Positions 1 to 64,000 of a DNA stretch of 64,000 bases are shown here, piece after piece; the first letter of the stretch is position 1; each line of letters begins with the position of its first letter. The position numbers and the translations under genes were made by a program. The stretch spans positions 44,460 through 108,459 of the forward strand of contig NMRA01000892.1 in NCBI GenBank assembly GCA_002633005.1, written 5' to 3'. The DNA comes from Phoronis australis (lineage: Eukaryota > Animalia > Phoronida). The notes beneath the pieces were generated by a model that was not told where the DNA came from, did not search any database, and saw only the letters and a program-made list of their open reading frames with translations.

Positions 1-675
1 GGAGAGGGTTCCGCTGGAGACAAATCTCTCTCCATCCTAGCTACATGTGCATGCACGCCCCTCAGGATGTACACAGAAGTCTGTGCCCTGACTGTTGCAT
101 ACTTCTGTATGCATTATACATTGTTCCTTGCTAGTTCAAAGGCTTAGTTTTGGCCCTTATATTTACCGTCAATCTTAATGAAGTTGTACTTAACAAAATA
201 GACACAGTGTATAATGTTCGTCTTATTCACTGTCTTAATCATGTTTTCTGAACTTAGAATAAGTAATGCTTGTGTAAAAATCTTTCACCTCCATTTTGGT
301 TGAGATGATGACTTCTGATGAGAGACTGATCATCTTTCACATATATCATTGTGATCATCGTTCACGGACTCTTTTTGGTCAGTAACAAGAATTCGTATAA
401 ATTACTAGGGCTGATGAAAAAATTTAAATCTTATATTACACCTTTCGTTAATATTGATTCTTATCGACATCTGATAACATGCCTTACCACTCTTAGAAAC
501 ATTAAAAATTAACCTACTTTAAAGAATTGTTTGTAATAAATTTAATCACCCGTAATTGATTGTGTACACCTGTCGTGCACGCGCAGATATAGTGCCTGTG
601 TACCCTTGGCCTGCACGCTCAGATATACATATATATAGTGGGACAAAGGGACATATCCCACTACTGCTCCACCGA

Positions 676-1489
676 TAGAGGGTACCGTCTGAAATGGGAT
701 ACCTTAAGATTAAAGGCCAAACATCATTAAGCTTGGAAAAAAGTGACAGTTCGTTCCACCTTTGTCTGGTCCCAAAACGATGCAGGGAGTGACCTCCTTC
801 ATCATGAAAGCACGATTTCACAAAAAACAGGAAAATAGAGGTAATCGATTCCAACATTGGGCCGTTTCACCTTGAGCGGCCCCGTAAGAATTTCTTAATA
901 AAACACAAAAAGGTGGCCACTTGAAGGTCATCAATTTCCTCCTTCAAAACCGGCCCCTAAATATGAAAATATCTATATTCTCAAATATCAGGAAATGCAC
1001 AGCAATTGATGTTATACATGTATGTCAGGTCATCAATTTTTTTCAATTGATATACAGTTTCGAGAAAAAAAAAATATAGCGAAAGTTGTCTCCGTTATCC
1101 CTTGCCAGAGAGGGGCCTCTAGAAAAATATAGTTTTGCATTCGCAAAATTGACGTATCAAATTTAAACATAAAGTGAATTAGTACGCTCTGCAAAAGCTT
1201 CGCTTTACAAATTCTCTCGATTTTTTGAAATATATGTGTGCGTTTAGACGACCTGTGCTGCAAAAGCGAAGACCCTATCGACAGTGTCTTGGCCAGGGTC
1301 ATCAAAGGTAAAACATGCACTGATGCAGATTTGTTAAATGTTCTCTTGAATTTTCTCTCTTATCCGTTTTTGACAGTTTTTCTTTCCTCGACTGTCCCCG
1401 GCACCACGCCTATGTGGGTTTGCCACGGTTTAACCCAGACGCTTGATTTTTTTTGCGGAGGCCCGTGCCCCCCGTTACCTACGGCTCTG
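676..1489 (-). mobile_element. ~0.8-kb non-autonomous DNA transposon (CAGGGCCGTAG-type end); second copy at 57375-58138 in opposite orientation
   Basis: Aligns by eye along its length to the reverse complement of 57375-58138 (e.g. gtaccgtctgaaatgggataccttaagat vs atcttcaggtgtcccatttcagacggtac; ctacggctctg vs cagggccgtag). No clear TSD. Confidence 0.75.
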
Positions 1490-1849
1490 GAACTGTGTGC
1501 AAATTTAGTGACACATTTCAAATTTCCTGGTTGCTGATACTTTTTTATGCATAATTTATAAAAAGTTCCACATCTAGAGTGCGAAATTGTGTTTCCACGA
1601 CATCATTTAACGTTAAATTTTACCACGCCGTCAGCAATTCAATATAACCTTTATCTTGGTGCAATTTCACGCAAGTCGTATTTGTAGGTTGATTCGATTT
1701 TACCACCTTTCAATAGTTGAACAAAAGTTGATAAACCGATATCAAGACCGAAGTTTCCACTGGTGAACGAAAAGCGAAAAGTTGAATGTCTGTTTGGCCA
1801 AAGTTCACCCGCTAAGTCATAAAATGGTTATTGCCCACCGAGGACACTG

Positions 1850-2070
1850 TCCGTGACGCATAATCCGAATTGGTCGTCTATTTATGCTAGGCGACCACTT
1901 TGCCGACCCAAATGCCGACCCAAGTGCCGACCACAGAGGCGACTTAGCAGACGGCTCCTAGCAGACCATTGTTGCCAGACTGCTGGTCGCCGGCTAGACG
2001 GCCGTTCATCGACCGGTCGCCGACCAATTTCCGACCGGTCGGATAAAAATTCCTTATGTGTGCCTGTAGG
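1850..2070. repeat. Terminal fragment of EnSpm/CACTA-like element (GCCGACC subterminal repeats, ...TGTGTGCCTGTAGG end)
   Basis: Multiple gccgacc/ccgaccggtc motifs and the same terminus as 27895-28073 and (inverted) 20913-21015. Confidence 0.6.
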
Positions 2071-2439
2071 TCTAACCATAATATAACACGTTACGTGAAA
2101 GTGACACAACTGCTTTCTTCCCTCCTTTCAACCATTGTTTATGTTGACAACTCTTTTTGTTTTCTGAAGAGCAAAGTTAAATGTCACACTATAGTATCAG
2201 TTGGATTGTACTATATTTTGTATTTGTTAGCTGGTAGCAAAGTAGTTAAAATGCAATGCGCCCTGCTGAGCTGACAAATTGGGCCTTTCATGCTCATCAA
2301 AACTTTCACGTATTATTCAATACTGTGATAAGTTCTTTAAAATGTTTGTTTCAAACCACCCCAGATACATGTACAAGAACATGCAAAGGACTGGGTAGTG
2401 CAACCCTAAAACTGGGAAATTGAAAACAGACCATGTACA

Positions 2440-3659
2440 CATTGACTCTGAAATAGGGTACTGTCATGTTAAGAATCACTATGAGATTGATTTTGTGAAA
2501 GTACTAAAACGCCTAATTTGTTTTTCTTTTTTCTTCATCAGCTAAACAGGGCGTAATGTACTTTTAAACATAAAGCGTGTGGGCATATACATGTAGGTGT
2601 CAATCAGACTGATGTATTATTATGTACTTACTCCGGAAGCAAGGAGACGGATTGAATACTCTGTGGCAGCTGGAGGTTTCACTAAGAGAAAGCGAAATCA
2701 TAAGAATGAAATCTGGCTTACCAAAGTATGATTTTCCACTAAAACTCTCTATTATATATACACAATTAAGATTTCAGAAAAGAATTGACGGGAAGAATAA
2801 ATTAATTGTGTGCTAGAGATGAGCACGGTAATGGTTCGGTAAAACCCAAAGTGCTTCAGTTTAGAATTCATAAATGACAGTTAGGAGCACGGGTAATGCA
2901 CAGTTACTTTAACCGTCAACAGTATATGAATGAAATATATTTTATAAATAGTCAACAAGGCGACTTAAAATGTTGAGCAATTAAGGACACATATCTTCCT
3001 TGTCGTACTCAGTGGCGTGATGCCTATCTGAGTCATATTCGTCATCATCATGCATGGGCAGCGCACCATAGGAGGTTTAGAGCCCCCCACTTATTTTCTT
3101 CAGCTGCGCACCCATGGGGGGCTGGCAGCTATAGCCCCCTTCCTATTTCAGTGCTGCGCCGTCCATGGTCTGGTCTGCAATGAACGTAACAAATGGGTAT
3201 ATGCAAGGTCCAAATTGGAGTAAGACAAAGTCTCATTGTATACACAAATCTTTTTTGCAGAATGAAGCCACAAAAATCTATTAGTACTGGTTAAAAAGAT
3301 ACAATTATAGGACAACTCCATTTCAGACATGTATAGTTGTAGAGAAGACAACCAGTGGCCTTAACTAAGTAAGCATACAGTAAGTTCTAAAACAGAAACT
3401 ATATTTAAGTTGTGAAAGTACGAATTGCGTGCATATGGGAATTTTACCACGAATGTCGACTGCTGACTATTGAATACATACGCTTAATTGTAGTAATATC
3501 CTTTACCATCTGTAAATATGCCATACTGATCTTCAAAATGACAAAGATTTGCTGCTACTAATTTTTGTAGAACAGGTCTGTGTCATGCACTAATAGTATT
3601 TAGCCCCTTACGTTTATTCAGCAACAGTGTCTACAAGGATGCGATAGTTCAATCTGCAG
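2440..3659. repeat. Interspersed repeat family A, left part (continues at 9777-10145 after the 6.1-kb insertion); uninterrupted copy at ~28480-29795
   Basis: Co-linear diverged match with 28480-29447, e.g. atgagattgattttgtgaaagta / atgagattggtgttgtgaaagta and tccaaattggagtaagacaaagtc / tctaaattggagtaagagaaagtc. Confidence 0.75.
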
Positions 3660-5718
3660 CAGGCCCGTAGCCAGGGGGGGGGGGGGGGTNGATCGAGCCC
3701 ACCCGCGGAAAAGGTCCAGCCCAGCCTCTCCGTTAAAGCTAGGATAGAGCTGAACGACAACAACAAATTTGTTGCAGGTACTCGTACTTTATACTAACTA
3801 AAATGATAACCAAGCTGTTAATAAGTTCTTTGTCATGGCCTGTGGTTTTACTGTTATGTAATTACATAGTAACTTGCATAGTGGTGATCACGTCCTACCA
3901 ATAATGGAACTTTCTAGGGTAAACTTTCATGAAACATAAACCCTAGGGTTACACGCATTTACTGACTAGATGTGAGTCCATCTTTTCCAGACATCGCAGG
4001 CACAAAGGTTATTTGTCATTTTCCTTAGCTGCAGATTATTTGTTGAACAAATTTGATGTGGTGCTTAGTCCTCTTACTGGCACTCATATTTTGTGAACCA
4101 AGTTGCTTACCTGATTTGTGCCCTTTGTGTTGTATATTTTACACGACCTTCTGTGGTATTATTATTTCAGAGAGCGTGTTGATGCCCTTCCGTATAGTTG
4201 TATTCTGAAGTGTTTTGTATAGATATTTTATTTTTCTTTCATAGATAAATAATAGATATGCAAGTTTCCGTCTACAGTTTTTCCTGTGGCACATAGCGTG
4301 ATGCACAGTCGTTAGTAACTGCATAGCAGCCCATCATATATTTAATAAAAAAACTTTTCTTATGCTGCGTGACACTCTGAATTTCGGATATTGGAACTGT
4401 GTCATTTTGGACATGTTCTGCACCTTCTACAGACTGCGAGTATTTACTTTTTGCTTCTGCTTATGTCTCCATTTAAAAGGGATTTTAATCAATTCTTGCT
4501 TTATACTTTGTCTTCATAGTGATTCGCAAAGTGATGCTCTGTCTCTTTTAACTATAACGCCCCCTTTTGCTCAAGCCGCCTGTTATGTTTGTAAAAGCGG
4601 TTTAATTTCAATACATTTTCAAACTAACAACCTGGCGTCCTTCTAATGTGATTGGCAATCTCATGTCACACCCTTTTTGTTTCACGCGGTGCAATTACAT
4701 GTACATCCAAGTTTGCCTGCCTGTTATTGGTTGAGCTACTCATACTGTACTTAATTTCGATATTAACCTTACCTACCAGTTAAATGTTGATATCTTACTT
4801 TATGGTCCAGAGGACGAAACATTCGAAAATTTGCCAAATGGTATCACTCAAGCAGTCTATGGGACTCCCATGAACCAGACACAATGCTACCGCCGTTGTT
4901 GTTTAGACTAACCTGGGTAGTATAATCTTTCTATTTAGAGAAAAACATGTCCAATTTCTGAGAGCAATTTTGCAGAGAGTTCCCCTAACAGCTAATGCTT
5001 CCTGGCCCCCCAGCCATTGTCGCAACGCCCACCCTTTCTGGTGCGCAAGTTAATTGATCCACCCTCAGATTTATAAATAGTCTCCGATCCACCACAATAC
5101 CAACAGTTGTGACTAACCTCCTGACCTGAGCACATAGCAACTTGAACGTCACTTAGCTTCTGCTGAGCTATCATAGCTCATACACGGTGCATTGCATTCG
5201 TAATAATAGAGGGCACTAAACTTGGGGAACGAAATTGTGCACTAAACAGGCTGAATTTCACCAGGGTTTGCTCTGATATGAGTGGGGGTCAGTTGTGTCC
5301 GGGGACGGCTTGGCCATTGGGTGGCTTAACCCTGGGAAGGCGCGCGGCCGGGAGTGCTGGGTGACCCTGTAACGTACGATGCTCGGATGGAAGCTACCCC
5401 AGGTCCTCCAGGTATATTTGTGTCTGCACTGCCATGTAGTTCAATTTCCCTTGTAGTTAAGATATAGCTGTGTCTGGTACGTGGGTGCGGTATGGCGTCA
5501 GTGGAGGGTCTTGTCATCTACAGCGACCACATTTCCGGCTCTATGGTTTCCCAGGGTGTGGCTGGGTTGCGAGCTTTGAGGGAGAGGTACTGTACTGCCC
5601 ATCGTGAGGTATCCAACCTGTCCCCCGGGTGATGTGCCCCAAGTCACACGTCTTGCCTGCATTCTGGAGGGGGGTTGAGATTCATGGAGGCAAATCCGAG
5701 AAAGGCGTCGGTCCATTT

Positions 5719-5870
5719 CCAGTGGCGGATCTACGGGGGGGGNCCCCCCCCCCTCGGGCCGGGACCCGAAAATTAAACAAAAAAAAACGTCTCCAGCAAA
5801 ACAAAAACGGCAACGCCAGCGTGTGTAAACCCCGAGTAAACCAACTTGGAAAAAATGAGGGGGGGTTCAC
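5719..5870 (+). repeat. CAGTGGCGGATCTA-terminus hAT-like element end; related copy inverted at ~37200-37346
   Basis: cgtctccagcaaaacaaaaacggcaacgccagcgtgtgtaaa matches the reverse complement of tttacacacgctggcagtgccgtttttgttttgctggagacg. Confidence 0.7.
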
Positions 5871-6599
5871 TCTTAAAATATATTTTTTTTCATTGTGAAT
5901 TGCTGTTATGAAAATCAACGCGTTTCGAGTCTTCGTGGCTCATCGGCAAAACCCCGGAGATCAATTGTGCGCTCGCTTCCGACGACACTTCTGAAGTAGC
6001 AAAGCATTTTAGATGGATGCACCGCTGAAAATGCAGCTCTATAGCTGATTTCTTTAGGTAACTAGTTTCTAAGATATGTTTTGATTTGATTAGGGGAAAT
6101 ACTGTGGTGCCGCAACCCTGATATTCAGGCGAATTGATGGGCAACGTTTTTACCTCATCTGTCATGCCGTGTCATCCTATTACATCCCACACGTTTGTAA
6201 CTCGAATTTGACTTGTGTATTGTAAAGTTGTCTTGCGCAATATCATACAGTGTACATGTACATGTAATACTTTTGAAAAAAAATCTCGTTTTCCGAAGAA
6301 TTGCTATTGTGGCAGGCGCCGTGGTCTGGTCGCGAGTCTGTTTGAAGATCATGGCACTCTAACAAGTTATGACTATACAAGGAATGACCAAAGGGGCACA
6401 CACATTAACAAAGTGACCGCATTCGCGAACAGTGTACAGTACCAGAAATTGCGGGGAGGCTGTATTTTCACAACAAAGTCTTGCGGGACTCGTGCGATGT
6501 TCAATGGGCCTTCTAAGGAGCCCTAGTGCCGACCTCAACACCTACCGTCTTTCTACGTGCAATAAGTACACGGAGGTTTTCTATACTGGGAAGTTCCCC

Positions 6600-7042
6600 C
6601 AGAAAGGCCCACCCGACGAAACGCCCATGCCCTTGAGCATTTATTTGATGTTAGTACTTCGGGTTTCAAGCGTTCACACATTGGGACGTTTATTTAAAAA
6701 ATTGCAAGAGATGCAAATGGATCCTGGGATACATCGTCAAGGTTTGAAGTAGTCCATGACGAACGGAACAAATTTAGTTGCGCATGCTGTAAGTCTTTTG
6801 AATGGACTTGGTACCCTCAGGGGGCTTAGTGCCAACTGAGCTGCGAAACGAGATGCTGCATTGTAGAGGTGGACAAGCTCATTGACGCAACAGTTGACGA
6901 AGTGCAAGCGTTGGGAACAAACATCGAAGATATCTGGGTAGAATGGTTCTAAGACAAGCAAACCATTGGATCCGATAAACAGATTCCTCGGCAGTCTTGG
7001 CAGCAGGAAGATATGACCAACGTTCCTGGAGAAACACCCAGG
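6600..7042 (+). pseudogene. Degenerate hAT transposase fragment (ZMYM1/THAP12-like)
   Basis: Plus-strand translation with stops and frameshifts gives ...LLNGLGTLRGLSA.../VEVDKLIDATVDEVQALGTNIEDIWVEWF*DKQTIGSDKQIPRQSWQQEDMTNVPGETP. This resembles the LS..LQ...D/PR...RQ..R.NVP..TP region of THAP12/ZMYM1-type hAT transposases (recognised from memory, not searched). Confidence 0.6.
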
Positions 7043-9776
7043 TAATAAGTTATAATTATTCACAGTTTGTAATAATGTCGGTTTTTTATGCTTGTGTACA
7101 ATGAAAACGAAATAGAAATTAATTTTAGACATGCCAAATTTACCCAGTACACCAGAGGGTCTACAAGCGCACAGAAACTGATTCTGGTTTGTATTTCCAC
7201 ATGAGTCTATCTGCTTCATATCCAAAATCTTATTTCACGTAGTGCGTAGTTAAATCTGTACCCAATACTTGTTTCTTCCAGTGAGTACTACAGAACGGTG
7301 CGAAAACCCTTCCTTAACCTCTCGCAGCAGTTGACCACCAGATGTGTAAACTACACGTATGAGGATTAAAACGTGTGTAGAGAGAAGTTTCAATTCGAAA
7401 TTTTTTGCAAAGTACGCTTTAGGTCTCACGACGGACCAGGCTAGCTTGATTTGTGTAGATATCGAGTTTCAGTGTACTTCTGGTCCCTCGGCGAACTAGT
7501 CTTGTGATGTTTTTTTACCAGAGTGTGCTTTGTAAAACTATTTATCTCAACCAGTACTGTTTGGTCCCGCGACAGATCGACTATTTTTATAGGGATAATA
7601 AGCACAGGTGTACTTTTGGGCTCGTGACGGACCAGGCCAGAGTTTTTGTGTACTTTCAGTGTACATCTGGTCCCTCTACGAACTAGGCCTACTCCTGTAG
7701 GCCTATATATTTTCACCACGGTGTAGGCTTACAGAGTGTTTTGGTTTCGTGAAACTGTTTTCAGATGATTTGTTTCCTGATACATTTGACGTTTTTCAAT
7801 TGTTGTCAACGTGATTCAGCTTAATAAAGTGATACTTAATTGTTTATTGTTGCTTTTAGTAATAGACTATGAGCTGAGAGCACCATCGTTCGCCAGTTTT
7901 TCTCGTAACGAGACAGAACACATGTTTATTATCGGACTAAAAGTACAGGTCTTCATTCTTTAACAGCTTGAGGCTGTTGCGATCATCTGATATTCAAGTT
8001 TTTACGCCCCGTGGGTGCTCCTTATGCTCTTCAATGTTTGGTGGCTGTCTAAACCCCTGTATACACACCACACTTTTTCGTATGCTAAAAAGGTGCGTGT
8101 AAGCAGATAACAAAAATTTTTGCTGCTGGTGTGACTCATACCCAGATGTACACAAATATGGTTTCACGAAACTTATGAGCCAAGTTCATGTGACGAAATC
8201 GATAAGGTTTTTAATTATCTTAAGAAAAACTCCAGGGACAAGTTAAGTGCCAGAAACGTACCAGGATGCATGGAAATTTCACTGTTTGGCTACAAAAACA
8301 AAAAGTTGTCTTACACGGGAGGGGGGTTTCCGTTCTTTTAAATTCAATACACGTCGACGGTAAGTTCACTATTGGCAGTCCTTCGTCGTTACTCAAAAAC
8401 CATACATTTACCTACCGTGTTTTCTTGTACTAAGAAGACCCCGACAAGCATGGTCACATTATTAGGGAAAAGTAGCTCTAGACCTAATAAAACATTAGTC
8501 AATGACTAAAGTCTTCTCTTGTCAGTCATTGTCAATGGTGCACAACCTTGCAGATTTCATGCGAGCAACAAACTTAATTGAGAATGTTACGGTTACAGGC
8601 ACTATTCCGAGGGGTTCACTATTCAGAAGGTTCTGTACTCTCAAGGTTTGTTATCTTCAAGAGTTCCTTATTTCGAATGTTCACAATTCCGAAAACAGAA
8701 TTCCGACAGTTTAGTACTGTGATTGCCTCCTAACGAGTCGTGACTGGGATGAATAAAGTGTTGTATTTGTTTCCATTTAATAACCATTTAAAGAGTGTGC
8801 AAGAGTTGATTAGTTATTAAACATTGATTATATTGTTTTACAAATGAGCTCAGTTCCAATTACTGCCAATCGTGATTAGGTACGAGTCCACGAGACCACC
8901 AGCCATTAAATTAATAAGCAGTTGATATTATTTTGGTTATGCAAATGGTTTGTTATTGAAATGTATTGAATAAAGAGTGAGTGATTTACTACCAACATTT
9001 AGAAATTCTACCACATAACCCACTAACACCGTTTTGAACCAATGTTTTTGCAATGTCATAAGTCATCTGCACGCATTGTTCAGAGTAATAGAATGAAACT
9101 TTTCCTAAATAAATGAAATAGCTTGGTTATTTTAACAAACAATATAAGTATTGTCAGTCAACCTGCTAGATATACATTTTGGCACAACACTATGTACAAA
9201 AACGGGATCGTTAGGGCAGCAAGTAAAAAAGTAAAAACATTTCATTAAGTCTTTGATTTCAACATTGTTCACTTATATACATGCACTTTGCACGTTGCAC
9301 CTGAGTTTTTACCTTCTGAATGTTTCATAACATGTGGAAAATACGAACGTAAAATTACGAACATAAAACTACAAGCGAAAATATGAATGTAAAATTACGA
9401 GCGCACAACTGCTTCAGAGCTCACGTAACCAACAAACCAATTTCTCATTGGATAAAAGTATTTCTTGTCGTAAAATACGAGTGAAGTGTCTGTCGTAATT
9501 ACGCGCGACACTTTCATCCGTACGGCCCGCGAAACATTCTGGGCCAAATTACATCCGAATTTGAGCTGCGTTATTTGCGAGCAACCGTTACGGCATCCTG
9601 ATTTCTGCTATTACATATCTCATGTTATCTCAGGGAAATAGAGCTGAGCGCCCCCTAATTAAGCTGCTTCAAGGGCCTTATCGAGAACTCAACAGTGTCG
9701 ACGTGTGCAGAATATCAAAGGTCCACCGTTCTAGAAATTCGAACCACTGCCCCGCGCAATGCTGGCTACGGGCCTG

Positions 9777-10145
9777 TGCAGGACCATGCCAGCAATTTTA
9801 TATTCTTTTGTTGGTATCCTAATGTACTTTCTTGCTTTGTCAACATGGGTTGAGTTTCATGGATTTTTTAAAATATTTAAGTTAATAAGAATAATTTAAA
9901 AATTGGGCATGGCAGGCTAATTCCTTATCACTGTCATTGCTCGTCAAATTAGCTAAAAACACAATAGCGATGGTTTGAACACGAAGTAGGTTGCAAATTG
10001 CCAAATGGTTTTGAGAACGTGTTATGTGGCAAAAATATTTTCCAAAAATCACTGAACCTTGTCCAATAAGTATCTTGTCGTGGTGCTGGGGAATAACACT
10101 ACATGATGCCGGCTATTTGGACCCGCAAGGTATGTCATTAGTGCA
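9777..10145. repeat. Repeat family A, right part; further copies at 29443-29795 and (inverted) ~45765-45970
   Basis: Shared aaaatcactgaa...aagtatcttg.cgtggtgct.gggaataac...gatgccggctatttggacccg block in all three copies. Confidence 0.75.
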
Positions 10146-11267
10146 AGAGTCAACTATCTGCAAAATTGTTTCCACGTTTACAAATTGTCACTGAATACAA
10201 CTGCACTTTGTGTTATAGCGTGGATCTTGTTAAAGTAGCATTATCACCTAATTCCTGATATACATTAGAACACGTACTTAAGATCATGCAAATACATCTC
10301 TGAAGTTCCAGTTCCGTCATTGAAAGCGATTTTCTTTGTTCATATTCAGGGAGGAAGCACTTTTCTGATGCGAGAATTTACATACTGGCATGTAATTACA
10401 TATACTAAAATCATGGATTAAATGGATTTGACTGATTCCTTCAGCAGAATGATTCCACGAACTTGATTTACTTAACTTGTATTTTGCGATTTCAGCTTTA
10501 CCTATAGCACTGCGCGGGATGTTGCAGTGCTCTTATCTGATTTAACTGTGGACACATTTTGGGCAAGTGCAGTTGAAATTCTCCTCAATTAGCAATTATT
10601 TTTGTAAAAATTTCTATACACAGATTTCGTGTTTTCTCCAGTGTCATATACCCCAATTTATAGGAATTTCGAAAAATAGGAGGTCGTGCTCTATGTCATT
10701 TTACCATAGATTATAGACAACGGATTCGGAACTCCGGCATTTTCTTACGTACTATCCAAGAGGCGCCGCCACTCCCCTGACCTTTCTGGTACAGTTTCCA
10801 GTTAGTGTATTTTGACGAAAAACATTTACATATACATTACTGTCCAGTACAACGAAAAAAAATTTAATTTTGGCATTGAAACGCTGTTCAAAGTCTTTCA
10901 ATAGTAGAAGTGTTGGTATTGTGAGTACTTTTGGCAATGCTACTGGTAATTAATTACAAAATTCAAGATTCGTTGCCGACTGATTATGTCGTCTGCTTGC
11001 TCAATAGCATAGCAGCATAGTTATCGGACAGTTTGTGATTTATGCTTCACATAGGCCTACTGAGAAAACTACGAAAGCATGTTTGTGCACAAATTCCAAG
11101 GAGTACCTGTGAATGCAAAAGATACTTATATAACGTTTTTGGTTTAGAAAAATATCAATTATGTTCGAATTGAAAAATGCACTTCTGCAACGATTTGACT
11201 ATTTTAACCTTTGCATGTTTATAATTCAACATTCTCAAGTGAGCAGTTCTTCTGGGAAGTGTTGAGT

Positions 11268-11283
11268 GGCCCTTAAAAGGGCC
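11268..11283 (-). promoter_or_regulatory. Histone 3'-UTR stem-loop (distal), copy 1
   Basis: Minus strand reads CCAAC-GGCCCT-TTTA-AGGGCC-ACTCA: 6-bp stem, 4-nt UUUN loop, canonical flanks. An AGAAGAACTG purine tract follows about 10 nt downstream. Confidence 0.85.
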
Positions 11284-11308
11284 GTTGGTTGTAGGTATAG
11301 CGTGAAAT

Positions 11309-11324
11309 GGTTCTTAAAAGAACC
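11309..11324 (-). promoter_or_regulatory. Histone 3'-UTR stem-loop (proximal), copy 1
   Basis: Minus strand CAAT-GGTTCT-TTTA-AGAACC-ATTTC, a perfect 6-bp stem 10 nt after the TGA stop at 11337-11335. Confidence 0.65.
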
Positions 11325-11334
11325 ATTGAGTAAT

Positions 11335-11428
11335 TCAACATGAATAACACAGTATACCATGCTCACTCAAGTACTGAAGGTCCTTTTCGTTCAAGTTTTC
11401 ATCTGGGAAGGCTGGATGAAAACAGAGG
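11335..11428 (-). pseudogene. Truncated 3' end of PHD-finger-like ORF (copy 1)
   Basis: Translates LCFHPAFPDENLNEKDLQYLSEHGILCYSC*, homologous to copy 2. Confidence 0.55.
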
Positions 11429-12732
11429 TTATGATTGTTGATCATTAAATGAATGAATGACGTGAATGAATGACATCCAGATAATGTATCTTAACATGGG
11501 CTTCACAAAACAGCTTTAAAATACTTTTCATTCAATAGCCACTTTCAAGACAAATTGGTGTAAATGACAGCAGTCGATGTTCTGTATTGTTTTGTGTTTA
11601 ACTGAAACATGACCAGAGGTCGGGTCTTTATATTGTCAAGCTCCTGCGAAATTGCAACGTTTAATTCACAATTGGGGTGCATGTACGCATCCAGGGGGCT
11701 CGGAGGGGGTCTCGAATGAGATCCCATATTAGACAAAGTGGACAAATAGCTCCGACAGCAGAGAAACAAACAAATCCGAAAATGTAGAACACGAGACAGA
11801 ATGACACCACTAAAATGGCAGGAACTGTCAAAAATCAGCGAATGCACAAATCACAGCTCTGAACGTACTCCGTGAATCTTAGAAAAAAATGCACATTCTG
11901 AAAATTTTGAGCCACCCATTTTTTAGGCTCGGTGCGCGCATGAGATGGATTGGGCAAGATTTCATGTCAAAATATGACAATGCTTCGGTCTCAATTGGAA
12001 TAACAGCTGATTCTACAAATGGATTGTAATACCACATAAAGGTAGAGATCCACTCGTAGCCATTACTAATTCTAGTAGGGCACGCCACAAACACACCGAA
12101 TTGTGTCATAATGAAAACTCTTAACATTGACTTAGCTTGCGGATGCTATTCTCATAAAGTTATTTTATTTGATTTCTTATCAAAAATAAATATTAAACGA
12201 ATAACTAATGCAGGAAGCGTGCAACTGTACTTTATTATAGAAATGTTTTGGAATAAAATAAAGTCAACGTTGCCGCACCCCAGCTCTGTCGACTGTGATT
12301 CCGGGGCCCTGTCTGCAATCTCAGGCTCATACTCATACTCGAGATTTCATACTCAAAATTGTGCTCACTGGTGTCGTACTCAAAAAGCGTATTTAATGTC
12401 GCATTTTGAGTAGACTCTAAACGTAATCAAATCTGAGAATCGTACACGAGTTGCTATGGAACTCTTCAGTTAAGATGTGAAATGCAAAACCACAAAAAAT
12501 CGTGCTGATTCAGCGCTCCCTATATTCGCATCGACTACCATAGCAACTGCGTTATCGTCAGCTCTCGTTACAATTGACCTATCGCCAGGATTATGACGGA
12601 CGGCTTAATTGACCAATCAGAACGCAGCATTCTTGGCACACTTTCGTCTGCGTTTCCAAGCCGCCATTTTACCCGACAAACCAAACGCAGTCAGTAAAAT
12701 TTACTTTAGTCTATAGCTCAAGAAACTGTTGA

Positions 12733-12940
12733 TATGACGTGTGTAGCACCAACAGCCGTTGTGCTGCTCCAGAATAATATCCCGTCATTTTTGGCATGTC
12801 CTAAGCCGAAAAATGATGTTGAAAAGCGTAAACTATGGATCAAACTGTACGGCCACACGAGCAGCTGAACTTAGCGATGTTGCTTGATAACTCGAAGGCT
12901 ATAATAAACACAAATATACATGTATTAGTTCCAAGATACG
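12733..12940 (+). pseudogene. Degenerate THAP-domain fragment (transposon-derived)
   Basis: ...CPKPKNDVEKRKLWIKLYGH../QLN.../NKHKY resembles the FPKP....KC..WIK.CGRPH.QLN...KH.YVCSKHF pattern of invertebrate transposon THAP domains; frameshifted. Confidence 0.5.
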
Positions 12941-13617
12941 CACTTTTCAGCTTGGTGGCTATGGTGCAGGGCTATCTCAGATTTTGACTCCCGAGTTGGC
13001 TACATCTGGCCGCCTTTGTCTCGGCACCTGCTGGATCTCAGCATTCTGGCGGTAGTCCTCGGAAATTAATGTTTTCAAGGACATTTTTGTTTTATGTTTT
13101 TGTATTTATTTCAACCTAATGGACATTATTTTGTTTCGTATCAGAGGTACATTTTTGTTATTCATAAACTGTAAGCTGGCGTTCAACTGAACTTCTCTCC
13201 CGGTCAAATTTCAGAGATTCGATTGGCACAGGGAAGGGCACTGGATTACTGCCGGAACTCAAAGCCTTGGTCGAGCTGTTGTCACTAAAAATAAACTGTT
13301 GAATTACTTTTTGACGTGTACCTCTAGTATACACTATGTCTGTAGAGTTAGAGAGAGAGCTCATTTTGGAGTTGTTCAGACATGATATTTAGATTTATGA
13401 AGCTTTAAAAAAGAATTTGAGTTATTTTTGTAAATAACCTATTTTTGCAACTACGACACCAGACTTGTAATCTTTTTTAACCATACCACGACATAGTGAT
13501 CATGCTACCTTCAAAAGTAAATGAAAGCTACCTTTATGGAATGAAACTACAAAAAATGCCAAGTTCACAAGAAGGTAGACCTAATTTAAATGTCTTAATG
13601 GTGCAAACGGACAATTC

Positions 13618-13949
13618 CATAGGCGGATTTAGGGGGGGGGGGCAGGGGCCCCAGCCCCCTCCCGCTTGGGTGCCGCAAGCATAACGAAACAGCAAGAGCG
13701 TGAGGAAATATTGAGTTCAGTAACTAGGACCGGTAGCGGAAGAGGGGGGCTCAGACCCCAGATCGCGGCGGAATCGTGTTCCTGTTTTTTTTTTAGTCCA
13801 CCGATAGATTTTCTGAACAGAAAATCCAACGGTCTACATCCCTGGCCCCTGCAAATTTCGGGCGGCCTGTGCACATACAATCGCACTTTGCCCAATTCCA
13901 CGAGGCAACATATGTTGGGCCCCCCTGTGGTATCCTAGATCCGCCACTG
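13618..13949. mobile_element. MITE, termini CATAGGCGGATTTAG / CTAGATCCGCCACTG, 5-bp TSD AATTC
   Basis: AATTC at 13613-13617 and 13950-13954 flanks imperfect TIRs. Confidence 0.8.
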
Positions 13950-16544
13950 AATTCCAGACATTAACTTTACTTAGACACAGCCCTAGACCTACCAGAGCTA
14001 ACTGTTTGCCCAGGACGAGATGAGTGTGTACCTGAGCTATGAACCTGAATTTGTTTATCAAAATATTTCGTTAAAAGATTATAAAAGCTATCGAGTCGAT
14101 CTACATGTAGTCAGAGACTATAGTGCATGTCTTGTCTGTAATCTATGACCTACTTTACTCCAGGAGTCCCCCGCAGTTGTAACCTACTTTTCATTTGGCG
14201 AAATTTAGCAGACGACAGAATAAAAATATCGGTGAATCTTCACTGACTTTATTCGAAAGATCATGAAATCTATGGAATCGTACAGATAATTCGACTTTAA
14301 GGTACATACCCAGCTTTACATGAACATATCAGTGGCATTGTCATTTGTCAGGTGAAGGTGGCCCCGACGCCGAAGGATTCTTCGGGTTTTCGCTGGCTCC
14401 TCGAGCACTTATTTTTTCATCGTCACCCTTACAAATTCCCATAACATGAACGTACGATTCACTGTTGAAAAGCATCGCCTCTTGTCTCTGTCGACGTGTT
14501 TTCAAATAGTGCAAAAAGACTCATCGATTCCACCAGGAACGTCGTTTAGAGACAGTGTATTTGCCTCTGACATCTCGTTCGAATGTCGGGTATCACATGA
14601 CTTTTCGCATAGGGGCGGAGCTTGCGATAGGTCAATTACAAGAGCATGACGTGGAATGCTGAGTGTTCTGTAACTGTTATTCATTTGTACAGTTTCAATA
14701 CAGTATTCTTCTACCATTTCTTGATACAGCAGATTTGCCACTTATTAAGCTTTACTTGTTGAGTTCCTTATCTCCCTCCGGAAAATGTCTCAGTAAATTT
14801 GAGATAGCTTATCAAAACGTCAGTCGGCCGGAGCGGAGCAGCCAAAATCTCATTGTCTGATTTAGTCAGGGGCATTCTCTCCTACACTTGACTCACTTAC
14901 TGCTAAAATAGGCATGGTCACACCAACGATTGACGGCATATTGAAATTATATTTTTCATTAATGCAGTGGTGGGCCGGTGACCTCAGTGCGAGAGTCGGG
15001 TACAATGTCACAGGCCTGCAACCAACATTTTAAGGAGGGTTCGAATTGCACATTTTCTTTGGCGGGAGGTCGAATGTCAAAAGTTTGTACCTTAATTGCC
15101 AGCGGTGGTGTTCTTTAGTAAACCGGTTGTCCACCGTGACGTCAGCCCGAAACTCCAGTCGACATTTTTGGGCCGCAGTTGTTTGGTTACTGGTCAACCA
15201 CTGTTCTCTCCTGCATAGCACCCATTGCCGTGTAGGTCTACGCTGATGTCAAAACTTACTGTATCTTTATTCACCGGGATGTATCAAGTTAGCTGACATT
15301 TGGCGTGTGATTGGGTTATAAACACTAAATGTAGATCAGGCACTCAGAGTTCATCAGTGAACGGGACGAGACGTCCACTCATATTCACAAATCGGCAAAC
15401 AAAAACGGGGATTGAGGAATTATCGATGACTCATCTATGATGTAAAATCTGACCGGAAAGCAAATTCTTTTTCAACTTCCCTCGTCTTTAGGAAACCGTA
15501 AAAACCATTGCACACGCACTTCAATCACGGCAATCCCTACCCCGCAGCTGATTTTGACCCTTGTAATGACTCGTCGACATGGGATTAGCATTCACCAGTT
15601 GGCAGGAATCGTTGTAAGAAGGACTTTAAAAATTGACGGCAATGAAGTGTGGTGAGTATGAACTGTGAGACAGTTTGAGTATGATTCGAGTCTGAGTACG
15701 GAGATTGGAGACTGGGGCCAGGTAAACTATAAACACATGTCTTCAATTGTACAGATTTTTAAAATTATAATTTTCATAAGATACTGAGAATGCGTAACAT
15801 ATTTTTGTAGTCTTAATAATTGAAAACGGCAGCTAGATTTAATAATCTCTTCCGTATAGAAACTCTGACGCTGTTGCTGGGCATACATACTATCCCAGAA
15901 TGCAATAGAGAGGAGCTGGTGTGGGGCATGCGCATTGAGATTTGCACATTCGTTAATGTGTATTGCTTCAAGATCCAGTACCTAGAATCCCATGTACAGT
16001 ATTCTGTACCCCGCAAGTCTCTGTTTATTACTTGGCGGAACTCTTCGAATTCCATGCCGGCTTTCTGAAATGGTAAAGCGCACCAATTTCCATGTCCCAC
16101 ACCTCGTCAAACGTTAAGTCCCTGTCCTCCCCCCGGAAAAATTTTAACGTTGACACTCAGTCCGGGCTCACAGACAGACCTCGAGACAGGGCTACTATGT
16201 CGAGTTCAGATATTTGCTCGGTTTACACGAACAAAGAAGTCGTGTATTTTATGGGTTTTAAGCGTTATCAAAAGGACCGAAAATGTTGTTCAAATTCCTG
16301 TCAAAAAATTCACAGCTCACACTTTGTCCGGCGCTAAATTGCACATAAAATATGAAAATGATCTTTATCCCATATAGGCCATAGTCCCAGCTCTCCTATC
16401 TTTCACCTCCGTGGCCAATTTCTGGGGGGCAATGGGAACTTTGCATTAAACCCATCTACAGATGTTTAAAAGTAAATTTCAAAAAAAATCCCAAGAATAC
16501 ACGTGCACGCTTAGTTAGAATTTTAATTTAAAAAATGGAAAAAT

Positions 16545-16765
16545 ATAAGCATATTGCCCGGGACTCGTAAGCTAAAAATAATAAAAAAACATGTTTAGAC
16601 GTTCTGCGTTGTTACACTCGACAAAAAATTGTCGCACGTTTTGATGTTTGTGTTTGGTGAAATCAATTTCATTTTCTTAAATCAAGCATATTAGCCGGGG
16701 CTCGTCTGCTAAAAATAAAAGCATATTCAGATGTTCTGCATTGTTACAATCCACAAAAACATTTA
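16545..16765. repeat. Diverged ~140-bp tandem duplication
   Basis: aagcatatt.gcc.gg..ctcgt..gctaaaaataa...gttctgc.ttgttaca occurs twice about 138 bp apart. Confidence 0.6.
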
Positions 16766-18091
16766 TCTTGATGAAGGTTTCTTGTTCAGGTGGGACCTCA
16801 GGCAAATCTGATAAAATTACAAATGACGCCGTGACCCATAAGCTTGGTCTGAATAAATATCACATTCCCTTCCGCCAACTTGTTTTGACTACGTATGGGA
16901 AAAACTTTCAAATTCATATTTTGTCAGTTTCATTAACAATTTAAAACATCCACATCCAATCGCTAAATAAATATCTTTTACTCTTTCATCGATCGATAAC
17001 ATTTATTCTCAGACTTACCGTTTTTGCGTTATTTACCTTTGAATTTCAAAAATTGCAAAGTTTGAAACTTTTCGAAATTTGTACGGGATTTTGTAAATCT
17101 ATAGTTTTAGATAACGTTTAGAACAGGCTTTCAGGAAATGTTTTTCATTTTTCGCTATGACGCTTACTTTTTGAATTTTTGAACACTTTCTGGTAACGCT
17201 GTTCCTTTGTTGACTGATTTTGTAGCACTGTTGTTCGTGTACCTTCTATTGAACAAGAATAGCCTAATAGGCAATTACGTAGCCCTGGATGCTGAAAATC
17301 TGTCGCGCTTTGCTCGAGTTTCTCTTACCGGGTGCCATTTTCAGGAAGTTACGTGAAATCATGCATGTTGACGAATAAAAAGTCCACGGGTCACAAATAT
17401 TACAAATTTTACCTGATACAGTGTACCTTCCCATGCTATTTTGCAAGTGTCACGTGCTTCACTAGCGTTTGCCTAAATCACGTGACCCGGTTGACATACT
17501 TCGTGGTTATCGCGCGCCGTGAAAAAGTTAACGGCAACCAAAAAAGTGGAACTAGTTGGAATTCTTCATCAAAGCATAGATTATAGACAACAGACTCGCA
17601 GCTCCGGCATTTTCTTACGTTCTAGCCTGACCTTTCTGGTACAGTTTCCGGTTAGTGTATTTTGACGAGAAATATTTGCGTCTACATTACTGACCATTAC
17701 AACGAAAAAAAATCTTAATTTTGGCATTGAAACGCTGTTCAAAGTATTTCAATAGTATAAGTGTTGATATCATGAGTACTTTTTCCAATGCTATTGGTAA
17801 TTAATTACAAAATTCAAACTTCGGTGCCGACTGATTATGTCGTCTGCTTGCCCAATAGCATAGCTGCATAGTTATGGGACAGTTTGTGATTTATGGTTCG
17901 CATAGGCTTACTGAGAAAACTACGAAAGTATGTTTGTGCACAATTTCCAAGGAGTACCAGTTTTTGGTTTAGAAAAATGTCATTTTTTTCGAATTAAAGA
18001 ATGCGCCTCTGCAACGATTTGACTATTTCAACCTTTGCATGTTTATAATTCAACATTCTCAAGTGAGCAGTTCTTCTGAGAATTGTTGAGT

Positions 18092-18107
18092 GGCCCTTAA
18101 AAGGGCC
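18092..18107 (-). promoter_or_regulatory. Histone 3'-UTR stem-loop (distal), copy 2
   Basis: Identical CCAAC-GGCCCTTTTAAGGGCC-ACTCA and downstream AGAAGAACTG. The proximal stem-loop at 18133-18148 is partly broken (CAAC-GGTTCTTTTAAGACAC). Confidence 0.85.
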
Positions 18108-18158
18108 GTTGGTTGTAGGTATAGCGTGAAATGTGTCTTAAAAGAACCGTTGAATAAT

Positions 18159-18350
18159 TCAACATAAATCACACAGTATACCATGCTCACTCAAGTGCTG
18201 AAAGTCCTCTTCATTCAAGTTTTCATCTGGGAAGGTTGGATGAAAACAGAGGAGATGACAATATCGATGACAGTTTTAACACCTTATATCAATGTTACCG
18301 TTCTCCAACGTTATCACGAACCCTGCCTCTTTCAGTTCTTGTGCCTGGAT
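18159..18350 (-). pseudogene. PHD-finger-like protein pseudogene (C-terminal part); decayed coding-like sequence may extend to ~18570
   Basis: One frame reads IQAQELKEAGFVITLENGNIDIRC*NCHRYCHLLCFHPTFPDENLNEEDFQHLSEHGILCDLC*, i.e. C-x2-C-x4-H-x2-C...C-x2-C with one premature TAA. The first Cys pair is probably frameshifted near 18380-18395. Confidence 0.65.
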
Positions 18351-18744
18351 TCAGAAGTAACCCTGAACCATAGGGGAAAAGACATACAACGAAAACGCAA
18401 TCAAATTTTGAAAATCCTCGCTTTAGTACGATTGCCGGTGTTGCTGTCGCCAGACTAATATTCCTCCCCAACATCAATGTCGAAAATCGACGTTACAAGT
18501 GATGGAAACTTGTGTCCTTTGTTTCTAACTTTTAACCAATTTTAAGAAAGGGGTGTACTGATTTTGTCTAACGTTGATAGAGCATAACTTTTGGTTTTTA
18601 CAGTGCATTAATTGTGTTGAATGCATTCATATTAGGTGGCTTCATTCAGTTGAAGAGAAAATAAATTAAATGTAACACAATAAAGTTTTGAAAATAAATA
18701 GAACAGCAACAGGACTCCCTAAAAATCGAGCTGTTTTCGAAAAC

Positions 18745-18792
18745 TTTGCGCCATTGGTGATCTGATTGGTTCATGCATTTACGGCGGGAAAA
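18745..18792 (-). promoter_or_regulatory. Candidate G1/S promoter cluster: E2F site TTTTCCCGCC, two CCAAT boxes, E2F-like GGCGCAAA
   Basis: Plus strand tttgcgcc-attgg-tgatctg-attgg-...-ggcgggaaaa, upstream of the minus-strand PHD ORF. Confidence 0.4.
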
Positions 18793-21700
18793 TAATAGAC
18801 CAAGTATCGTGCACGTGTGCACTGTTGCAACACTTTGTATTTCATTCTTATTTGGGCCAATCTGTTGATACAGTAAATTTCCTCATTTATGCCCGTCCTG
18901 ATTTGACGGCAACTTGAGCTTGTTGGGTTCTATCATATATTGGGTTGGCATTGGGACCTACATGATGCTTACTCGAATGGGCTTCATTTTACCAAGTATT
19001 TCAAATTGAGGTGAAGTAAAATAAGCAAAGTGGGTGACTATCATCACCAGAATTTCATCATTAGTATCTTTTGCCGGGTGCTTAAATTTTCTGAGACCAG
19101 GGATTGTAAGATTTGTAAGGTAGAAGTGTTTCGCTGGATTTCCAGGTCTGTGGCGTTAATTAAAAACCATACCTTTGTTTAAATCAGGAGCTGCACGACA
19201 CACATTTATTAGACGTACGCAGGCATTGCACTGATCGATGATCACTTATCCTTTATGCACGGGACCCTTTTGTTACGTTAGGAGTGGAATTGGCTCCTTA
19301 TGTACCCTACAGGTGGCATAGGACTTTACAAAACTGGTTGAAGAATTTTGTTTTCGTCATAAACTTTCGTTTGAATGGCTTAAGTTTGGAAATGTTAGGA
19401 CTTAAGGCGGAAACTTAAAAACCATTTGTCCGCTTACAAAAATTTAACACTGAAGAATAAAAACAACCTTCACACCCCTCTGGTGTTCCTGTTCCATGTT
19501 TTCAAAGAAGTTGGTTGCGTTTTCATAGACTACAGTCGAGAGATTTTGTGCGGCATATATTGTGTAAGATGCTGTTGAATTGCGAGATAGAGTTTGACTG
19601 GTCCAGGTGGTTACATGTATTTCTGAAGTATTAATGTAATCTTTATTTATGTTAAAGGTTTTACCAGCGTTCTATTTATTTGTACACAAATGTGAATTTG
19701 TTGAAATCGCTGATCCAAATCCTGGCCAAATTTGTGCATTTTGTTGAGACCAGCCGTCTGATCAGGGCCACCGGAGAGTAATTTGGTTAATTCGGTCACT
19801 AGACTATGACTGAGTCACTACCATTGGAAGAAATTTAGCGGACAATTTTCGTCAAAAAGTTTACCAGATACTTTTCATCAAAACGGAGAAAAAAATGGAT
19901 TTGTGAGGACAGGATTAAGTAGTAGAGCCTCTTAAAAATATTCATCTTCGAAGTGCCTTGAACAAATGTATAAAGTCTTATTGCTGAAACAACTGCCATT
20001 CACGTTGACACAAGAACTAAGCTTCCCACAGCCGAATATGGTGTCTTCGGATGGTATGGAAGCTAATTCCTTTGCATTTCGCGTGTGTGACCGGTTGTTC
20101 GGCCACACAGTAGCCGACCATGATTAGCAGACGACGTACTTGCCGGAAATTGCACTAGAAAATTTAGCCAGGTGTCGCCAGTGAATAATGACGTAAGATC
20201 ACAGATTTCGTCCATTGAAAGTATACGGAGTTGGCGGTCCATGTACTATAGTGTATGATCAAAGTCAACTTAATTCTCACAACTAAGCTTCATCGAAGAT
20301 ATGTGTAGAAGAACAAAGTACCAATGATAAACTTAAGCGCTTTTTTAAATGATACTAAGTGTGGATTGTATTTTTGACGTGAAAACTCAAAATCGGTGGC
20401 CGGATTTGGCCTACCGCCCGTTTAAAATACATGTAACGAAATGCGTATAGAAAGCGAATGGAAGTATTGCAGTCCCTAAATGGCCAACCGAGGGCTACGT
20501 GTTGCCTAATAGCCTATTTCTCATTGACTTCTGACATCTTCGTCCGTCGTGTGAATGTGATCATCGTGTTCACCACTACCACCACCACCACCACCCCGAC
20601 CGCCATCATCCCTATTAAGGCCTTTTCAGTTAATTTTGCCCAAATGTCCTCCTCGGAGCACTTTCATTCTATTTGTTGTGATAGTGTGGGTTGTGGTCTG
20701 CAACCACTTCAGATAGAGAGTGAAGCTGATTCATATGTGACATTGGAAACACATGTATAACCAGGATAAATAGGTAGGAAATTTTAGTGCCAAGACAGCA
20801 CCAAAATACCCCTCCAACACATTAAAGCTCATTAACATCAACTGAGTGTGCAATCACTATTTGGTAATTCATTTTTTGTTTTGTCAGTGCCTGTTCCATA
20901 AGATTATATCACCTACAGCACACATCACAAATTTTTGGCCGACCGGTCGGAAATTGGTCGACGACCGGCCGTCGACCAGTCGTCTAGCCGACCAGCAACG
21001 GTCGGCTAGGAGGTGGCTCTTGATCATCACTTCATCACGCTGTATATTGCGCTTTACCACAGATAATTATTGTTTATTTCTGTATAATTTCTTAATATGT
21101 TTGTACAGCAATAGAACCCAAGTTTATTTTGGGAACAACATAAACACTGGTTTGAACATAGCGCCGATATTAAGATCATGGGCGTATGAAAACGGAAGAA
21201 TGTGATCGGTTTATAGTGTCATCCATCATCAATCATCATTCTGAATTTGTTGCCACTTTCGCAGTAAAATATCGTTTCGAAGCTAGAGCCTTCCCATCTA
21301 GCCAGCTAGCTGTATGAAGACTGTTTTCAAAATACAGCAAGGTGCCTCTGTTTATTGAGCTCGAACAGACCTCGAAATTTCACACAGCCCGGATAGTTAC
21401 GCTCGTTACCTTGTCGTGAAGCTTGTATTAGCATGAGCTCAAGACCGGCGGGTGTGAATGCAAAATCTGGAAGTCAATTGACATTCAACATGCCCGTTAC
21501 GGCCGTTTAAGCGAACAACATCAGACGTCATCTTCTTGCGTAATTCTCTGCCTTTTGTAACGAAAAAACGTATGTCGTCGTTTTGAAAAGGGTTCATTCG
21601 TGACACGCGCCACTTCCAAATTGTTTTCGACATCTCCCATTCGATGATGACATCATCTCACCAAAATTTGTTCTAAAATTTGGTTTACTGATATCAAAAT

Positions 21701-23867
21701 TCCTAAAACATATAATGAAGTGAAACCAATTCTGCCTTGATCATTTGTTGTGACGTTTACGCAACCTCGAGGGAGAACGTTTGATTGAAGAATCTGGGAA
21801 AAAGAAACTGGCTAATAGGTGACGCAAAAGATCACACCATAACTTTAGCAGCAGAATAATTGTAGAAAACCAATTTTTGCAACGCTGGTAAATAAGTTAG
21901 ATTACTCGGTCAGTTTTTACCCACAACGGCGCAAATTTGTATATTTAATTTTCTAAACAGCTTATCACCAAGGCTAAAGCCTTCCGAGCCCTTTGGCGTA
22001 AGAACACAATTCTTGCCGTTTCACGTATACTCCAAGGGGTAAAACTTTAAAAATAATATTTTCGGGGTAACTTTATACATGTACGCTTAATCCTAAAAAA
22101 AGTAGTCTGTGTTTTCATGTAGAGCGTAAAATGATTAATCCAGTGATTCATAAAGAACACTCTCGCAAACGAAAACGCACAAAATTCTCAGTTCTATTAC
22201 ACAGGTTAAAAAACAACTTCTATAAGTTTATTGCATCGATTCTAGTGATCACCAGGGAAATTCAAAACTCTTAAGGGAGCGCAATTTCAAACCTTTGGCA
22301 TGAATCAGTGTTGCAAAAATGGATTCAGACCGACGTTTATTCATCAGCAATGTAGACACAAGAGTTACAGATACTGACTGCGTTTGTTAACGTCTTGTGG
22401 CAATGATAAAAATAATTGTTTCTACCATGATTGATTACAAGTTTTTCTCTGATGAGGTATGATGCAATATGCATGCCTAATATGCAGATCGGCAGTTGCA
22501 AAAATATCTACTGGGTTTGATGAATCCGTTTGTTATGAACCAAGCCTGCAAAAGTATGATTACTAATTGTACATTCGAAGCACACCTCATTAAAAAAAAA
22601 CATACACATGCTTGATGATCCTAGGAGTACAGTACCTCTATTTACAGGCGTGAATGAAGATACATAGTTGTTAAGCCATAGAGGATAATCAATAATCAGC
22701 CTTACATAATATCACACCGAGACATCTACACCAGGCATATACAAAGGATACAGTATTTCAAAAGAAGCCACAACTACTCATTTTTCATAGTCATAACTAC
22801 TCATTTTTCATAGTATTATTAAATCACGAACACCTAGATCTATTTAAGAAGTTACATAGTACGATGCTACACCACCTGCTCTCCCATATTTATGGAAGTC
22901 CTAAGTGGAAACATTTAACTACATATATTATTTTCTATGCAAGATTAAAACCAAGCAAAACGTGTTTACTTAACTCTCCAGGACCAAAAATAAATATCTC
23001 AAAATCAACACTTTTACACAAGCAAGAATTAAAACAATCCAATACATTGGGATTGTTTTCACACAGAAGACCAAAATACAAATCAAGACCAAAATTCCTC
23101 ACGTCAAGACTGAAACTTTATCACATCAGCACCTATAATTTATCACGTGAGGACAAATAATTCTTCACTTCAGGATCAAAATAAAATACGACCAACTGAA
23201 AATTTAATAAGTCAGGTTCAAAAATTTACCATGTCAGTAACTTATCATGCCAGGACACCACGTCACCATCCCCAAGCATTGATCCTTTAAAGTGATAATG
23301 TCCGTACTACACGTATAAACAAGGGCTAAGTATTCAACCTCTCCCCGACGACAGACATATTATCTAGGAAATGCGGTTGAATTTCTTTCGTCTAATGCAC
23401 GTTTTGCAATAGATGCCAATGTAAAGGTACACACTGGATTGTCATCATTGCATAATGGGTGATCACGTAGTCTCCAGGCATGAAAACAATTCTCTCCTGG
23501 TGTGATGAGTTTTCTGACGCAATAAATCCTGGTTGCCAATTGTTTTCGATTCTACAGGGATTTCAATTCCTGAATAGAAAATGTGTGTTCTGGATTTTTC
23601 GGCTTCAGTCTTCCATTCAGCGAACTAGTGCACAGCACAGTGTTTTTAATATCCCGTGGCGGATCCACTGCAACGAATCACTTCTGGTACAACCTTCAGT
23701 ATGTAGTCACCTATTTCACAAAAGCACCATCTTCCCGCGCCATCTTTAAATACTGATCGAAAACGAGACACACTGATAAAACCTCGTGAGAGATCATCAG
23801 CTGGCCATGGTGTACTGTGCAGTGCCTGAACGTACCAATTCCAGTAATAACTCGTCGCTACCATTCC

Positions 23868-26027
23868 CAGGGATATACTTAGCCACTCGCCCAGTCGCCA
23901 ATGCAGAGTAAAAATGGTGCTGGGCGAGTAGAAGTTGACTTGCCGGTTGCCCGGTGGCGAGCGAATTTCAGAGCGCAAAACCACTGTATATCGTTTCCCA
24001 GATGAATATGAATAATTTTCCTCATCCTTGTGCTGTTTTTATCATGAATTTAAGGTTCAGTTTGGTCATCGTGTCGATGCTCCGGCAGTAAACAACATCG
24101 GCGCAGTGCGACACTACCGATTCAGTACATGTCACCCGTTACGCGATTCGTCAAAAAACACAGTGTGTGGTCGTGCACAAAGAATTTGTGGACTAGTCCG
24201 AAACGAAGAAAAGGGGAGAAAGGTGGAAGACCGGTCCATGTGCTCATAGCAAATGAAATACTATATTTCTTGAAACTGATTTCTTATTGTAATGTGCATG
24301 TACAATGTCATTTTAGACAAAATTATTTTTATAACATGCGTCCTAATAAGCGCCATGCCCCTATCAGCGTCCCAACTCGTTTTCAGACATCGCTAAAACA
24401 AGCGCCCAGTCCATGAATGTGTATATATTTGTGCGAAAAAATGCCTTACCTCACAGTTCTAAAATTCTACAGTAATGTATTCATTTTAACAATAATACGC
24501 GACAGTCTTGAAAAATCATTGTGCGCGGAATTTCTAGTAGACCACGAGCCTCGCCGCTATGTCGGTATTTAGCCGTGGCTGTACACTTCAAACCGTTTCG
24601 CAGTGCTTCAAAAAGAACGCAAAAGATTTGCTGATCTTGCGAGGAAAGTGTATATGTTCTGGCCCTTCAGAACAGACGCAGCGTACTGGTAACGGGATTG
24701 GCCGTATTGTATCTTTCCCGTACAGATCTTCTCCCACAACAGGGCCCGGTCTCTAATCTTTGTACTCGAAACGAACTCGAAACTATTTTTGGCAATTTCT
24801 CTGCTCCTTTTGTGCGAACTTAAGATAATCGGTTATCAGAATGTGCTCGAATACAATATACACTGTAGTTTATGCATAGGAGTTCCTAGTTCAAGTTTGC
24901 CCTTGAAGACCCTTATATTCGTGCTACAAACTCGAGTAAAAACTCGAACTTTCGAGTTCAAACTCAAACTTATTGCTTTAATATTGGGTTTACAAACTGT
25001 GAACTAAGGGCAATAAATTATCTACGTAAGTTATTGTGTACTCGAGTATAGAATAATAGACGCTTATCTTGATTTCGCCCAAAAGTAGAGTAGAAAATGC
25101 CAAACCTAATTTCGAGTTCCATTTCGAGTAAAAAGATTGGAGACCGGGCTCAGATTGCTTTGTACACGTCAAATTACAAAAACCGCGAATCGAAACTTGG
25201 TCAAGAAACGCGCTAGGGCCTACAAATAATATGTGGGCCTGCTCAATGAGATAAATATAACTACATACACACCTGTACAGCTCATTGGGCCTGTTACTCT
25301 GGCAAATGAACACTGATAACACTCACGCGCTCGCTCACACGGTGCACACCTGTTGACTCACTTCAATACAAACGTCACGTAACAACATATGTGTTCGTCC
25401 AGATTTTTCACGTTGCGGGGTGCGATCTAGCGCAGATTTTTACTTAATCTGCTTTTAATCCCGACTCCGAGTCCACCGGAACTTAGAATCTTAGGAAAGG
25501 CTATTTGGAAAACTTAAGGAGGATTTCAGGTAATTTGAGTCGAAACTATTTTTACTCAAGAATTCAAGTTGTCCTCTCGACGATTGCGAAGCAGCGACGC
25601 ATCACTGAGTCGGCAAGTTTTCGCACATTTTTTTAAAAAGATCGTAATTTAACAACAGAGTGGTGATAGCAATGCACCACAGTTTTGTAGACAGTCTGTC
25701 ATAGGTTACACATACGTCACAGCGCGTAAATTTGATGAATCCTAGCTTCCGAGATTTCACCCGTTTCGGAGACCGGGTTTTAACCGCCTTAGGCTACAAA
25801 AAGGCGTCACCCTGGGCGCTTATAAGGGCGAATACGGTAGCCTTAATAGATGGTGACATCAGTGCACGAAACGATGGTTTTTATATAAACTAGCAGCAAG
25901 TTTGTGGTGACTGGCTCCAACGACCGGGTGACTGAACTTCGGGCTGGGCGAGTAGATTTTCTGGCTCCGGCACTCGCCCAGCTGGCGAGCAGGGTTTTTC
26001 AAGACTAAAAGCCTGGGTATATCCCTG
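23868..26027. mobile_element. hAT-like non-autonomous element, TIR CAGGGATATAC
   Basis: cagggatatact at 23868 and gggtatatccctg ending at 26027; ctcgcccag/ctgggcgag subterminal motifs at both ends. Confidence 0.7.
24743..25150. mobile_element. Harbinger-type MITE with CAG 3-bp TSD
   Basis: TIR ggcccggtctctaatctttgtactcgaaa / tttcgagtaaaaagattggagaccgggct, flanked by CAG on both sides. Confidence 0.75.
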
Positions 26028-28479
26028 ACTTCCACACTTTTCCAAAAGAGGGAAACTACGAAGGAATGGCTGAGGAGGGTAACAGTCTAGTTGCCGTGCG
26101 TATTGGTATGTTTTTTGGAGATCGATTCAATATCAGACAACTTGATTTTTGCTAACGTTGATAAGTCTTTTGACCACACCACCTTGCAGGACAATGCCAT
26201 GTTTGTCAAGGCGCCTCGTTTTCGATCAACACGACAGCAGCGCCCCGCGTTCGTGAAGTAGGTCACGGGTGAATATGACGTCCGTATTTTGCACATTTCT
26301 TCAGGGTAACAATTTTCCAAGAGCTATATATTCATTGGACAATTTTCTGTTTGGTATTCGGTTTTATTTTCTTTCTCAGGTAGTCATTGAGCTCATGCTC
26401 TTAAAGTTTTGAGAACGCAACTCTTTTTACGCAGACACGTTTTCTGCCCGCCTGGGCACCGACTCGCACAATTCATCAACCAAACATTTAATTTTGAAAA
26501 TGCCATCAAAAGTGGACTTTTTTAAACACCGTGTTGATCATATTCGTCAGTGTAGAAAAGTGAAATGAACAAATTTGTACACACTGCTCAAAGCAATTTT
26601 GTGGACATACGGAAACGCCAACGTCTCTGTCTTACAACGCAGCGTGGGCTTGGCATTTCTGATAAAGCGCTCTCATGATGGAAAGTTTTTAAGATTGAGC
26701 ACCGTTTCAAAGAATTTCTTCTCACAGCTGAGGACACAAAAATTATTCTGCGATTTTAGGACTGAAACGGAACCAAATCTCGAGTGGTGACTCATTAGAA
26801 TGTGGAAAACTCGGGGAGGTGGGGGGTGGCGATACAAGCGTACTTTTTTATTTTCGAGCCAAACATGTAGTTGCCACTTGTCATTCAGCGTCACTTACTA
26901 CTTAAGGTGACCAGATCATACGCTATAAATATCACCAGACGCTTTGCTTCTCAAAAGTGCACCTTGATGTATTTTTGATCATTTTTTCGACATCGCAATC
27001 GCTTTACCAAAGATACACGCATATATGCCGCGTGGAGACAAATACCTCTTCACCACGTATTCACATCTTCCCGTTCACAATTGTTTTATTTTACATCATT
27101 TGCCAATATGTTGTTGACAGAAAATATTTATTTTTGGAACAATTACGTGAACGATCAACTGATAGGGGCCTACGTGTACATGTAACGAGCCCAGATTTTA
27201 ACGTCACCGATACATGAAAACAGAATGCGCAAAGCTACTATATTGGCTGTAGTCTAAACAGTGGTCATTCCGTGTTTGATGTCACCGTGAAAAGTTCGTG
27301 AAAATCGTAAACATAGTACGATTTCGAAGTTAGAGCCATCGAAGTCCGTGGGTTTAGGGCATACTGGACCGTGAATTTCGCGTCTGTCCTGCAAGGGTCA
27401 ATACTATGAAAATAAAATCCCCGAGTGAGAGCTCTTCGCGTTGTAACAACTCACTCACTATCCCATCACCATGGGCGCGTGATAGGAGACCCGTGAATAA
27501 CTTAAAAAACGCAAAAGGATGCAGTTTGGCGTTACACAGACAAAATCAATTGTGGGCGAAGACTGTCAAAAACACCTACGTTTACAAACTGACTACAGCG
27601 TTGTATTGACCTGGAAGCAGACAATCTAATGCAACTGGTTAACGTCACGAGTCAAATTGAAGATCAAATGTAAAGAAAATTTTCACGTTTTTTATCCAAA
27701 ACTTGTTGCAATGTCCATAATCCAATGTTTACTATCACCGCTTGCATTCAACCTTCGAATTAGTGGTGTTACACAACCGAGACAGTAAAACTAGGTTAGT
27801 TTATTTGACCCTGTGCTAAGACGAATATGCATCGACACGCAAAGTGGTATCAGCCTGACAACCTATTCAGCAACTACTATTCTAGCCTAAAAATAGCAAG
27901 CCGACCACCTGGTCGGCTGATGGCCAGTCGGCTGAAGGGTTGGCTGAAGGGTCAGCTGGGGAGTCGCCTTATGAGTCGGCACTGCGGGCGGCTGCCGGTC
28001 GGCTAATTTTTAGCCGACCGGTCGTCGACAAATTTCCGACCGGTGGGACAAAAATTCGTGATGTGTGCTGTAGAGTAATTGATATATTTTCTGTAGTTAA
28101 TGGATTAAAGACAACAAAAACTTAAATGTCAAGGTGTAACCAAGAGTTTGCCTCCGTGAAACTTAATTCTTTCTCAACGCGATCTTATCACACGCACACA
28201 GAAGAGGATCAGATGATGGTAAAAAGTAACGCATAATGAGGTCTTCGCTATGATGTCAAGAAATGGCGGCAAAGTCCGAAAGAATATGCCATTCCTCACT
28301 AAGTCTAGATTAGCTTTAAAATCGTAATTGTGTTTGATTCTTATAACAGCAAATCAAAGTATCTCTTGGCCTTAAAGGTGGCAATCGCAGGTGGTCATCT
28401 GGTCGCTTCCTACTCTTTTACATGTATTTAGAATCTGTTCCAGACAATACCCCTAGAATCTGAAAATCTGTCCTACAGT

Positions 28480-29795
28480 AGTAAGGATCATCATGAGATT
28501 GGTGTTGTGAAAGTAAAATGCTTGATTTGTTTTTCTTTTTTTAGTCAGCTAAACAGGGGAGAATGTAGCTTTAAAGATAATGCATGTAAATAGATGTCAA
28601 GCAGACTGGTGAGTTATTATGTACTAACTCTGGAAGGAAAATTAAATACACTGTAGTAGCCGGAGATGTCACTAGGAGAAAGCAAACTTACAGAAATGAA
28701 ATGTCAATTACCAAAATATTATTTTCCAATTTCCCTCTGTATTTAAACAAACGAGATATCAGAAAAATAAATTTGAAGAATAAAATAACTTACTGCTACA
28801 GACGAGCGTGATAATATTTATGTACCCCAAAGTGCTTAGTTTAGAATTCATAATTAAAGAGCACGTCAACAGCATGCATATATTTGATAAATAACCAACG
28901 AGGTTACTTAAGAACGTTAAGCAATTTTAAAAGTGCACATACATGTACCTTCTCTGTCGTTTTCAATGACATGTTGTTCATCAGAAACCTAATCAGCAAC
29001 GAAAGCATTAAATACGCATATCCAAGGTCTAAATTGGAGTAAGAGAAAGTCCCGTTGTATAGCCAATTATTCCTGCAAAATAAACCTATAAAAATCTACA
29101 CTACTGAAAAAGATACAATTATAGGACACCTCCATTTTATACACGTATTGTTGTCCAGAAGACCGCCAGTGGCCTTTACTATGTGAACATACATTATGTT
29201 GTAAAACAGAAACTAAAAACTAAGTTGAGAAATAACGAAGGACATGCAACTGGGAATTTTACCTCCAATGTTAGCTGTAGAATATTGGACACGAACACTT
29301 ATTGGTAATAAAATCTTTATCATCAGTAATTATGCCATACTGGCCTTCAAGAATTTTTGTATAATATACTGACATGCACTAAAGTATTTAGCCTCTAAAG
29401 TTGATTCAGCAACATTGTCTTCAAGGATGGAAAGGTTTACTTTGCAGGACCATGCCTACAATTCTATATTATTTTATTAATACCCTGATGTATTTTCTTG
29501 CTTTATCAACATGTATTTTATAAAATATTTTAAAATTTCCACTTTAAAAAGTGGAAATTTCAGGCTAATTCCTGTCTCTGTGATTGCATATCCAAATTAG
29601 TTGAAAACACAACATATAGCAATGATGTGAATGTGAAGTAGGTTGAAAATTGTCAAATGCTTTTGAGAACTTGTTTTGTGGCGAAAAGTATTCTCCAAAA
29701 ATCACTGAACTGTGTCCAGTAAGTATCTTGACGTGGTGCTTGGGAATAACGCTGCAGGATGCCGGCTATTTGGACCCGTAAGATATGCCATTAGT
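28480..29795. repeat. Repeat family A, uninterrupted copy (empty site for the 3660-9776 insertion)
   Basis: Joins the two halves 2440-3659 and 9777-10145 across a single TGCAG. Confidence 0.75.
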
Positions 29796-29984
29796 GCTTA
29801 CTTACCTGTAAACATGGTGGTATCTGCTAACCATTTTGCGCCTCTCTTTGCCCGTTGACAACTTCCACCTCTTCCATGGTCCTGACCATAAATATAGAAT
29901 ATCGTGCTACATATACTGTATAGACATTCTAAATCCATGGCCATAGCCATAATTTAGAATAGCGCACTACATATGTAGACACTT

Positions 29985-30970
29985 TATTCACCTATTTCAC
30001 GAAAGCGCCATTTTCCCGCGCCATCTTTAAATACTGATCGAAAACGAGGCACACTGATAAAACCTCGTGAGTGATCATCAGCTGGCCATGGTGTACTGTG
30101 CAGTGCCTGAACGTACCAATTCCAGTAATATCTCGTCGGTATCCTTCCCAGGGATATACTTAGCCATTCGCCCAGTCACCAATGCTAGTAAAAATGGTGC
30201 TGGGCGAGTAGAAATTGACTTGCCGGTCGCCCGGTGGCGAGCGAATTTCAGAGCGCAAAAGCACAATATGTCGTTTCCCAGATGATTATGAATAATTTTC
30301 CTCCTCCTTGTGCTGTTTTTATCATGAATTTTAGGTTCAGTTTGGTCATCGTGTCGATGCTCCGGCAGTAAACAACATCGGCGCAGTGCGACCCTACCGA
30401 TTCAGTACATTTCACCCGTTACGCGATTCGTCAAAAAAACACAGTGTGTGGTCGTGCACAAAGAATTTGTGGACTAGTCCGAAACGAAGAAAAGGGGAGA
30501 AAGGTGGAAGACCGGTCCATGTGCTCATAGCAAATAAAATACCATACTTCTTGGAACTGATTTCTTATTGTAAAGTGCAATGTCATTTTAGCCAAAATTA
30601 TTTTGATAACATTCGTCCTAATAAGCGCCCATGCCCCTATAAGCGTCCCCACTCGTTTTCAGACTTCGCTAAAATAAGCGCCCAGTCCATGAATGTGTAT
30701 ATATCAGTGCGAAAAATGTCTTACCTGACAGTTCTAAAATTCTACAGTAAATGTATTCAATTTATCAATAATATCCGACAGTTCTGAAAAATCATTGTGC
30801 GCGTAATTTCTAGTAGACCACGAGCCTCGCCGCTATGTCGGTATTTAGCCGTGGCTGTACACTTCAAACCATTCCGCAGTGCTTCAAAAAGAACGCAAAA
30901 GATTTGCTGATCTTGCGGGGAGGAAAGTGTCACACTACATGGTCTGGCCCTGATCAGAACAGACGCAGCG
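29985..30970 (+). repeat. ~1-kb diverged duplicate of 23706-24683 (composite transposon segment), cut at a single-N join
   Basis: Co-linear direct repeat with scattered substitutions and indels; ends exactly at N 30971. Confidence 0.85.
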
Positions 30971-32069
30971 NGTGAAAAAATCTCTTGGACAGCTTCCCAT
31001 GGTCTCCTTCGTCACTGATATAGCAACACGAATGATATTTGTTTGTTTGGCATCTTGCTCGATAAATAATTGCACAACCAAGTAGCGCTACTTAGAGTCT
31101 TTCAATCTAACTGACAGTTATTGGTTGACAGAAAACTGTATAAGGGGAATAAGTAAAAAACTGACAACACAAAAACTATGAAAGGGACCAGAATTTTTTA
31201 TTGTTGTGTTGTGTTCAACAAACACAGCAGTAAAAGGAGGTTGCGATATAGATTTGTTAGAGCGATAAAACTGAGAAAAGATGGCCCAAAAATAAGTAGT
31301 GAAAATGATATTTTGTATACTAAAATGCATAAGATAAAAAATCAATGACTCCATCCAAACTACATGTAGGCTTTTGTATTTTATTCTTTCTTCTTTCTTG
31401 CTGTGTCGTTATTTTTGCTGCAATGTGAAGCGATGATGTGTTGATGCTGAAGAACAGTCACCCAGTTTCCAATACTTTTGTGGTCGTAAAAAGGGTTAAA
31501 AAACCTCAAAAAACTCATAAAAATCAGACTCGGGTTTCGATTGTCAAGGCCAGCTGGTGTTAAGTTTCAAAAAGATCGGTGATTTTGCATATATAGTCCA
31601 CCATCTTGTTTTTATCTGAAATTGCTCTGAAAGAATTTCAAATGCATTGAGCGCGGCAGGAGCAGCTTCACTGATGAGCTCGATGACTGAGTGGATCGCT
31701 GTCGACTGAACAAATACATAACATGATTTTCAGCGCTGCATTATAATCTTTTCAGAAGAGAATTAAAACGCTGGCGATACTGTATACGACAAACGTTTGA
31801 CTATGACCATAGGAGCTAAATGAGGGGTGTCCTGTTTCATTGAAAAGTCGATTACTTGAACTTGTTTGTTTTTCATCACAATTAGGATTATTCGCTAAAA
31901 TAAACAAACTCAAGTCTCATGCAAACGATTACAATTTACATTGCTCAGATCGTAAATGACTGAGCAGTTGTTTTGTCTTTTATAAAGTCACACATGGAAC
32001 ATGCCGATTGGTTGAAAACTGTATTAATTAGTAGTTTGATTATTTCCTGGTATGCCTCACTGAAGCGAC

Positions 32070-32640
32070 TCATGGGGAGACAATAAAATAATCTACAACC
32101 GCTCTTCCTCTATGACTTATTGAGGTGAAGTTTTCTTTACTTATCTCTTTCCTACCATTGACTATGCAAGTTTTAGAGCCGAACAAAAAGTCAATCAAAC
32201 TTCTACCATGACTATTTACAACTTTATCTTTATCAATTACGACTCGTTTATTTACCTGACAATCGACATCTGGAATGTAATCATTCAAGTTACCCACTCT
32301 CAAGTTAAAATCTCCACATATAACAATGTCATCTGCTATATCTGCATGTAAATATAACTGGCATAATAGATGGATATAGAAACTATACGCATCACAACCA
32401 CTTGAAGAGTTCTCAGATAGTAAATAGCAACAAAATACAATTATACAATAGTCTGAGCGTATATGAGTTAGTCTTAAAGCTAATATACCATCTCACGACT
32501 TGTCAACAGTATCAATTTTAAATGTTTTAAACAAATCATTTTTAACAAATATTCCCACCCCATCCGAACCTCTTGGGACCCGCTTGTTTATAAGCTGCCT
32601 ATTGTGTCCGTACCAAAAATAACCGGGCAAAGTAATCGTG
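32070..32640 (-). mobile_element. Non-LTR retrotransposon (RTE-X-like) apurinic endonuclease fragment
   Basis: DIVICGDFNLRVGNLNDY...D..VNSHGRSLIDFL....CIVNGR...FTSISHRGRAVVDYFIVS are APE-domain motifs. Confidence 0.85.
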
Positions 32641-33285
32641 GGGTAAAGGCTGCATAATGCTTTTTCAGTCAGACCTGATCGGAAGAAGTTTTGTAAGGAA
32701 ACTTCTGTCTGTGTATGGTTTTCAGGTGTATGGATTAATCAGGGTATGGTAAACCAAGTGTATTTCCTGACAGTTTTTTCTCAACGTGTCAACGATTGTT
32801 ATTTGCAAGGCTGGCAATCTGATATCGAATGTAACGCAAAAATGACTTACTATATGGGGTATAAAACAATGTATTGTCTTGAGAATTATCTAGCAATAGT
32901 TAGTATCCACGTGTTTTATCCAGTCTCTGCGATGTTCAAATCATTCGTTACTAGTGGAAAGAGGTCGCCACACTAATATTCCCTATGAAAATAGGTCGTG
33001 TGAGTTATGTAATTGGGGATGTGTAGAGGACCAATACCACCTTGTGTTAGATTGCAGTGCGTACCTAGACCTTCGGGTTAAGTACTTAAAAGATCGTTTT
33101 TGTTATTCTCCCACAACATCTAAATTTGAATCTATCATGAGAACTCCGGATATCCTACTTCTAAAATTCGTTCATCGTGCTCTCGAGCGTCACAATTTAT
33201 TATCCAGTTTTTAACGCACCTGCCAATGTTTTGTCTTGGCTTTGTGCCTATGGCCATACATGTATGTATATATTTCAATAAAAAT
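32640..33285 (+). mobile_element. 3' end of RTE-X-like LINE ORF2 with AATAAA tail
   Basis: VWINQG...FSQRVNDCYLQGW...ERGRHTNIPYENRSCELCNWGCVEDQYHLVLDCSAYLDLRVKY zinc-knuckle C-terminus; AATAAA near 33277. Confidence 0.85.
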
Positions 33286-33511
33286 CGCTAAATCCTCACC
33301 CAAATTCCTTAATTCGATAGGTACTTTGACATTTCGCTGTTTCTATCTCATGCTAAGGACGTGCTTTAACCACAGGCTCGGTTTCTCTTATCCATTTCAA
33401 GGTACCTAAACTACACGGTCAATGGACTCCTAAACACAGTCAAAAAACGGACGCAAACGCATTTCTTACTTCGTGTCGTATCAGTCTCTCGGCGCGTGGT
33501 GTGCATATAGC

Positions 33512-33555
33512 TCATTGGTATAATAATGAACTTAAAAGTAGGTCATACCTCTTGG
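33512..33555 (-). CDS. Candidate third exon of PAN-domain gene (terminal TKRYDLLLSSLLYQ*, or a 7-nt microexon)
   Basis: Strong polypyrimidine acceptor ctttacttctttttgccatccccag, phase-compatible; no homology support. Confidence 0.3.
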
Positions 33556-34413
33556 CTGGGGATGGCAAAAAGAAGTAAAGTTTGAACTATAATTAAGTTA
33601 ATTACCCACTGCAAATTCAGTTGACATTGCGAGTGAATATTGAAATAGCTAACATGGTTAAGACATGTATAGGTAATATTGACCGAAAACAAATTTACAA
33701 AGAATAATTAACCGGACTTTTTGATTTTCACTCGCCACAGTTAAATCGGCTTTTTCCCAGCTTCGGTAAATCGGCTTTATTAGAATTTAGGATCACGAGT
33801 TCTCGTAAACAGCTTGGTGGATTTCGCTGAAACTTTCCAACTTAATATTTATTCATCAATCTCAAAAACATCTAGTTTTTGCGTAATGTAACAAAAACGA
33901 ATATGACTTCTATTTTTAACAAAAATACATAACGTTTTTCCAGTTGATTTGTCAAAGAAACCAAAAGAAAAGACCAATCGAAAATTCCCAACGGAGTTTT
34001 TGAGGCAGCAGGTGAAGTTTTTTGGTGAATACTATATCTAACTCAAATGCAAAATACGAGTAAACATATTCCGTTTACAGCACCTTAATAAATTTACATC
34101 AAAATTAAATATAATATTTGCCCAAACTCGAGCGTAAGTTTTATCATTTTTAATGAAAAAGACATCGGTTAAGATAAAAATTAGGAGAGTTTTTGATTTT
34201 AAAATGCACTCTAACAGTTAAGCTTCCAATCAACGGTTTGTGTCAGATGCAGGTGACATGGGGCTGTCTTCACATGTCCAACATCATTCTCATTTGCATC
34301 GTCTGATTCAATAAAAAGTTACAAAAGAAATGGTAACTCAAAACGTCGTTACTAGCGAAATGGTTTATCTGTGTTTAAGTCGAAATAAGCGTTAGAATTA
34401 CTGTTGAACTCAC

Positions 34414-34692
34414 TTAAACATTGTATTTCCAAATGTTGCATTGGCTTGTTTTGCCGTAGATCATCGATTCCAATGCCATCACTGTCCCACTTCTTGCTTT
34501 TCATCCAGCATCTCTTCGTGTCCCGGTTATAATCGGCAGACGAACATGGCTTGCTCTGGTAACACAACAGGGCGCAGTGTGCAGGACAGTTCGCATTAGA
34601 TACGACATGTTCATCTACATTGTGGCCGCGTAGCTCGTGTTCAAAAAGTTTGTAGATTTGAAATTTATAGGGATGCTCACAGACCTGTGTTC
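34414..34692 (-). CDS. Secreted PAN/apple-domain protein, exon 2 (279 bp, phase 1-1)
   Basis: ttttttcag acceptor and gtgagt donor; TQVCEHPYKFQIYKLFEHELRGHNVDEHVVSNANCPAHCALLCYQSKPCSSADYNRDTKRCWMKSKKWDSDG...QHLEIQCL has the PAN C-x3-C-x5-C...Y...C pattern. Confidence 0.85.
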
Positions 34693-36427
34693 CTGAAAAA
34701 ACAAAGCATGTCTGGTGACCATGCGCTGTTTCAATCTTGAAGACTCAGAAGAAGTGGTCATGAATAAGCCCTTTTCATATGATTAAGGATAGGGTTTCGT
34801 AATACTAGTTTTACAACGGCGAGTAGACCTAATCAAAAGATTTTTTGGCAGAAGACATGTTTATACAACTTTTATCCACCTGAAGTTGGGTATCAAAGTT
34901 ATGGGGTTTGAGTACAGTACCAGAGCTCCTTTTCGAGAAAAGCTGTATCACACAAGTCCTCGCGAAATGTAGCCATGTATTAAAAGGGAAGCGCGTGATC
35001 ACGGTAGTTTCACTGGTGAATTTCTCGCTTCTGTGGAACGTACATGTAACTCGTATAATTTGTGTAATAACATGGAAGGGAAAGGAGTATTTTATTTTTT
35101 TATTTTTCTCCGAAATGCATTGAGCATTAGATACATGTTGTCGTTCTATAATAACTAAGAATCGGCACCGGAGTGGTAAAAACCTACTATAAAAACTGAA
35201 ACGTGTATGAAACAAAACATGATGCCACAATGCAATGAGGCAAAAATAAGATAAATGATGCTGGTGAGATATTGGTACATATGGAAACAAAAACAAACAT
35301 TTGTCTAGATCAACCAGTTACCAAAAAAATCATTGACATTTCTGGGTCCGGCGCGACTGTGCACCGCAGTAGCTCGGAGGCCATTTAACTTGGTTGCCGT
35401 AAGCTCAGCGAGTACAGAGGGGTCAACGTTCTGACAATTAATATATTAGATGCATCGAACTGAGTGATTTTACAATTGCAGCTGACAGGGGGTGCACACC
35501 AGAAATCAACCCTTGCAATCTGTTGAGTTTAGGCAGTATTTGTTGAAAAAATCATTGACACGTATTCATGAACTTCTTGGATTTGTCCGGATAACTTTCA
35601 TCAGCCGTACCAGGAGATGAGGATAGATTGTTATTACGAAAGCGTTGTTGATGAAGGGGGACTTATTTGTAGGAAACTCAATCCGACTGTCAGAGGTACA
35701 TGTATGAATTTTTGATGACCGTGCACAGTGAACCTGTATAATAGGTTAAAGTGCAAAGATATAAATTTGTGATCTTCGGGATGCACACTTAACTCAGGCC
35801 ACTGCGGGAATGAACAAGAAGTCATGATGAATAGCTAATTTCTGAAAATTTCTTGGAGGAAGCCCCTAACACCCGATCCCCGTATGATGCCCCGCTTCAA
35901 TTATTGCTCTCCAGGATGCCTCATGTCATGTTTCTGCGTCCATGGTTCAGTTCAGGAATATATTGCCTACAGATTCCATACCGTGGTTTACGGATATCAA
36001 AAGTGTTGTACCAAGAGTGATAATGATATTGGGTTCATCGTTTTGAGTTTAGATGCTTAATATACATCTACGAGAATCGACTGTTACCTAATCTAGTAAG
36101 AAATCGTTTCTTCAATGAGCTTAGACGCAAGCTGAACTTTTGGGCGGTTCTATCATCCGAATCCTAAAATGCAACAACTAATTTTTACCACGTAACGTGC
36201 TCAGGTCGAAAAGGTATCATTCTCGTGAAATTTTGTTGAAATACCGGTACTCACGTTTCTGATGGCTTTCTCCCCAAACAAGAAACTCCGCATGCCTATG
36301 ATTGTTATGGGGGTTGCGTGGTGCAGGGTAAGAAATTGATTAGGGGTCAACTTGATTAGTTGGTACTCCCCTCCCCGCCTTCCTACGAGCCTGTTCAGTC
36401 CAAAAACCCCACTGCCCCCGAAGTTAC

Positions 36428-36500
36428 CTGGTAACCGATACTCTTCGTCCTTTGAAACAACGGTAAGTGGTAAGATGGCGAAGAAATACGGAACCAACAT
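36428..36500 (-). CDS. Secreted PAN/apple-domain protein, exon 1 (signal peptide)
   Basis: MLVPYFFAILPLTVVSKDEEYRLP-G|gtaact; hydrophobic leader; phase-1 donor joins exon 2 in frame. Confidence 0.7.
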
Positions 36501-39500
36501 GTCTACCTTGATGCCAGTAGACACATATCTGTGCCAACTGAACAGTGATACTACGTTATGAGATAAACAATATCACACATAATCGATATCACAACAATCA
36601 TCATGTGATATGTGTACACGTTTGCGTTGTTCTGTTTTTGCCTATTCATTTTTTTTGAAGTTTTAGACAGACCCTTATATACAATTGTCAAATATGTCCC
36701 AATGAATACACGGCTTGAAATTTCCTGTTTAATCGATAGTTTTTCGTATTGTCCCACTTTCTATCTGTCGTCAGTGTCAAGTGTCACAACACATTATGAC
36801 CAGGAAATCAACAATCGCGAAGATATATAGTTATTTCACAGGAACGTATTTGCCCGGTACTGCAGTCATCATAGACCATGAGTAAAATTGCCGCCTCATT
36901 TCAACAATAGAAAAAATGAAACACGCGCAAGCGCAACATGAATCTCAAAACTCAAATGCCAGCACGACGTAGACACTATTTAAAAATCAACAACTGTGGA
37001 GCTAACGTACGACTGTGAAATTGGCGATTAAACTGTAAAAATCAAGGTTATGCCTGCGTTCAACATGACTAGTTTGGAACAATGGTTGCTATTAAATAAT
37101 TCTAATAATTAACGAATGTATTTCTTTCGCCCTCAAAAGTGTCAGTACACACAGAAACGCAGTTGTCTACTTGTACCCAAGCACGCTAGTTTCGATCATC
37201 AATTTGGTTTACTTGGGATTTACACACGCTGGCAGTGCCGTTTTTGTTTTGCTGGAGACGTTTTTTTGTTTTTTTTTTTTTATTTTTGGGTCCTGGCCCG
37301 AAAGCGGGGTTTAAACCCCCTGAACCCTCCCGTAGATCCGCCACTGACTAAAACATTACCATTTCTTGCTAATTTTTATTGAGGCATGTCACTCAGGTTT
37401 CCGGTGACTCTAAGGGGTGTGCCCCAGCAGTAAAGTCTGCAACACTACAACTAGGGGATGCTAACTTGAAGTGGTGGCGATAGTGTTGGATACTACTTTG
37501 AGACCACGGGCATAAAAGTTTGGCGCAGTCGAATTAGCTTGTGCTCCCCTTCTCACATTACTAACGACCAAAAGGAAAGTAAAAACGTTGTACATTCGGT
37601 GTCTGAGTAGTACTGTTGTCTGAATTACTTACCAATACTCGTGAAATAAAATTTTCAAAAATGAAGAGTTTACCTGTAAAAGACTCCAAACCAATACTTG
37701 GTGTTGCCGAAAACGCCAAAATTGACATATCATCATGTTATTGTAGCCGTGTTTTTCCCGTGCGACTAAAAAGAAAACGGGACGTTTCATGTTCTTGTGC
37801 GGCACCCGAAATTTCCCATTCGACTAAATAAAACAAAAAACGACTTCGAGCACTTTTGGGTGGTAAGTCTTCCTTTCAACAAAAACGCTTTCGAGGCGTG
37901 TTTGTGTGTTGCATTGAACGTTTTACCCTTACGTTTTGTCGTAGACCCAGTTGTTCCGCTTTTTAATCGAAAGGCCCTCTTTTAAAACCAGTTGTCCCGC
38001 TCTCTCCTTCTCGAATGTTGACAGTGACAACTCTTATTTCCAGAGTCCACTTTCTTTAGTAACATAACAACCGTAAAACTATGTTACAATGTCTCTTGTT
38101 TACGGTAATTACATAAACAACATGTGTCAGGATCCCTAATTTTTATTGAAGAAATGCGTATACTACGGAAAGTCCTACAGTGCACCCAATGCAATGAACT
38201 ATCCACAGAACACAGAAAGCTACACAATAAATGTTAGCTCAGTTTTTTATTTATCTGGGAAAACCTTTGTCTGCACCTTCAGTATAGAAAGTTGGAATAA
38301 TTAGTTTATCACACACTTTGTAAATGTCACTGCACCCTGGAATTTACTGAAGGGAATGAAACTGAACCAAAGGTTCAATTTATATATAGAGCTGTACAAT
38401 TTTGAATGAATGCCTGACTTGATTCTTTAGATCAACTGAGAGGGATTCATATTCAAAAATTGCTGTCATTATAGGATAGAAATGTTTATAAGAATCATTG
38501 ACATTGTTTTTCTGTTGGTTTAACTAGTCATCTATATAACCTTTCTAGTTCAGTGTTTTGTTACCGTTACACTCAGTTATTTTGAAACACATAGCTGCAA
38601 CACGAAGATATTGTCACCACTTTTGTTGGAATGTCACAATCCAGAAAAAAACAGTCATAAACAGGACAAAATAGTTTTGTTTCGTATTGATGACGAGGCG
38701 CGAAACTACACAAAAACTACCCGTAGTAACTTAACTACCATTTGTCTGAAAATTTGTCTGTATGCAATTTTTTCAGCATTCCATATATAATGGCACTCCA
38801 GTACACGGCTGTGTTATACATTAAATGGTAAGCTATATTAAAACCTGCATTTTTTCCGAAGCAAATTAAGATATCAACCCCGAGATCACTCATATTGACA
38901 ATACGCCCCCTTCCCCCATTTGTGAAAATACGCCCGGACATATATTCGGTTTCAATGACGTTTTTGAAAGTTAGTTTTCCAAATATCCACCCATGGGCTT
39001 ATTTTGGGGAATTCACCTCTCACGGTCTGAGGTTAATAAACCAGAGCCCGGGGACCAATCCTTATACTCGAACTCGATATTACTTTTAATTTTCCGTTCT
39101 AACCAGATAAGTGTATTCTGCGCTCGAGTACATTATGTGTTACACGAATGACTGTGTAATCCTATTTTGTACTCGATGACCCTAGTATTGGGGCTACAAT
39201 TTCTAGTTTGAACTCGAAATCTTGTGTTTGTACTAGAAACGTCGGTCTTCATTCTCAGTGCCATCAAGCACGCATTTTGCTAACCAGGGGACTTTAGCCA
39301 CGCGAACACGTCGTATTTAAACGAGAATGATAACCTGCACAGATAGTGCGCATTGTAACTTGAATTAATTTTCAGGCATGAAGCCTACCAAAAACTACCC
39401 TTAGTAGCTTTGCTACCGTTTGCGATGCACCGAACGTGTGTCAATTTCCTTTGGTATACAATTGCATTGACCACTCCATTCTGGTATCAAAATACACGGA

Positions 39501-40328
39501 GACAACTACTAGTAAAATATCACAAAACTTGTACTAATTTAAAGTCAAATAAAGTATTTGCTAATGCAAAACAATAACACGGAAAATTGACATAGCTTTT
39601 GTTCAGTATAGAATGTTATTAGGTATCTTTTTCTCATAATATTACAAAATTTGGGTTTGCAGCGCTACCTGTGGTAGACTTTGTTAACCTTGTGCTAACA
39701 GTGATTAGCGTTAGCGTGGGCCTACGTCCCAACACAATGCTACTAACGCCGGGTAGGCCTATTCTTCAGTTGGCGAGGTCTTCTCAGTGGTTTTATGTTA
39801 CGAATTTACTCCATCAGTTTCAGAATCGTTTGTTGTTGTGCCGAAAACTAGTAGATATATAAAAATTTGACCTAAATCTACCGGGGTCACTCAAAATGAG
39901 CAATCAGTGCACTGGGACTGGCCGGAAGTGTGCCATATGGTCCGCCGGGCGAGTCGATGCAGGTCCCGTCCTCCAAATTACTTTGACATTTTCTGCTCTA
40001 CCGTAGTATAAACATAAAAATCAAACATAAGGGGGTTACATGCACTTCAGAATTGATTGTTCGGCGACCTGATATTAGATTTCTCGCCGTTTTTGAACGA
40101 AAGTTGCAGTTCTGCATACACGGTCGCGCTGTACGCCTCAGGCCAAAGATGTTCAGTAACAGAGCAGACAACCGAGGACGGCACACTTTTACCCTGGAAA
40201 CCTTTTAGTGCGGCATATAGTGACGATGAAAGTGATATCCCCGGCAGTGCCGGAAGGCTCGGCTAGCACCCGATGGTATTTTCACAATTAAGAATTCAGT
40301 ATTTCCTGATCTTGTGAGCACAACCAAG

Positions 40329-41235
40329 GTGTCTCCGTCCATCGAAATTAGAAACCCGATGTAAAACAGATATCCCGGAGTCGAAAACAGGCTTCCGCAC
40401 CTTAATTCAAAACAGCTACATGTATATAAAGCCCACGAACCCCGACCTTTTAAGTAATTCAGGAACCCCGGGGAGCGGACAGGACACCCGCCGGAGACAG
40501 AAACACCATTCCAGCAATCCTGTGAAACATAATACCTTAGTAGGCCTACCTTTAGACTGCTCAGTTGTTCATGCGACATGTATCACTTTCACATCTTTTG
40601 GTGAAGAAATTATTCACTTTAAATAGTTGTTGTGATACAGTGTTTTACTATATGAGAATTTTAAACAACTTATGACCGGTGGCGTTCTTTATTCTGTAGA
40701 TAAAGTAAATCGGCGAACCGTAAAATGCGGCCAATTGTAAAGATACATAAAAGAATTAATCAACAATGGCGCTTGAAATAATATTTTTGGTTTTTCATTT
40801 TTTGAAAATATTTTTGGAAAAACTACTGAAAAATCTGAAATTAAATATTTACCTACGGGATAAAAACAACTTAAGAGTATCGCCCACAGTCGACAAGTTT
40901 CACGAGCTTTATCCGAAAAAAACAAGCAGCAAAGTCGATATAACATTAAGTTACGTTGTATTACTGACAATGTTTAACAAACAAATGCAAAAAACAACTG
41001 GAAATTACTTGAAGATGCTTTAACTCAAATTTTACGGTTACTGACATCGCCTCGGAAAAATTGAAAAAATGTACGGGCTTCCTGTCCGACCCCCGGGGTT
41101 CCTGGTTTAAGGTCGGTGTTAGTGTTTTAAACGTCGGGGTTCATGTTTTTCGGGCTGGTTATCTGTACTAAAGGTGCGGGGTATGTTTTCGACTCCGATC
41201 TGTTTTACACCGGGATTCCAATTTCGATGGAACAC
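40329..41235. mobile_element. ~0.9-kb element with long (~150 bp) imperfect terminal inverted repeats
   Basis: tccatcgaaattagaaacccgatgtaaaacagat...ggagtcgaaaaca...caggaaccccgggg is mirrored by ccccggggttcctg...tgttttcgactccgatctgttttacaccgggattccaatttcgatgga. Confidence 0.75.
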
Positions 41236-43138
41236 TCTGACAACTAGACCGCGGAGTTGTAACTGGTCTTTACTGTCGGTTTCAGGATAGTTGCAGTCAA
41301 TCTACAGACAGGCAGGCATGAGAGGGGTACTAAACGTTCACAGTAATATACATCCCTGACCTGGAGCATACATGGAAGTCTGCGGCTAAATCAGCAGAAA
41401 TCCCAGCAAGCTATAATGCGCTTTTCGAGTTTTCTGCATATGTTGCTACTGCTTTAAAATCATTTTTAGCCATTCAAATTAAGGAATCTTTCGGCGACTG
41501 ATTCTAACGCATGCATCCTGGAAAAAAGCATTAGAATGTCGATCGCGACGTTGGTATTCTTGTAACGGCTCAATTATAAGTTCTTCCGAGTCCAAGTGTC
41601 GTTCATCAGAGCACTTTCATTAAGTTATGAATTACTTTTCTCATGTTTTCCATTACATACTGTCCGAATTTTCCGTGTTCGTTTAATTTTGCCTGAATTC
41701 GGGAAAATGAGAGCTCCCGCCCACAGGGAAGTCTATGACGACGATTTTAACAAAAATTATTTTGCGAAAAGACATCTACTAAATAATACTCAAGAGGAAC
41801 CCGGGGTATAGCTGGCAAAAAACACAAATCGAATTAGGCCTGGCTATAAAAAATCGGTCTCGATCCTAATTCATGAAAAGATTAAAAGGAGGCTTACAGT
41901 TTGGTGCGTCTCGGTTCTATTTCAATTCTCACTACCAGATTCACTCAGGCGCCATCGTCGGATACCCTGCTGACCTCCAAACACCACTGAGACGATACAG
42001 TGAGAAGTAGACCACGAATTGTTTCGTACGACTAGTGTCCCGTTTACATGCAGAATTTTACACGTATCGTAAATTTACATCGCGTTCCTATGGGGAAAAC
42101 AAAACACCATTTGCGCCCAGTAGACTACTACATCCTCTCAATATGCACAGTCATTACTATCACAAAGAACTATACAAATAGAGACCTTTAAGGTGGGACT
42201 GGCACCACAGATTTGGCAAAACAAAGAATATTTGGCATGGAACCATCCCAATAAAAACAGCTACATCACTACCAGCATGAAAGAGAGCTCCAGGTTACTA
42301 ATCGAATTTGCCAACTACTCAGTTCTGGACCAATAAAATTTCCACTAGGATGGTCCCGGATAGAAAACTTCTTTGTCATGGACTTGTTTAAGAAATGTTC
42401 GGCTGATTATATGAAGCATGTCAGAATATATTTCCGAAGTTTATCTAGCTTTCTGTAGTCGTTGGCATTTGAAGGAGGAATACATTTAATGCAGTCCAGA
42501 AAAACTTGAAAACTGCAAGAAACTAACAAATAACATGAGAAACTTCAATAGCATGAAAACCAGGTTATAGATCTGCTTTACAGATGCTGTAGCCTTGTGG
42601 GTAAATACTATGTGATTCAAATGTCACCATGTAATTGGGGACCGTCATATTGTCATAAAAGACCACAAAACATTTGCATGCTCTGAAGTACTATTGCAGC
42701 ATAGAGACAATTTGTTTACCTTGGGTTGAAATGTATGACTTAGCAAGTCAAGTACAGAGTTGTAGCCAGCTCATCTACTGAATATTTAAGTATCTAGACC
42801 ATGAGGCTACAATGATGAAGCTGTGCCCATGCTCACACGAAACGTTTGCTGGGTAAAACACAATTTTCAAAATACCCTGTAATTGATGCCGGACTTATTC
42901 ATAACAAAACAGAAAGTTTTGAGTGATATTCAGTCAAGATTAACTGGTTAATTGAAAAGTACAAAAATTAAATGAAATACACTCAGAAAACCCTCACTTT
43001 AAGACAAACATGGGAAACCACTTGCCTCATTAGGTGAAACTCAGGTACAAGCGCAGGTATGCAAAACAAGAGCAAATTTTTTGGAAAATGCATTTCAGAA
43101 ATAAATAAGCACATGGGTTGAAATACACACATATAATT

Positions 43139-43670
43139 ATGTCCATTTGACTGTATTTAGCTTGCTTGACCAGTGTCCATTACAGCACTGTGAGACTCCT
43201 GAGTGAGAACTGAAGCCAGTTCACCCATGTTAGTCCATTCAATGTTTATTTGACTGTACTTTGCTGGCTTGACCAGTGTCCATTACAGCACTCTGTGACT
43301 CCTGAGTGAGAACTACTGAAGCCAGTTCACCCTTGCTAATCCATTCAATGTACATTAGACGATTCTTAGTTTGCTTGACCAGTGTCCATTACGCCAAACT
43401 CCGAAGTGACAGCTAAAGCCAGTTCATCAACATCAAACAGTTCCATGTCCATTTGATTGTATATTGTTTGCTTGACCAGAGTCCATTACAGTGGACTCCT
43501 GAGTGAGAGTTGAAGCCAGTTTACCCACATTAATCCATTCAATGTCCACTATGACTGAACTTAGCTTGACCAGTGTCCATTACAGCGGACTCCTCAGTCG
43601 AGAGCTGAAGCCAGTTCACTCATATCTACCCGTTCAATGTCCATTTGAGTGTGTCTTGTTTGCTGAATTT
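43139..43670. repeat. Diverged tandem repeat, ~95-106-bp unit x ~5.5, overlapping the ZNF511 stop codon and 3' UTR
   Basis: Anchor cttgaccag at ~43165, 43268, 43374, 43470 and 43565. Confidence 0.9.
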
Positions 43671-43756
43671 GATGCCAGTCTTTGCGCTTTTTCTTGCCGC
43701 GAGGACGGTGGAACCCTCGGGTAGCACCTTGCCCAAAGCATATTGTTGTTGGTACC
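43594..43756 (-). CDS. ZNF511: Zinc finger protein 511, coding exon 6 (last)
   Basis: cag acceptor; VPTTICFGQGATRGFHRPRGKKKRKDW...ASALD* matches the ZNF511 C-terminal IPSTICFGQGAARGF motif. Confidence 0.92.
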
Positions 43757-44150
43757 CTGAATGTATCAAGCTACATTGTTACAAACATTCCATAAACTTC
43801 TCAGACTCCCAAGACAAAGAACATGTTTAAGACTCCCATATCATGGAATAAAAACAAAGACAGTACTCACAAAGTGGTGAAAAACTACAGCCTGTTTTAA
43901 TTGCAACTTTCTACGTATCACATAATTGTCAACTTCAATTCGAAGAATCAGACAACCTAATAATAAGAAACCCAGCAGGTCACAGTGTATCCAAAAAATA
44001 CACCAATTTAGATTCACCAACATTTACAAATATTTTGTTGAACTGATCACACTGAGGTGTCGCACGGATGTCAGCACGGCCAGTAACATAGCGAATTGCA
44101 ATTCAATTGTACCGATTCGTCTCCAAAACATCCAGGCATCTTCAACAAAA

Positions 44151-44310
44151 TATTTGTGAATAATTGCACTTCAGAAGTGTCCTATTTGTGAATAATTGCA
44201 CTTCAGAAGTGTCCTATTTGTGAATAATTGCACTTCAGAAGTGTCCTATTTGTGAATAATTGCACTTCAGAAGTGTCCTATTTGTGAATAATTGCACTTC
44301 AGAAGTGTCT
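44151..44310. repeat. 32-bp minisatellite x5 (tatttgtgaataattgcacttcagaagtgtcc)
   Basis: Near-perfect tandem copies in a ZNF511 intron. Confidence 0.95.
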
Positions 44311-44573
44311 TATTCAAACCTCGTTATCTATGTAGAATCTAAAGTAGCAGAGAATGTTAATTACTAGTGATATATCGGAAATTAAAAATAAAGTACACGA
44401 TAATATATCAAAACTTTTTGACACAAAGACCGAAATAAACCGAAAGATGGGTTACCACAAACGGCCGGGGTTGTCTTCAGTGTGTTATGTTAGACCCATA
44501 TAGGGCAAACTGAACCCACCTCGGGCACCACTGACCACACTTCAAACAACTCTTACTAATGGTAATGGCTTAC

Positions 44574-44630
44574 TTATATGAAAACTTTCTTGGCACTCCT
44601 GTGTCCATTGGTTCCTCAAGTTTTGCAATG
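44574..44630 (-). CDS. ZNF511: ZNF511 coding exon 5
   Basis: ttgcag/gtaagc boundaries, 57 bp, phase 2-2: IAKLEEPMDTGVPRKFSY(K). Confidence 0.75.
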
Positions 44631-44759
44631 CTGCAACACAAAGTCAACATAATACTACAGTTGAACGTTACTCATTAACCCTTAAATTCAGTTAATCAAC
44701 CCAAAAAGCAGTTTTAATGTTTAATATAACCAAAACAAAAAAATTCTGAATTTAAACGC

Positions 44760-45080
44760 ACAGGTCTGCCCAAGAGCAAGAGAACTGTGGAATATGCAAC
44801 ACTGGCCAAATTGAAAATGAGATTAATTTTATGTGTCACTGTCCTGTCTTAGTGATGTGCTCCAAAGTTTGAAGACAAATAGGACAATTGACAGATGATG
44901 ACAAAGCAGTTAGATTATTTCAAAGTTTCGATCTTTGTGAAATAAAAAGCCTGGTGCTCTATATTTCTAGAGCAACAGTGCTAAGAGCTGAATTTTTATC
45001 ATTGTAAAGATGTAAATGTCAACTGTATTATGAGGTCAAGGCCTACATACAATAAACATTTCCGATTATGATTTTGATTT
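44760..45080 (+). mobile_element. 5'-truncated RTE-X-like LINE 3' end
   Basis: CGICNTGQIENEINFMCHCP zinc-knuckle remnant, then AATAAA and a (tgattt)-like tail. Confidence 0.6.
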
Positions 45081-45282
45081 AAACACGAATAACTTTCTTA
45101 TAGCAGACGTCAAAATACATCAGAATAAGTTTCACAACTGTCTATATCATGATAAGGCGCGTCAGTTTCTTGACGTCACAGAAAAGGCATTTCTACCATA
45201 ATCCAGTTGAGTCATGTTTTGACATGATTTTTGGTTTTGAGACTACTTCGGTGTGCTGAATAAGTAATGAATTCATTTTTGT

Positions 45283-45408
45283 AATATATTTGGCAATAGT
45301 CTGATACAACATGCCTGCATTTTGAGAACCAGTTTGATGCCCGTTATTTAGTGGGGAAAACTGGTTCTCTAAATTTGGGCACGTTATATCAGACCATTAC
45401 CATATATT
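45283..45408. repeat. Imperfect palindrome (hairpin MITE-like)
   Basis: atatttggcaatagtctgatacaacatgcc...gagaaccagttt pairs with aaactggttctc...gggcacgttatatcagaccattaccatatat. Confidence 0.65.
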
Positions 45409-45588
45409 CTATATACATGTCTAAAAATTTGGTTCAACAGACGACACGAGACAGAACACATATGTAGTTATAACAAAACAACCTCTATTAATATGAACAA
45501 ATTAGTTACAAATCTGATGAATAAGTAGCACTATCCATAATCTATATGATGAACTAAAAGTGCCATTATAAGAAATTTGGAGTAATAC

Positions 45589-45713
45589 CTTTTGTGCGTT
45601 CGATTTCTATGAAACCTGAAAGACGACGGGTACTTGTGTATAGTGATCAGGTGATCTTTTCTTTCTTTGGCATTGGAGAAAGTGTCTGTGCATTCTTCAA
45701 CCAAGCACTGATA
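45589..45713 (-). CDS. ZNF511: ZNF511 coding exon 4 (third C2H2 finger)
   Basis: YQCLVEECTDTFSNAKERKDHLITIHKYPSSFRF; ag/gt boundaries, 125 bp. Confidence 0.95.
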
Positions 45714-46350
45714 CTAAAATTAGAATGAATAGAGTACAAAAAATCTCCTAACAAGTGACCTTTGCACTAATGACGTACCTTGAGGGCTCACACAGCCCGC
45801 ATCATGCAGTGTTATTCCCCAACGCCACGTCACGATACTTACTGGACACGATTGAGTGATTTACGGAGGACCATTTCCAGTACAAAACTCATTCTTAAAA
45901 ACATTTGGCAATTTTCAACCTACTTCATATTCACGTCATCGCTATGTTGTGTTTGTAACTAATTTGACCAAAAAATGACAGAGATAAGGAATTAGCGTGA
46001 AAGTTCCACCTAAAAAATGTGAAGCAAATTGGTATGCAATCGAGGGGAGTTCTGTATAGACAGTTGAATATGACTGAGGCCCGCACATACCATAAATTAC
46101 GAGAAAAGACATCTCTTTCATCTTTGTAAAAGGAAATTTATAGTGTTAGATTGCAAAAACCTAGCAATATGAAAACAGCCAGAATGTTTCATAACACTGC
46201 ATATTGTGACAGTTTCTAGAAATCATTCCAAAAAACAACAAAAATTGCCAATGACCCAATACTCGAGAAACCATATATTTTCTAACCAAGAAGTTCTCCA
46301 CTAAATTTCAGATTGGCAGTGCCTCCCCAGAACCTAGCGACCCTAGTTAC

Positions 46351-46492
46351 CATTTTGTGTTTGTCAGCCATAAGTTGAAACATAATGTCGTGCCACTCCA
46401 GAATATGAATATCCAACAGATGATTGGATGGGAACTTTCGATGACACTCCATACACACATGCCTGTGGTTCGTGTTATAGTGAGCCTCATAA
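46351..46492 (-). CDS. ZNF511: ZNF511 coding exon 3
   Basis: YEAHYNTNHRHVCMECHRKFPSNHLLDIHILEWHDIMFQLMADKHKM; ttcag/gtaac, 142 bp. Confidence 0.95.
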
Positions 46493-47040
46493 CTGAAATG
46501 GACAAGTTACACGCTGCAGTTTATACTTTCCATCAGACACTGGCACTGTGAAATGAGTATCCCAACTGACTGATCAGCCAGTCAGGATACAATGGTGTTG
46601 TTATCAGTTTGACAGTGGAAAACCAATGTGTACACAGTCCAGCTCTCTTAATGTCTGCTTTCATCTGATAAGCTTATGTAATCCAGCAATTATGTTGTAA
46701 ACAATGGGTCTGATGCTAACCAATATTTAAAAATACTATTTGCAAACGACTTTCAACAAATGTCATGAGTCAGATGCATTTGGTAAGAAATACTTTCACC
46801 AAAAAACTTCGAATGGAGAAAAAAGGTTGACTTTCAGAGAAATTAGGCTTAACTTTCACCTATTGATTCCTATTTGTGTGACTGTAAGCTCTGACCAGCT
46901 TAACACAGTATTGTGTACCAATACAAAAGGTTTGCTGGACAATTTTAATAGAGCGCGATTCTAGATTAGATGGTGATAGTGGATATTTCTTGATTTTTAC
47001 ACTCCAGAAGAATGGCATGTAATGCTGCAAAGAAACTTAC

Positions 47041-47100
47041 TTGTAGACAGAAGAAAAAGTTTGATTACAGCCAGACACATTGCATGGAAATTCCTCAAAC
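47041..47100 (-). CDS. ZNF511: ZNF511 coding exon 2
   Basis: FEEFPCNVSGCNQTFSSVY; tacag/gtaagt, 60 bp, phase 2-2. Confidence 0.92.
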
Positions 47101-47779
47101 CTGTAAGTTGAACAAAGGCAGACATGTAAATAAGTGTGGCATTGTGTGTGGTTTTAAATGGATCGTAACTTAAGTACTTGGAGAAGTTCCACTGTTTGTA
47201 CTAAGCAACTGATAATTGTTTGTACAGAAAACGAGGTTATCAGCAGTTACTTCCTAGCAATGGCAAGCTAACCCAGACTACGGGATCGAGTCTTTCCGTT
47301 CGCTAAAAACCTTGAATATTCAATTTCAAAGTTGTACAACAAACATCACATCAAATAATGATGGGGATATTTTTTCTGTAGGCACAGTTATCTGGACGAC
47401 CAAAATTTGATTCTACGGCGGCTGCAAAAGGACAGCAGATAAGTGTTTTAACTTTATTGATAGACTTGACATGAAATTTCGAGATCTTTTGGCAACTGAG
47501 TATGTAATAGAAAACAACTGTTTAGATAGATCCTTTTTTGAAACAAATCAATTTGTCAAAATTCAAACTTTCCCAATAATGGCAATCGATGACAGGAATT
47601 CACCATCATTTTATCCTGTGCACTGTATTGCAAAACTGCCATCTTTGTTTTGAAGTCCTCAGGTACATCTTCAGTTCCTGCATTTGAAGTCAAGGTAAAT
47701 AATTGAGTTCTCAGAATTGCAAATCACCATGATTATACAATCTGATGCCACCGCGCAGGACTGAAAAGGCTGAATAGAG

Positions 47780-50700
47780 CAGGGCTTGACACAACGAGCT
47801 GCAGGTCGCGTTTGCGACCTGAAATTTGGAAATGCGAGCTGAGATTTTTGACAGCATGTATCAAGTCGCAAAATGTGACCTGGAATTTCCGAAGTCTGCG
47901 AGCTGAGTTTTTAAACTTCTTGGCAGATAACTGACAAATATAAAGCATGTCGTTTGAATCCGACCGTGATTTGGTTGTTGCCAAATCAAGTTCAAAAGAA
48001 CACTAACCGAGAGCAGTCCTCTCGATGACTTGTAAGCATATCGTGTGAACATGAGATAATGAAGAATCGATTTTTGACGCGTTTCATTGGCTAACATTTT
48101 CGGCTACTTTTGCAAATTTCCGAATGTGCCGAAGAAAGTTTCTTACCATGGCATAACACATGATAAAACATCACAAAACAGCGGTCTTTTACTAATTGTT
48201 TAACGATCAATTTGCCAAACTTTGTGGTAGAAAAACGTATTTATTTTTCACGTAACTTGTGACGTTATTATCAAATATCCGCGACAGTATCACTGATATC
48301 AGACTACGGCACGTGTCAGTCCCATTGTTAGCGCAAGTGGTGGTAGATTATCATGACATGGAAATATGCGTCTCGTTTTTTATCGCAAGACAGTAAACGT
48401 GAAAATGGCAGCCTTATTAATCCCCAAAAGATGGCAACATGTCTACTTTCAGCAAAGTTGCTTTTGAATCACCAAGAAATTTTCAAACCCTTTACTTGTT
48501 GCTGTGGCTACGTGTGCGCGATGTGACTAGTCTGTCACATGTTGTTGTAAAATGTGATTCAAGTACTTAAACTCACAAGTGCGCACTACTACAAAGCTGC
48601 ACATCAAAAGATAACAGCGACAGTCCAAAATGAAAGAGTAAACCGGCTTGGCTCTGCTCAGCACCCGGGCAATGAACCTAACAGATTCCCGGCGGTTATA
48701 AAAGACCGGATGCTTTACAATATTCCCCGGGACCGATGTAACTAGATATTTTCCTGTTCCGATGTTTCACTGGGTCGATGTTCCCTAGGCTTGATGTTCT
48801 ATGGCCGTAGCCAGTTATTGCAACAAAACCATTCTCAATACATTTTATGCCAGTTGAATTGAATGCAACCAACCTTGCGCAAACAAGAGAACGTCAGTGT
48901 ACATATGTATTTATCTGATAACAATTCTTTACCCTGCAGTTTTCATGAATTTTTAATGACGATTCTTGGAACGAGTGTAATCTGAAATGCGACTGTTGTA
49001 ATGTCGGTTGAAATAAATGTAACCAACCTTGCATGTATTTATTTGATAACGATTCTTTACTCTGCATTGTGAACAACAATGTCGAGGCATAGTTTTCCAA
49101 CCATTTTTTCATACTGATTCCTGGAAAGAACGCAACCTGACACGCTTCGGAACTCAGTAACAGTAGCATAGAATGTGCATTTGAAAACTGCACTCGTCAG
49201 ATGTTGTCACTCAACAGGAAATGTTTGTATGCATTGAAAGATAACTTTTATTCACCGTTACTATGGAGATAAGAAAAGAGCGTGATCTAGTTTTTGAAAT
49301 CAGGCACATTTTCGTGTCTCTCATTATCGGGAAGGCAAAGCATTTCAGATCACGCATCCACGGATATTTATCCAGTTTATAAAACTTTTTCACACCGGTG
49401 TTGCAGCCCACAACACAACACTTAATACTTCGTTAGTATAGGGAGAATGAATAGAGTAATGCAACCGAGAAAAACTTGTTAAGAATCAGACAACAACTAA
49501 CATGTGAAACTCCAGTGGCTCGAAAACGAGGCAGCAAATGTGCCTGATGAATGTTTACGGCATTGTGGGTAAATACTGCGAGATTCGAGTGTCGCTGTGT
49601 AATCCAGGGCGGCCCTATTGCCATGAATCTCAAGTATAAAGTACTAACTGTATGGTTTTAATTCTACCAGTTATGTGTGCTTCGTCTGTACAGTTAATGG
49701 TGGAAAGCGGCCGAAAAACATGCTATTAACTTCAGCATTTGCATTATACTCAAATAAACCCCCGGCATAAATCCTGAAGGTTACTGGTGTGATACAGTGA
49801 CTTCTTCAGTTCTGACAGTGGCGTTATGTTGAACTCGGGAGACGATTTGTGTGCGTTAAAATATTGCCCTTTCTTATCCGTAGGATTCACAAAGGATTGT
49901 AGGTGATACTCAAACATTAAACTAAGACCGTGAGTTATTTTTAGAAATGCCATTGCTTGATAGAACGCTTGTCGGCTGTCCCGCTGGTTTCCAGCTGTAG
50001 CGCAGCTTAGAAGTCTCTAAAAAATGTTATTCACTAGACAGCTACTTGGAAATTTGAACACACATCTTAGTGGAGTACAGGGATTTCATCGCTTACTTCT
50101 CTCCGAGCCAGTTCTAAATGTCGTCTTGTCTTTTACGCTGGCATTTCCTCCACGGTAATTCTATGTTTCAAACACTCACTGATGCCTTGCTATGCGAGAG
50201 GTGACCTAATTTCAAAAGCACAGCCTCATGATGGTCACGTGACACAACTCGTTTCACTGACTCCGGCAAGTGTGCAAAGAAGCCCATTAATTGGTCCAGT
50301 CTCATAAACTTTACGTAAGCGGTGGCAGATTTAGGGGGGAGGGGGCCATGGCCCCCCTAAAATTCTCCCAGATACCATTTGGCAGCTTGGGAGTTGGAAT
50401 GTCTGCCCTGCCCCCTCCCCAACTCAAAATCCTGGATCCGCCTCTGGACACCCCCCGTGGTTTGAAATTGACATGCAGCCTATTTCATGAGTCATTTTCA
50501 TTTCACACAACAAATTCAGCTTTCAAAAAAGTCTTTCCTCGATAAGTAAAATCCAAACCCCAGCTTTGTTTTATACCTCTGAAAGAAAGTTAACACTACT
50601 GACTTGCGTATCGTTTTGTGACTGACCTATTTTTCCCATACACAGAAGGTATTGAGGAGCAAACTCGAATTACCCGATGGAAATGGCACGGAGTCAGGAA

Positions 50701-51333
50701 TTATTTCGAACCTTTTCGTTTTACGGAAAGTTGCACATTTTGTTGTGAAATTTGTCTTTTGGCTAATGCAACCTTTCACGGATTTTTTCGACAGGATATA
50801 TTTCCAGCGTTAAGTTGCTAGATCAGTACATGTAAGTTTAGAATGCAAACTAAAAGTGGATTGAGTTTGCATTCTGTGTTATCTTCAGCGACGTTAATGA
50901 CAGTCATCAAATCAGGTCAGACCTGGCAAAATGGCGGATACTTTTTCAACGAGCATTTTCTCCCTTTGCACATTGCATACTTAGCTACTCGAATGCACAT
51001 GTCAGTTAGAGAGCACTGATTTAACTTTCACGTCGGCAACTAGCCTTGCACACTAGAGCTTTTAAATTGTAGTCGTGAAGAACCGTAAGGCCACACCTGC
51101 ACGTAAGATCCCAATTTTGCGACTTGAAATTTGTGAGTATTTAACGCCGCAGGTAAGAGCATAATCTACACATTTTCTCGATGATCTAAAAAAAATCAAT
51201 TTTGGCACGTAAAACGGCAGGAAATTTTTGGGACCTGACACTCATGAATGCGAGCTGAATTTTAAGAATGCGACCTGAGATTTTGGTTATGTCCCAAAAT
51301 GGGACCTGGCGATTTTCATAGCGTCGAGCCCTG
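47780..51333. mobile_element. 3.55-kb hAT-like element in a ZNF511 intron, TIR CAGGGCT(T/C)GAC, 5-bp TSD TAGAG
   Basis: TAGAG at 47775-47779 and 51334-51338; tgcgacctg/tgcgagctg subterminal repeats at both ends; only weak transposase-like remnants inside. Confidence 0.85.
50319..50446. mobile_element. Short G/C-run MITE (GTGGCAGATTTAG...GGATCCGCCTCTG); related inverted copy at 54814-54894
   Basis: ggccatggcccccctaaaattct.ccagataccatttggcag is shared with the reverse complement of 54814-54894. Confidence 0.7.
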
Positions 51334-52452
51334 TAGAGTTGTTGCGTGCCTGGCTGTACTCATTACCTGGATGTATGCTCGATGGGAGGGGCATTCCATT
51401 AATTCCTGAGTGACAATGCACAAAGAGCATGGCTGGGAGATTTGTTACATTGCCGTTGAATGCACGACTCATTTGAAAGTTTGGTTGGAAAACAGGTGTG
51501 TAGCAAACACTTCAAGACCTCTGACTATGACCCAGTGTCTTACTGAAGTTAAAGAGACAGTGTTGCACTCTTTCTTGGTATAACTCGGTTTGAACTGATA
51601 GCCTTCTACCACATTCCAGTGCAGAAAGTTCTCATCATTACTTGGGACTATATCGGTGTTGGACTGGTACTCCCATGTTTCGATTTCCAACTCGGGCATG
51701 CTTACCAAAGCCATCTCGAGTTGGATTTCATACACATTTTACAGTTTATTCCAGGAACTCCTAAGAAATACCCTCCACACAACTTGATCAATAAACTGGC
51801 GAATGACTTGAGAAAAATGGCAACAAAGACAGTAATTTTTCAACAATTCACTACATAAAATGGCGGTGAATTCGTGTGACATCGAATTCCAAGTTTCAGG
51901 AAAGCTTGGAGTTCGGCTTTTCCAATAAGGTATCCAGTTCAATTGTTATCATTTATCCAAATGTCAAAAAAATCGTCCAATTTTCCTATAATTTTTAATC
52001 AACAGGCTTACCAACTATATTAGAGAGAGATATAAACTTTTTTTAAATCATATGAAAACATACATTGTTATATGACTGGGTGGCCAGCAAAGGCATCGGC
52101 CACTACTAACTGACCACTAGTAACAATAAATTAAGAACAATTAAGAAGAACAATATATATAACAACAGAACAAAGTACATCTACAATGAAGTAAAATACA
52201 TTGTAAGTTTATTTAAAAATGTAAATAAAATGTATTTTACAAAGAATTAAACACAGGACTATTGATACAAGAAAAAACCACACAGTTAGAAAAGCATATG
52301 ACTAAGATGTAAGACATGTGACATATCTGGAGAAAAACTTTCATGTCCTCCTATAGAGCCAACACACCGCTAACAGTGGATTCATGGACAGAGTTCATCT
52401 ATTAAGGCAGTAGTTACTGCGCTATGTTACCTACTACGTTTAACACGATTAC

Positions 52453-52586
52453 CTGGTGAGCAGATCAGCATGATCCTCTACAGGCACATGCTTTATAACC
52501 ATGTTACACCTGAGGTTGCCATCTTCAAAAAATACATGGTCAGGGCCAAACCTCCTCTTGGTATGTTTCCAGGAATTTGCCATCAT
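52453..52586 (-). CDS. ZNF511: ZNF511 coding exon 1
   Basis: In-frame TGA TAA immediately before ATG; MMANSWKHTKRRFGPDHVFFEDGNLRC... matches ZNF511 RFPREHQFFEDGD; gtaatc donor. The six exons sum to 681 nt (226 aa plus stop). Confidence 0.92.
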
Positions 52587-54615
52587 TTATCACGCACTGA
52601 TGGCTGCACTGGTAGTTCTGGAAGACACAGGAGGGAACAAAGTAATGACTCTCCAAATAAAACTTGAAGAAAACAAGAAACGGGTACTTTCCCATCAGTG
52701 TCCACAATCATTGAAATAGCAAGAGGGAGATCTTTTTCATTAGTGCAGGTCTGCCTAATTTGCACACCCACGTCTGTTTATTAGATACCAAGCTCAGCAA
52801 CTCTCACAGTCAACCACTTGAGTCACGGGTTTTGCTGACGGAGAGCTGAAATATTGATTTCCTAAAAAATATGATACAGGTCATTTGCACACCAAGAACT
52901 ATTGTTGACTACGGTCACTACAGATCCAAGTGCATACATGAAGTCGGTCAGTAGTCGAATCATTGACCTTTGAGCCTAACTATGACCACGCAGTAGACTT
53001 GAGTTAATGAATAATCACAAGATGGCATCCTCCAGGTAGACAAGTTAACTGAACGATTTGGGTCATAAATTTCTGAAAAAAATCAATCAGTTGTATGGCA
53101 ACCTAAACATGCAAACTTTAAATGGGTAACATGTTGAAATTCCTTATTAAATAGAGTAGGCTGCTTAACTATGTAAGCAGGTTATTTGATTCTTAATTTA
53201 TTCACTGTATGAAACAACCAGACAGTGTTCACAGTTAAGAATTTAGGTTACATTTATGTGCTTAACCGGCTTAAAAAAACTTCCATTGAAGCTCTCCATA
53301 AAGGAGTACTTCAGCAAACTTCTATGAGCTGGGAAACTTATTTTCCAAGCGAAACTTATTTGCCTAAATTACCGTGAGACGTGATTTTGAATCGCTTCCG
53401 AGTTCTGGTTTTGTGCTGTTTAAAACTTCTCAACTTCAAACTCGTATACAACAAGTATGAGAAGGTTAAATAAGCCAAAAACACGACGAATGAACTTCAC
53501 TCTGGATATAGTACAAACACAGAAAACTAGAACGGTTAAATGGCCTTTGATTTCTCACTTCTGACAGGGGCAAAAATCTTAACAACACCACACGTCTTGC
53601 TCGTACTCGTAATAGTTTATTTGTAGATCTGTAAATGTCCCAACGTAATAGTATACTGCGTCCCTTGCTGCGCGCTAGCAATAGCATTTTAATCTAGATG
53701 CACATGCTAGTTCGGCTTTTCAGCGAAATAATAGGCAAAATAAGGTAAAAACATTTGGAAAGGCAGTGTCAGTTATATCTTCGTTCATTCATTTTAATAT
53801 AAAGTTATCAACATAACATTATCAGTGGCGGATCTAGGATATCACAAGGGGGGCCCAACATTTTGGCCGGCTGTAAGCATTTGCGCAAACTGAACCACGA
53901 TTGCAGATGCACCGAATGGGGGAGATCGGGAGGGGGTTTTCCCCCCTCCCACCCAGGAAATTTTTCTGTTTTTACCTCTAAAAATCAAGCATTTTCCTTG
54001 ATTCCTGAAGTACTATCCAAGAAAGAAAAAAAAAACACGGAGAACGTGTCAAACAGGAAAAACTACAATTACCAAAGACTCGAAATCACGACCTCGCGGA
54101 TAGAGCGCGGGTGCGTTACCAGTACACCACCACGACTTCACTACTAATCTCCTCACTTGTTTATGGTCCACAGCGTTTGCGCGCGAAACCTACTTCTTTT
54201 TGTAATGCTCAGTACACTTTTATATTTTGTGCCATCAATTCTTGACAAATTTGTCGTATTTAAAATAGTCATCAAATGCCCAAAAAGACCAAATCCGTTT
54301 TTCGTGTTGGAAATCGTCTTAAGATAAGGTTTGACAAAGAGAGTATTGCGAGTTTCTGAGTGATTCACTAAGGCCTCGATTAAAATTCATATCTTACCAG
54401 CAGCTTCTGTTTTTTCATCGTCTCTCAGGTTCCATTTTCTTTAACAAATGAAGTAGATTTTCTTCATTGCACAGTGGAGCAGACGACGGAAACGGAGTCG
54501 TAGTGCGCAGCGCCACTACCGGTCGCCTGGGAAATCGCAGGAGAGCCTATGCCAGACATATAGTTCACTTACGAATGCGCCGTGTTCCGAATATGACACG
54601 TGAATTTGGATTTGA

Positions 54616-54813
54616 NNNNNNNNNNNNNNNNNNNNNNNNNNNNNNNNNNNNNNNNNNNNNNNNNNNNNNNNNNNNNNNNNNNNNNNNNNNNNNNNNNNNN
54701 NNNNNNNNNNNNNNNNNNNNNNNNNNNNNNNNNNNNNNNNNNNNNNNNNNNNNNNNNNNNNNNNNNNNNNNNNNNNNNNNNNNNNNNNNNNNNNNNNNNN
54801 NNNNNNNNNNNNN
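54616..54813. other. Assembly gap (N run)
   Basis: Run of N. Confidence 1.
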
Positions 54814-55111
54814 CCCGAACTGCCAAATGGTATCTGGTAGAATTTTAGGGGGGCCATGGCCCTCTTGCCCCCCGCCCCCCTAAATCTGCCACTGCAAGAC
54901 GAGTATTATCATATATATTTCTTTAGAGTTATAGACTGTAAGAATTAATGACGTATTGCAAGCTTAGATTCATTAAGACTAATGTGACGTCTTATCGGCT
55001 AAACTCTAGAATGACGACAGAGTGATGAGAGCGTGCGCCAGAACCGATAGAGTCACTTCAGTGTGATAAACATTTGGGCAGAAAATGTGATTAGTTTGAG
55101 CTTAAATGTCT

Positions 55112-55258
55112 TCATATCGTCCCTACATATATTTTATATCGTCCCCACATATACTTTATATCCCCCTCAGGCCGTCCGGCCTACATATACTTTTAGCGTC
55201 CCTACATGTACCTTATGACGCCCCTACATGTACCTTATGACGCCCCAACATGTACTTA
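55112..55258. repeat. Degenerate ~22-bp minisatellite (cgtccctacatatactttata-like)
   Basis: About 6 diverged tandem units. Confidence 0.8.
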
Positions 55259-57138
55259 ATTTATAATTGTTCTTTTGTCTTAATTGTGCTGTCTCCTTGC
55301 GTATATTGGCAAGTTGATAACTTTCTGGAAATCGACGTAGGTCTAGAAACTCGTGTGTGCAATCCACGCAAATATTTCAGGAATTTTACGTAAGTTGTGT
55401 ACATGGAGTCAATCATTGTTGTCAACGCAAGGTGACTTATTCATTGTAATGTATATTATGATAAAAAACATCCTGAACTAAGCACAGAGTACAAACATTC
55501 GCTATGTCTAGTTTTCAAACCTTATATAAATCTTATACTGAATTATCAGAAATATAGGTTAAAAACCCTGAAGCCAAGAACGGCCTTGAAAAGGACATGG
55601 GATTTATTTAGTATAAGGAAATTATCTCCTCAGCGCTGCAATAGACTACAGTGTAGTAAGGGTGGGCTGTGCGACAATTTTGTAACAACATACAAATCCA
55701 CACAATAAAGATTCATAAAATAATTTGACAAAATCCCAAGACTCTTCTCTCAGACACCAAAATTGGCGAAGTTGAAAAGCCCATACCTCGTTCATAAAGG
55801 CTTCGTTTTGTCGGTTAATCAATCTTAGAACCCCTGTACCTATTAATAAACGGGGTTTTTATTTCTTATTTACCGGGGAGTTACTTTTAAAATATACTCT
55901 GAAACGTAAGCATTTAAGTACTCTTGCGATTTTTGTCACTTTCTTTAAAGCTGTATGACCGTCAACCTATATAATCCATATGTAAAATATAATTGCCATG
56001 TTGCTAATTAATCAGTGCACACATAGCATGTCATGCAGGGGCCACTGTGGTTTAACAGCAATTCTCTTTGACTTACATCAACAAATAACAATGTATTCTT
56101 CTTGCGGTTCTCGATTACACACGAAAACGTCGCCCCTGTTCTTATCCTTTGCGACCTTGATAAGTACATGGATTGAATAATCCTTATTCACACACTTCAC
56201 TTCACGCTATGCGCGTTCTCCCTAGCCGTGTTCAGTACTCTGAGGTTAAATGTATTGTTCGCACCTTACGAGGTAATTGTGGGGCTATTGTGAACCGTTT
56301 TTAAATTTCGTGCAAGCATGGGTCACCGGTCCAATAATACATTACAAACATAATACTTAAAATATTTACGTTGGACTTCTATGTGAACTGTCTTGATTGC
56401 AAACATGCTTAACTTTTTACAGAAAGACTAGTGTATATAGTACATCAGTAACAACAAGCACTTAGTTGTCTACGATAGTCCTATAACAAACACCGGATAA
56501 CATATGAACCTTGCCTTCTGTCTCAAATATCGAGCTGCATTAATTTTTTACAGGATGTACAAATTTCTTTTTGCGCCTCTCTGCCATATTGGATTTCAAG
56601 AAAATGATTTGAACGGCAAAGTTTTTTAAAAAAATTTTCTGGTATCAACATATTTTAAGATCTTCAAGTGTATATAAGTCACACGTCGCACCATTTTTGC
56701 ACGAATCTCGGACACTGTCTGTTTTCAGTGAATATTTTAATAAAAACATCGCCAATATTGTGTTGTTGCCAAGCATAACCATTGTGACCAATGTCGTCTA
56801 ACCTTTTCAACATATTAAATCTTTCAGTTTCAGCTGATATTTTATACCTCTTTTAAAATATCAACCGTCCCGGCACGCCCCCCCCCACACCCTCTCCCCA
56901 TCTCTTCTTAAAAGAAGTTTGCAAAATTTAGGAAAAAGTTTCATCACAGCGCTTCAAATTTTTATGAACCCCCCCTGAATTTTAACCGCAAGTAACTCAT
57001 AAAACATCCACGAGGAGGTGCGTGTCCCTGTGCGCAGTGTGGAAAACCCCGCGTGTCCCTCGAAGCCAGTTACGTCAACAACACTGTTGTTAGAAATACG
57101 AGCGCTACTTTTTAGTTACCATCCAGGAGAGGTTTGCC

Positions 57139-57186
57139 ATGGAGGTAGGCGGGACAGTGGTCAACGTGGGCACAAGAACATCGAAG
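57139..57186 (+). CDS. HMBS: Porphobilinogen deaminase (hydroxymethylbilane synthase), coding exon 1
   Basis: gccATGG start; MEVGGTVVNVGTRTSK|gtaaag matches the conserved IRVGTRKSQ/K motif. Confidence 0.88.
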
Positions 57187-57374
57187 GTAAAGCAGACATA
57201 TTAGATTAGAAAGTTTCCTTACTAACATTTGAGGGAACAATACTAACCCATAAAGGTTGTGTGTATTAGAGCGCATTCACGGACGAGGGTGAGACACTAG
57301 TCATGTTGAAGTGATTGGCGAGCCTGCAAACTCGGAGTGCGAGAATTTGTAAAACCTTTGCAATGGTGATGGTT

Positions 57375-58138
57375 CAGGGCCGTAGGGAGCGGGGGGCACC
57401 GGCCCCCCCAAAAAAATGTATGCGTCATGGTTAAACCGTGGCAACCGACATAAGCGTGGGGCCGCGGCCAGTCGAGAAAAGACTGCAAAAACGGATGAGA
57501 AAAAATTCAAGAGAACATTTGGCAACTCAATGTCAATGCATGGTTATACTGTGAGTGCCCTGGCTAGGACATTGTTGTTAGTGTCTCCGTTTTTGCAGCA
57601 TAGGTCGTCTAAACGCACTTATAAACGTGCACTTATATGTATTTCGAAAAATCGAGAACATTTCAAATTCAATAAGACAATATTGCAAATGCAAAACTAT
57701 ATTTTTCCAGAGGCTTCTACGGATAACGGAGACGACTTTCGCTCTATTTTTTTCTCGAAATTGTATATCACTTGAGAAAGATTGATGACCTGACAGACAA
57801 CATCAATTACTGCGCATTTCCTGATCTTTAAAAATATATGTCTTTTCACATTTAGGGGCCCAGCCATTGAAGGGTGCCATTCGTGACATTCAAGTGGCCA
57901 CATTTTCCGTTTTTATTGACAAACAAAAATTATTCTTAAGGGACCGCTGACGGAAAGAGGACCCAATGTTGGCATCGATTACCTCTATTTTCCTGTTTTT
58001 TGTATATCGAACAACCGGATGTTGAGGGAGGTCTTTTCTTGCGGGGTCACACGACAATGGAATAAAATGTCACTTTTTTTCAAGCTTAATGATGTTTAGC
58101 CTTTCATCTTCAGGTGTCCCATTTCAGACGGTACACTG
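57375..58138 (+). mobile_element. Copy of the 676-1489 non-autonomous DNA transposon in HMBS intron 1
   Basis: Reverse-complement match to 676-1489. Confidence 0.75.
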
Positions 58139-58704
58139 CCAAGTGTTCACGAGGGAAAGTCGAGATTCCAAATTCATCAAAAACACAAAACGTTCGTGCA
58201 CAGCAGTATCAAAGCATTCGAATCAATAAACCAAAATGTAAAAAAATACAATAAGATTGACAGCCATGGAAAAGGTGGAATTTTGAAGAACGTGAAGACC
58301 ACTATTTGTGAATTATACAAAGTGACTATTGCCCACGGTTATTTATAACATAGTGTTCCCTTTGTACCACAGTATCACAAGAATTGTATTTCTTTTGAAT
58401 ATCATTACTAGGAGTTGTTTGTAATGAATTCGCACATGTCGAACAAGCTATCGGGGCTACGATTTGTGATGATCACGTACATCTCGAACGGGGGTACTCA
58501 AAGTACTCGCAATCATAAATAAAGATTTCAGCGTTTTTTTGAAGTTCAAGTTTAACTCGTGAACCGTTGTGGGTACCTATAAATTGAGCAAAGAATACAC
58601 CTAATACGAATGCTCCATCTCCCATGTTCCCCCGGTTACTCGCCAAAAATCTGCAAGCAAGCCTGTGGAAATTGCTTATAACATTCCGTTTTGATAAACA
58701 AATT

Positions 58705-59365
58705 CGTTGCTTTCTGATTTACATGTTTAGGTATATAGGAAAATCGACAGATTCATAGATTACTTTTGCGATTAAAAGCTAATCTGGTAAAAATTCGTGA
58801 TGTTTCAGTGAATTAAGTTGCAGCCTGAAGTTGGAAAAACTCAATAAGTCTATACCCAAACAGTAAAGTACATTTAGACGAGTTTTGCGTATCTAAAATA
58901 ACTGCCAAAGACATTGATGAAATTCGGACAGTTCCCAAAAGTATACTCACAAATGGCAATAAATTCATTGCTTTTTGGAATTAGGCACAAAATTTTGTTT
59001 TTTAAACTCACAAACAGCAGATCAAAAAGGAATTAAGTCATAAAATCAAAGTAAACGCGCTGCTCATGGAATGATTGTTGGTTTCTGATTTACATGTTTA
59101 TGCTACGAAAATTGAATGACTGATAGATTATTAATCGTGAAAGAAATGGCGATGCTTCACTGAACTTAGTTGCAAGTTGACACTGGAAAATTTCGATCTA
59201 TCATCAGATCCTCAAATAGCAAAGTACACTAAGCGATGGATACTTATGAATGTCGCAAAATTTTCCTCACAATTCAACTGGCAATAAATTGTTTGACTTA
59301 GGAACTACATCAGTGGTTAAAATTCACAAACTGTTGATCGAAAAAGAAGTTTAAGTCAAATAAAT
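58705..59365. repeat. Old ~370-bp tandem duplication
   Basis: gttg.tttctgatttacatgttta...atagatta...tggcaataaatt...tcacaaac.g..gatc.aaaa.gaa occurs twice. Confidence 0.6.
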
Positions 59366-60270
59366 AGAATTAAACTCATTGCTTATTAATTTAGAAAGAT
59401 TGTCTTTGCACTTCGTTGATGTTTTTAGTTTCCAGTAGTATTGGGCAGTGAATGTTTGTTCTTCAAAACTGTCTCGTTGGCTTGCCATTCCCGTGCATAC
59501 TACACAGACGGAGCGCGTCATGACTGACGTACCCACGTTAAAAATCATGTGTTATCATGCAGTAGTCCCGCGTAGAATATGAGTGATCCATGGGAACTGA
59601 ATTTGAACTCCAAGCGTTGAAGTGTGTACATTTTGGTACGCAATCTGTATCATTTTCCACAGATACCAGAAATTGGACTACCGGCCGTGTTTCAACAAGG
59701 AATTTTGAAACAACCCAGAGGCAAAAACTTGGGACCTCGGGACTTCACCTTTTCAAAAATTCCTTCAGAGAATGACCATAATAAAACGATTTTTCCCGAA
59801 ACTGGATTATGTTAAAACGGATATTGACCTTAGAAGCAGCACAGACGGATATGTAGGAGCTAGGATGCCTGTCTCAAGTGTACCATAGCTGAGCTTAGCG
59901 ACTAGCCTGGTTTTCCGAATTTCGTACTTTCACAATGTTAGATCTCAGCTCCAATTTCTTGAGACAGTTCCCAGCTGCCAGTCTGCGCACTGGCCCTAGG
60001 CCGAGCCTAACTCTCCATGAAAATTTTGTTGGGTCACGGTTTACTCAAATCCTGATGGCTGCACCCTCGGGATTGCCCCCCAAACCTTATACAAATATGT
60101 CGGAATCCGGAGGACGGGGAGGGGGGGGGCAGGTGGTGGCTATAGGAAGGGATGGTAGTTCGGCAATATTTTTTGCTTTCCTTTGGGCCTGTGGTTACAC
60201 GGGTAGCTGTGGTGGTGGTTATGAATGTATCGTGGATTATAACTATGAAGACTACTCCTTTTAGTATATA

Positions 60271-60453
60271 AAATGATCACTTACTTAGAGACGTGGTTGG
60301 TTGTTAGCAGAACCACCTGGTTCGCCAGGTCTTTGTCGATGAATAAGGGATTTCCCGCCTTTAGCTCGGGAAATCCCTTATTCATCGACAAAGACCTGGC
60401 GAACCAGGTGGGTCTGCTAACAACCAACCACTTCTCTAAGTAAGTGATCATTT
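60271..60453. repeat. Near-perfect 183-bp palindrome (87-bp arms, 9-nt loop), palindromic MITE in TA-rich site
   Basis: Arms 60271-60357 and 60367-60453 with two mismatches seen. Confidence 0.92.
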
Positions 60454-61012
60454 AATATATTACAATGCCTCTAGAGACCAATTACGACTGCAAGACTACT
60501 TCTCTGAGGAATGCTAGCCCTTGTTTTATTTTTATCTCACAAAAGCTCCCCGATCTACACTAAAATAAATGCAATAAAACACAGAGATTATGTATTACTG
60601 ATTTTCCCCCTTTCGCTACACTTGCCCATTCGAAAAATCTTTCTTGCAAACTCTTACGGCAAGATTGCTGCAAACGTTTCTGCTAGTTTACAGGTTTGCA
60701 AACAAGTTGCGGCAATATGTTGCCGCGAACCCTTGCAGACTTTGAAACTGGTTTGCCTCACACAAAATTGCAAATATGCTTCAAGCTTTTCGCATGTTTA
60801 CAGCAGTATCCTCGCCGCTGAAAACTTGGTGTTTTCGATGTGTTTAAGAAGCTTTCGTCATCTGCTGGGGCGCCTGAGAGACAACAACTGAGTTTATTGG
60901 CCTGGGCACGTTTAGTGCAACGTTTGTCTCAGGCAGTGTGCATTTTTTATTTCAGTACTACCTTTAGTCTGCTTCGTAGTCACACCGGCACGTATTGTTT
61001 TACTAATATCAG

Positions 61013-61341
61013 GGCCCTGGGTCAAATATTTTTACTCGAAATTAAGTTTTCACTTCCTGTTCTACTTTAATTTGTTTAAATTTAAGATAAGTGTCTATAA
61101 TTCTATGCTCCAGTACATAATGGCTTATGTGAGTAACTTTTAAATCATACTTTTTACTTGCTGACGCCAGCATTGAGGTTATATTTCGAGTGTTTACTCG
61201 AAATCTCGAGTTTTTACTCGAATGCATAAACCATGATATAGATTAAAACTCACTTATTTTGAGTTCGCGAACAAGTAGAACAGAACTTACCTAAAATTAT
61301 TTTGAGTTCCATTTCTTAGTACAAAGATTAATTCCCCGGCC
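61013..61341. mobile_element. Harbinger-type MITE (same family style as 24743-25150)
   Basis: ggccctgggtcaaatatttttactcgaaa / agtacaaagattaattccccggcc termini with CAG/CTG flanks; internal actcga motifs. Confidence 0.55.
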
Positions 61342-61579
61342 CTGGTCAGCGCGACTCAGTCAAAAAAGTAATTCATGGTATAATTTTAACTTAATAAATA
61401 ATTAAAGTACCTTTGTTGATAACTTTGGTTAACTGAGTACATGTGTCAGCCGGGTCTTCATACATCTATACGTATGGTGCGAATGAAACTCAATAGGCTC
61501 TTAAATAATTATTACTAAATTGCATTACCCTGTCTTTGTTATTTATAACGCATTTCGTATTTTATTTCTTCCATTGTAG

Positions 61580-61652
61580 CTCGCGCTTATCCAAACGAAC
61601 CAAGTAGTAGACCACCTGAAAACGTTTTACCCAGAAATAACGATCAACGTAG
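61580..61652 (+). CDS. HMBS: HMBS coding exon 2
   Basis: tgtag/gtacga, 73 bp: LALIQTNQVVDHLKTFYPEITINV. Confidence 0.93.
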
Positions 61653-62186
61653 GTACGACTGGCTGATTTTGTTGTTTTTATCTTGCTTATAGACCTTTCG
61701 GTGGAGTAGTTTCATCACTGCTATGATATCGTAATGGAAACAGTAGGCTTATTCTATGCAATTTCTTGAGGTTGCAATGCGTAATCTGGACAAATTTGCT
61801 ACTCAACGTCCCAGGTTAATACCCTATTTCCGGCTGGTTTATCCAATGTGTAACTTATGACTACTACCAAAATTTCAGTTGAGAGTTTTGGCTACTTTCT
61901 GTGAGACTTGGTCTATATCCACGTGTGTACCTGTGTGCTTATAAGCTGTTCGTCAAAACCTAATACAATCCTGAACCAAAGATGCTCGTAGGGAGACGAG
62001 CGCCAATAGGGGCGACCTAGAATTATTCACCAAGCAGAGTCAAAATGTTTACTTTCGGCCACTTTACGAGTCTTTAGCGCTTATTGGCACTTTTTCTGAA
62101 TAGATGAAAAGACTACCATCTTTTAAAAACTTTTTCAACTTTTTCAGTGCAAGGCACTTTTTTGATTTTGTTCATATATTTTTCAG

Positions 62187-62236
62187 TTTCCATATCAACG
62201 ACAGGTGATAGCATCCTCGATGTTGCTGTGTCAAAG
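62187..62236 (+). CDS. HMBS: HMBS coding exon 3
   Basis: tttcag/gtaaca, 50 bp: (V)SISTTGDSILDVAVSK. Confidence 0.95.
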
Positions 62237-62599
62237 GTAACAAGTTGATTATATAAGACAGTTGTTAGTGCCTCTGAACTAGTAACAAGTGTGTATCATG
62301 GAAAAGTAATAAACATTGATGACCGTTCGGTTATGAAATATTTATAGACACCTAGTATTATGCATACGGGGATGTTAACCACGAAAGACTTTTCTCTTAA
62401 CTAGACGAAATCTTGAGATTGCGAAACATTCTGTTTTCTAAATTATCATAAAAACAAAGAAAATAATATCTTTGAGTGATGGGCTCAGGAGATAGTGTTC
62501 ACAGTGTTCAGTTGACAAGTCTGCCACACGTATTCTCATCATTTTGTTTTTGCAATGAATGGAAACATTTTGCTGTTATTGCTACTTTCTTCTTGTTAG

Positions 62600-62733
62600 A
62601 TTGGTGAGAAGGGCGCGTTTACTAAAAATTTAGAAAGTGCCTTAGAGAACAACATAATTGACCTGGCGGTACACTCACTGAAAGATTTACCAGCCACGCT
62701 CCATGATGGTCTTGCTGTCGGAGCCATACTCAA
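62600..62733 (+). CDS. HMBS: HMBS coding exon 4 (catalytic HSLKD motif)
   Basis: 134 bp: [44 protein letters not shown](K). Confidence 0.97.
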
Positions 62734-63284
62734 GTGAGATATTCTTTATAATGTATTTAAAGAACAACTACAATTTTAAAGATCTTTGAACATCCGCTCA
62801 TTGTTCAGGACAAGACTAAAATTAGGTACAGGAATGAATTCAACCGCCGTCATTCCTGAAACCCAGCTAGGGTTCAAAGATAGGGAATTGTTACATTGAT
62901 ATTGACCCTAAGTATTTGGCTGTTGCCTACGTCTACGATAGTACAGTAGGCCAACTCAATGGAATAAAACATATCTTTAGGTTTTATATCTTCAACTAGA
63001 ATTCAACGGACTCAACGATCTTCATGCATGCTACATCAACTTGTGGTAACGGAGAATTTGTCAGGAAAATTTGTTATCAAATATCGTATCTGCTCTCTCT
63101 AAGACAACACCCATGCACTAAACGCCTCGTACGACGTAAACTGTTTTTACCATAAGTGATCGAAAAAACTGTCAGTGAGTGTTTTGTATACAGCATGTTA
63201 AAACGCTACCTAGGTCGCGATAACTTTGCGCAATATTCATCTTAATCACAATCACACTGAAATTGTGTTGTTTTAAACTTTCAG

Positions 63285-63362
63285 ACGAGAAAGTCCTTGT
63301 GATGCTGTCGTCATTCATCCCAAGTATAAAGATTTCACTTTAGAAACACTTCCCGCTAAAAG
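63285..63362 (+). CDS. HMBS: HMBS coding exon 5
   Basis: 78 bp: RESPCDAVVIHPKYKDFTLETLPAK(S); tttcag/gtgagt. Confidence 0.95.
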
Positions 63363-63583
63363 GTGAGTAGATCTGTCGACTATCCAAGAAACTCCGACGG
63401 GGATCCTGGGAGGCTTCCGAGGCCCCAAACCTGCTCGATCATTTTTGTGTTGTTGTTACCTCCCAGTACACCTGCTCGTTGCCCCACTTGCTGGGACCCT
63501 GGTTCTGTGCTTGCATTGGTGCACCAAAGCCGTTTAAAGATGCTACCCTGAGTCTTATCATTTATGACGTCATATATTTTCAG

Positions 63584-63659
63584 CGTAATTGGAACAAGCG
63601 CTTTGAGAAGAACAGCACAGCTGAAGCGAAGATACCCACATCTTATTTTTGAAGATGTT
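63584..63659 (+). CDS. HMBS: HMBS coding exon 6 (gene continues beyond window)
   Basis: 76 bp: VIGTSALRRTAQLKRRYPHLIFEDV, followed by GTATCCTT. Confidence 0.95.
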
Positions 63660-63667
63660 GTATCCTT
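63660..63667 (+). promoter_or_regulatory. U12-type (minor spliceosome) 5' splice site GTATCCTT
   Basis: Exact U12 donor consensus at the expected exon end. Confidence 0.85.
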
Positions 63668-63776
63668 ACATTTACAATTAGCCCATAATTTTCTATTCAT
63701 CTGCCCTTTTGTAGTAGCCCCAATTGTCTTCCACTTTATCATGGACCGGCAATATCATTGGCACTGTCGTCGTGAT

Positions 63777-64000
63777 CTCAATTTTCTTCATCACAATCAT
63801 CACAATCATCGCTATATAGTAACCAGGCTCATCATCAATTTTCTTCATCACAATCGTCACAATCATCGCTATATAGTAACCAGGCTCATCATCAATTTTC
63901 TTCATCACAATCGTCACAATCATCGCTATATAGTAACCAGGCTCATCATCAATTTTCTTCATCACAATCGTCACAATCATCGCTATATAGTAACCAGGCT
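63777..64000. repeat. 57-bp minisatellite, ~4 copies, truncated by window end
   Basis: caattttcttcatcacaatcgtcacaatcatcgctatatagtaaccaggctcatcat repeated. Confidence 0.95.

What the first reader, a model, noticed from the sequence alone, without database searches (positions are those of the whole stretch)
10705..11430. Second copy keeps both stem-loops intact: tandem double histone stem-loop
Seen: copy 1 has two perfect 6-bp/4-nt stem-loops with different, mutually compensated stems (GGTTCT/AGAACC and GGCCCT/AGGGCC), 25 nt apart. The distal loop, its flanks and the AGAAGAACTG tract are identical in both copies, while neighbouring sequence differs. The last codons stay open in both (EKDLQY..CYSC* vs EEDFQH..CDLC*). 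Histone genes normally carry one stem-loop. Inference: the compensated pair points to selected RNA structure rather than a chance palindrome, possibly double SLBP loading or SLBP titration by many repeat copies.
Basis: partly seen in the sequence, partly recalled or inferred. Interest (0 to 1): 0.7.

Follow-up and report, generated by a model that had tools for sequence, protein, structure and literature searches.

The report
Transposon genes with histone mRNA ends
The double hairpin is the tail of a small gene inside a jumping DNA element of an animal genome, and unrelated jumping elements carry the same doubled signal right behind their own genes, so these elements likely borrow the RNA-ending machinery that animals are thought to reserve for histone messages, which would tie their activity to DNA copying.

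Summary
The two stem-loops are real, but no histone gene is attached. Positions 10705-11434 are the 3' third of a 2.7-kb DNA transposon. The whole element lies at 17575-20257, with short inverted ends, a 7-bp target duplication and many insertion sites.

Both loops sit 10 and 51 nt behind the stop codon of a ~110-aa PHD-finger gene. A purine-rich downstream element follows the distal loop only. The second window copy has a broken proximal stem, but public reads show that break is private.

A generic double-stem-loop scan of metagenome contigs returned 118 loci. Of these, 91 lie directly behind DD37D Tc1/mariner transposase codons, 2 behind a Kolobok KolX-type gene, and none of 131 upstream ORFs is a histone.

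Stems covary between families. Within families, copies decay neutrally, so any selection acted on active founders, not on copies. That weakens the SLBP-titration idea.

Likely mechanism (untested): U7/SLBP processing gives transposon mRNAs histone-like, replication-coupled expression. The RNA-seq laid here cannot show the 3' end. Closest print precedent: one histone hairpin in non-coding nematode Tm1-HH elements.

The parts
10705..11434 (-). Copy A: 3' third of the transposon (the finding); broken off at 11434, no partner end found
   Evidence: 85.6% identical to 17575-18258 over 731 columns; no matching target duplication within 12 kb; no similarity of 11434-14160 to the rest of element B
10705..10721 (+). 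Element terminus CATAGATTATAGACAAC of copy A
   Evidence: identical to the terminus at 17575
11244..11253 (-). Purine-rich downstream element (HDE-like, AGAAGAACTG), starting 15 nt after the distal loop
   Evidence: sequence; RRRGR at +16; inside the Rfam Histone3 match 11242-11288
11268..11283 (-). Distal stem-loop SL2, flanks CCAAC / ACTCA; predicted cleavage about 5 nt behind it (near 11263, inferred)
   Evidence: Rfam RF00032 36.0 bits; fold
11309..11324 (-). Proximal stem-loop SL1, intact, 10 nt behind the stop codon; weaker flanks, no downstream element
11335..11433 (-). Last 32 codons and stop (11337-11335) of the PHD-finger ORF in copy A
   Evidence: tblastn with relatives P0046, P0048, P0059, P0060, E 3e-11 to 4e-5
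17568..17574 (+). Left target-site duplication ATCAAAG
17575..20257 (-). Copy B: whole 2683-bp element with imperfect inverted ends (10 of the first 12 bases match), inserted into another repeat
   Evidence: ends and duplication; diverse loose flanks at exactly 17575 and 20257 and empty-site reads
18068..18077 (-). HDE-like tract of copy B
   Evidence: identical to copy A
18092..18107 (-). SL2 of copy B, intact
   Evidence: Rfam 34.2 bits
18133..18148 (-). SL1 of copy B, broken by two changes private to this copy
   Evidence: 98 of 100 and 94 of 100 RNA reads, and over 99.8% of contig depth, carry the stem-forming letters at 18134 and 18135
18159..18478 (-). Decayed stand-alone PHD-finger ORF, about 106 codons, with an in-frame stop and frameshifts in this copy
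   Evidence: relatives of 71-169 aa at E 4e-21 to 1e-4; PHD_NSD E 3.3e-6 for P0048; tblastn; the start position is inferred from P0047 and loose ends
18600..19650 (-). Middle region; one frame has fewer stops (mostly 2-3 per 99 codons); family not identified
   Evidence: no hit
19900..20121 (-). THAP-like remnant (split over two frames) near the 5' end
   Evidence: Pfam THAP E 0.042, below cut-off; N-terminal Cys motif by eye
20258..20264 (+). Right target-site duplication ATCAAAG

Best explanation
The double stem-loop is the 3' end of a small PHD-finger gene inside a multi-copy DNA transposon, and the active founder element likely used it to enter the host's histone mRNA pathway. Shown: element ends, target duplication, dispersed copies, gene, two stem-loops just behind the stop codon, a downstream element behind the distal loop only, and the same layout behind Tc1/mariner transposases and a Kolobok KolX-type gene in other hosts. 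Inferred steps: (1) U7 snRNP pairs with the downstream element and the RNA is cut about 5 nt behind the distal loop, without a poly(A) tail. (2) The mature RNA keeps both loops; the distal one does the processing, the proximal one is an accessory second SLBP site. (3) SLBP then makes export, translation and decay follow S phase and dividing or early embryonic cells. (4) A cut-and-paste element gains copies when it moves during or after replication (recalled knowledge), so selection acts on founders while copies decay.
For: Element anatomy. Family majority keeps both loops. 91 of 118 have a Tc1/mariner transposase C-terminus in sense within 400 nt upstream of SL1 (median 24 nt; 2 of 118 antisense). 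18 of the other 27 link to those by flanking DNA. 20 of 21 full-length relatives are DD37D. L065 and L116 have a P2RX7_C ORF 15 nt upstream, the KolX protein of Kolobok Kol0 (PMC9587614, passages). 0 of 131 upstream ORFs from 105 of 118 loci match a histone family. Features outside the pattern are histone-like: AAC before and ACC after both loops, and RRRGR 11-24 nt after SL2 in 90 of 118 loci against 108 of 1630 control windows. Across 15 rows, 97.2% of stem cells pair, SL2 100%, 11 cells change on both sides, and 0 of 500 shuffles reach these two values. Spacers vary from 10 to 38 nt. U-G wobble at pair 3 in 58 SL1 and 25 SL2 of 118 argues for a strand-specific RNA structure.
Against: No RNA evidence of the predicted end: three RNA runs show reads on both strands, mostly running on into unlike sequence, with no pile-up of ends. 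Library type is unspecified, so tail-less RNA may have been lost. No transposase catalytic domain was found in this element, so its superfamily and autonomy are open. Most of the 118 loci descend from one DD37D lineage, so there are about three identified independent cases plus six or seven unassigned loci, not 118. The pattern demanded two near-intact loops, which biases the pairing counts. Two of the five measures (pairs with changes on both sides, further pair types) were reached by 210 and 450 of 500 shuffles. 6 of 18 family representatives lack the RRRGR tract. One DD37D subfamily of 21 has a degenerate SL1. S-phase timing itself was not tested.
Confidence: 0.6

Rival explanations
1. The founders did use SLBP/U7, but for a compact poly(A)-free 3' end, for storage in oocytes or for escape from poly(A)-dependent surveillance, rather than for S-phase timing.
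For: All sequence evidence for processing fits this equally. No AATAAA lies between SL2 and the element end in either copy; there is one ATTAAA in copy A. An oocyte-specific SLBP is described in zebrafish (PMC6239174, search listing only).
Against: In histone mRNAs the same signal also drives decay at the end of S phase (PMC5706932, passages), so timing would come with it. A poly(A) signal is shorter and easier to gain than two loops plus a downstream element (inference).
Confidence: 0.2
2. Passive capture: the element picked up the end of a histone gene (as Pack-MULEs pick up host pieces), duplicated it by slippage and carried it without function.
For: This is the reading offered for Tm1-HH (PMC3169594, passages). 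Copies decay neutrally. Spacers in DD37D elements look like old unit duplications.
Against: No histone coding remnant upstream in the window or in 131 ORFs. The loops sit in sense and mostly within about 50 nt of the stop of three unrelated element genes. The two window stems differ at four positions that all keep pairing. Spacers diverged while loops and flanks did not.
Confidence: 0.1
3. Decoy: transcripts of the many copies titrate SLBP and so alter host histone supply.
For: The family is abundant in DNA contigs, and its sequence appears in RNA.
Against: In 5 DD37D subfamilies the four stem bases left free by the pattern differ from the subfamily majority at 26 of 256 (10.2%), like flanks and spacer (7.3-9.7%). 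In the window SL1 is broken in 1 of 2 copies. RNA is two-stranded and shows no defined ends.
Confidence: 0.05
4. DNA-level motif: subterminal palindromes bound by transposase or extruded as cruciforms, resembling the histone loop by chance.
For: The window's two stems are perfect inverted repeats in DNA. In L013 part of the loop region recurs inverted at the other end.
Against: Wobble pairs work on one strand only. Flanks and the downstream tract are asymmetric and histone-like. The loops track the stop codon, not the terminus: about 560 nt to the end here, roughly 200-420 nt in DD37D elements. Unrelated transposases would not share one site.
Confidence: 0.05

Closest known systems
Metazoan replication-dependent histone mRNA 3' end (Rfam RF00032 Histone3 plus histone downstream element; SLBP, U7 snRNP, CPSF73)
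   Same: 6-bp stem, 4-nt U-rich loop, A/C-rich flanks, purine-rich tract about 15 nt downstream, short distance to the stop codon, no AATAAA (PMC5435866 and PMC5054213, passages).
   Different: The ORF is a PHD finger inside a transposon, not a histone. There are two loops, not one. Processing is not shown.
Tm1-HH elements of root-knot nematodes (Gross and Williamson 2011, PMC3169594; abstract and passages read)
   Same: A histone hairpin inside a DNA transposon with inverted ends and target duplications.
   Different: Tm1-HH are Mutator/Foldback-type with 9-bp duplications, carry one hairpin, have no coding potential, and were read as possible host capture. Here the hairpin is doubled, follows the stop codon of an element gene, has a downstream element, and recurs in other superfamilies.
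P-superfamily DNA transposons (P, Galileo, THAP9); defining features recalled, not from a call
   Same: 7-bp target duplication, ends beginning CAT, THAP-like N-terminal remnant.
   Different: No P-type catalytic domain detected; very short imperfect inverted ends; an extra stand-alone PHD gene.
DD37D Tc1/mariner elements (the name maT is recalled) and Kolobok Kol0 with KolX (PMC9587614, passages)
   Same: Not relatives of the window element, but they carry the same doubled signal behind their genes.
   Different: Different transposases, ends (TA-CAC...) and target sites. The Kolobok paper has 0 occurrences of 'histone', 'stem' or 'hairpin' in its main text.

Membership tests
Replication-dependent histone mRNA 3' end | Consensus 6-bp stem / 4-nt loop | tested here: met
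   SL2 above Rfam gathering score in both copies; SL1 perfect stem but 20.8 bits, below it
Replication-dependent histone mRNA 3' end | A/C-rich 5-nt flanks for SLBP | tested here: met
   SL2 CCAAC / ACTCA; SL1 weaker, TCAAT / ATTTC
Replication-dependent histone mRNA 3' end | Purine-rich downstream element about 15 nt behind the loop | tested here: met
   AGAAGAACTG at +15 after SL2, none after SL1
Replication-dependent histone mRNA 3' end | Complementarity to the host's own U7 snRNA | not testable with these tools
   no genome held; host U7 unknown; only the conserved UCUUU box could be compared (PMC5054213)
Replication-dependent histone mRNA 3' end | Mature RNA ends about 5 nt after the loop, without poly(A) | tested here: inconclusive
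   no pile-up of ends in three paired-end RNA runs of unspecified library type
Replication-dependent histone gene | Histone coding sequence upstream | tested here: not met
   the ORF is a PHD finger
Replication-dependent histone gene | Intronless gene | tested here: inconclusive
   no splice-type joints among those listed for RNA reads (not all joints were shown); relatives are short single ORFs
TIR cut-and-paste DNA transposon | Terminal inverted repeats | tested here: met
   10 of the first 12 bases match between the ends; short and imperfect
TIR cut-and-paste DNA transposon | Target-site duplication and empty site | tested here: met
   ATCAAAG on both sides, chance about 1e-4 at a fixed site; reads of the host repeat without the element
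TIR cut-and-paste DNA transposon | Dispersed copies with different flanks | tested here: met
   loose flanks at 20257 in 81 contigs and 161 + 154 reads, agreement 0.41-0.44; at 17575 in 199, 163 and 302 reads, agreement 0.54-0.75
TIR cut-and-paste DNA transposon | DDE transposase gene | tested here: inconclusive
   none detected in three decayed frames; the element may be non-autonomous
P superfamily | 7-8 bp duplication and CA-starting ends (recalled features) | tested here: met
P superfamily | N-terminal THAP domain | tested here: inconclusive
   Pfam THAP E 0.042, 15.1 bits, cut-off 23.9
P superfamily | P-type catalytic domain | tested here: not met
   no Pfam or PDB-sequence match in any - strand frame; decay may hide it, so the element is not filed as P
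PHD finger | C4HC3 zinc ligands and PHD fold | tested here: met
   ligand pattern in relatives; PHD_NSD above cut-off for P0048; model pLDDT 72 whose ten best structure matches are all PHD fingers, none at E <= 0.001

The most novel reading that the evidence does not exclude
Several unrelated animal DNA-transposon superfamilies have independently adopted a doubled histone stem-loop plus downstream element, so that transposase and accessory mRNAs are made by the SLBP/U7 pathway and are confined to S phase. This would be a general, overlooked way for cut-and-paste elements to time their jumps to replication, and would end the rule that histone mRNAs are this pathway's only coding clients.
Probability: 0.5. 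Interest if true: 0.88.

Novelty: new variant of a known kind. Interest (0 to 1): 0.74.

Why it matters
Replication-dependent histone mRNAs are described as the only mRNAs processed by SLBP and U7 (PMC5054213, passage). Transposon genes that end in the same signal would be the first coding exceptions with a clear selective reason. They would also give a simple RNA-level answer to how cut-and-paste elements couple activity to replication, on which their increase in copy number depends (recalled). The claim is cheap to test with reporters and existing processing extracts. The signal is also a search handle for young elements and their accessory genes, and a source of false histone-gene calls from Rfam hits. 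The doubled form offers a natural experiment on what a second SLBP site does.

Tried and rejected
No whole genome is held, so copies were not counted against true histone genes. The run search listed no RNA holder; RNA runs came in by species label.

The inverted end-like motif at 14131-14147 was considered as copy A's other end and rejected: no target duplication, no similarity to element B. The idea that the PHD codons are the C-terminus of a long transposase was dropped: a search among longer proteins found nothing, and 7 of 9 hits are 71-169 aa (the two long hits are weaker, E 2.5e-7 and 2.2e-5, and match in many stretches).

The family of the middle region was not found. DNA around the PHD relatives could not be fetched (one search found none in viral contigs), so whether they also end in stem-loops is open. 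Atlas look-ups of the L008 and L014 ORFs gave leads only. One search used a wrong register for the second helix and is superseded.

Literature: ten searches found one paper with a histone hairpin in a transposon (PMC3169594) and none on doubled loops or loops behind transposase genes. Repbase Reports and most subscription journals are not in the library, and three look-ups by recalled id (two papers) were not held. No supplements were read. PMC2874221 (passages) did not give the S-phase argument, which stays recalled. PMC13525598 (passages) and the soniCLIP preprint (passages) added nothing on transposons. Term look-ups in 10.64898/2026.10.14.759114 returned no passages.

Full report
OBSERVATION. 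The window is animal-like genomic DNA of about 39% G+C with many dispersed repeats. No whole genome is held. On the - strand, 10705-11434 holds two perfect hairpins 25 nt apart: SL1 at 11309-11324 and SL2 at 11268-11283. Both fold (z -4.47). Rfam Histone3 passes its gathering score at SL2 in this copy and in a second copy at 18068-18112; SL1 scores 20.8 bits. The second copy is 85.6% identical over 731 columns and has SL1 broken by two changes.

WHAT THE UNIT IS. The second copy extends to a whole element, 17575-20257. Its ends match as inverted repeats at 10 of the first 12 bases, and ATCAAAG stands on both sides. Laying public data on it showed loose, mutually unlike flanks at exactly 17575 (199, 163 and 302 reads, agreement 0.54-0.75) and 20257 (81 contigs, 161 and 154 reads, agreement 0.41-0.44), and reads of the interrupted host repeat without the element. 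Summed contig depth is in the thousands to tens of thousands along the whole element, where single listed contigs of run X1 have 20-143. The tool warns that this is no copy number, so I say only that the family is abundant. At the two broken SL1 positions, 98 of 100 and 94 of 100 RNA reads and over 99.8% of contig depth carry the stem-forming letters, as does the one contig of a second organism label. The family norm is therefore two intact loops. The finding's copy is a 3' fragment: no partner end or duplication was found.

THE GENE. The codons before SL1 end a PHD finger (Pfam E 0.055). A search of 1.84 billion representatives gave 9 hits, 7 of them proteins of 71-169 aa. Full-length relatives start with an acidic N-terminus and show the C4HC3 pattern. 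One scores PHD_NSD above cut-off, and its model's ten best structure matches are PHD fingers, all weak. They map to 18434-18162 and 11433-11338. The ORF is thus most likely a stand-alone gene of about 110 codons. Its stop lies 10 nt before SL1 and 51 nt before SL2. A THAP-like remnant lies near the 5' end (E 0.042). The middle kilobase has one frame with fewer stops but no identified family. THAP, CAT ends and a 7-bp duplication recall the P superfamily (from memory), but without a catalytic domain I do not file it there.

THE SAME LAYOUT ELSEWHERE. A generic pattern for two histone-type loops 10-40 nt apart found 0 loci in viral contigs. It found 5 in 596 Gb of prokaryotic genomes, all tandem repeats lacking the ACC 3' flank. 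The 118 come from 36 assembly prefixes (counted), probably few host species. One upstream ORF retrieved 41 relatives, many with Pfam DDE_3; 20 of 21 full-length ones are DD37D. With those 21 as queries, 91 of 118 loci have the transposase C-terminus in sense within 400 nt of SL1 (median 24 nt), and 2 have an antisense hit nearby. 18 of the remaining 27 link to them through flanking DNA with the loops masked. Many are 500-1300-bp deletion derivatives with long inverted repeats, and 12 show TA-CAC-like motifs at both ends (one or two of these are loose). L065 and L116 carry a P2RX7_C ORF 15 nt before SL1, the KolX protein of Kolobok (PMC9587614, passages). L072 has a weak DDE_3 hit; L008, L014, L023, L036, L039 and L043 are unassigned. 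None of 131 ORFs from 105 of the 118 loci matched a histone family; 13 loci had no ORF of 45 codons to test.

SELECTION. Features not in the pattern are histone-like. Both loops are preceded by AAC and followed by ACC in most loci (118 loci plus the two window copies). RRRGR, the complement of U7's conserved UCUUU box (PMC5054213) allowing wobble, lies 11-24 nt after SL2 in 90 of 118 loci, against 108 of 1630 control windows. It is present in 12 of 18 family representatives, and after SL1 in 1 of 18. On 15 rows chosen to represent families, 97.2% of stem cells pair and 11 change on both sides, with 0 of 500 shuffles as high. The two measures that count pairs or types were not exceptional (210 and 450 of 500), and the pattern itself favours pairing. 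Within five DD37D subfamilies the four unconstrained stem bases differ from the majority at 10.2%, flanks and spacer at 7.3-9.7%. Copies are therefore not under selection; founders apparently were. One subfamily of 21 has a degenerate SL1, so the proximal loop is the dispensable one.

EXPRESSION. No RNA holder was listed. Three RNA runs with the same species label gave 747-1309 reads on 17450-18950, on both strands, with 77-96% running on into unlike sequence and no pile-up of ends (likewise). This fits read-through of scattered copies and says nothing about the founder's 3' end.

MECHANISM. From established histone biology (PMC5435866, PMC5706932, passages): SLBP binds the loop, U7 pairs about 15 nt downstream, CPSF73 cuts, and the RNA is translated in S phase and destroyed at its end. 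I infer that the founder's PHD mRNA, and the transposase or KolX mRNAs of the other elements, were processed at SL2 and kept SL1 as a second SLBP site. A cut-and-paste element multiplies when it moves from replicated to unreplicated DNA or when the gap is repaired from the sister chromatid (recalled), which gives the selective reason. Confidence 0.6. Rivals: the same pathway used for other ends 0.2, passive capture 0.1, decoy 0.05, DNA motif 0.05.

NOVELTY. Ten literature searches found one precedent: single hairpins in non-coding Tm1-HH elements, read as possible capture (PMC3169594, abstract and passages). Repbase notes and subscription journals were not searchable. Earlier AI notes of this scan report histone-type ends in a Polinton gene, a Penelope element, a gene-less repeat and small orphan genes. 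They are unchecked leads, not support, but they show that the theme has been met before in this scan. No note with Tc1/mariner, and none on this sequence or its PHD relative, came up. I rate it a new variant of a known kind, interest 0.74.

Noticed in passing
window 17511-17574 and 20258-20311: Element B sits inside another abundant short repeat, whose two halves join up in reads.
   Followed up: partly
window 20103-20257 with 17575-17660: Depth peaks at both ends, and loose ends before 20105 match the other end's sequence, which suggests a much more abundant miniature derivative made of the two ends.
   Followed up: no
window 14112-14147: Inverted end-like motif resembling both ends of the element; perhaps the end of a related family.
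   Followed up: partly
L065:206-933 and 4887-6097: KolX-type (P2RX7_C) ORF with a double stem-loop 15 nt behind it, and transposase-like fragments (by eye, no Pfam hit) on the opposite strand.
   Followed up: partly
L008:674-1737, L014:139-1013, L036, L043, L023: Open frames of unknown family (310 aa, 266 aa with zinc-finger-like features, others) ending shortly before a double stem-loop, mostly without the RRRGR tract.
   Followed up: partly
L081, L097, L039: Three or four stem-loops in tandem; L039 is followed by CCAAT repeats and AATAAA and looks LTR-like.
   Followed up: no
L119, L121, L122: A Methanosarcinales genome bin has 49-bp tandem repeats containing a histone-like hairpin without histone flanks.
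   Followed up: no
window 23704-24683 and 29985-30970: Another two-copy repeat of about 1 kb, 93% identical, not examined.
   Followed up: no
window 60259-60465 and 24744-25149: Self-inverted (MITE-like) elements.
   Followed up: no
window 34352-34744: Open frame on the - strand with a PAN/apple-like Cys pattern by eye, possibly a host exon.
   Followed up: no

Follow-up and report, generated by a model that had tools for sequence, protein, structure and literature searches.

A transposon-borne PHD-like gene followed by histone-type 3' end signals in Phoronis australis

Results

The element and its copies

The window, that is the whole stretch of 64,000 nucleotides of Phoronis australis contig NMRA01000892.1 that was analysed, contains an interspersed element of 2,683 bp (17575..20257, minus strand). 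It carries a decayed THAP-like frame near its left end and a broken PHD-like gene with histone-type hairpins towards its right end. Its extent is given by the termini, a 7-bp duplication and loose ends. The left terminus (20246..20257, minus strand), beginning with CATAC, and the right terminus (17575..17586, plus strand), beginning with CATAG, form a short imperfect inverted repeat with 10/12 matching bases. These ends are backed by DNA and RNA runs and read CA...TG, the end letters of the P superfamily. The target-site duplication CTTTGAT was detected on both sides (left copy 20258..20264, right copy 17568..17574, both minus strand) and has the length of 7-8 bp known for this superfamily. 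On that strand, the window has a single occurrence of CTTTGAT followed by CA, at 20264. Among 104 candidate right ends in the window, one had both a matching 7-bp repeat and a left end, searched as CATA[GC], within 0.3-15 kb.

Loose ends leading into unrelated flanks were found at 20257 for 81 DNA contigs (agreement 0.41) and 161 RNA reads (0.43), and at 17575 for 227, 196 and 312 RNA reads of three runs; some of these contigs and reads stem from a more abundant short family with the same ends. The majority of the sister-copy flanks showed GT at the start and AC at the end. A second, 5'-truncated copy lies at 10705..11434 (minus strand). It comprises the last third of the PHD-like gene, both hairpins, the purine tract and the right terminus; its left end was not found in the window. 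A sharp boundary at 17575/10705, starting with CATAG, is common to both window copies, which differ in 57 of 683 aligned bases. The original prediction of a mobile, repeated transposon-like unit was thereby confirmed in its essentials: the proposed check for element ends and a duplication yielded the CATA termini and CTTTGAT, the flanks are interspersed, and the repeat is present as two window copies of 85.6% identity and as thousands of matching contigs in the DNA runs. The unit itself is larger than had been assumed, reaching from 17575 to 20257. Summed contig depth was 3,500-46,000 over 17860-20134, while most of the single contigs listed have about 30-50. A hundred or more copies are thereby suggested, the summed depth itself being no copy number. 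In a second organism, relatives were detected at low depth in 29/30 element bins on 38 contigs.

Depth jumped at 20044-20316, where the last bin (to 20316) also overlaps a neighbouring repeat. The ends of the element are shared with a far commoner short family (depth up to about 90,000 in run X4). This family has loose ends at 20103, 20150 and 17616 and shares the end segments 20044-20316 and 17575-17616; it is probably a MITE that relies on the same transposase for its movement. Inside the element, a terminus-like sequence (19524..19536, plus strand) is inverted to the left end with 11/13 matches. The part 19524-20257 could be an older, THAP-only element of 734 bp; no matching duplication flanks it. 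A 36-bp remnant with both end types back to back, without matching duplication, lies at 14112-14147.

Further repeats and frames were observed elsewhere in the window. Another interspersed repeat is present at 23704-24683 and 29985-30970 (92.7% identity over 994 bp), and tandem arrays with units of 97, 32 and 57 bp lie at 43139-43664, 44151-44314 and 63778-64000. At 32070-33214, fragments similar to a LINE endonuclease (Exo_endo_phos_2, E 5e-4, below cut-off) were seen, along with a C-terminal Cys motif of LINE type. A PAN/apple domain frame at 34352-34741 (minus strand; Pfam PAN_1, E 3e-6) is probably a host exon.

The THAP-like frame and the class of the element

The THAP-like DNA-binding frame (19830..20121, minus strand) begins 136 nt inside the left end. 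It is decayed and frameshifted, its motifs being split over two frames, and reached E 0.028 and 15.6 bits with Pfam THAP, below the cut-off of 23.9. No PDB sequence match was obtained for it. The adjoining middle region (18883..19829, minus strand), maybe a decayed continuation of this frame, is covered throughout by sister copies. No significant Pfam or NCBIfam family was detected there, and no P-type DDE transposase core was recognised between the THAP-like frame and the PHD-like gene in this decayed copy. A search for a partner transposase had been proposed with the original prediction; homologue searches among proteins of 391-1246 aa gave none, with 0/707 candidates for the THAP-like region and 0/1,473 for the middle region.

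Because of the 7-bp duplication, the terminal repeats and the THAP-like frame, the element was filed under the P superfamily. Going by ends and THAP only, it is likely a non-autonomous, Galileo/1360-like DNA transposon. A Polinton/Maverick gene was rejected; a size of 2.7 kb, CA ends and a 7-bp duplication do not fit the features of those elements. A LINE-type PHD ORF1 was ruled out by the terminal repeats and the lack of a reverse transcriptase match.

The PHD-like gene

The PHD-like (C4HC3) gene of about 105 aa (18159..18478, minus strand) was delimited by tblastn and with the family profile. It is broken and apparently intronless. The frame ...IRC-stop-NCHRYCHLLCF...GILCDLC-stop, on which the original prediction was built, was found as quoted, with its final stop at 18161-18159. 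Its status as a pseudogene was equally evident: the start codon is gone, there are in-frame stops and a frameshift near 18436, and the first Cys pair is eroded. The relative P0007 matched in tblastn with two pieces of 79% and 60% identity. It aligns from residue 1 at 18478, in two frames and without an intron-sized gap; minus-strand intron ends were absent among the joints listed for DNA contigs and RNA reads. The family profile A2 matched the gene with E 2.5e-27, Pfam PHD with E 0.22. The in-frame stop at 18276-18278 was missing in sister-copy RNA reads of three runs (74/76, 48/48 and 12/12). Eight of the nine differences between the window copies inside the gene fall on codon positions 1-2; hence, these two copies decay neutrally.

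Upstream, about 290 nt before the PHD start, a promoter-like cluster of an E2F-type site and two CCAAT boxes was noticed (18753..18791, minus strand). Two further CCAAT boxes, reversed, lie at 18861 and 18540. The combination of four CCAAT boxes and an E2F site in 431 nt was matched by 0/607 overlapping background windows (singly 9/607 and 26/607), the motifs having been chosen after the fact.

The protein family

Search of 1.84 billion representatives with the X-read frame (phmmer) gave eight matches with E <= 0.001, seven of which align as one family. The profile search resulted in 14 matches. P0012, a repetitive protein of 1,091 aa, was removed as a chance match, and alignment A2 omits P0009, P0010, P0011, P0013, P0019 and near-duplicates. 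Complete members have 107-119 aa and pairwise identities of 49-88% (median 60%). The spacing C-x2-C-x34-C-x4-C-x4-H-x2-C-x24-C-x2-C was present in 11/12 relatives tested, the twelfth being truncated. Since this spacing is kept at a median identity of 60%, the protein family is under selection. With these intact relatives the predicted PHD-like, non-histone product holds: the C4HC3 zinc-ligand pattern that defines PHD fingers is complete in 11/12 relatives and, except for the first Cys pair, present in the window copy. The N-terminus of the family bears an acidic SG(E/D)SDTES motif.

Most homologues are single records. One cluster consists of five members, each on a different large contig, and one protein is present on nine contigs; such multi-contig members fit the expectation for a mobile gene. 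The zebra mussel member is an annotated gene, the hypothetical protein KAH3730070.1 (DPMN_056048). P0002, P0006 and P0007 form the clade of the window gene, with about 30-35% identity to the main clade. P0002 and P0006 end at the last Cys, whereas proteins of the main clade are about nine residues longer. No named host orthologue was obtained in the homologue searches, and no loci of the family were found in the viral or prokaryote collections. A weak viral match (L004) was dismissed, as it sits between terminase-like phage frames.

One of eight proteins scanned, P0008, passed Pfam PF22908 (PHD_NSD) with 27.7 bits (cut-off 23.9). Its structure was predicted with pLDDT 72. Fold comparison of the model gave a best Z of 3.8 (rmsd 2.6 over 52 residues) with mostly PHD fingers in the top rows; the best Foldseek E was 0.084, and the SLX1 RING was also among the weak matches. 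The predicted fold is thus weakly nearest to PHD fingers. The C4HC3 ligand pattern is common to PHD fingers (Pfam PF00628, PF22908) and the family. In contrast to these, the family protein is stand-alone with about 108 aa, has a first loop of 34 residues and an acidic N-terminus, and contains Tyr at the position at which many H3K4me3-reading PHD fingers have Trp.

Histone-type hairpins and purine tract

The signals start 11 nt after the stop of this conserved non-histone gene and have the same sense. The distal hairpin GGCCCT-TTTA-AGGGCC (18107-18092, minus strand; 18087..18112 with 5-nt flanks) lies 51 nt past the PHD stop, in agreement with the roughly 50 nt predicted. Rfam Histone3 (RF00032) matched it at 18068-18112 (minus strand) with 34.2 bits and E 4e-6, barely above the gathering score of 34. 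The 5'-truncated copy was matched at 11242-11288 with 36.0 bits. Both have the 6-bp stem, 4-nt loop and A/C-rich flanks of histone hairpins. These two sites were the only Rfam matches in the window; as no other Histone3 match was found inside the element, the THAP-like frame is without a hairpin end. The 23-nt hairpin pattern occurred twice in the window and not once in 100 shuffles, by which a chance hairpin was ruled out. The 26-nt hairpin shows 0 differences between the two window copies, whereas its surroundings differ by about 8%; this contrast does not reach significance (p about 0.1).

The purine tract AGAAGAAC (18070..18077, minus strand) lies in register with histone downstream elements, as had been proposed. 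Its core GAAGA begins at +16 from the stem; the controls on metagenome contig L001 gave +16 for H2B and +15 for H4. This contig is one of three metagenome loci with the exact 24-mer of the hairpin. The 24-mer identical to that of the window lies 3' of a real H2B gene there, and an H4 end on this contig has a near-identical hairpin behind it.

A proximal hairpin was expected about 10 nt past the stop. It starts after 11 nt (18132..18147, minus strand); in this copy it is damaged, with 4/6 stem pairs. The second window copy has both hairpins in perfect form, at 11324-11309 (proximal) and 11283-11268, and the sister copies likewise have two perfect tandem hairpins. At 18134 the stem was restored in 43/45 (X7) and 55/55 (X8) RNA reads. 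No purine tract of its own was found downstream of the proximal hairpin. AATAAA and ATTAAA were absent between PHD stop and element end, a weak result with about one expected by chance. In the 3' third of the gene plus hairpins, summed contig depth was 3-5x higher than in the remaining part of the gene. This excess and the truncated second copy point to many hairpin-bearing copies without the whole gene. A segment of 109-111 nt just past the purine tract (17930-18040) is absent from many sister copies in DNA and RNA.

The predicted lack of histone-fold coding sequence nearby was corroborated. No histone remnant was detected by Pfam in six frames of 18800-19600 and 17575-18077 or in the three minus frames of 18162-20299, and tblastn of the L001 H2B, the sole histone query, against the window gave a best E of 2.0. 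A histone pseudogene or orphon was therefore ruled out, no histone sequence having been found. The product is PHD-like, and the window gene is not a histone gene. Its 3' end may work like that of one.

Two of the three metagenome contigs with the 24-mer, L002 and L003, have the hairpin behind non-histone frames; we treat them as leads, not as support. In L002 a hairpin of 37.4 bits with tract (412-456, minus strand) accompanies a basic, low-complexity non-histone frame without Pfam family. L003 contains non-histone frames of 193 and 109 aa (609-1240 and 1552-1938, plus strand) with no Pfam family at cut-off. Behind each of them lie a histone hairpin and a purine tract, and only the second hairpin passed the Rfam cut-off. 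The hairpin pattern was not found in viral contigs.

RNA reads

Three raw RNA runs (X7, X8, X9) with the same species label were used, about a fifth of each being read. The reads cover 30/30 element bins in both directions and derive from sister copies; in X7, 122 of 1,918 are at least 95% alike to the window copy. Across the predicted cut the depth did not fall (18134 vs. 18083: X7 45/65, X8 55/64, X9 4/7), and no pile of read ends was listed there for the three runs, whose library selection is unspecified. Non-polyadenylated messages may be lost from such runs. Hence, passive read-through is compatible with the reads, and a message without poly(A) tail is neither demonstrated nor ruled out by them. 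The depth dip at 17970-18036 is the 109-111-nt deletion, which occurs likewise in DNA contigs. Towards the gene, depth in X7 and X8 increases by a factor of two to three from 18573-18639 onwards, which hints weakly at a transcription start near 18570.

Discussion

The element shares a 7-bp duplication, short imperfect terminal repeats and many defective copies with the P-superfamily members Galileo and 1360/Hoppel and with P-mobilised, non-autonomous elements such as BuT5, as described in excerpts of PMC4168063 and PMC3698922. Duplications of 8 bp are given for P elements and of 7 bp for Galileo and 1360 (PMC3698922, in part). The THAP-like frame at the left end is found in Galileo/1360-type elements as well, and the Galileo target site GTANTAC (PMC4168063, in part) is like the GT...AC flanks of the sister copies. 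In contrast to the P superfamily, the window copy is without recognised transposase core. A PHD-like gene with histone-type 3' signals is not described for members of the superfamily in the available text of PMC4168063 and PMC3698922. In the open literature consulted no PHD gene in P-type elements was found; the element family may be catalogued in Repbase.

Harbinger-like elements generate target duplications of 2-3 bp. An accessory second gene, as seen here, is reported for Harbinger (Myb-like protein) and ISL2EU (THAP transposase and YqaJ exonuclease), the latter also combining a THAP-type frame with a second gene in one element (PMC9179366, excerpts). The window element differs from these two-gene transposons in its PHD-like second gene and 7-bp duplication, and a histone-type end is not described for them in the part of PMC9179366 consulted.

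With the ends of replication-dependent histone mRNAs, as outlined in parts of PMC5054213, PMC13525598 and PMC4841609, the window gene shares the tract register, the lack of a visible intron and the lack of a poly(A) signal. The hairpin is identical over 24 nt to that of the H2B gene in L001. In contrast to histone genes, however, the window gene is non-histone, transposon-borne and followed by two tandem hairpins. According to the sections of PMC5054213 at hand, histone mRNAs seem to be the only ones processed via SLBP/U7, and U7 snRNA has a conserved UCUUU box. No transposon gene with a histone-type 3' end was found in the openly accessible literature, with subscription papers and Repbase outside the search.

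Well-formed, real histone-type signals are present on a real, transposon-borne family of non-histone genes. On balance, we lean slightly towards an accessory chromatin-reader gene, the mRNA of which active elements would produce via the SLBP/U7 route. The window holds a dead copy of the 2.7-kb interspersed element, which would have been mobilised in trans by a transposase of THAP type encoded at another genomic site. Active elements would transcribe a short intronless PHD message from the upstream cell-cycle-type E2F/CCAAT cluster. SLBP would bind one or both hairpins. U7, whose UCUUU box could pair with GAAGA including one G-U pair, would pair with the tract and guide a cut after 18087 without polyadenylation. 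The mRNA would be short-lived and linked to replication or the egg. The protein would bind chromatin (histone tails) and aid expression or insertion of the element in dividing cells, which are those in which a cut-and-paste element gains copies. For the SLBP/U7 mechanism, only the anatomy is shown. As to the central claim of the original prediction, that the mRNA borrows this pathway, the canonical hairpin and downstream element are present as predicted; the RNA reads, which run through the site, are the main result against it.

A passenger origin of the hairpins, the main rival, is rather unlikely in our estimation. The lineage would have gained a histone-gene 3' segment behind the PHD gene by gap repair or template switch, and the hairpins would have been amplified without being used. 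P0002 and P0006, which stop about nine residues short at the last Cys, a pattern expected after replacement of the 3' end, are consistent with this, as are the RNA reads passing through the hairpin, the 3-5x depth over the 3' third and hairpins, and truncated copies that keep hairpins without the whole gene. However, no histone coding remnant was found, and the captured segment would have had to insert in the sense orientation no more than 11 nt past the stop, and to supply two different perfect hairpins with a tract in register. The E2F/CCAAT-type cluster upstream also argues against it. The cargo could instead be the whole gene, together with its promoter and 3' end: histone-type processing would then belong to a captured host gene (Pack-type) and be useless to the transposon, which we consider distinctly improbable. 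No transposase core was recognised in the middle of the element, the terminus-like sequence at 19524 could be a trace of a smaller and older element with THAP only, and most homologues are single records, one of them annotated in the zebra mussel. But other homologues are multi-copy, the searches gave no host orthologue with a name, and a related, nearly whole 2.7-kb layout exists in a second organism (29/30 bins, 38 contigs, low depth).

It is highly improbable that the hairpins act as terminator or decoy, ending or destabilising read-through transcripts or binding SLBP, with the finger perhaps a RING variant. Two tandem hairpins, the first without downstream tract, their retention in truncated copies and the weak SLX1-RING matches would suit such a role, whereas read-through RNA continues past the hairpin and the top fold rows are mostly PHD fingers.

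Starting from the preferred reading, an accessory gene served by SLBP and U7, a wider one can be put forward only tentatively and with considerable doubt. It assumes a widespread invertebrate P-type lineage with a stand-alone PHD reader of chromatin. The gene for this reader would resemble replication-dependent histone genes in having a cell-cycle promoter, tandem SLBP hairpins and a U7 site and in lacking an intron. Activity of the element would thereby be tied to S phase or egg, and the message, a protein-coding, non-histone client of SLBP/U7, would escape surveys based on poly(A).

The finding brings a second gene, of an unnamed PHD-like accessory family, to P-type elements, which have been described with one gene each. 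If the proposed route is true, a transposon gene would break the rule that SLBP/U7 messages are those of histones only, and the absence of such genes from poly(A) data would be explained. A cut-and-paste element would then have a means of making an accessory protein at the time of replication or in early embryos.
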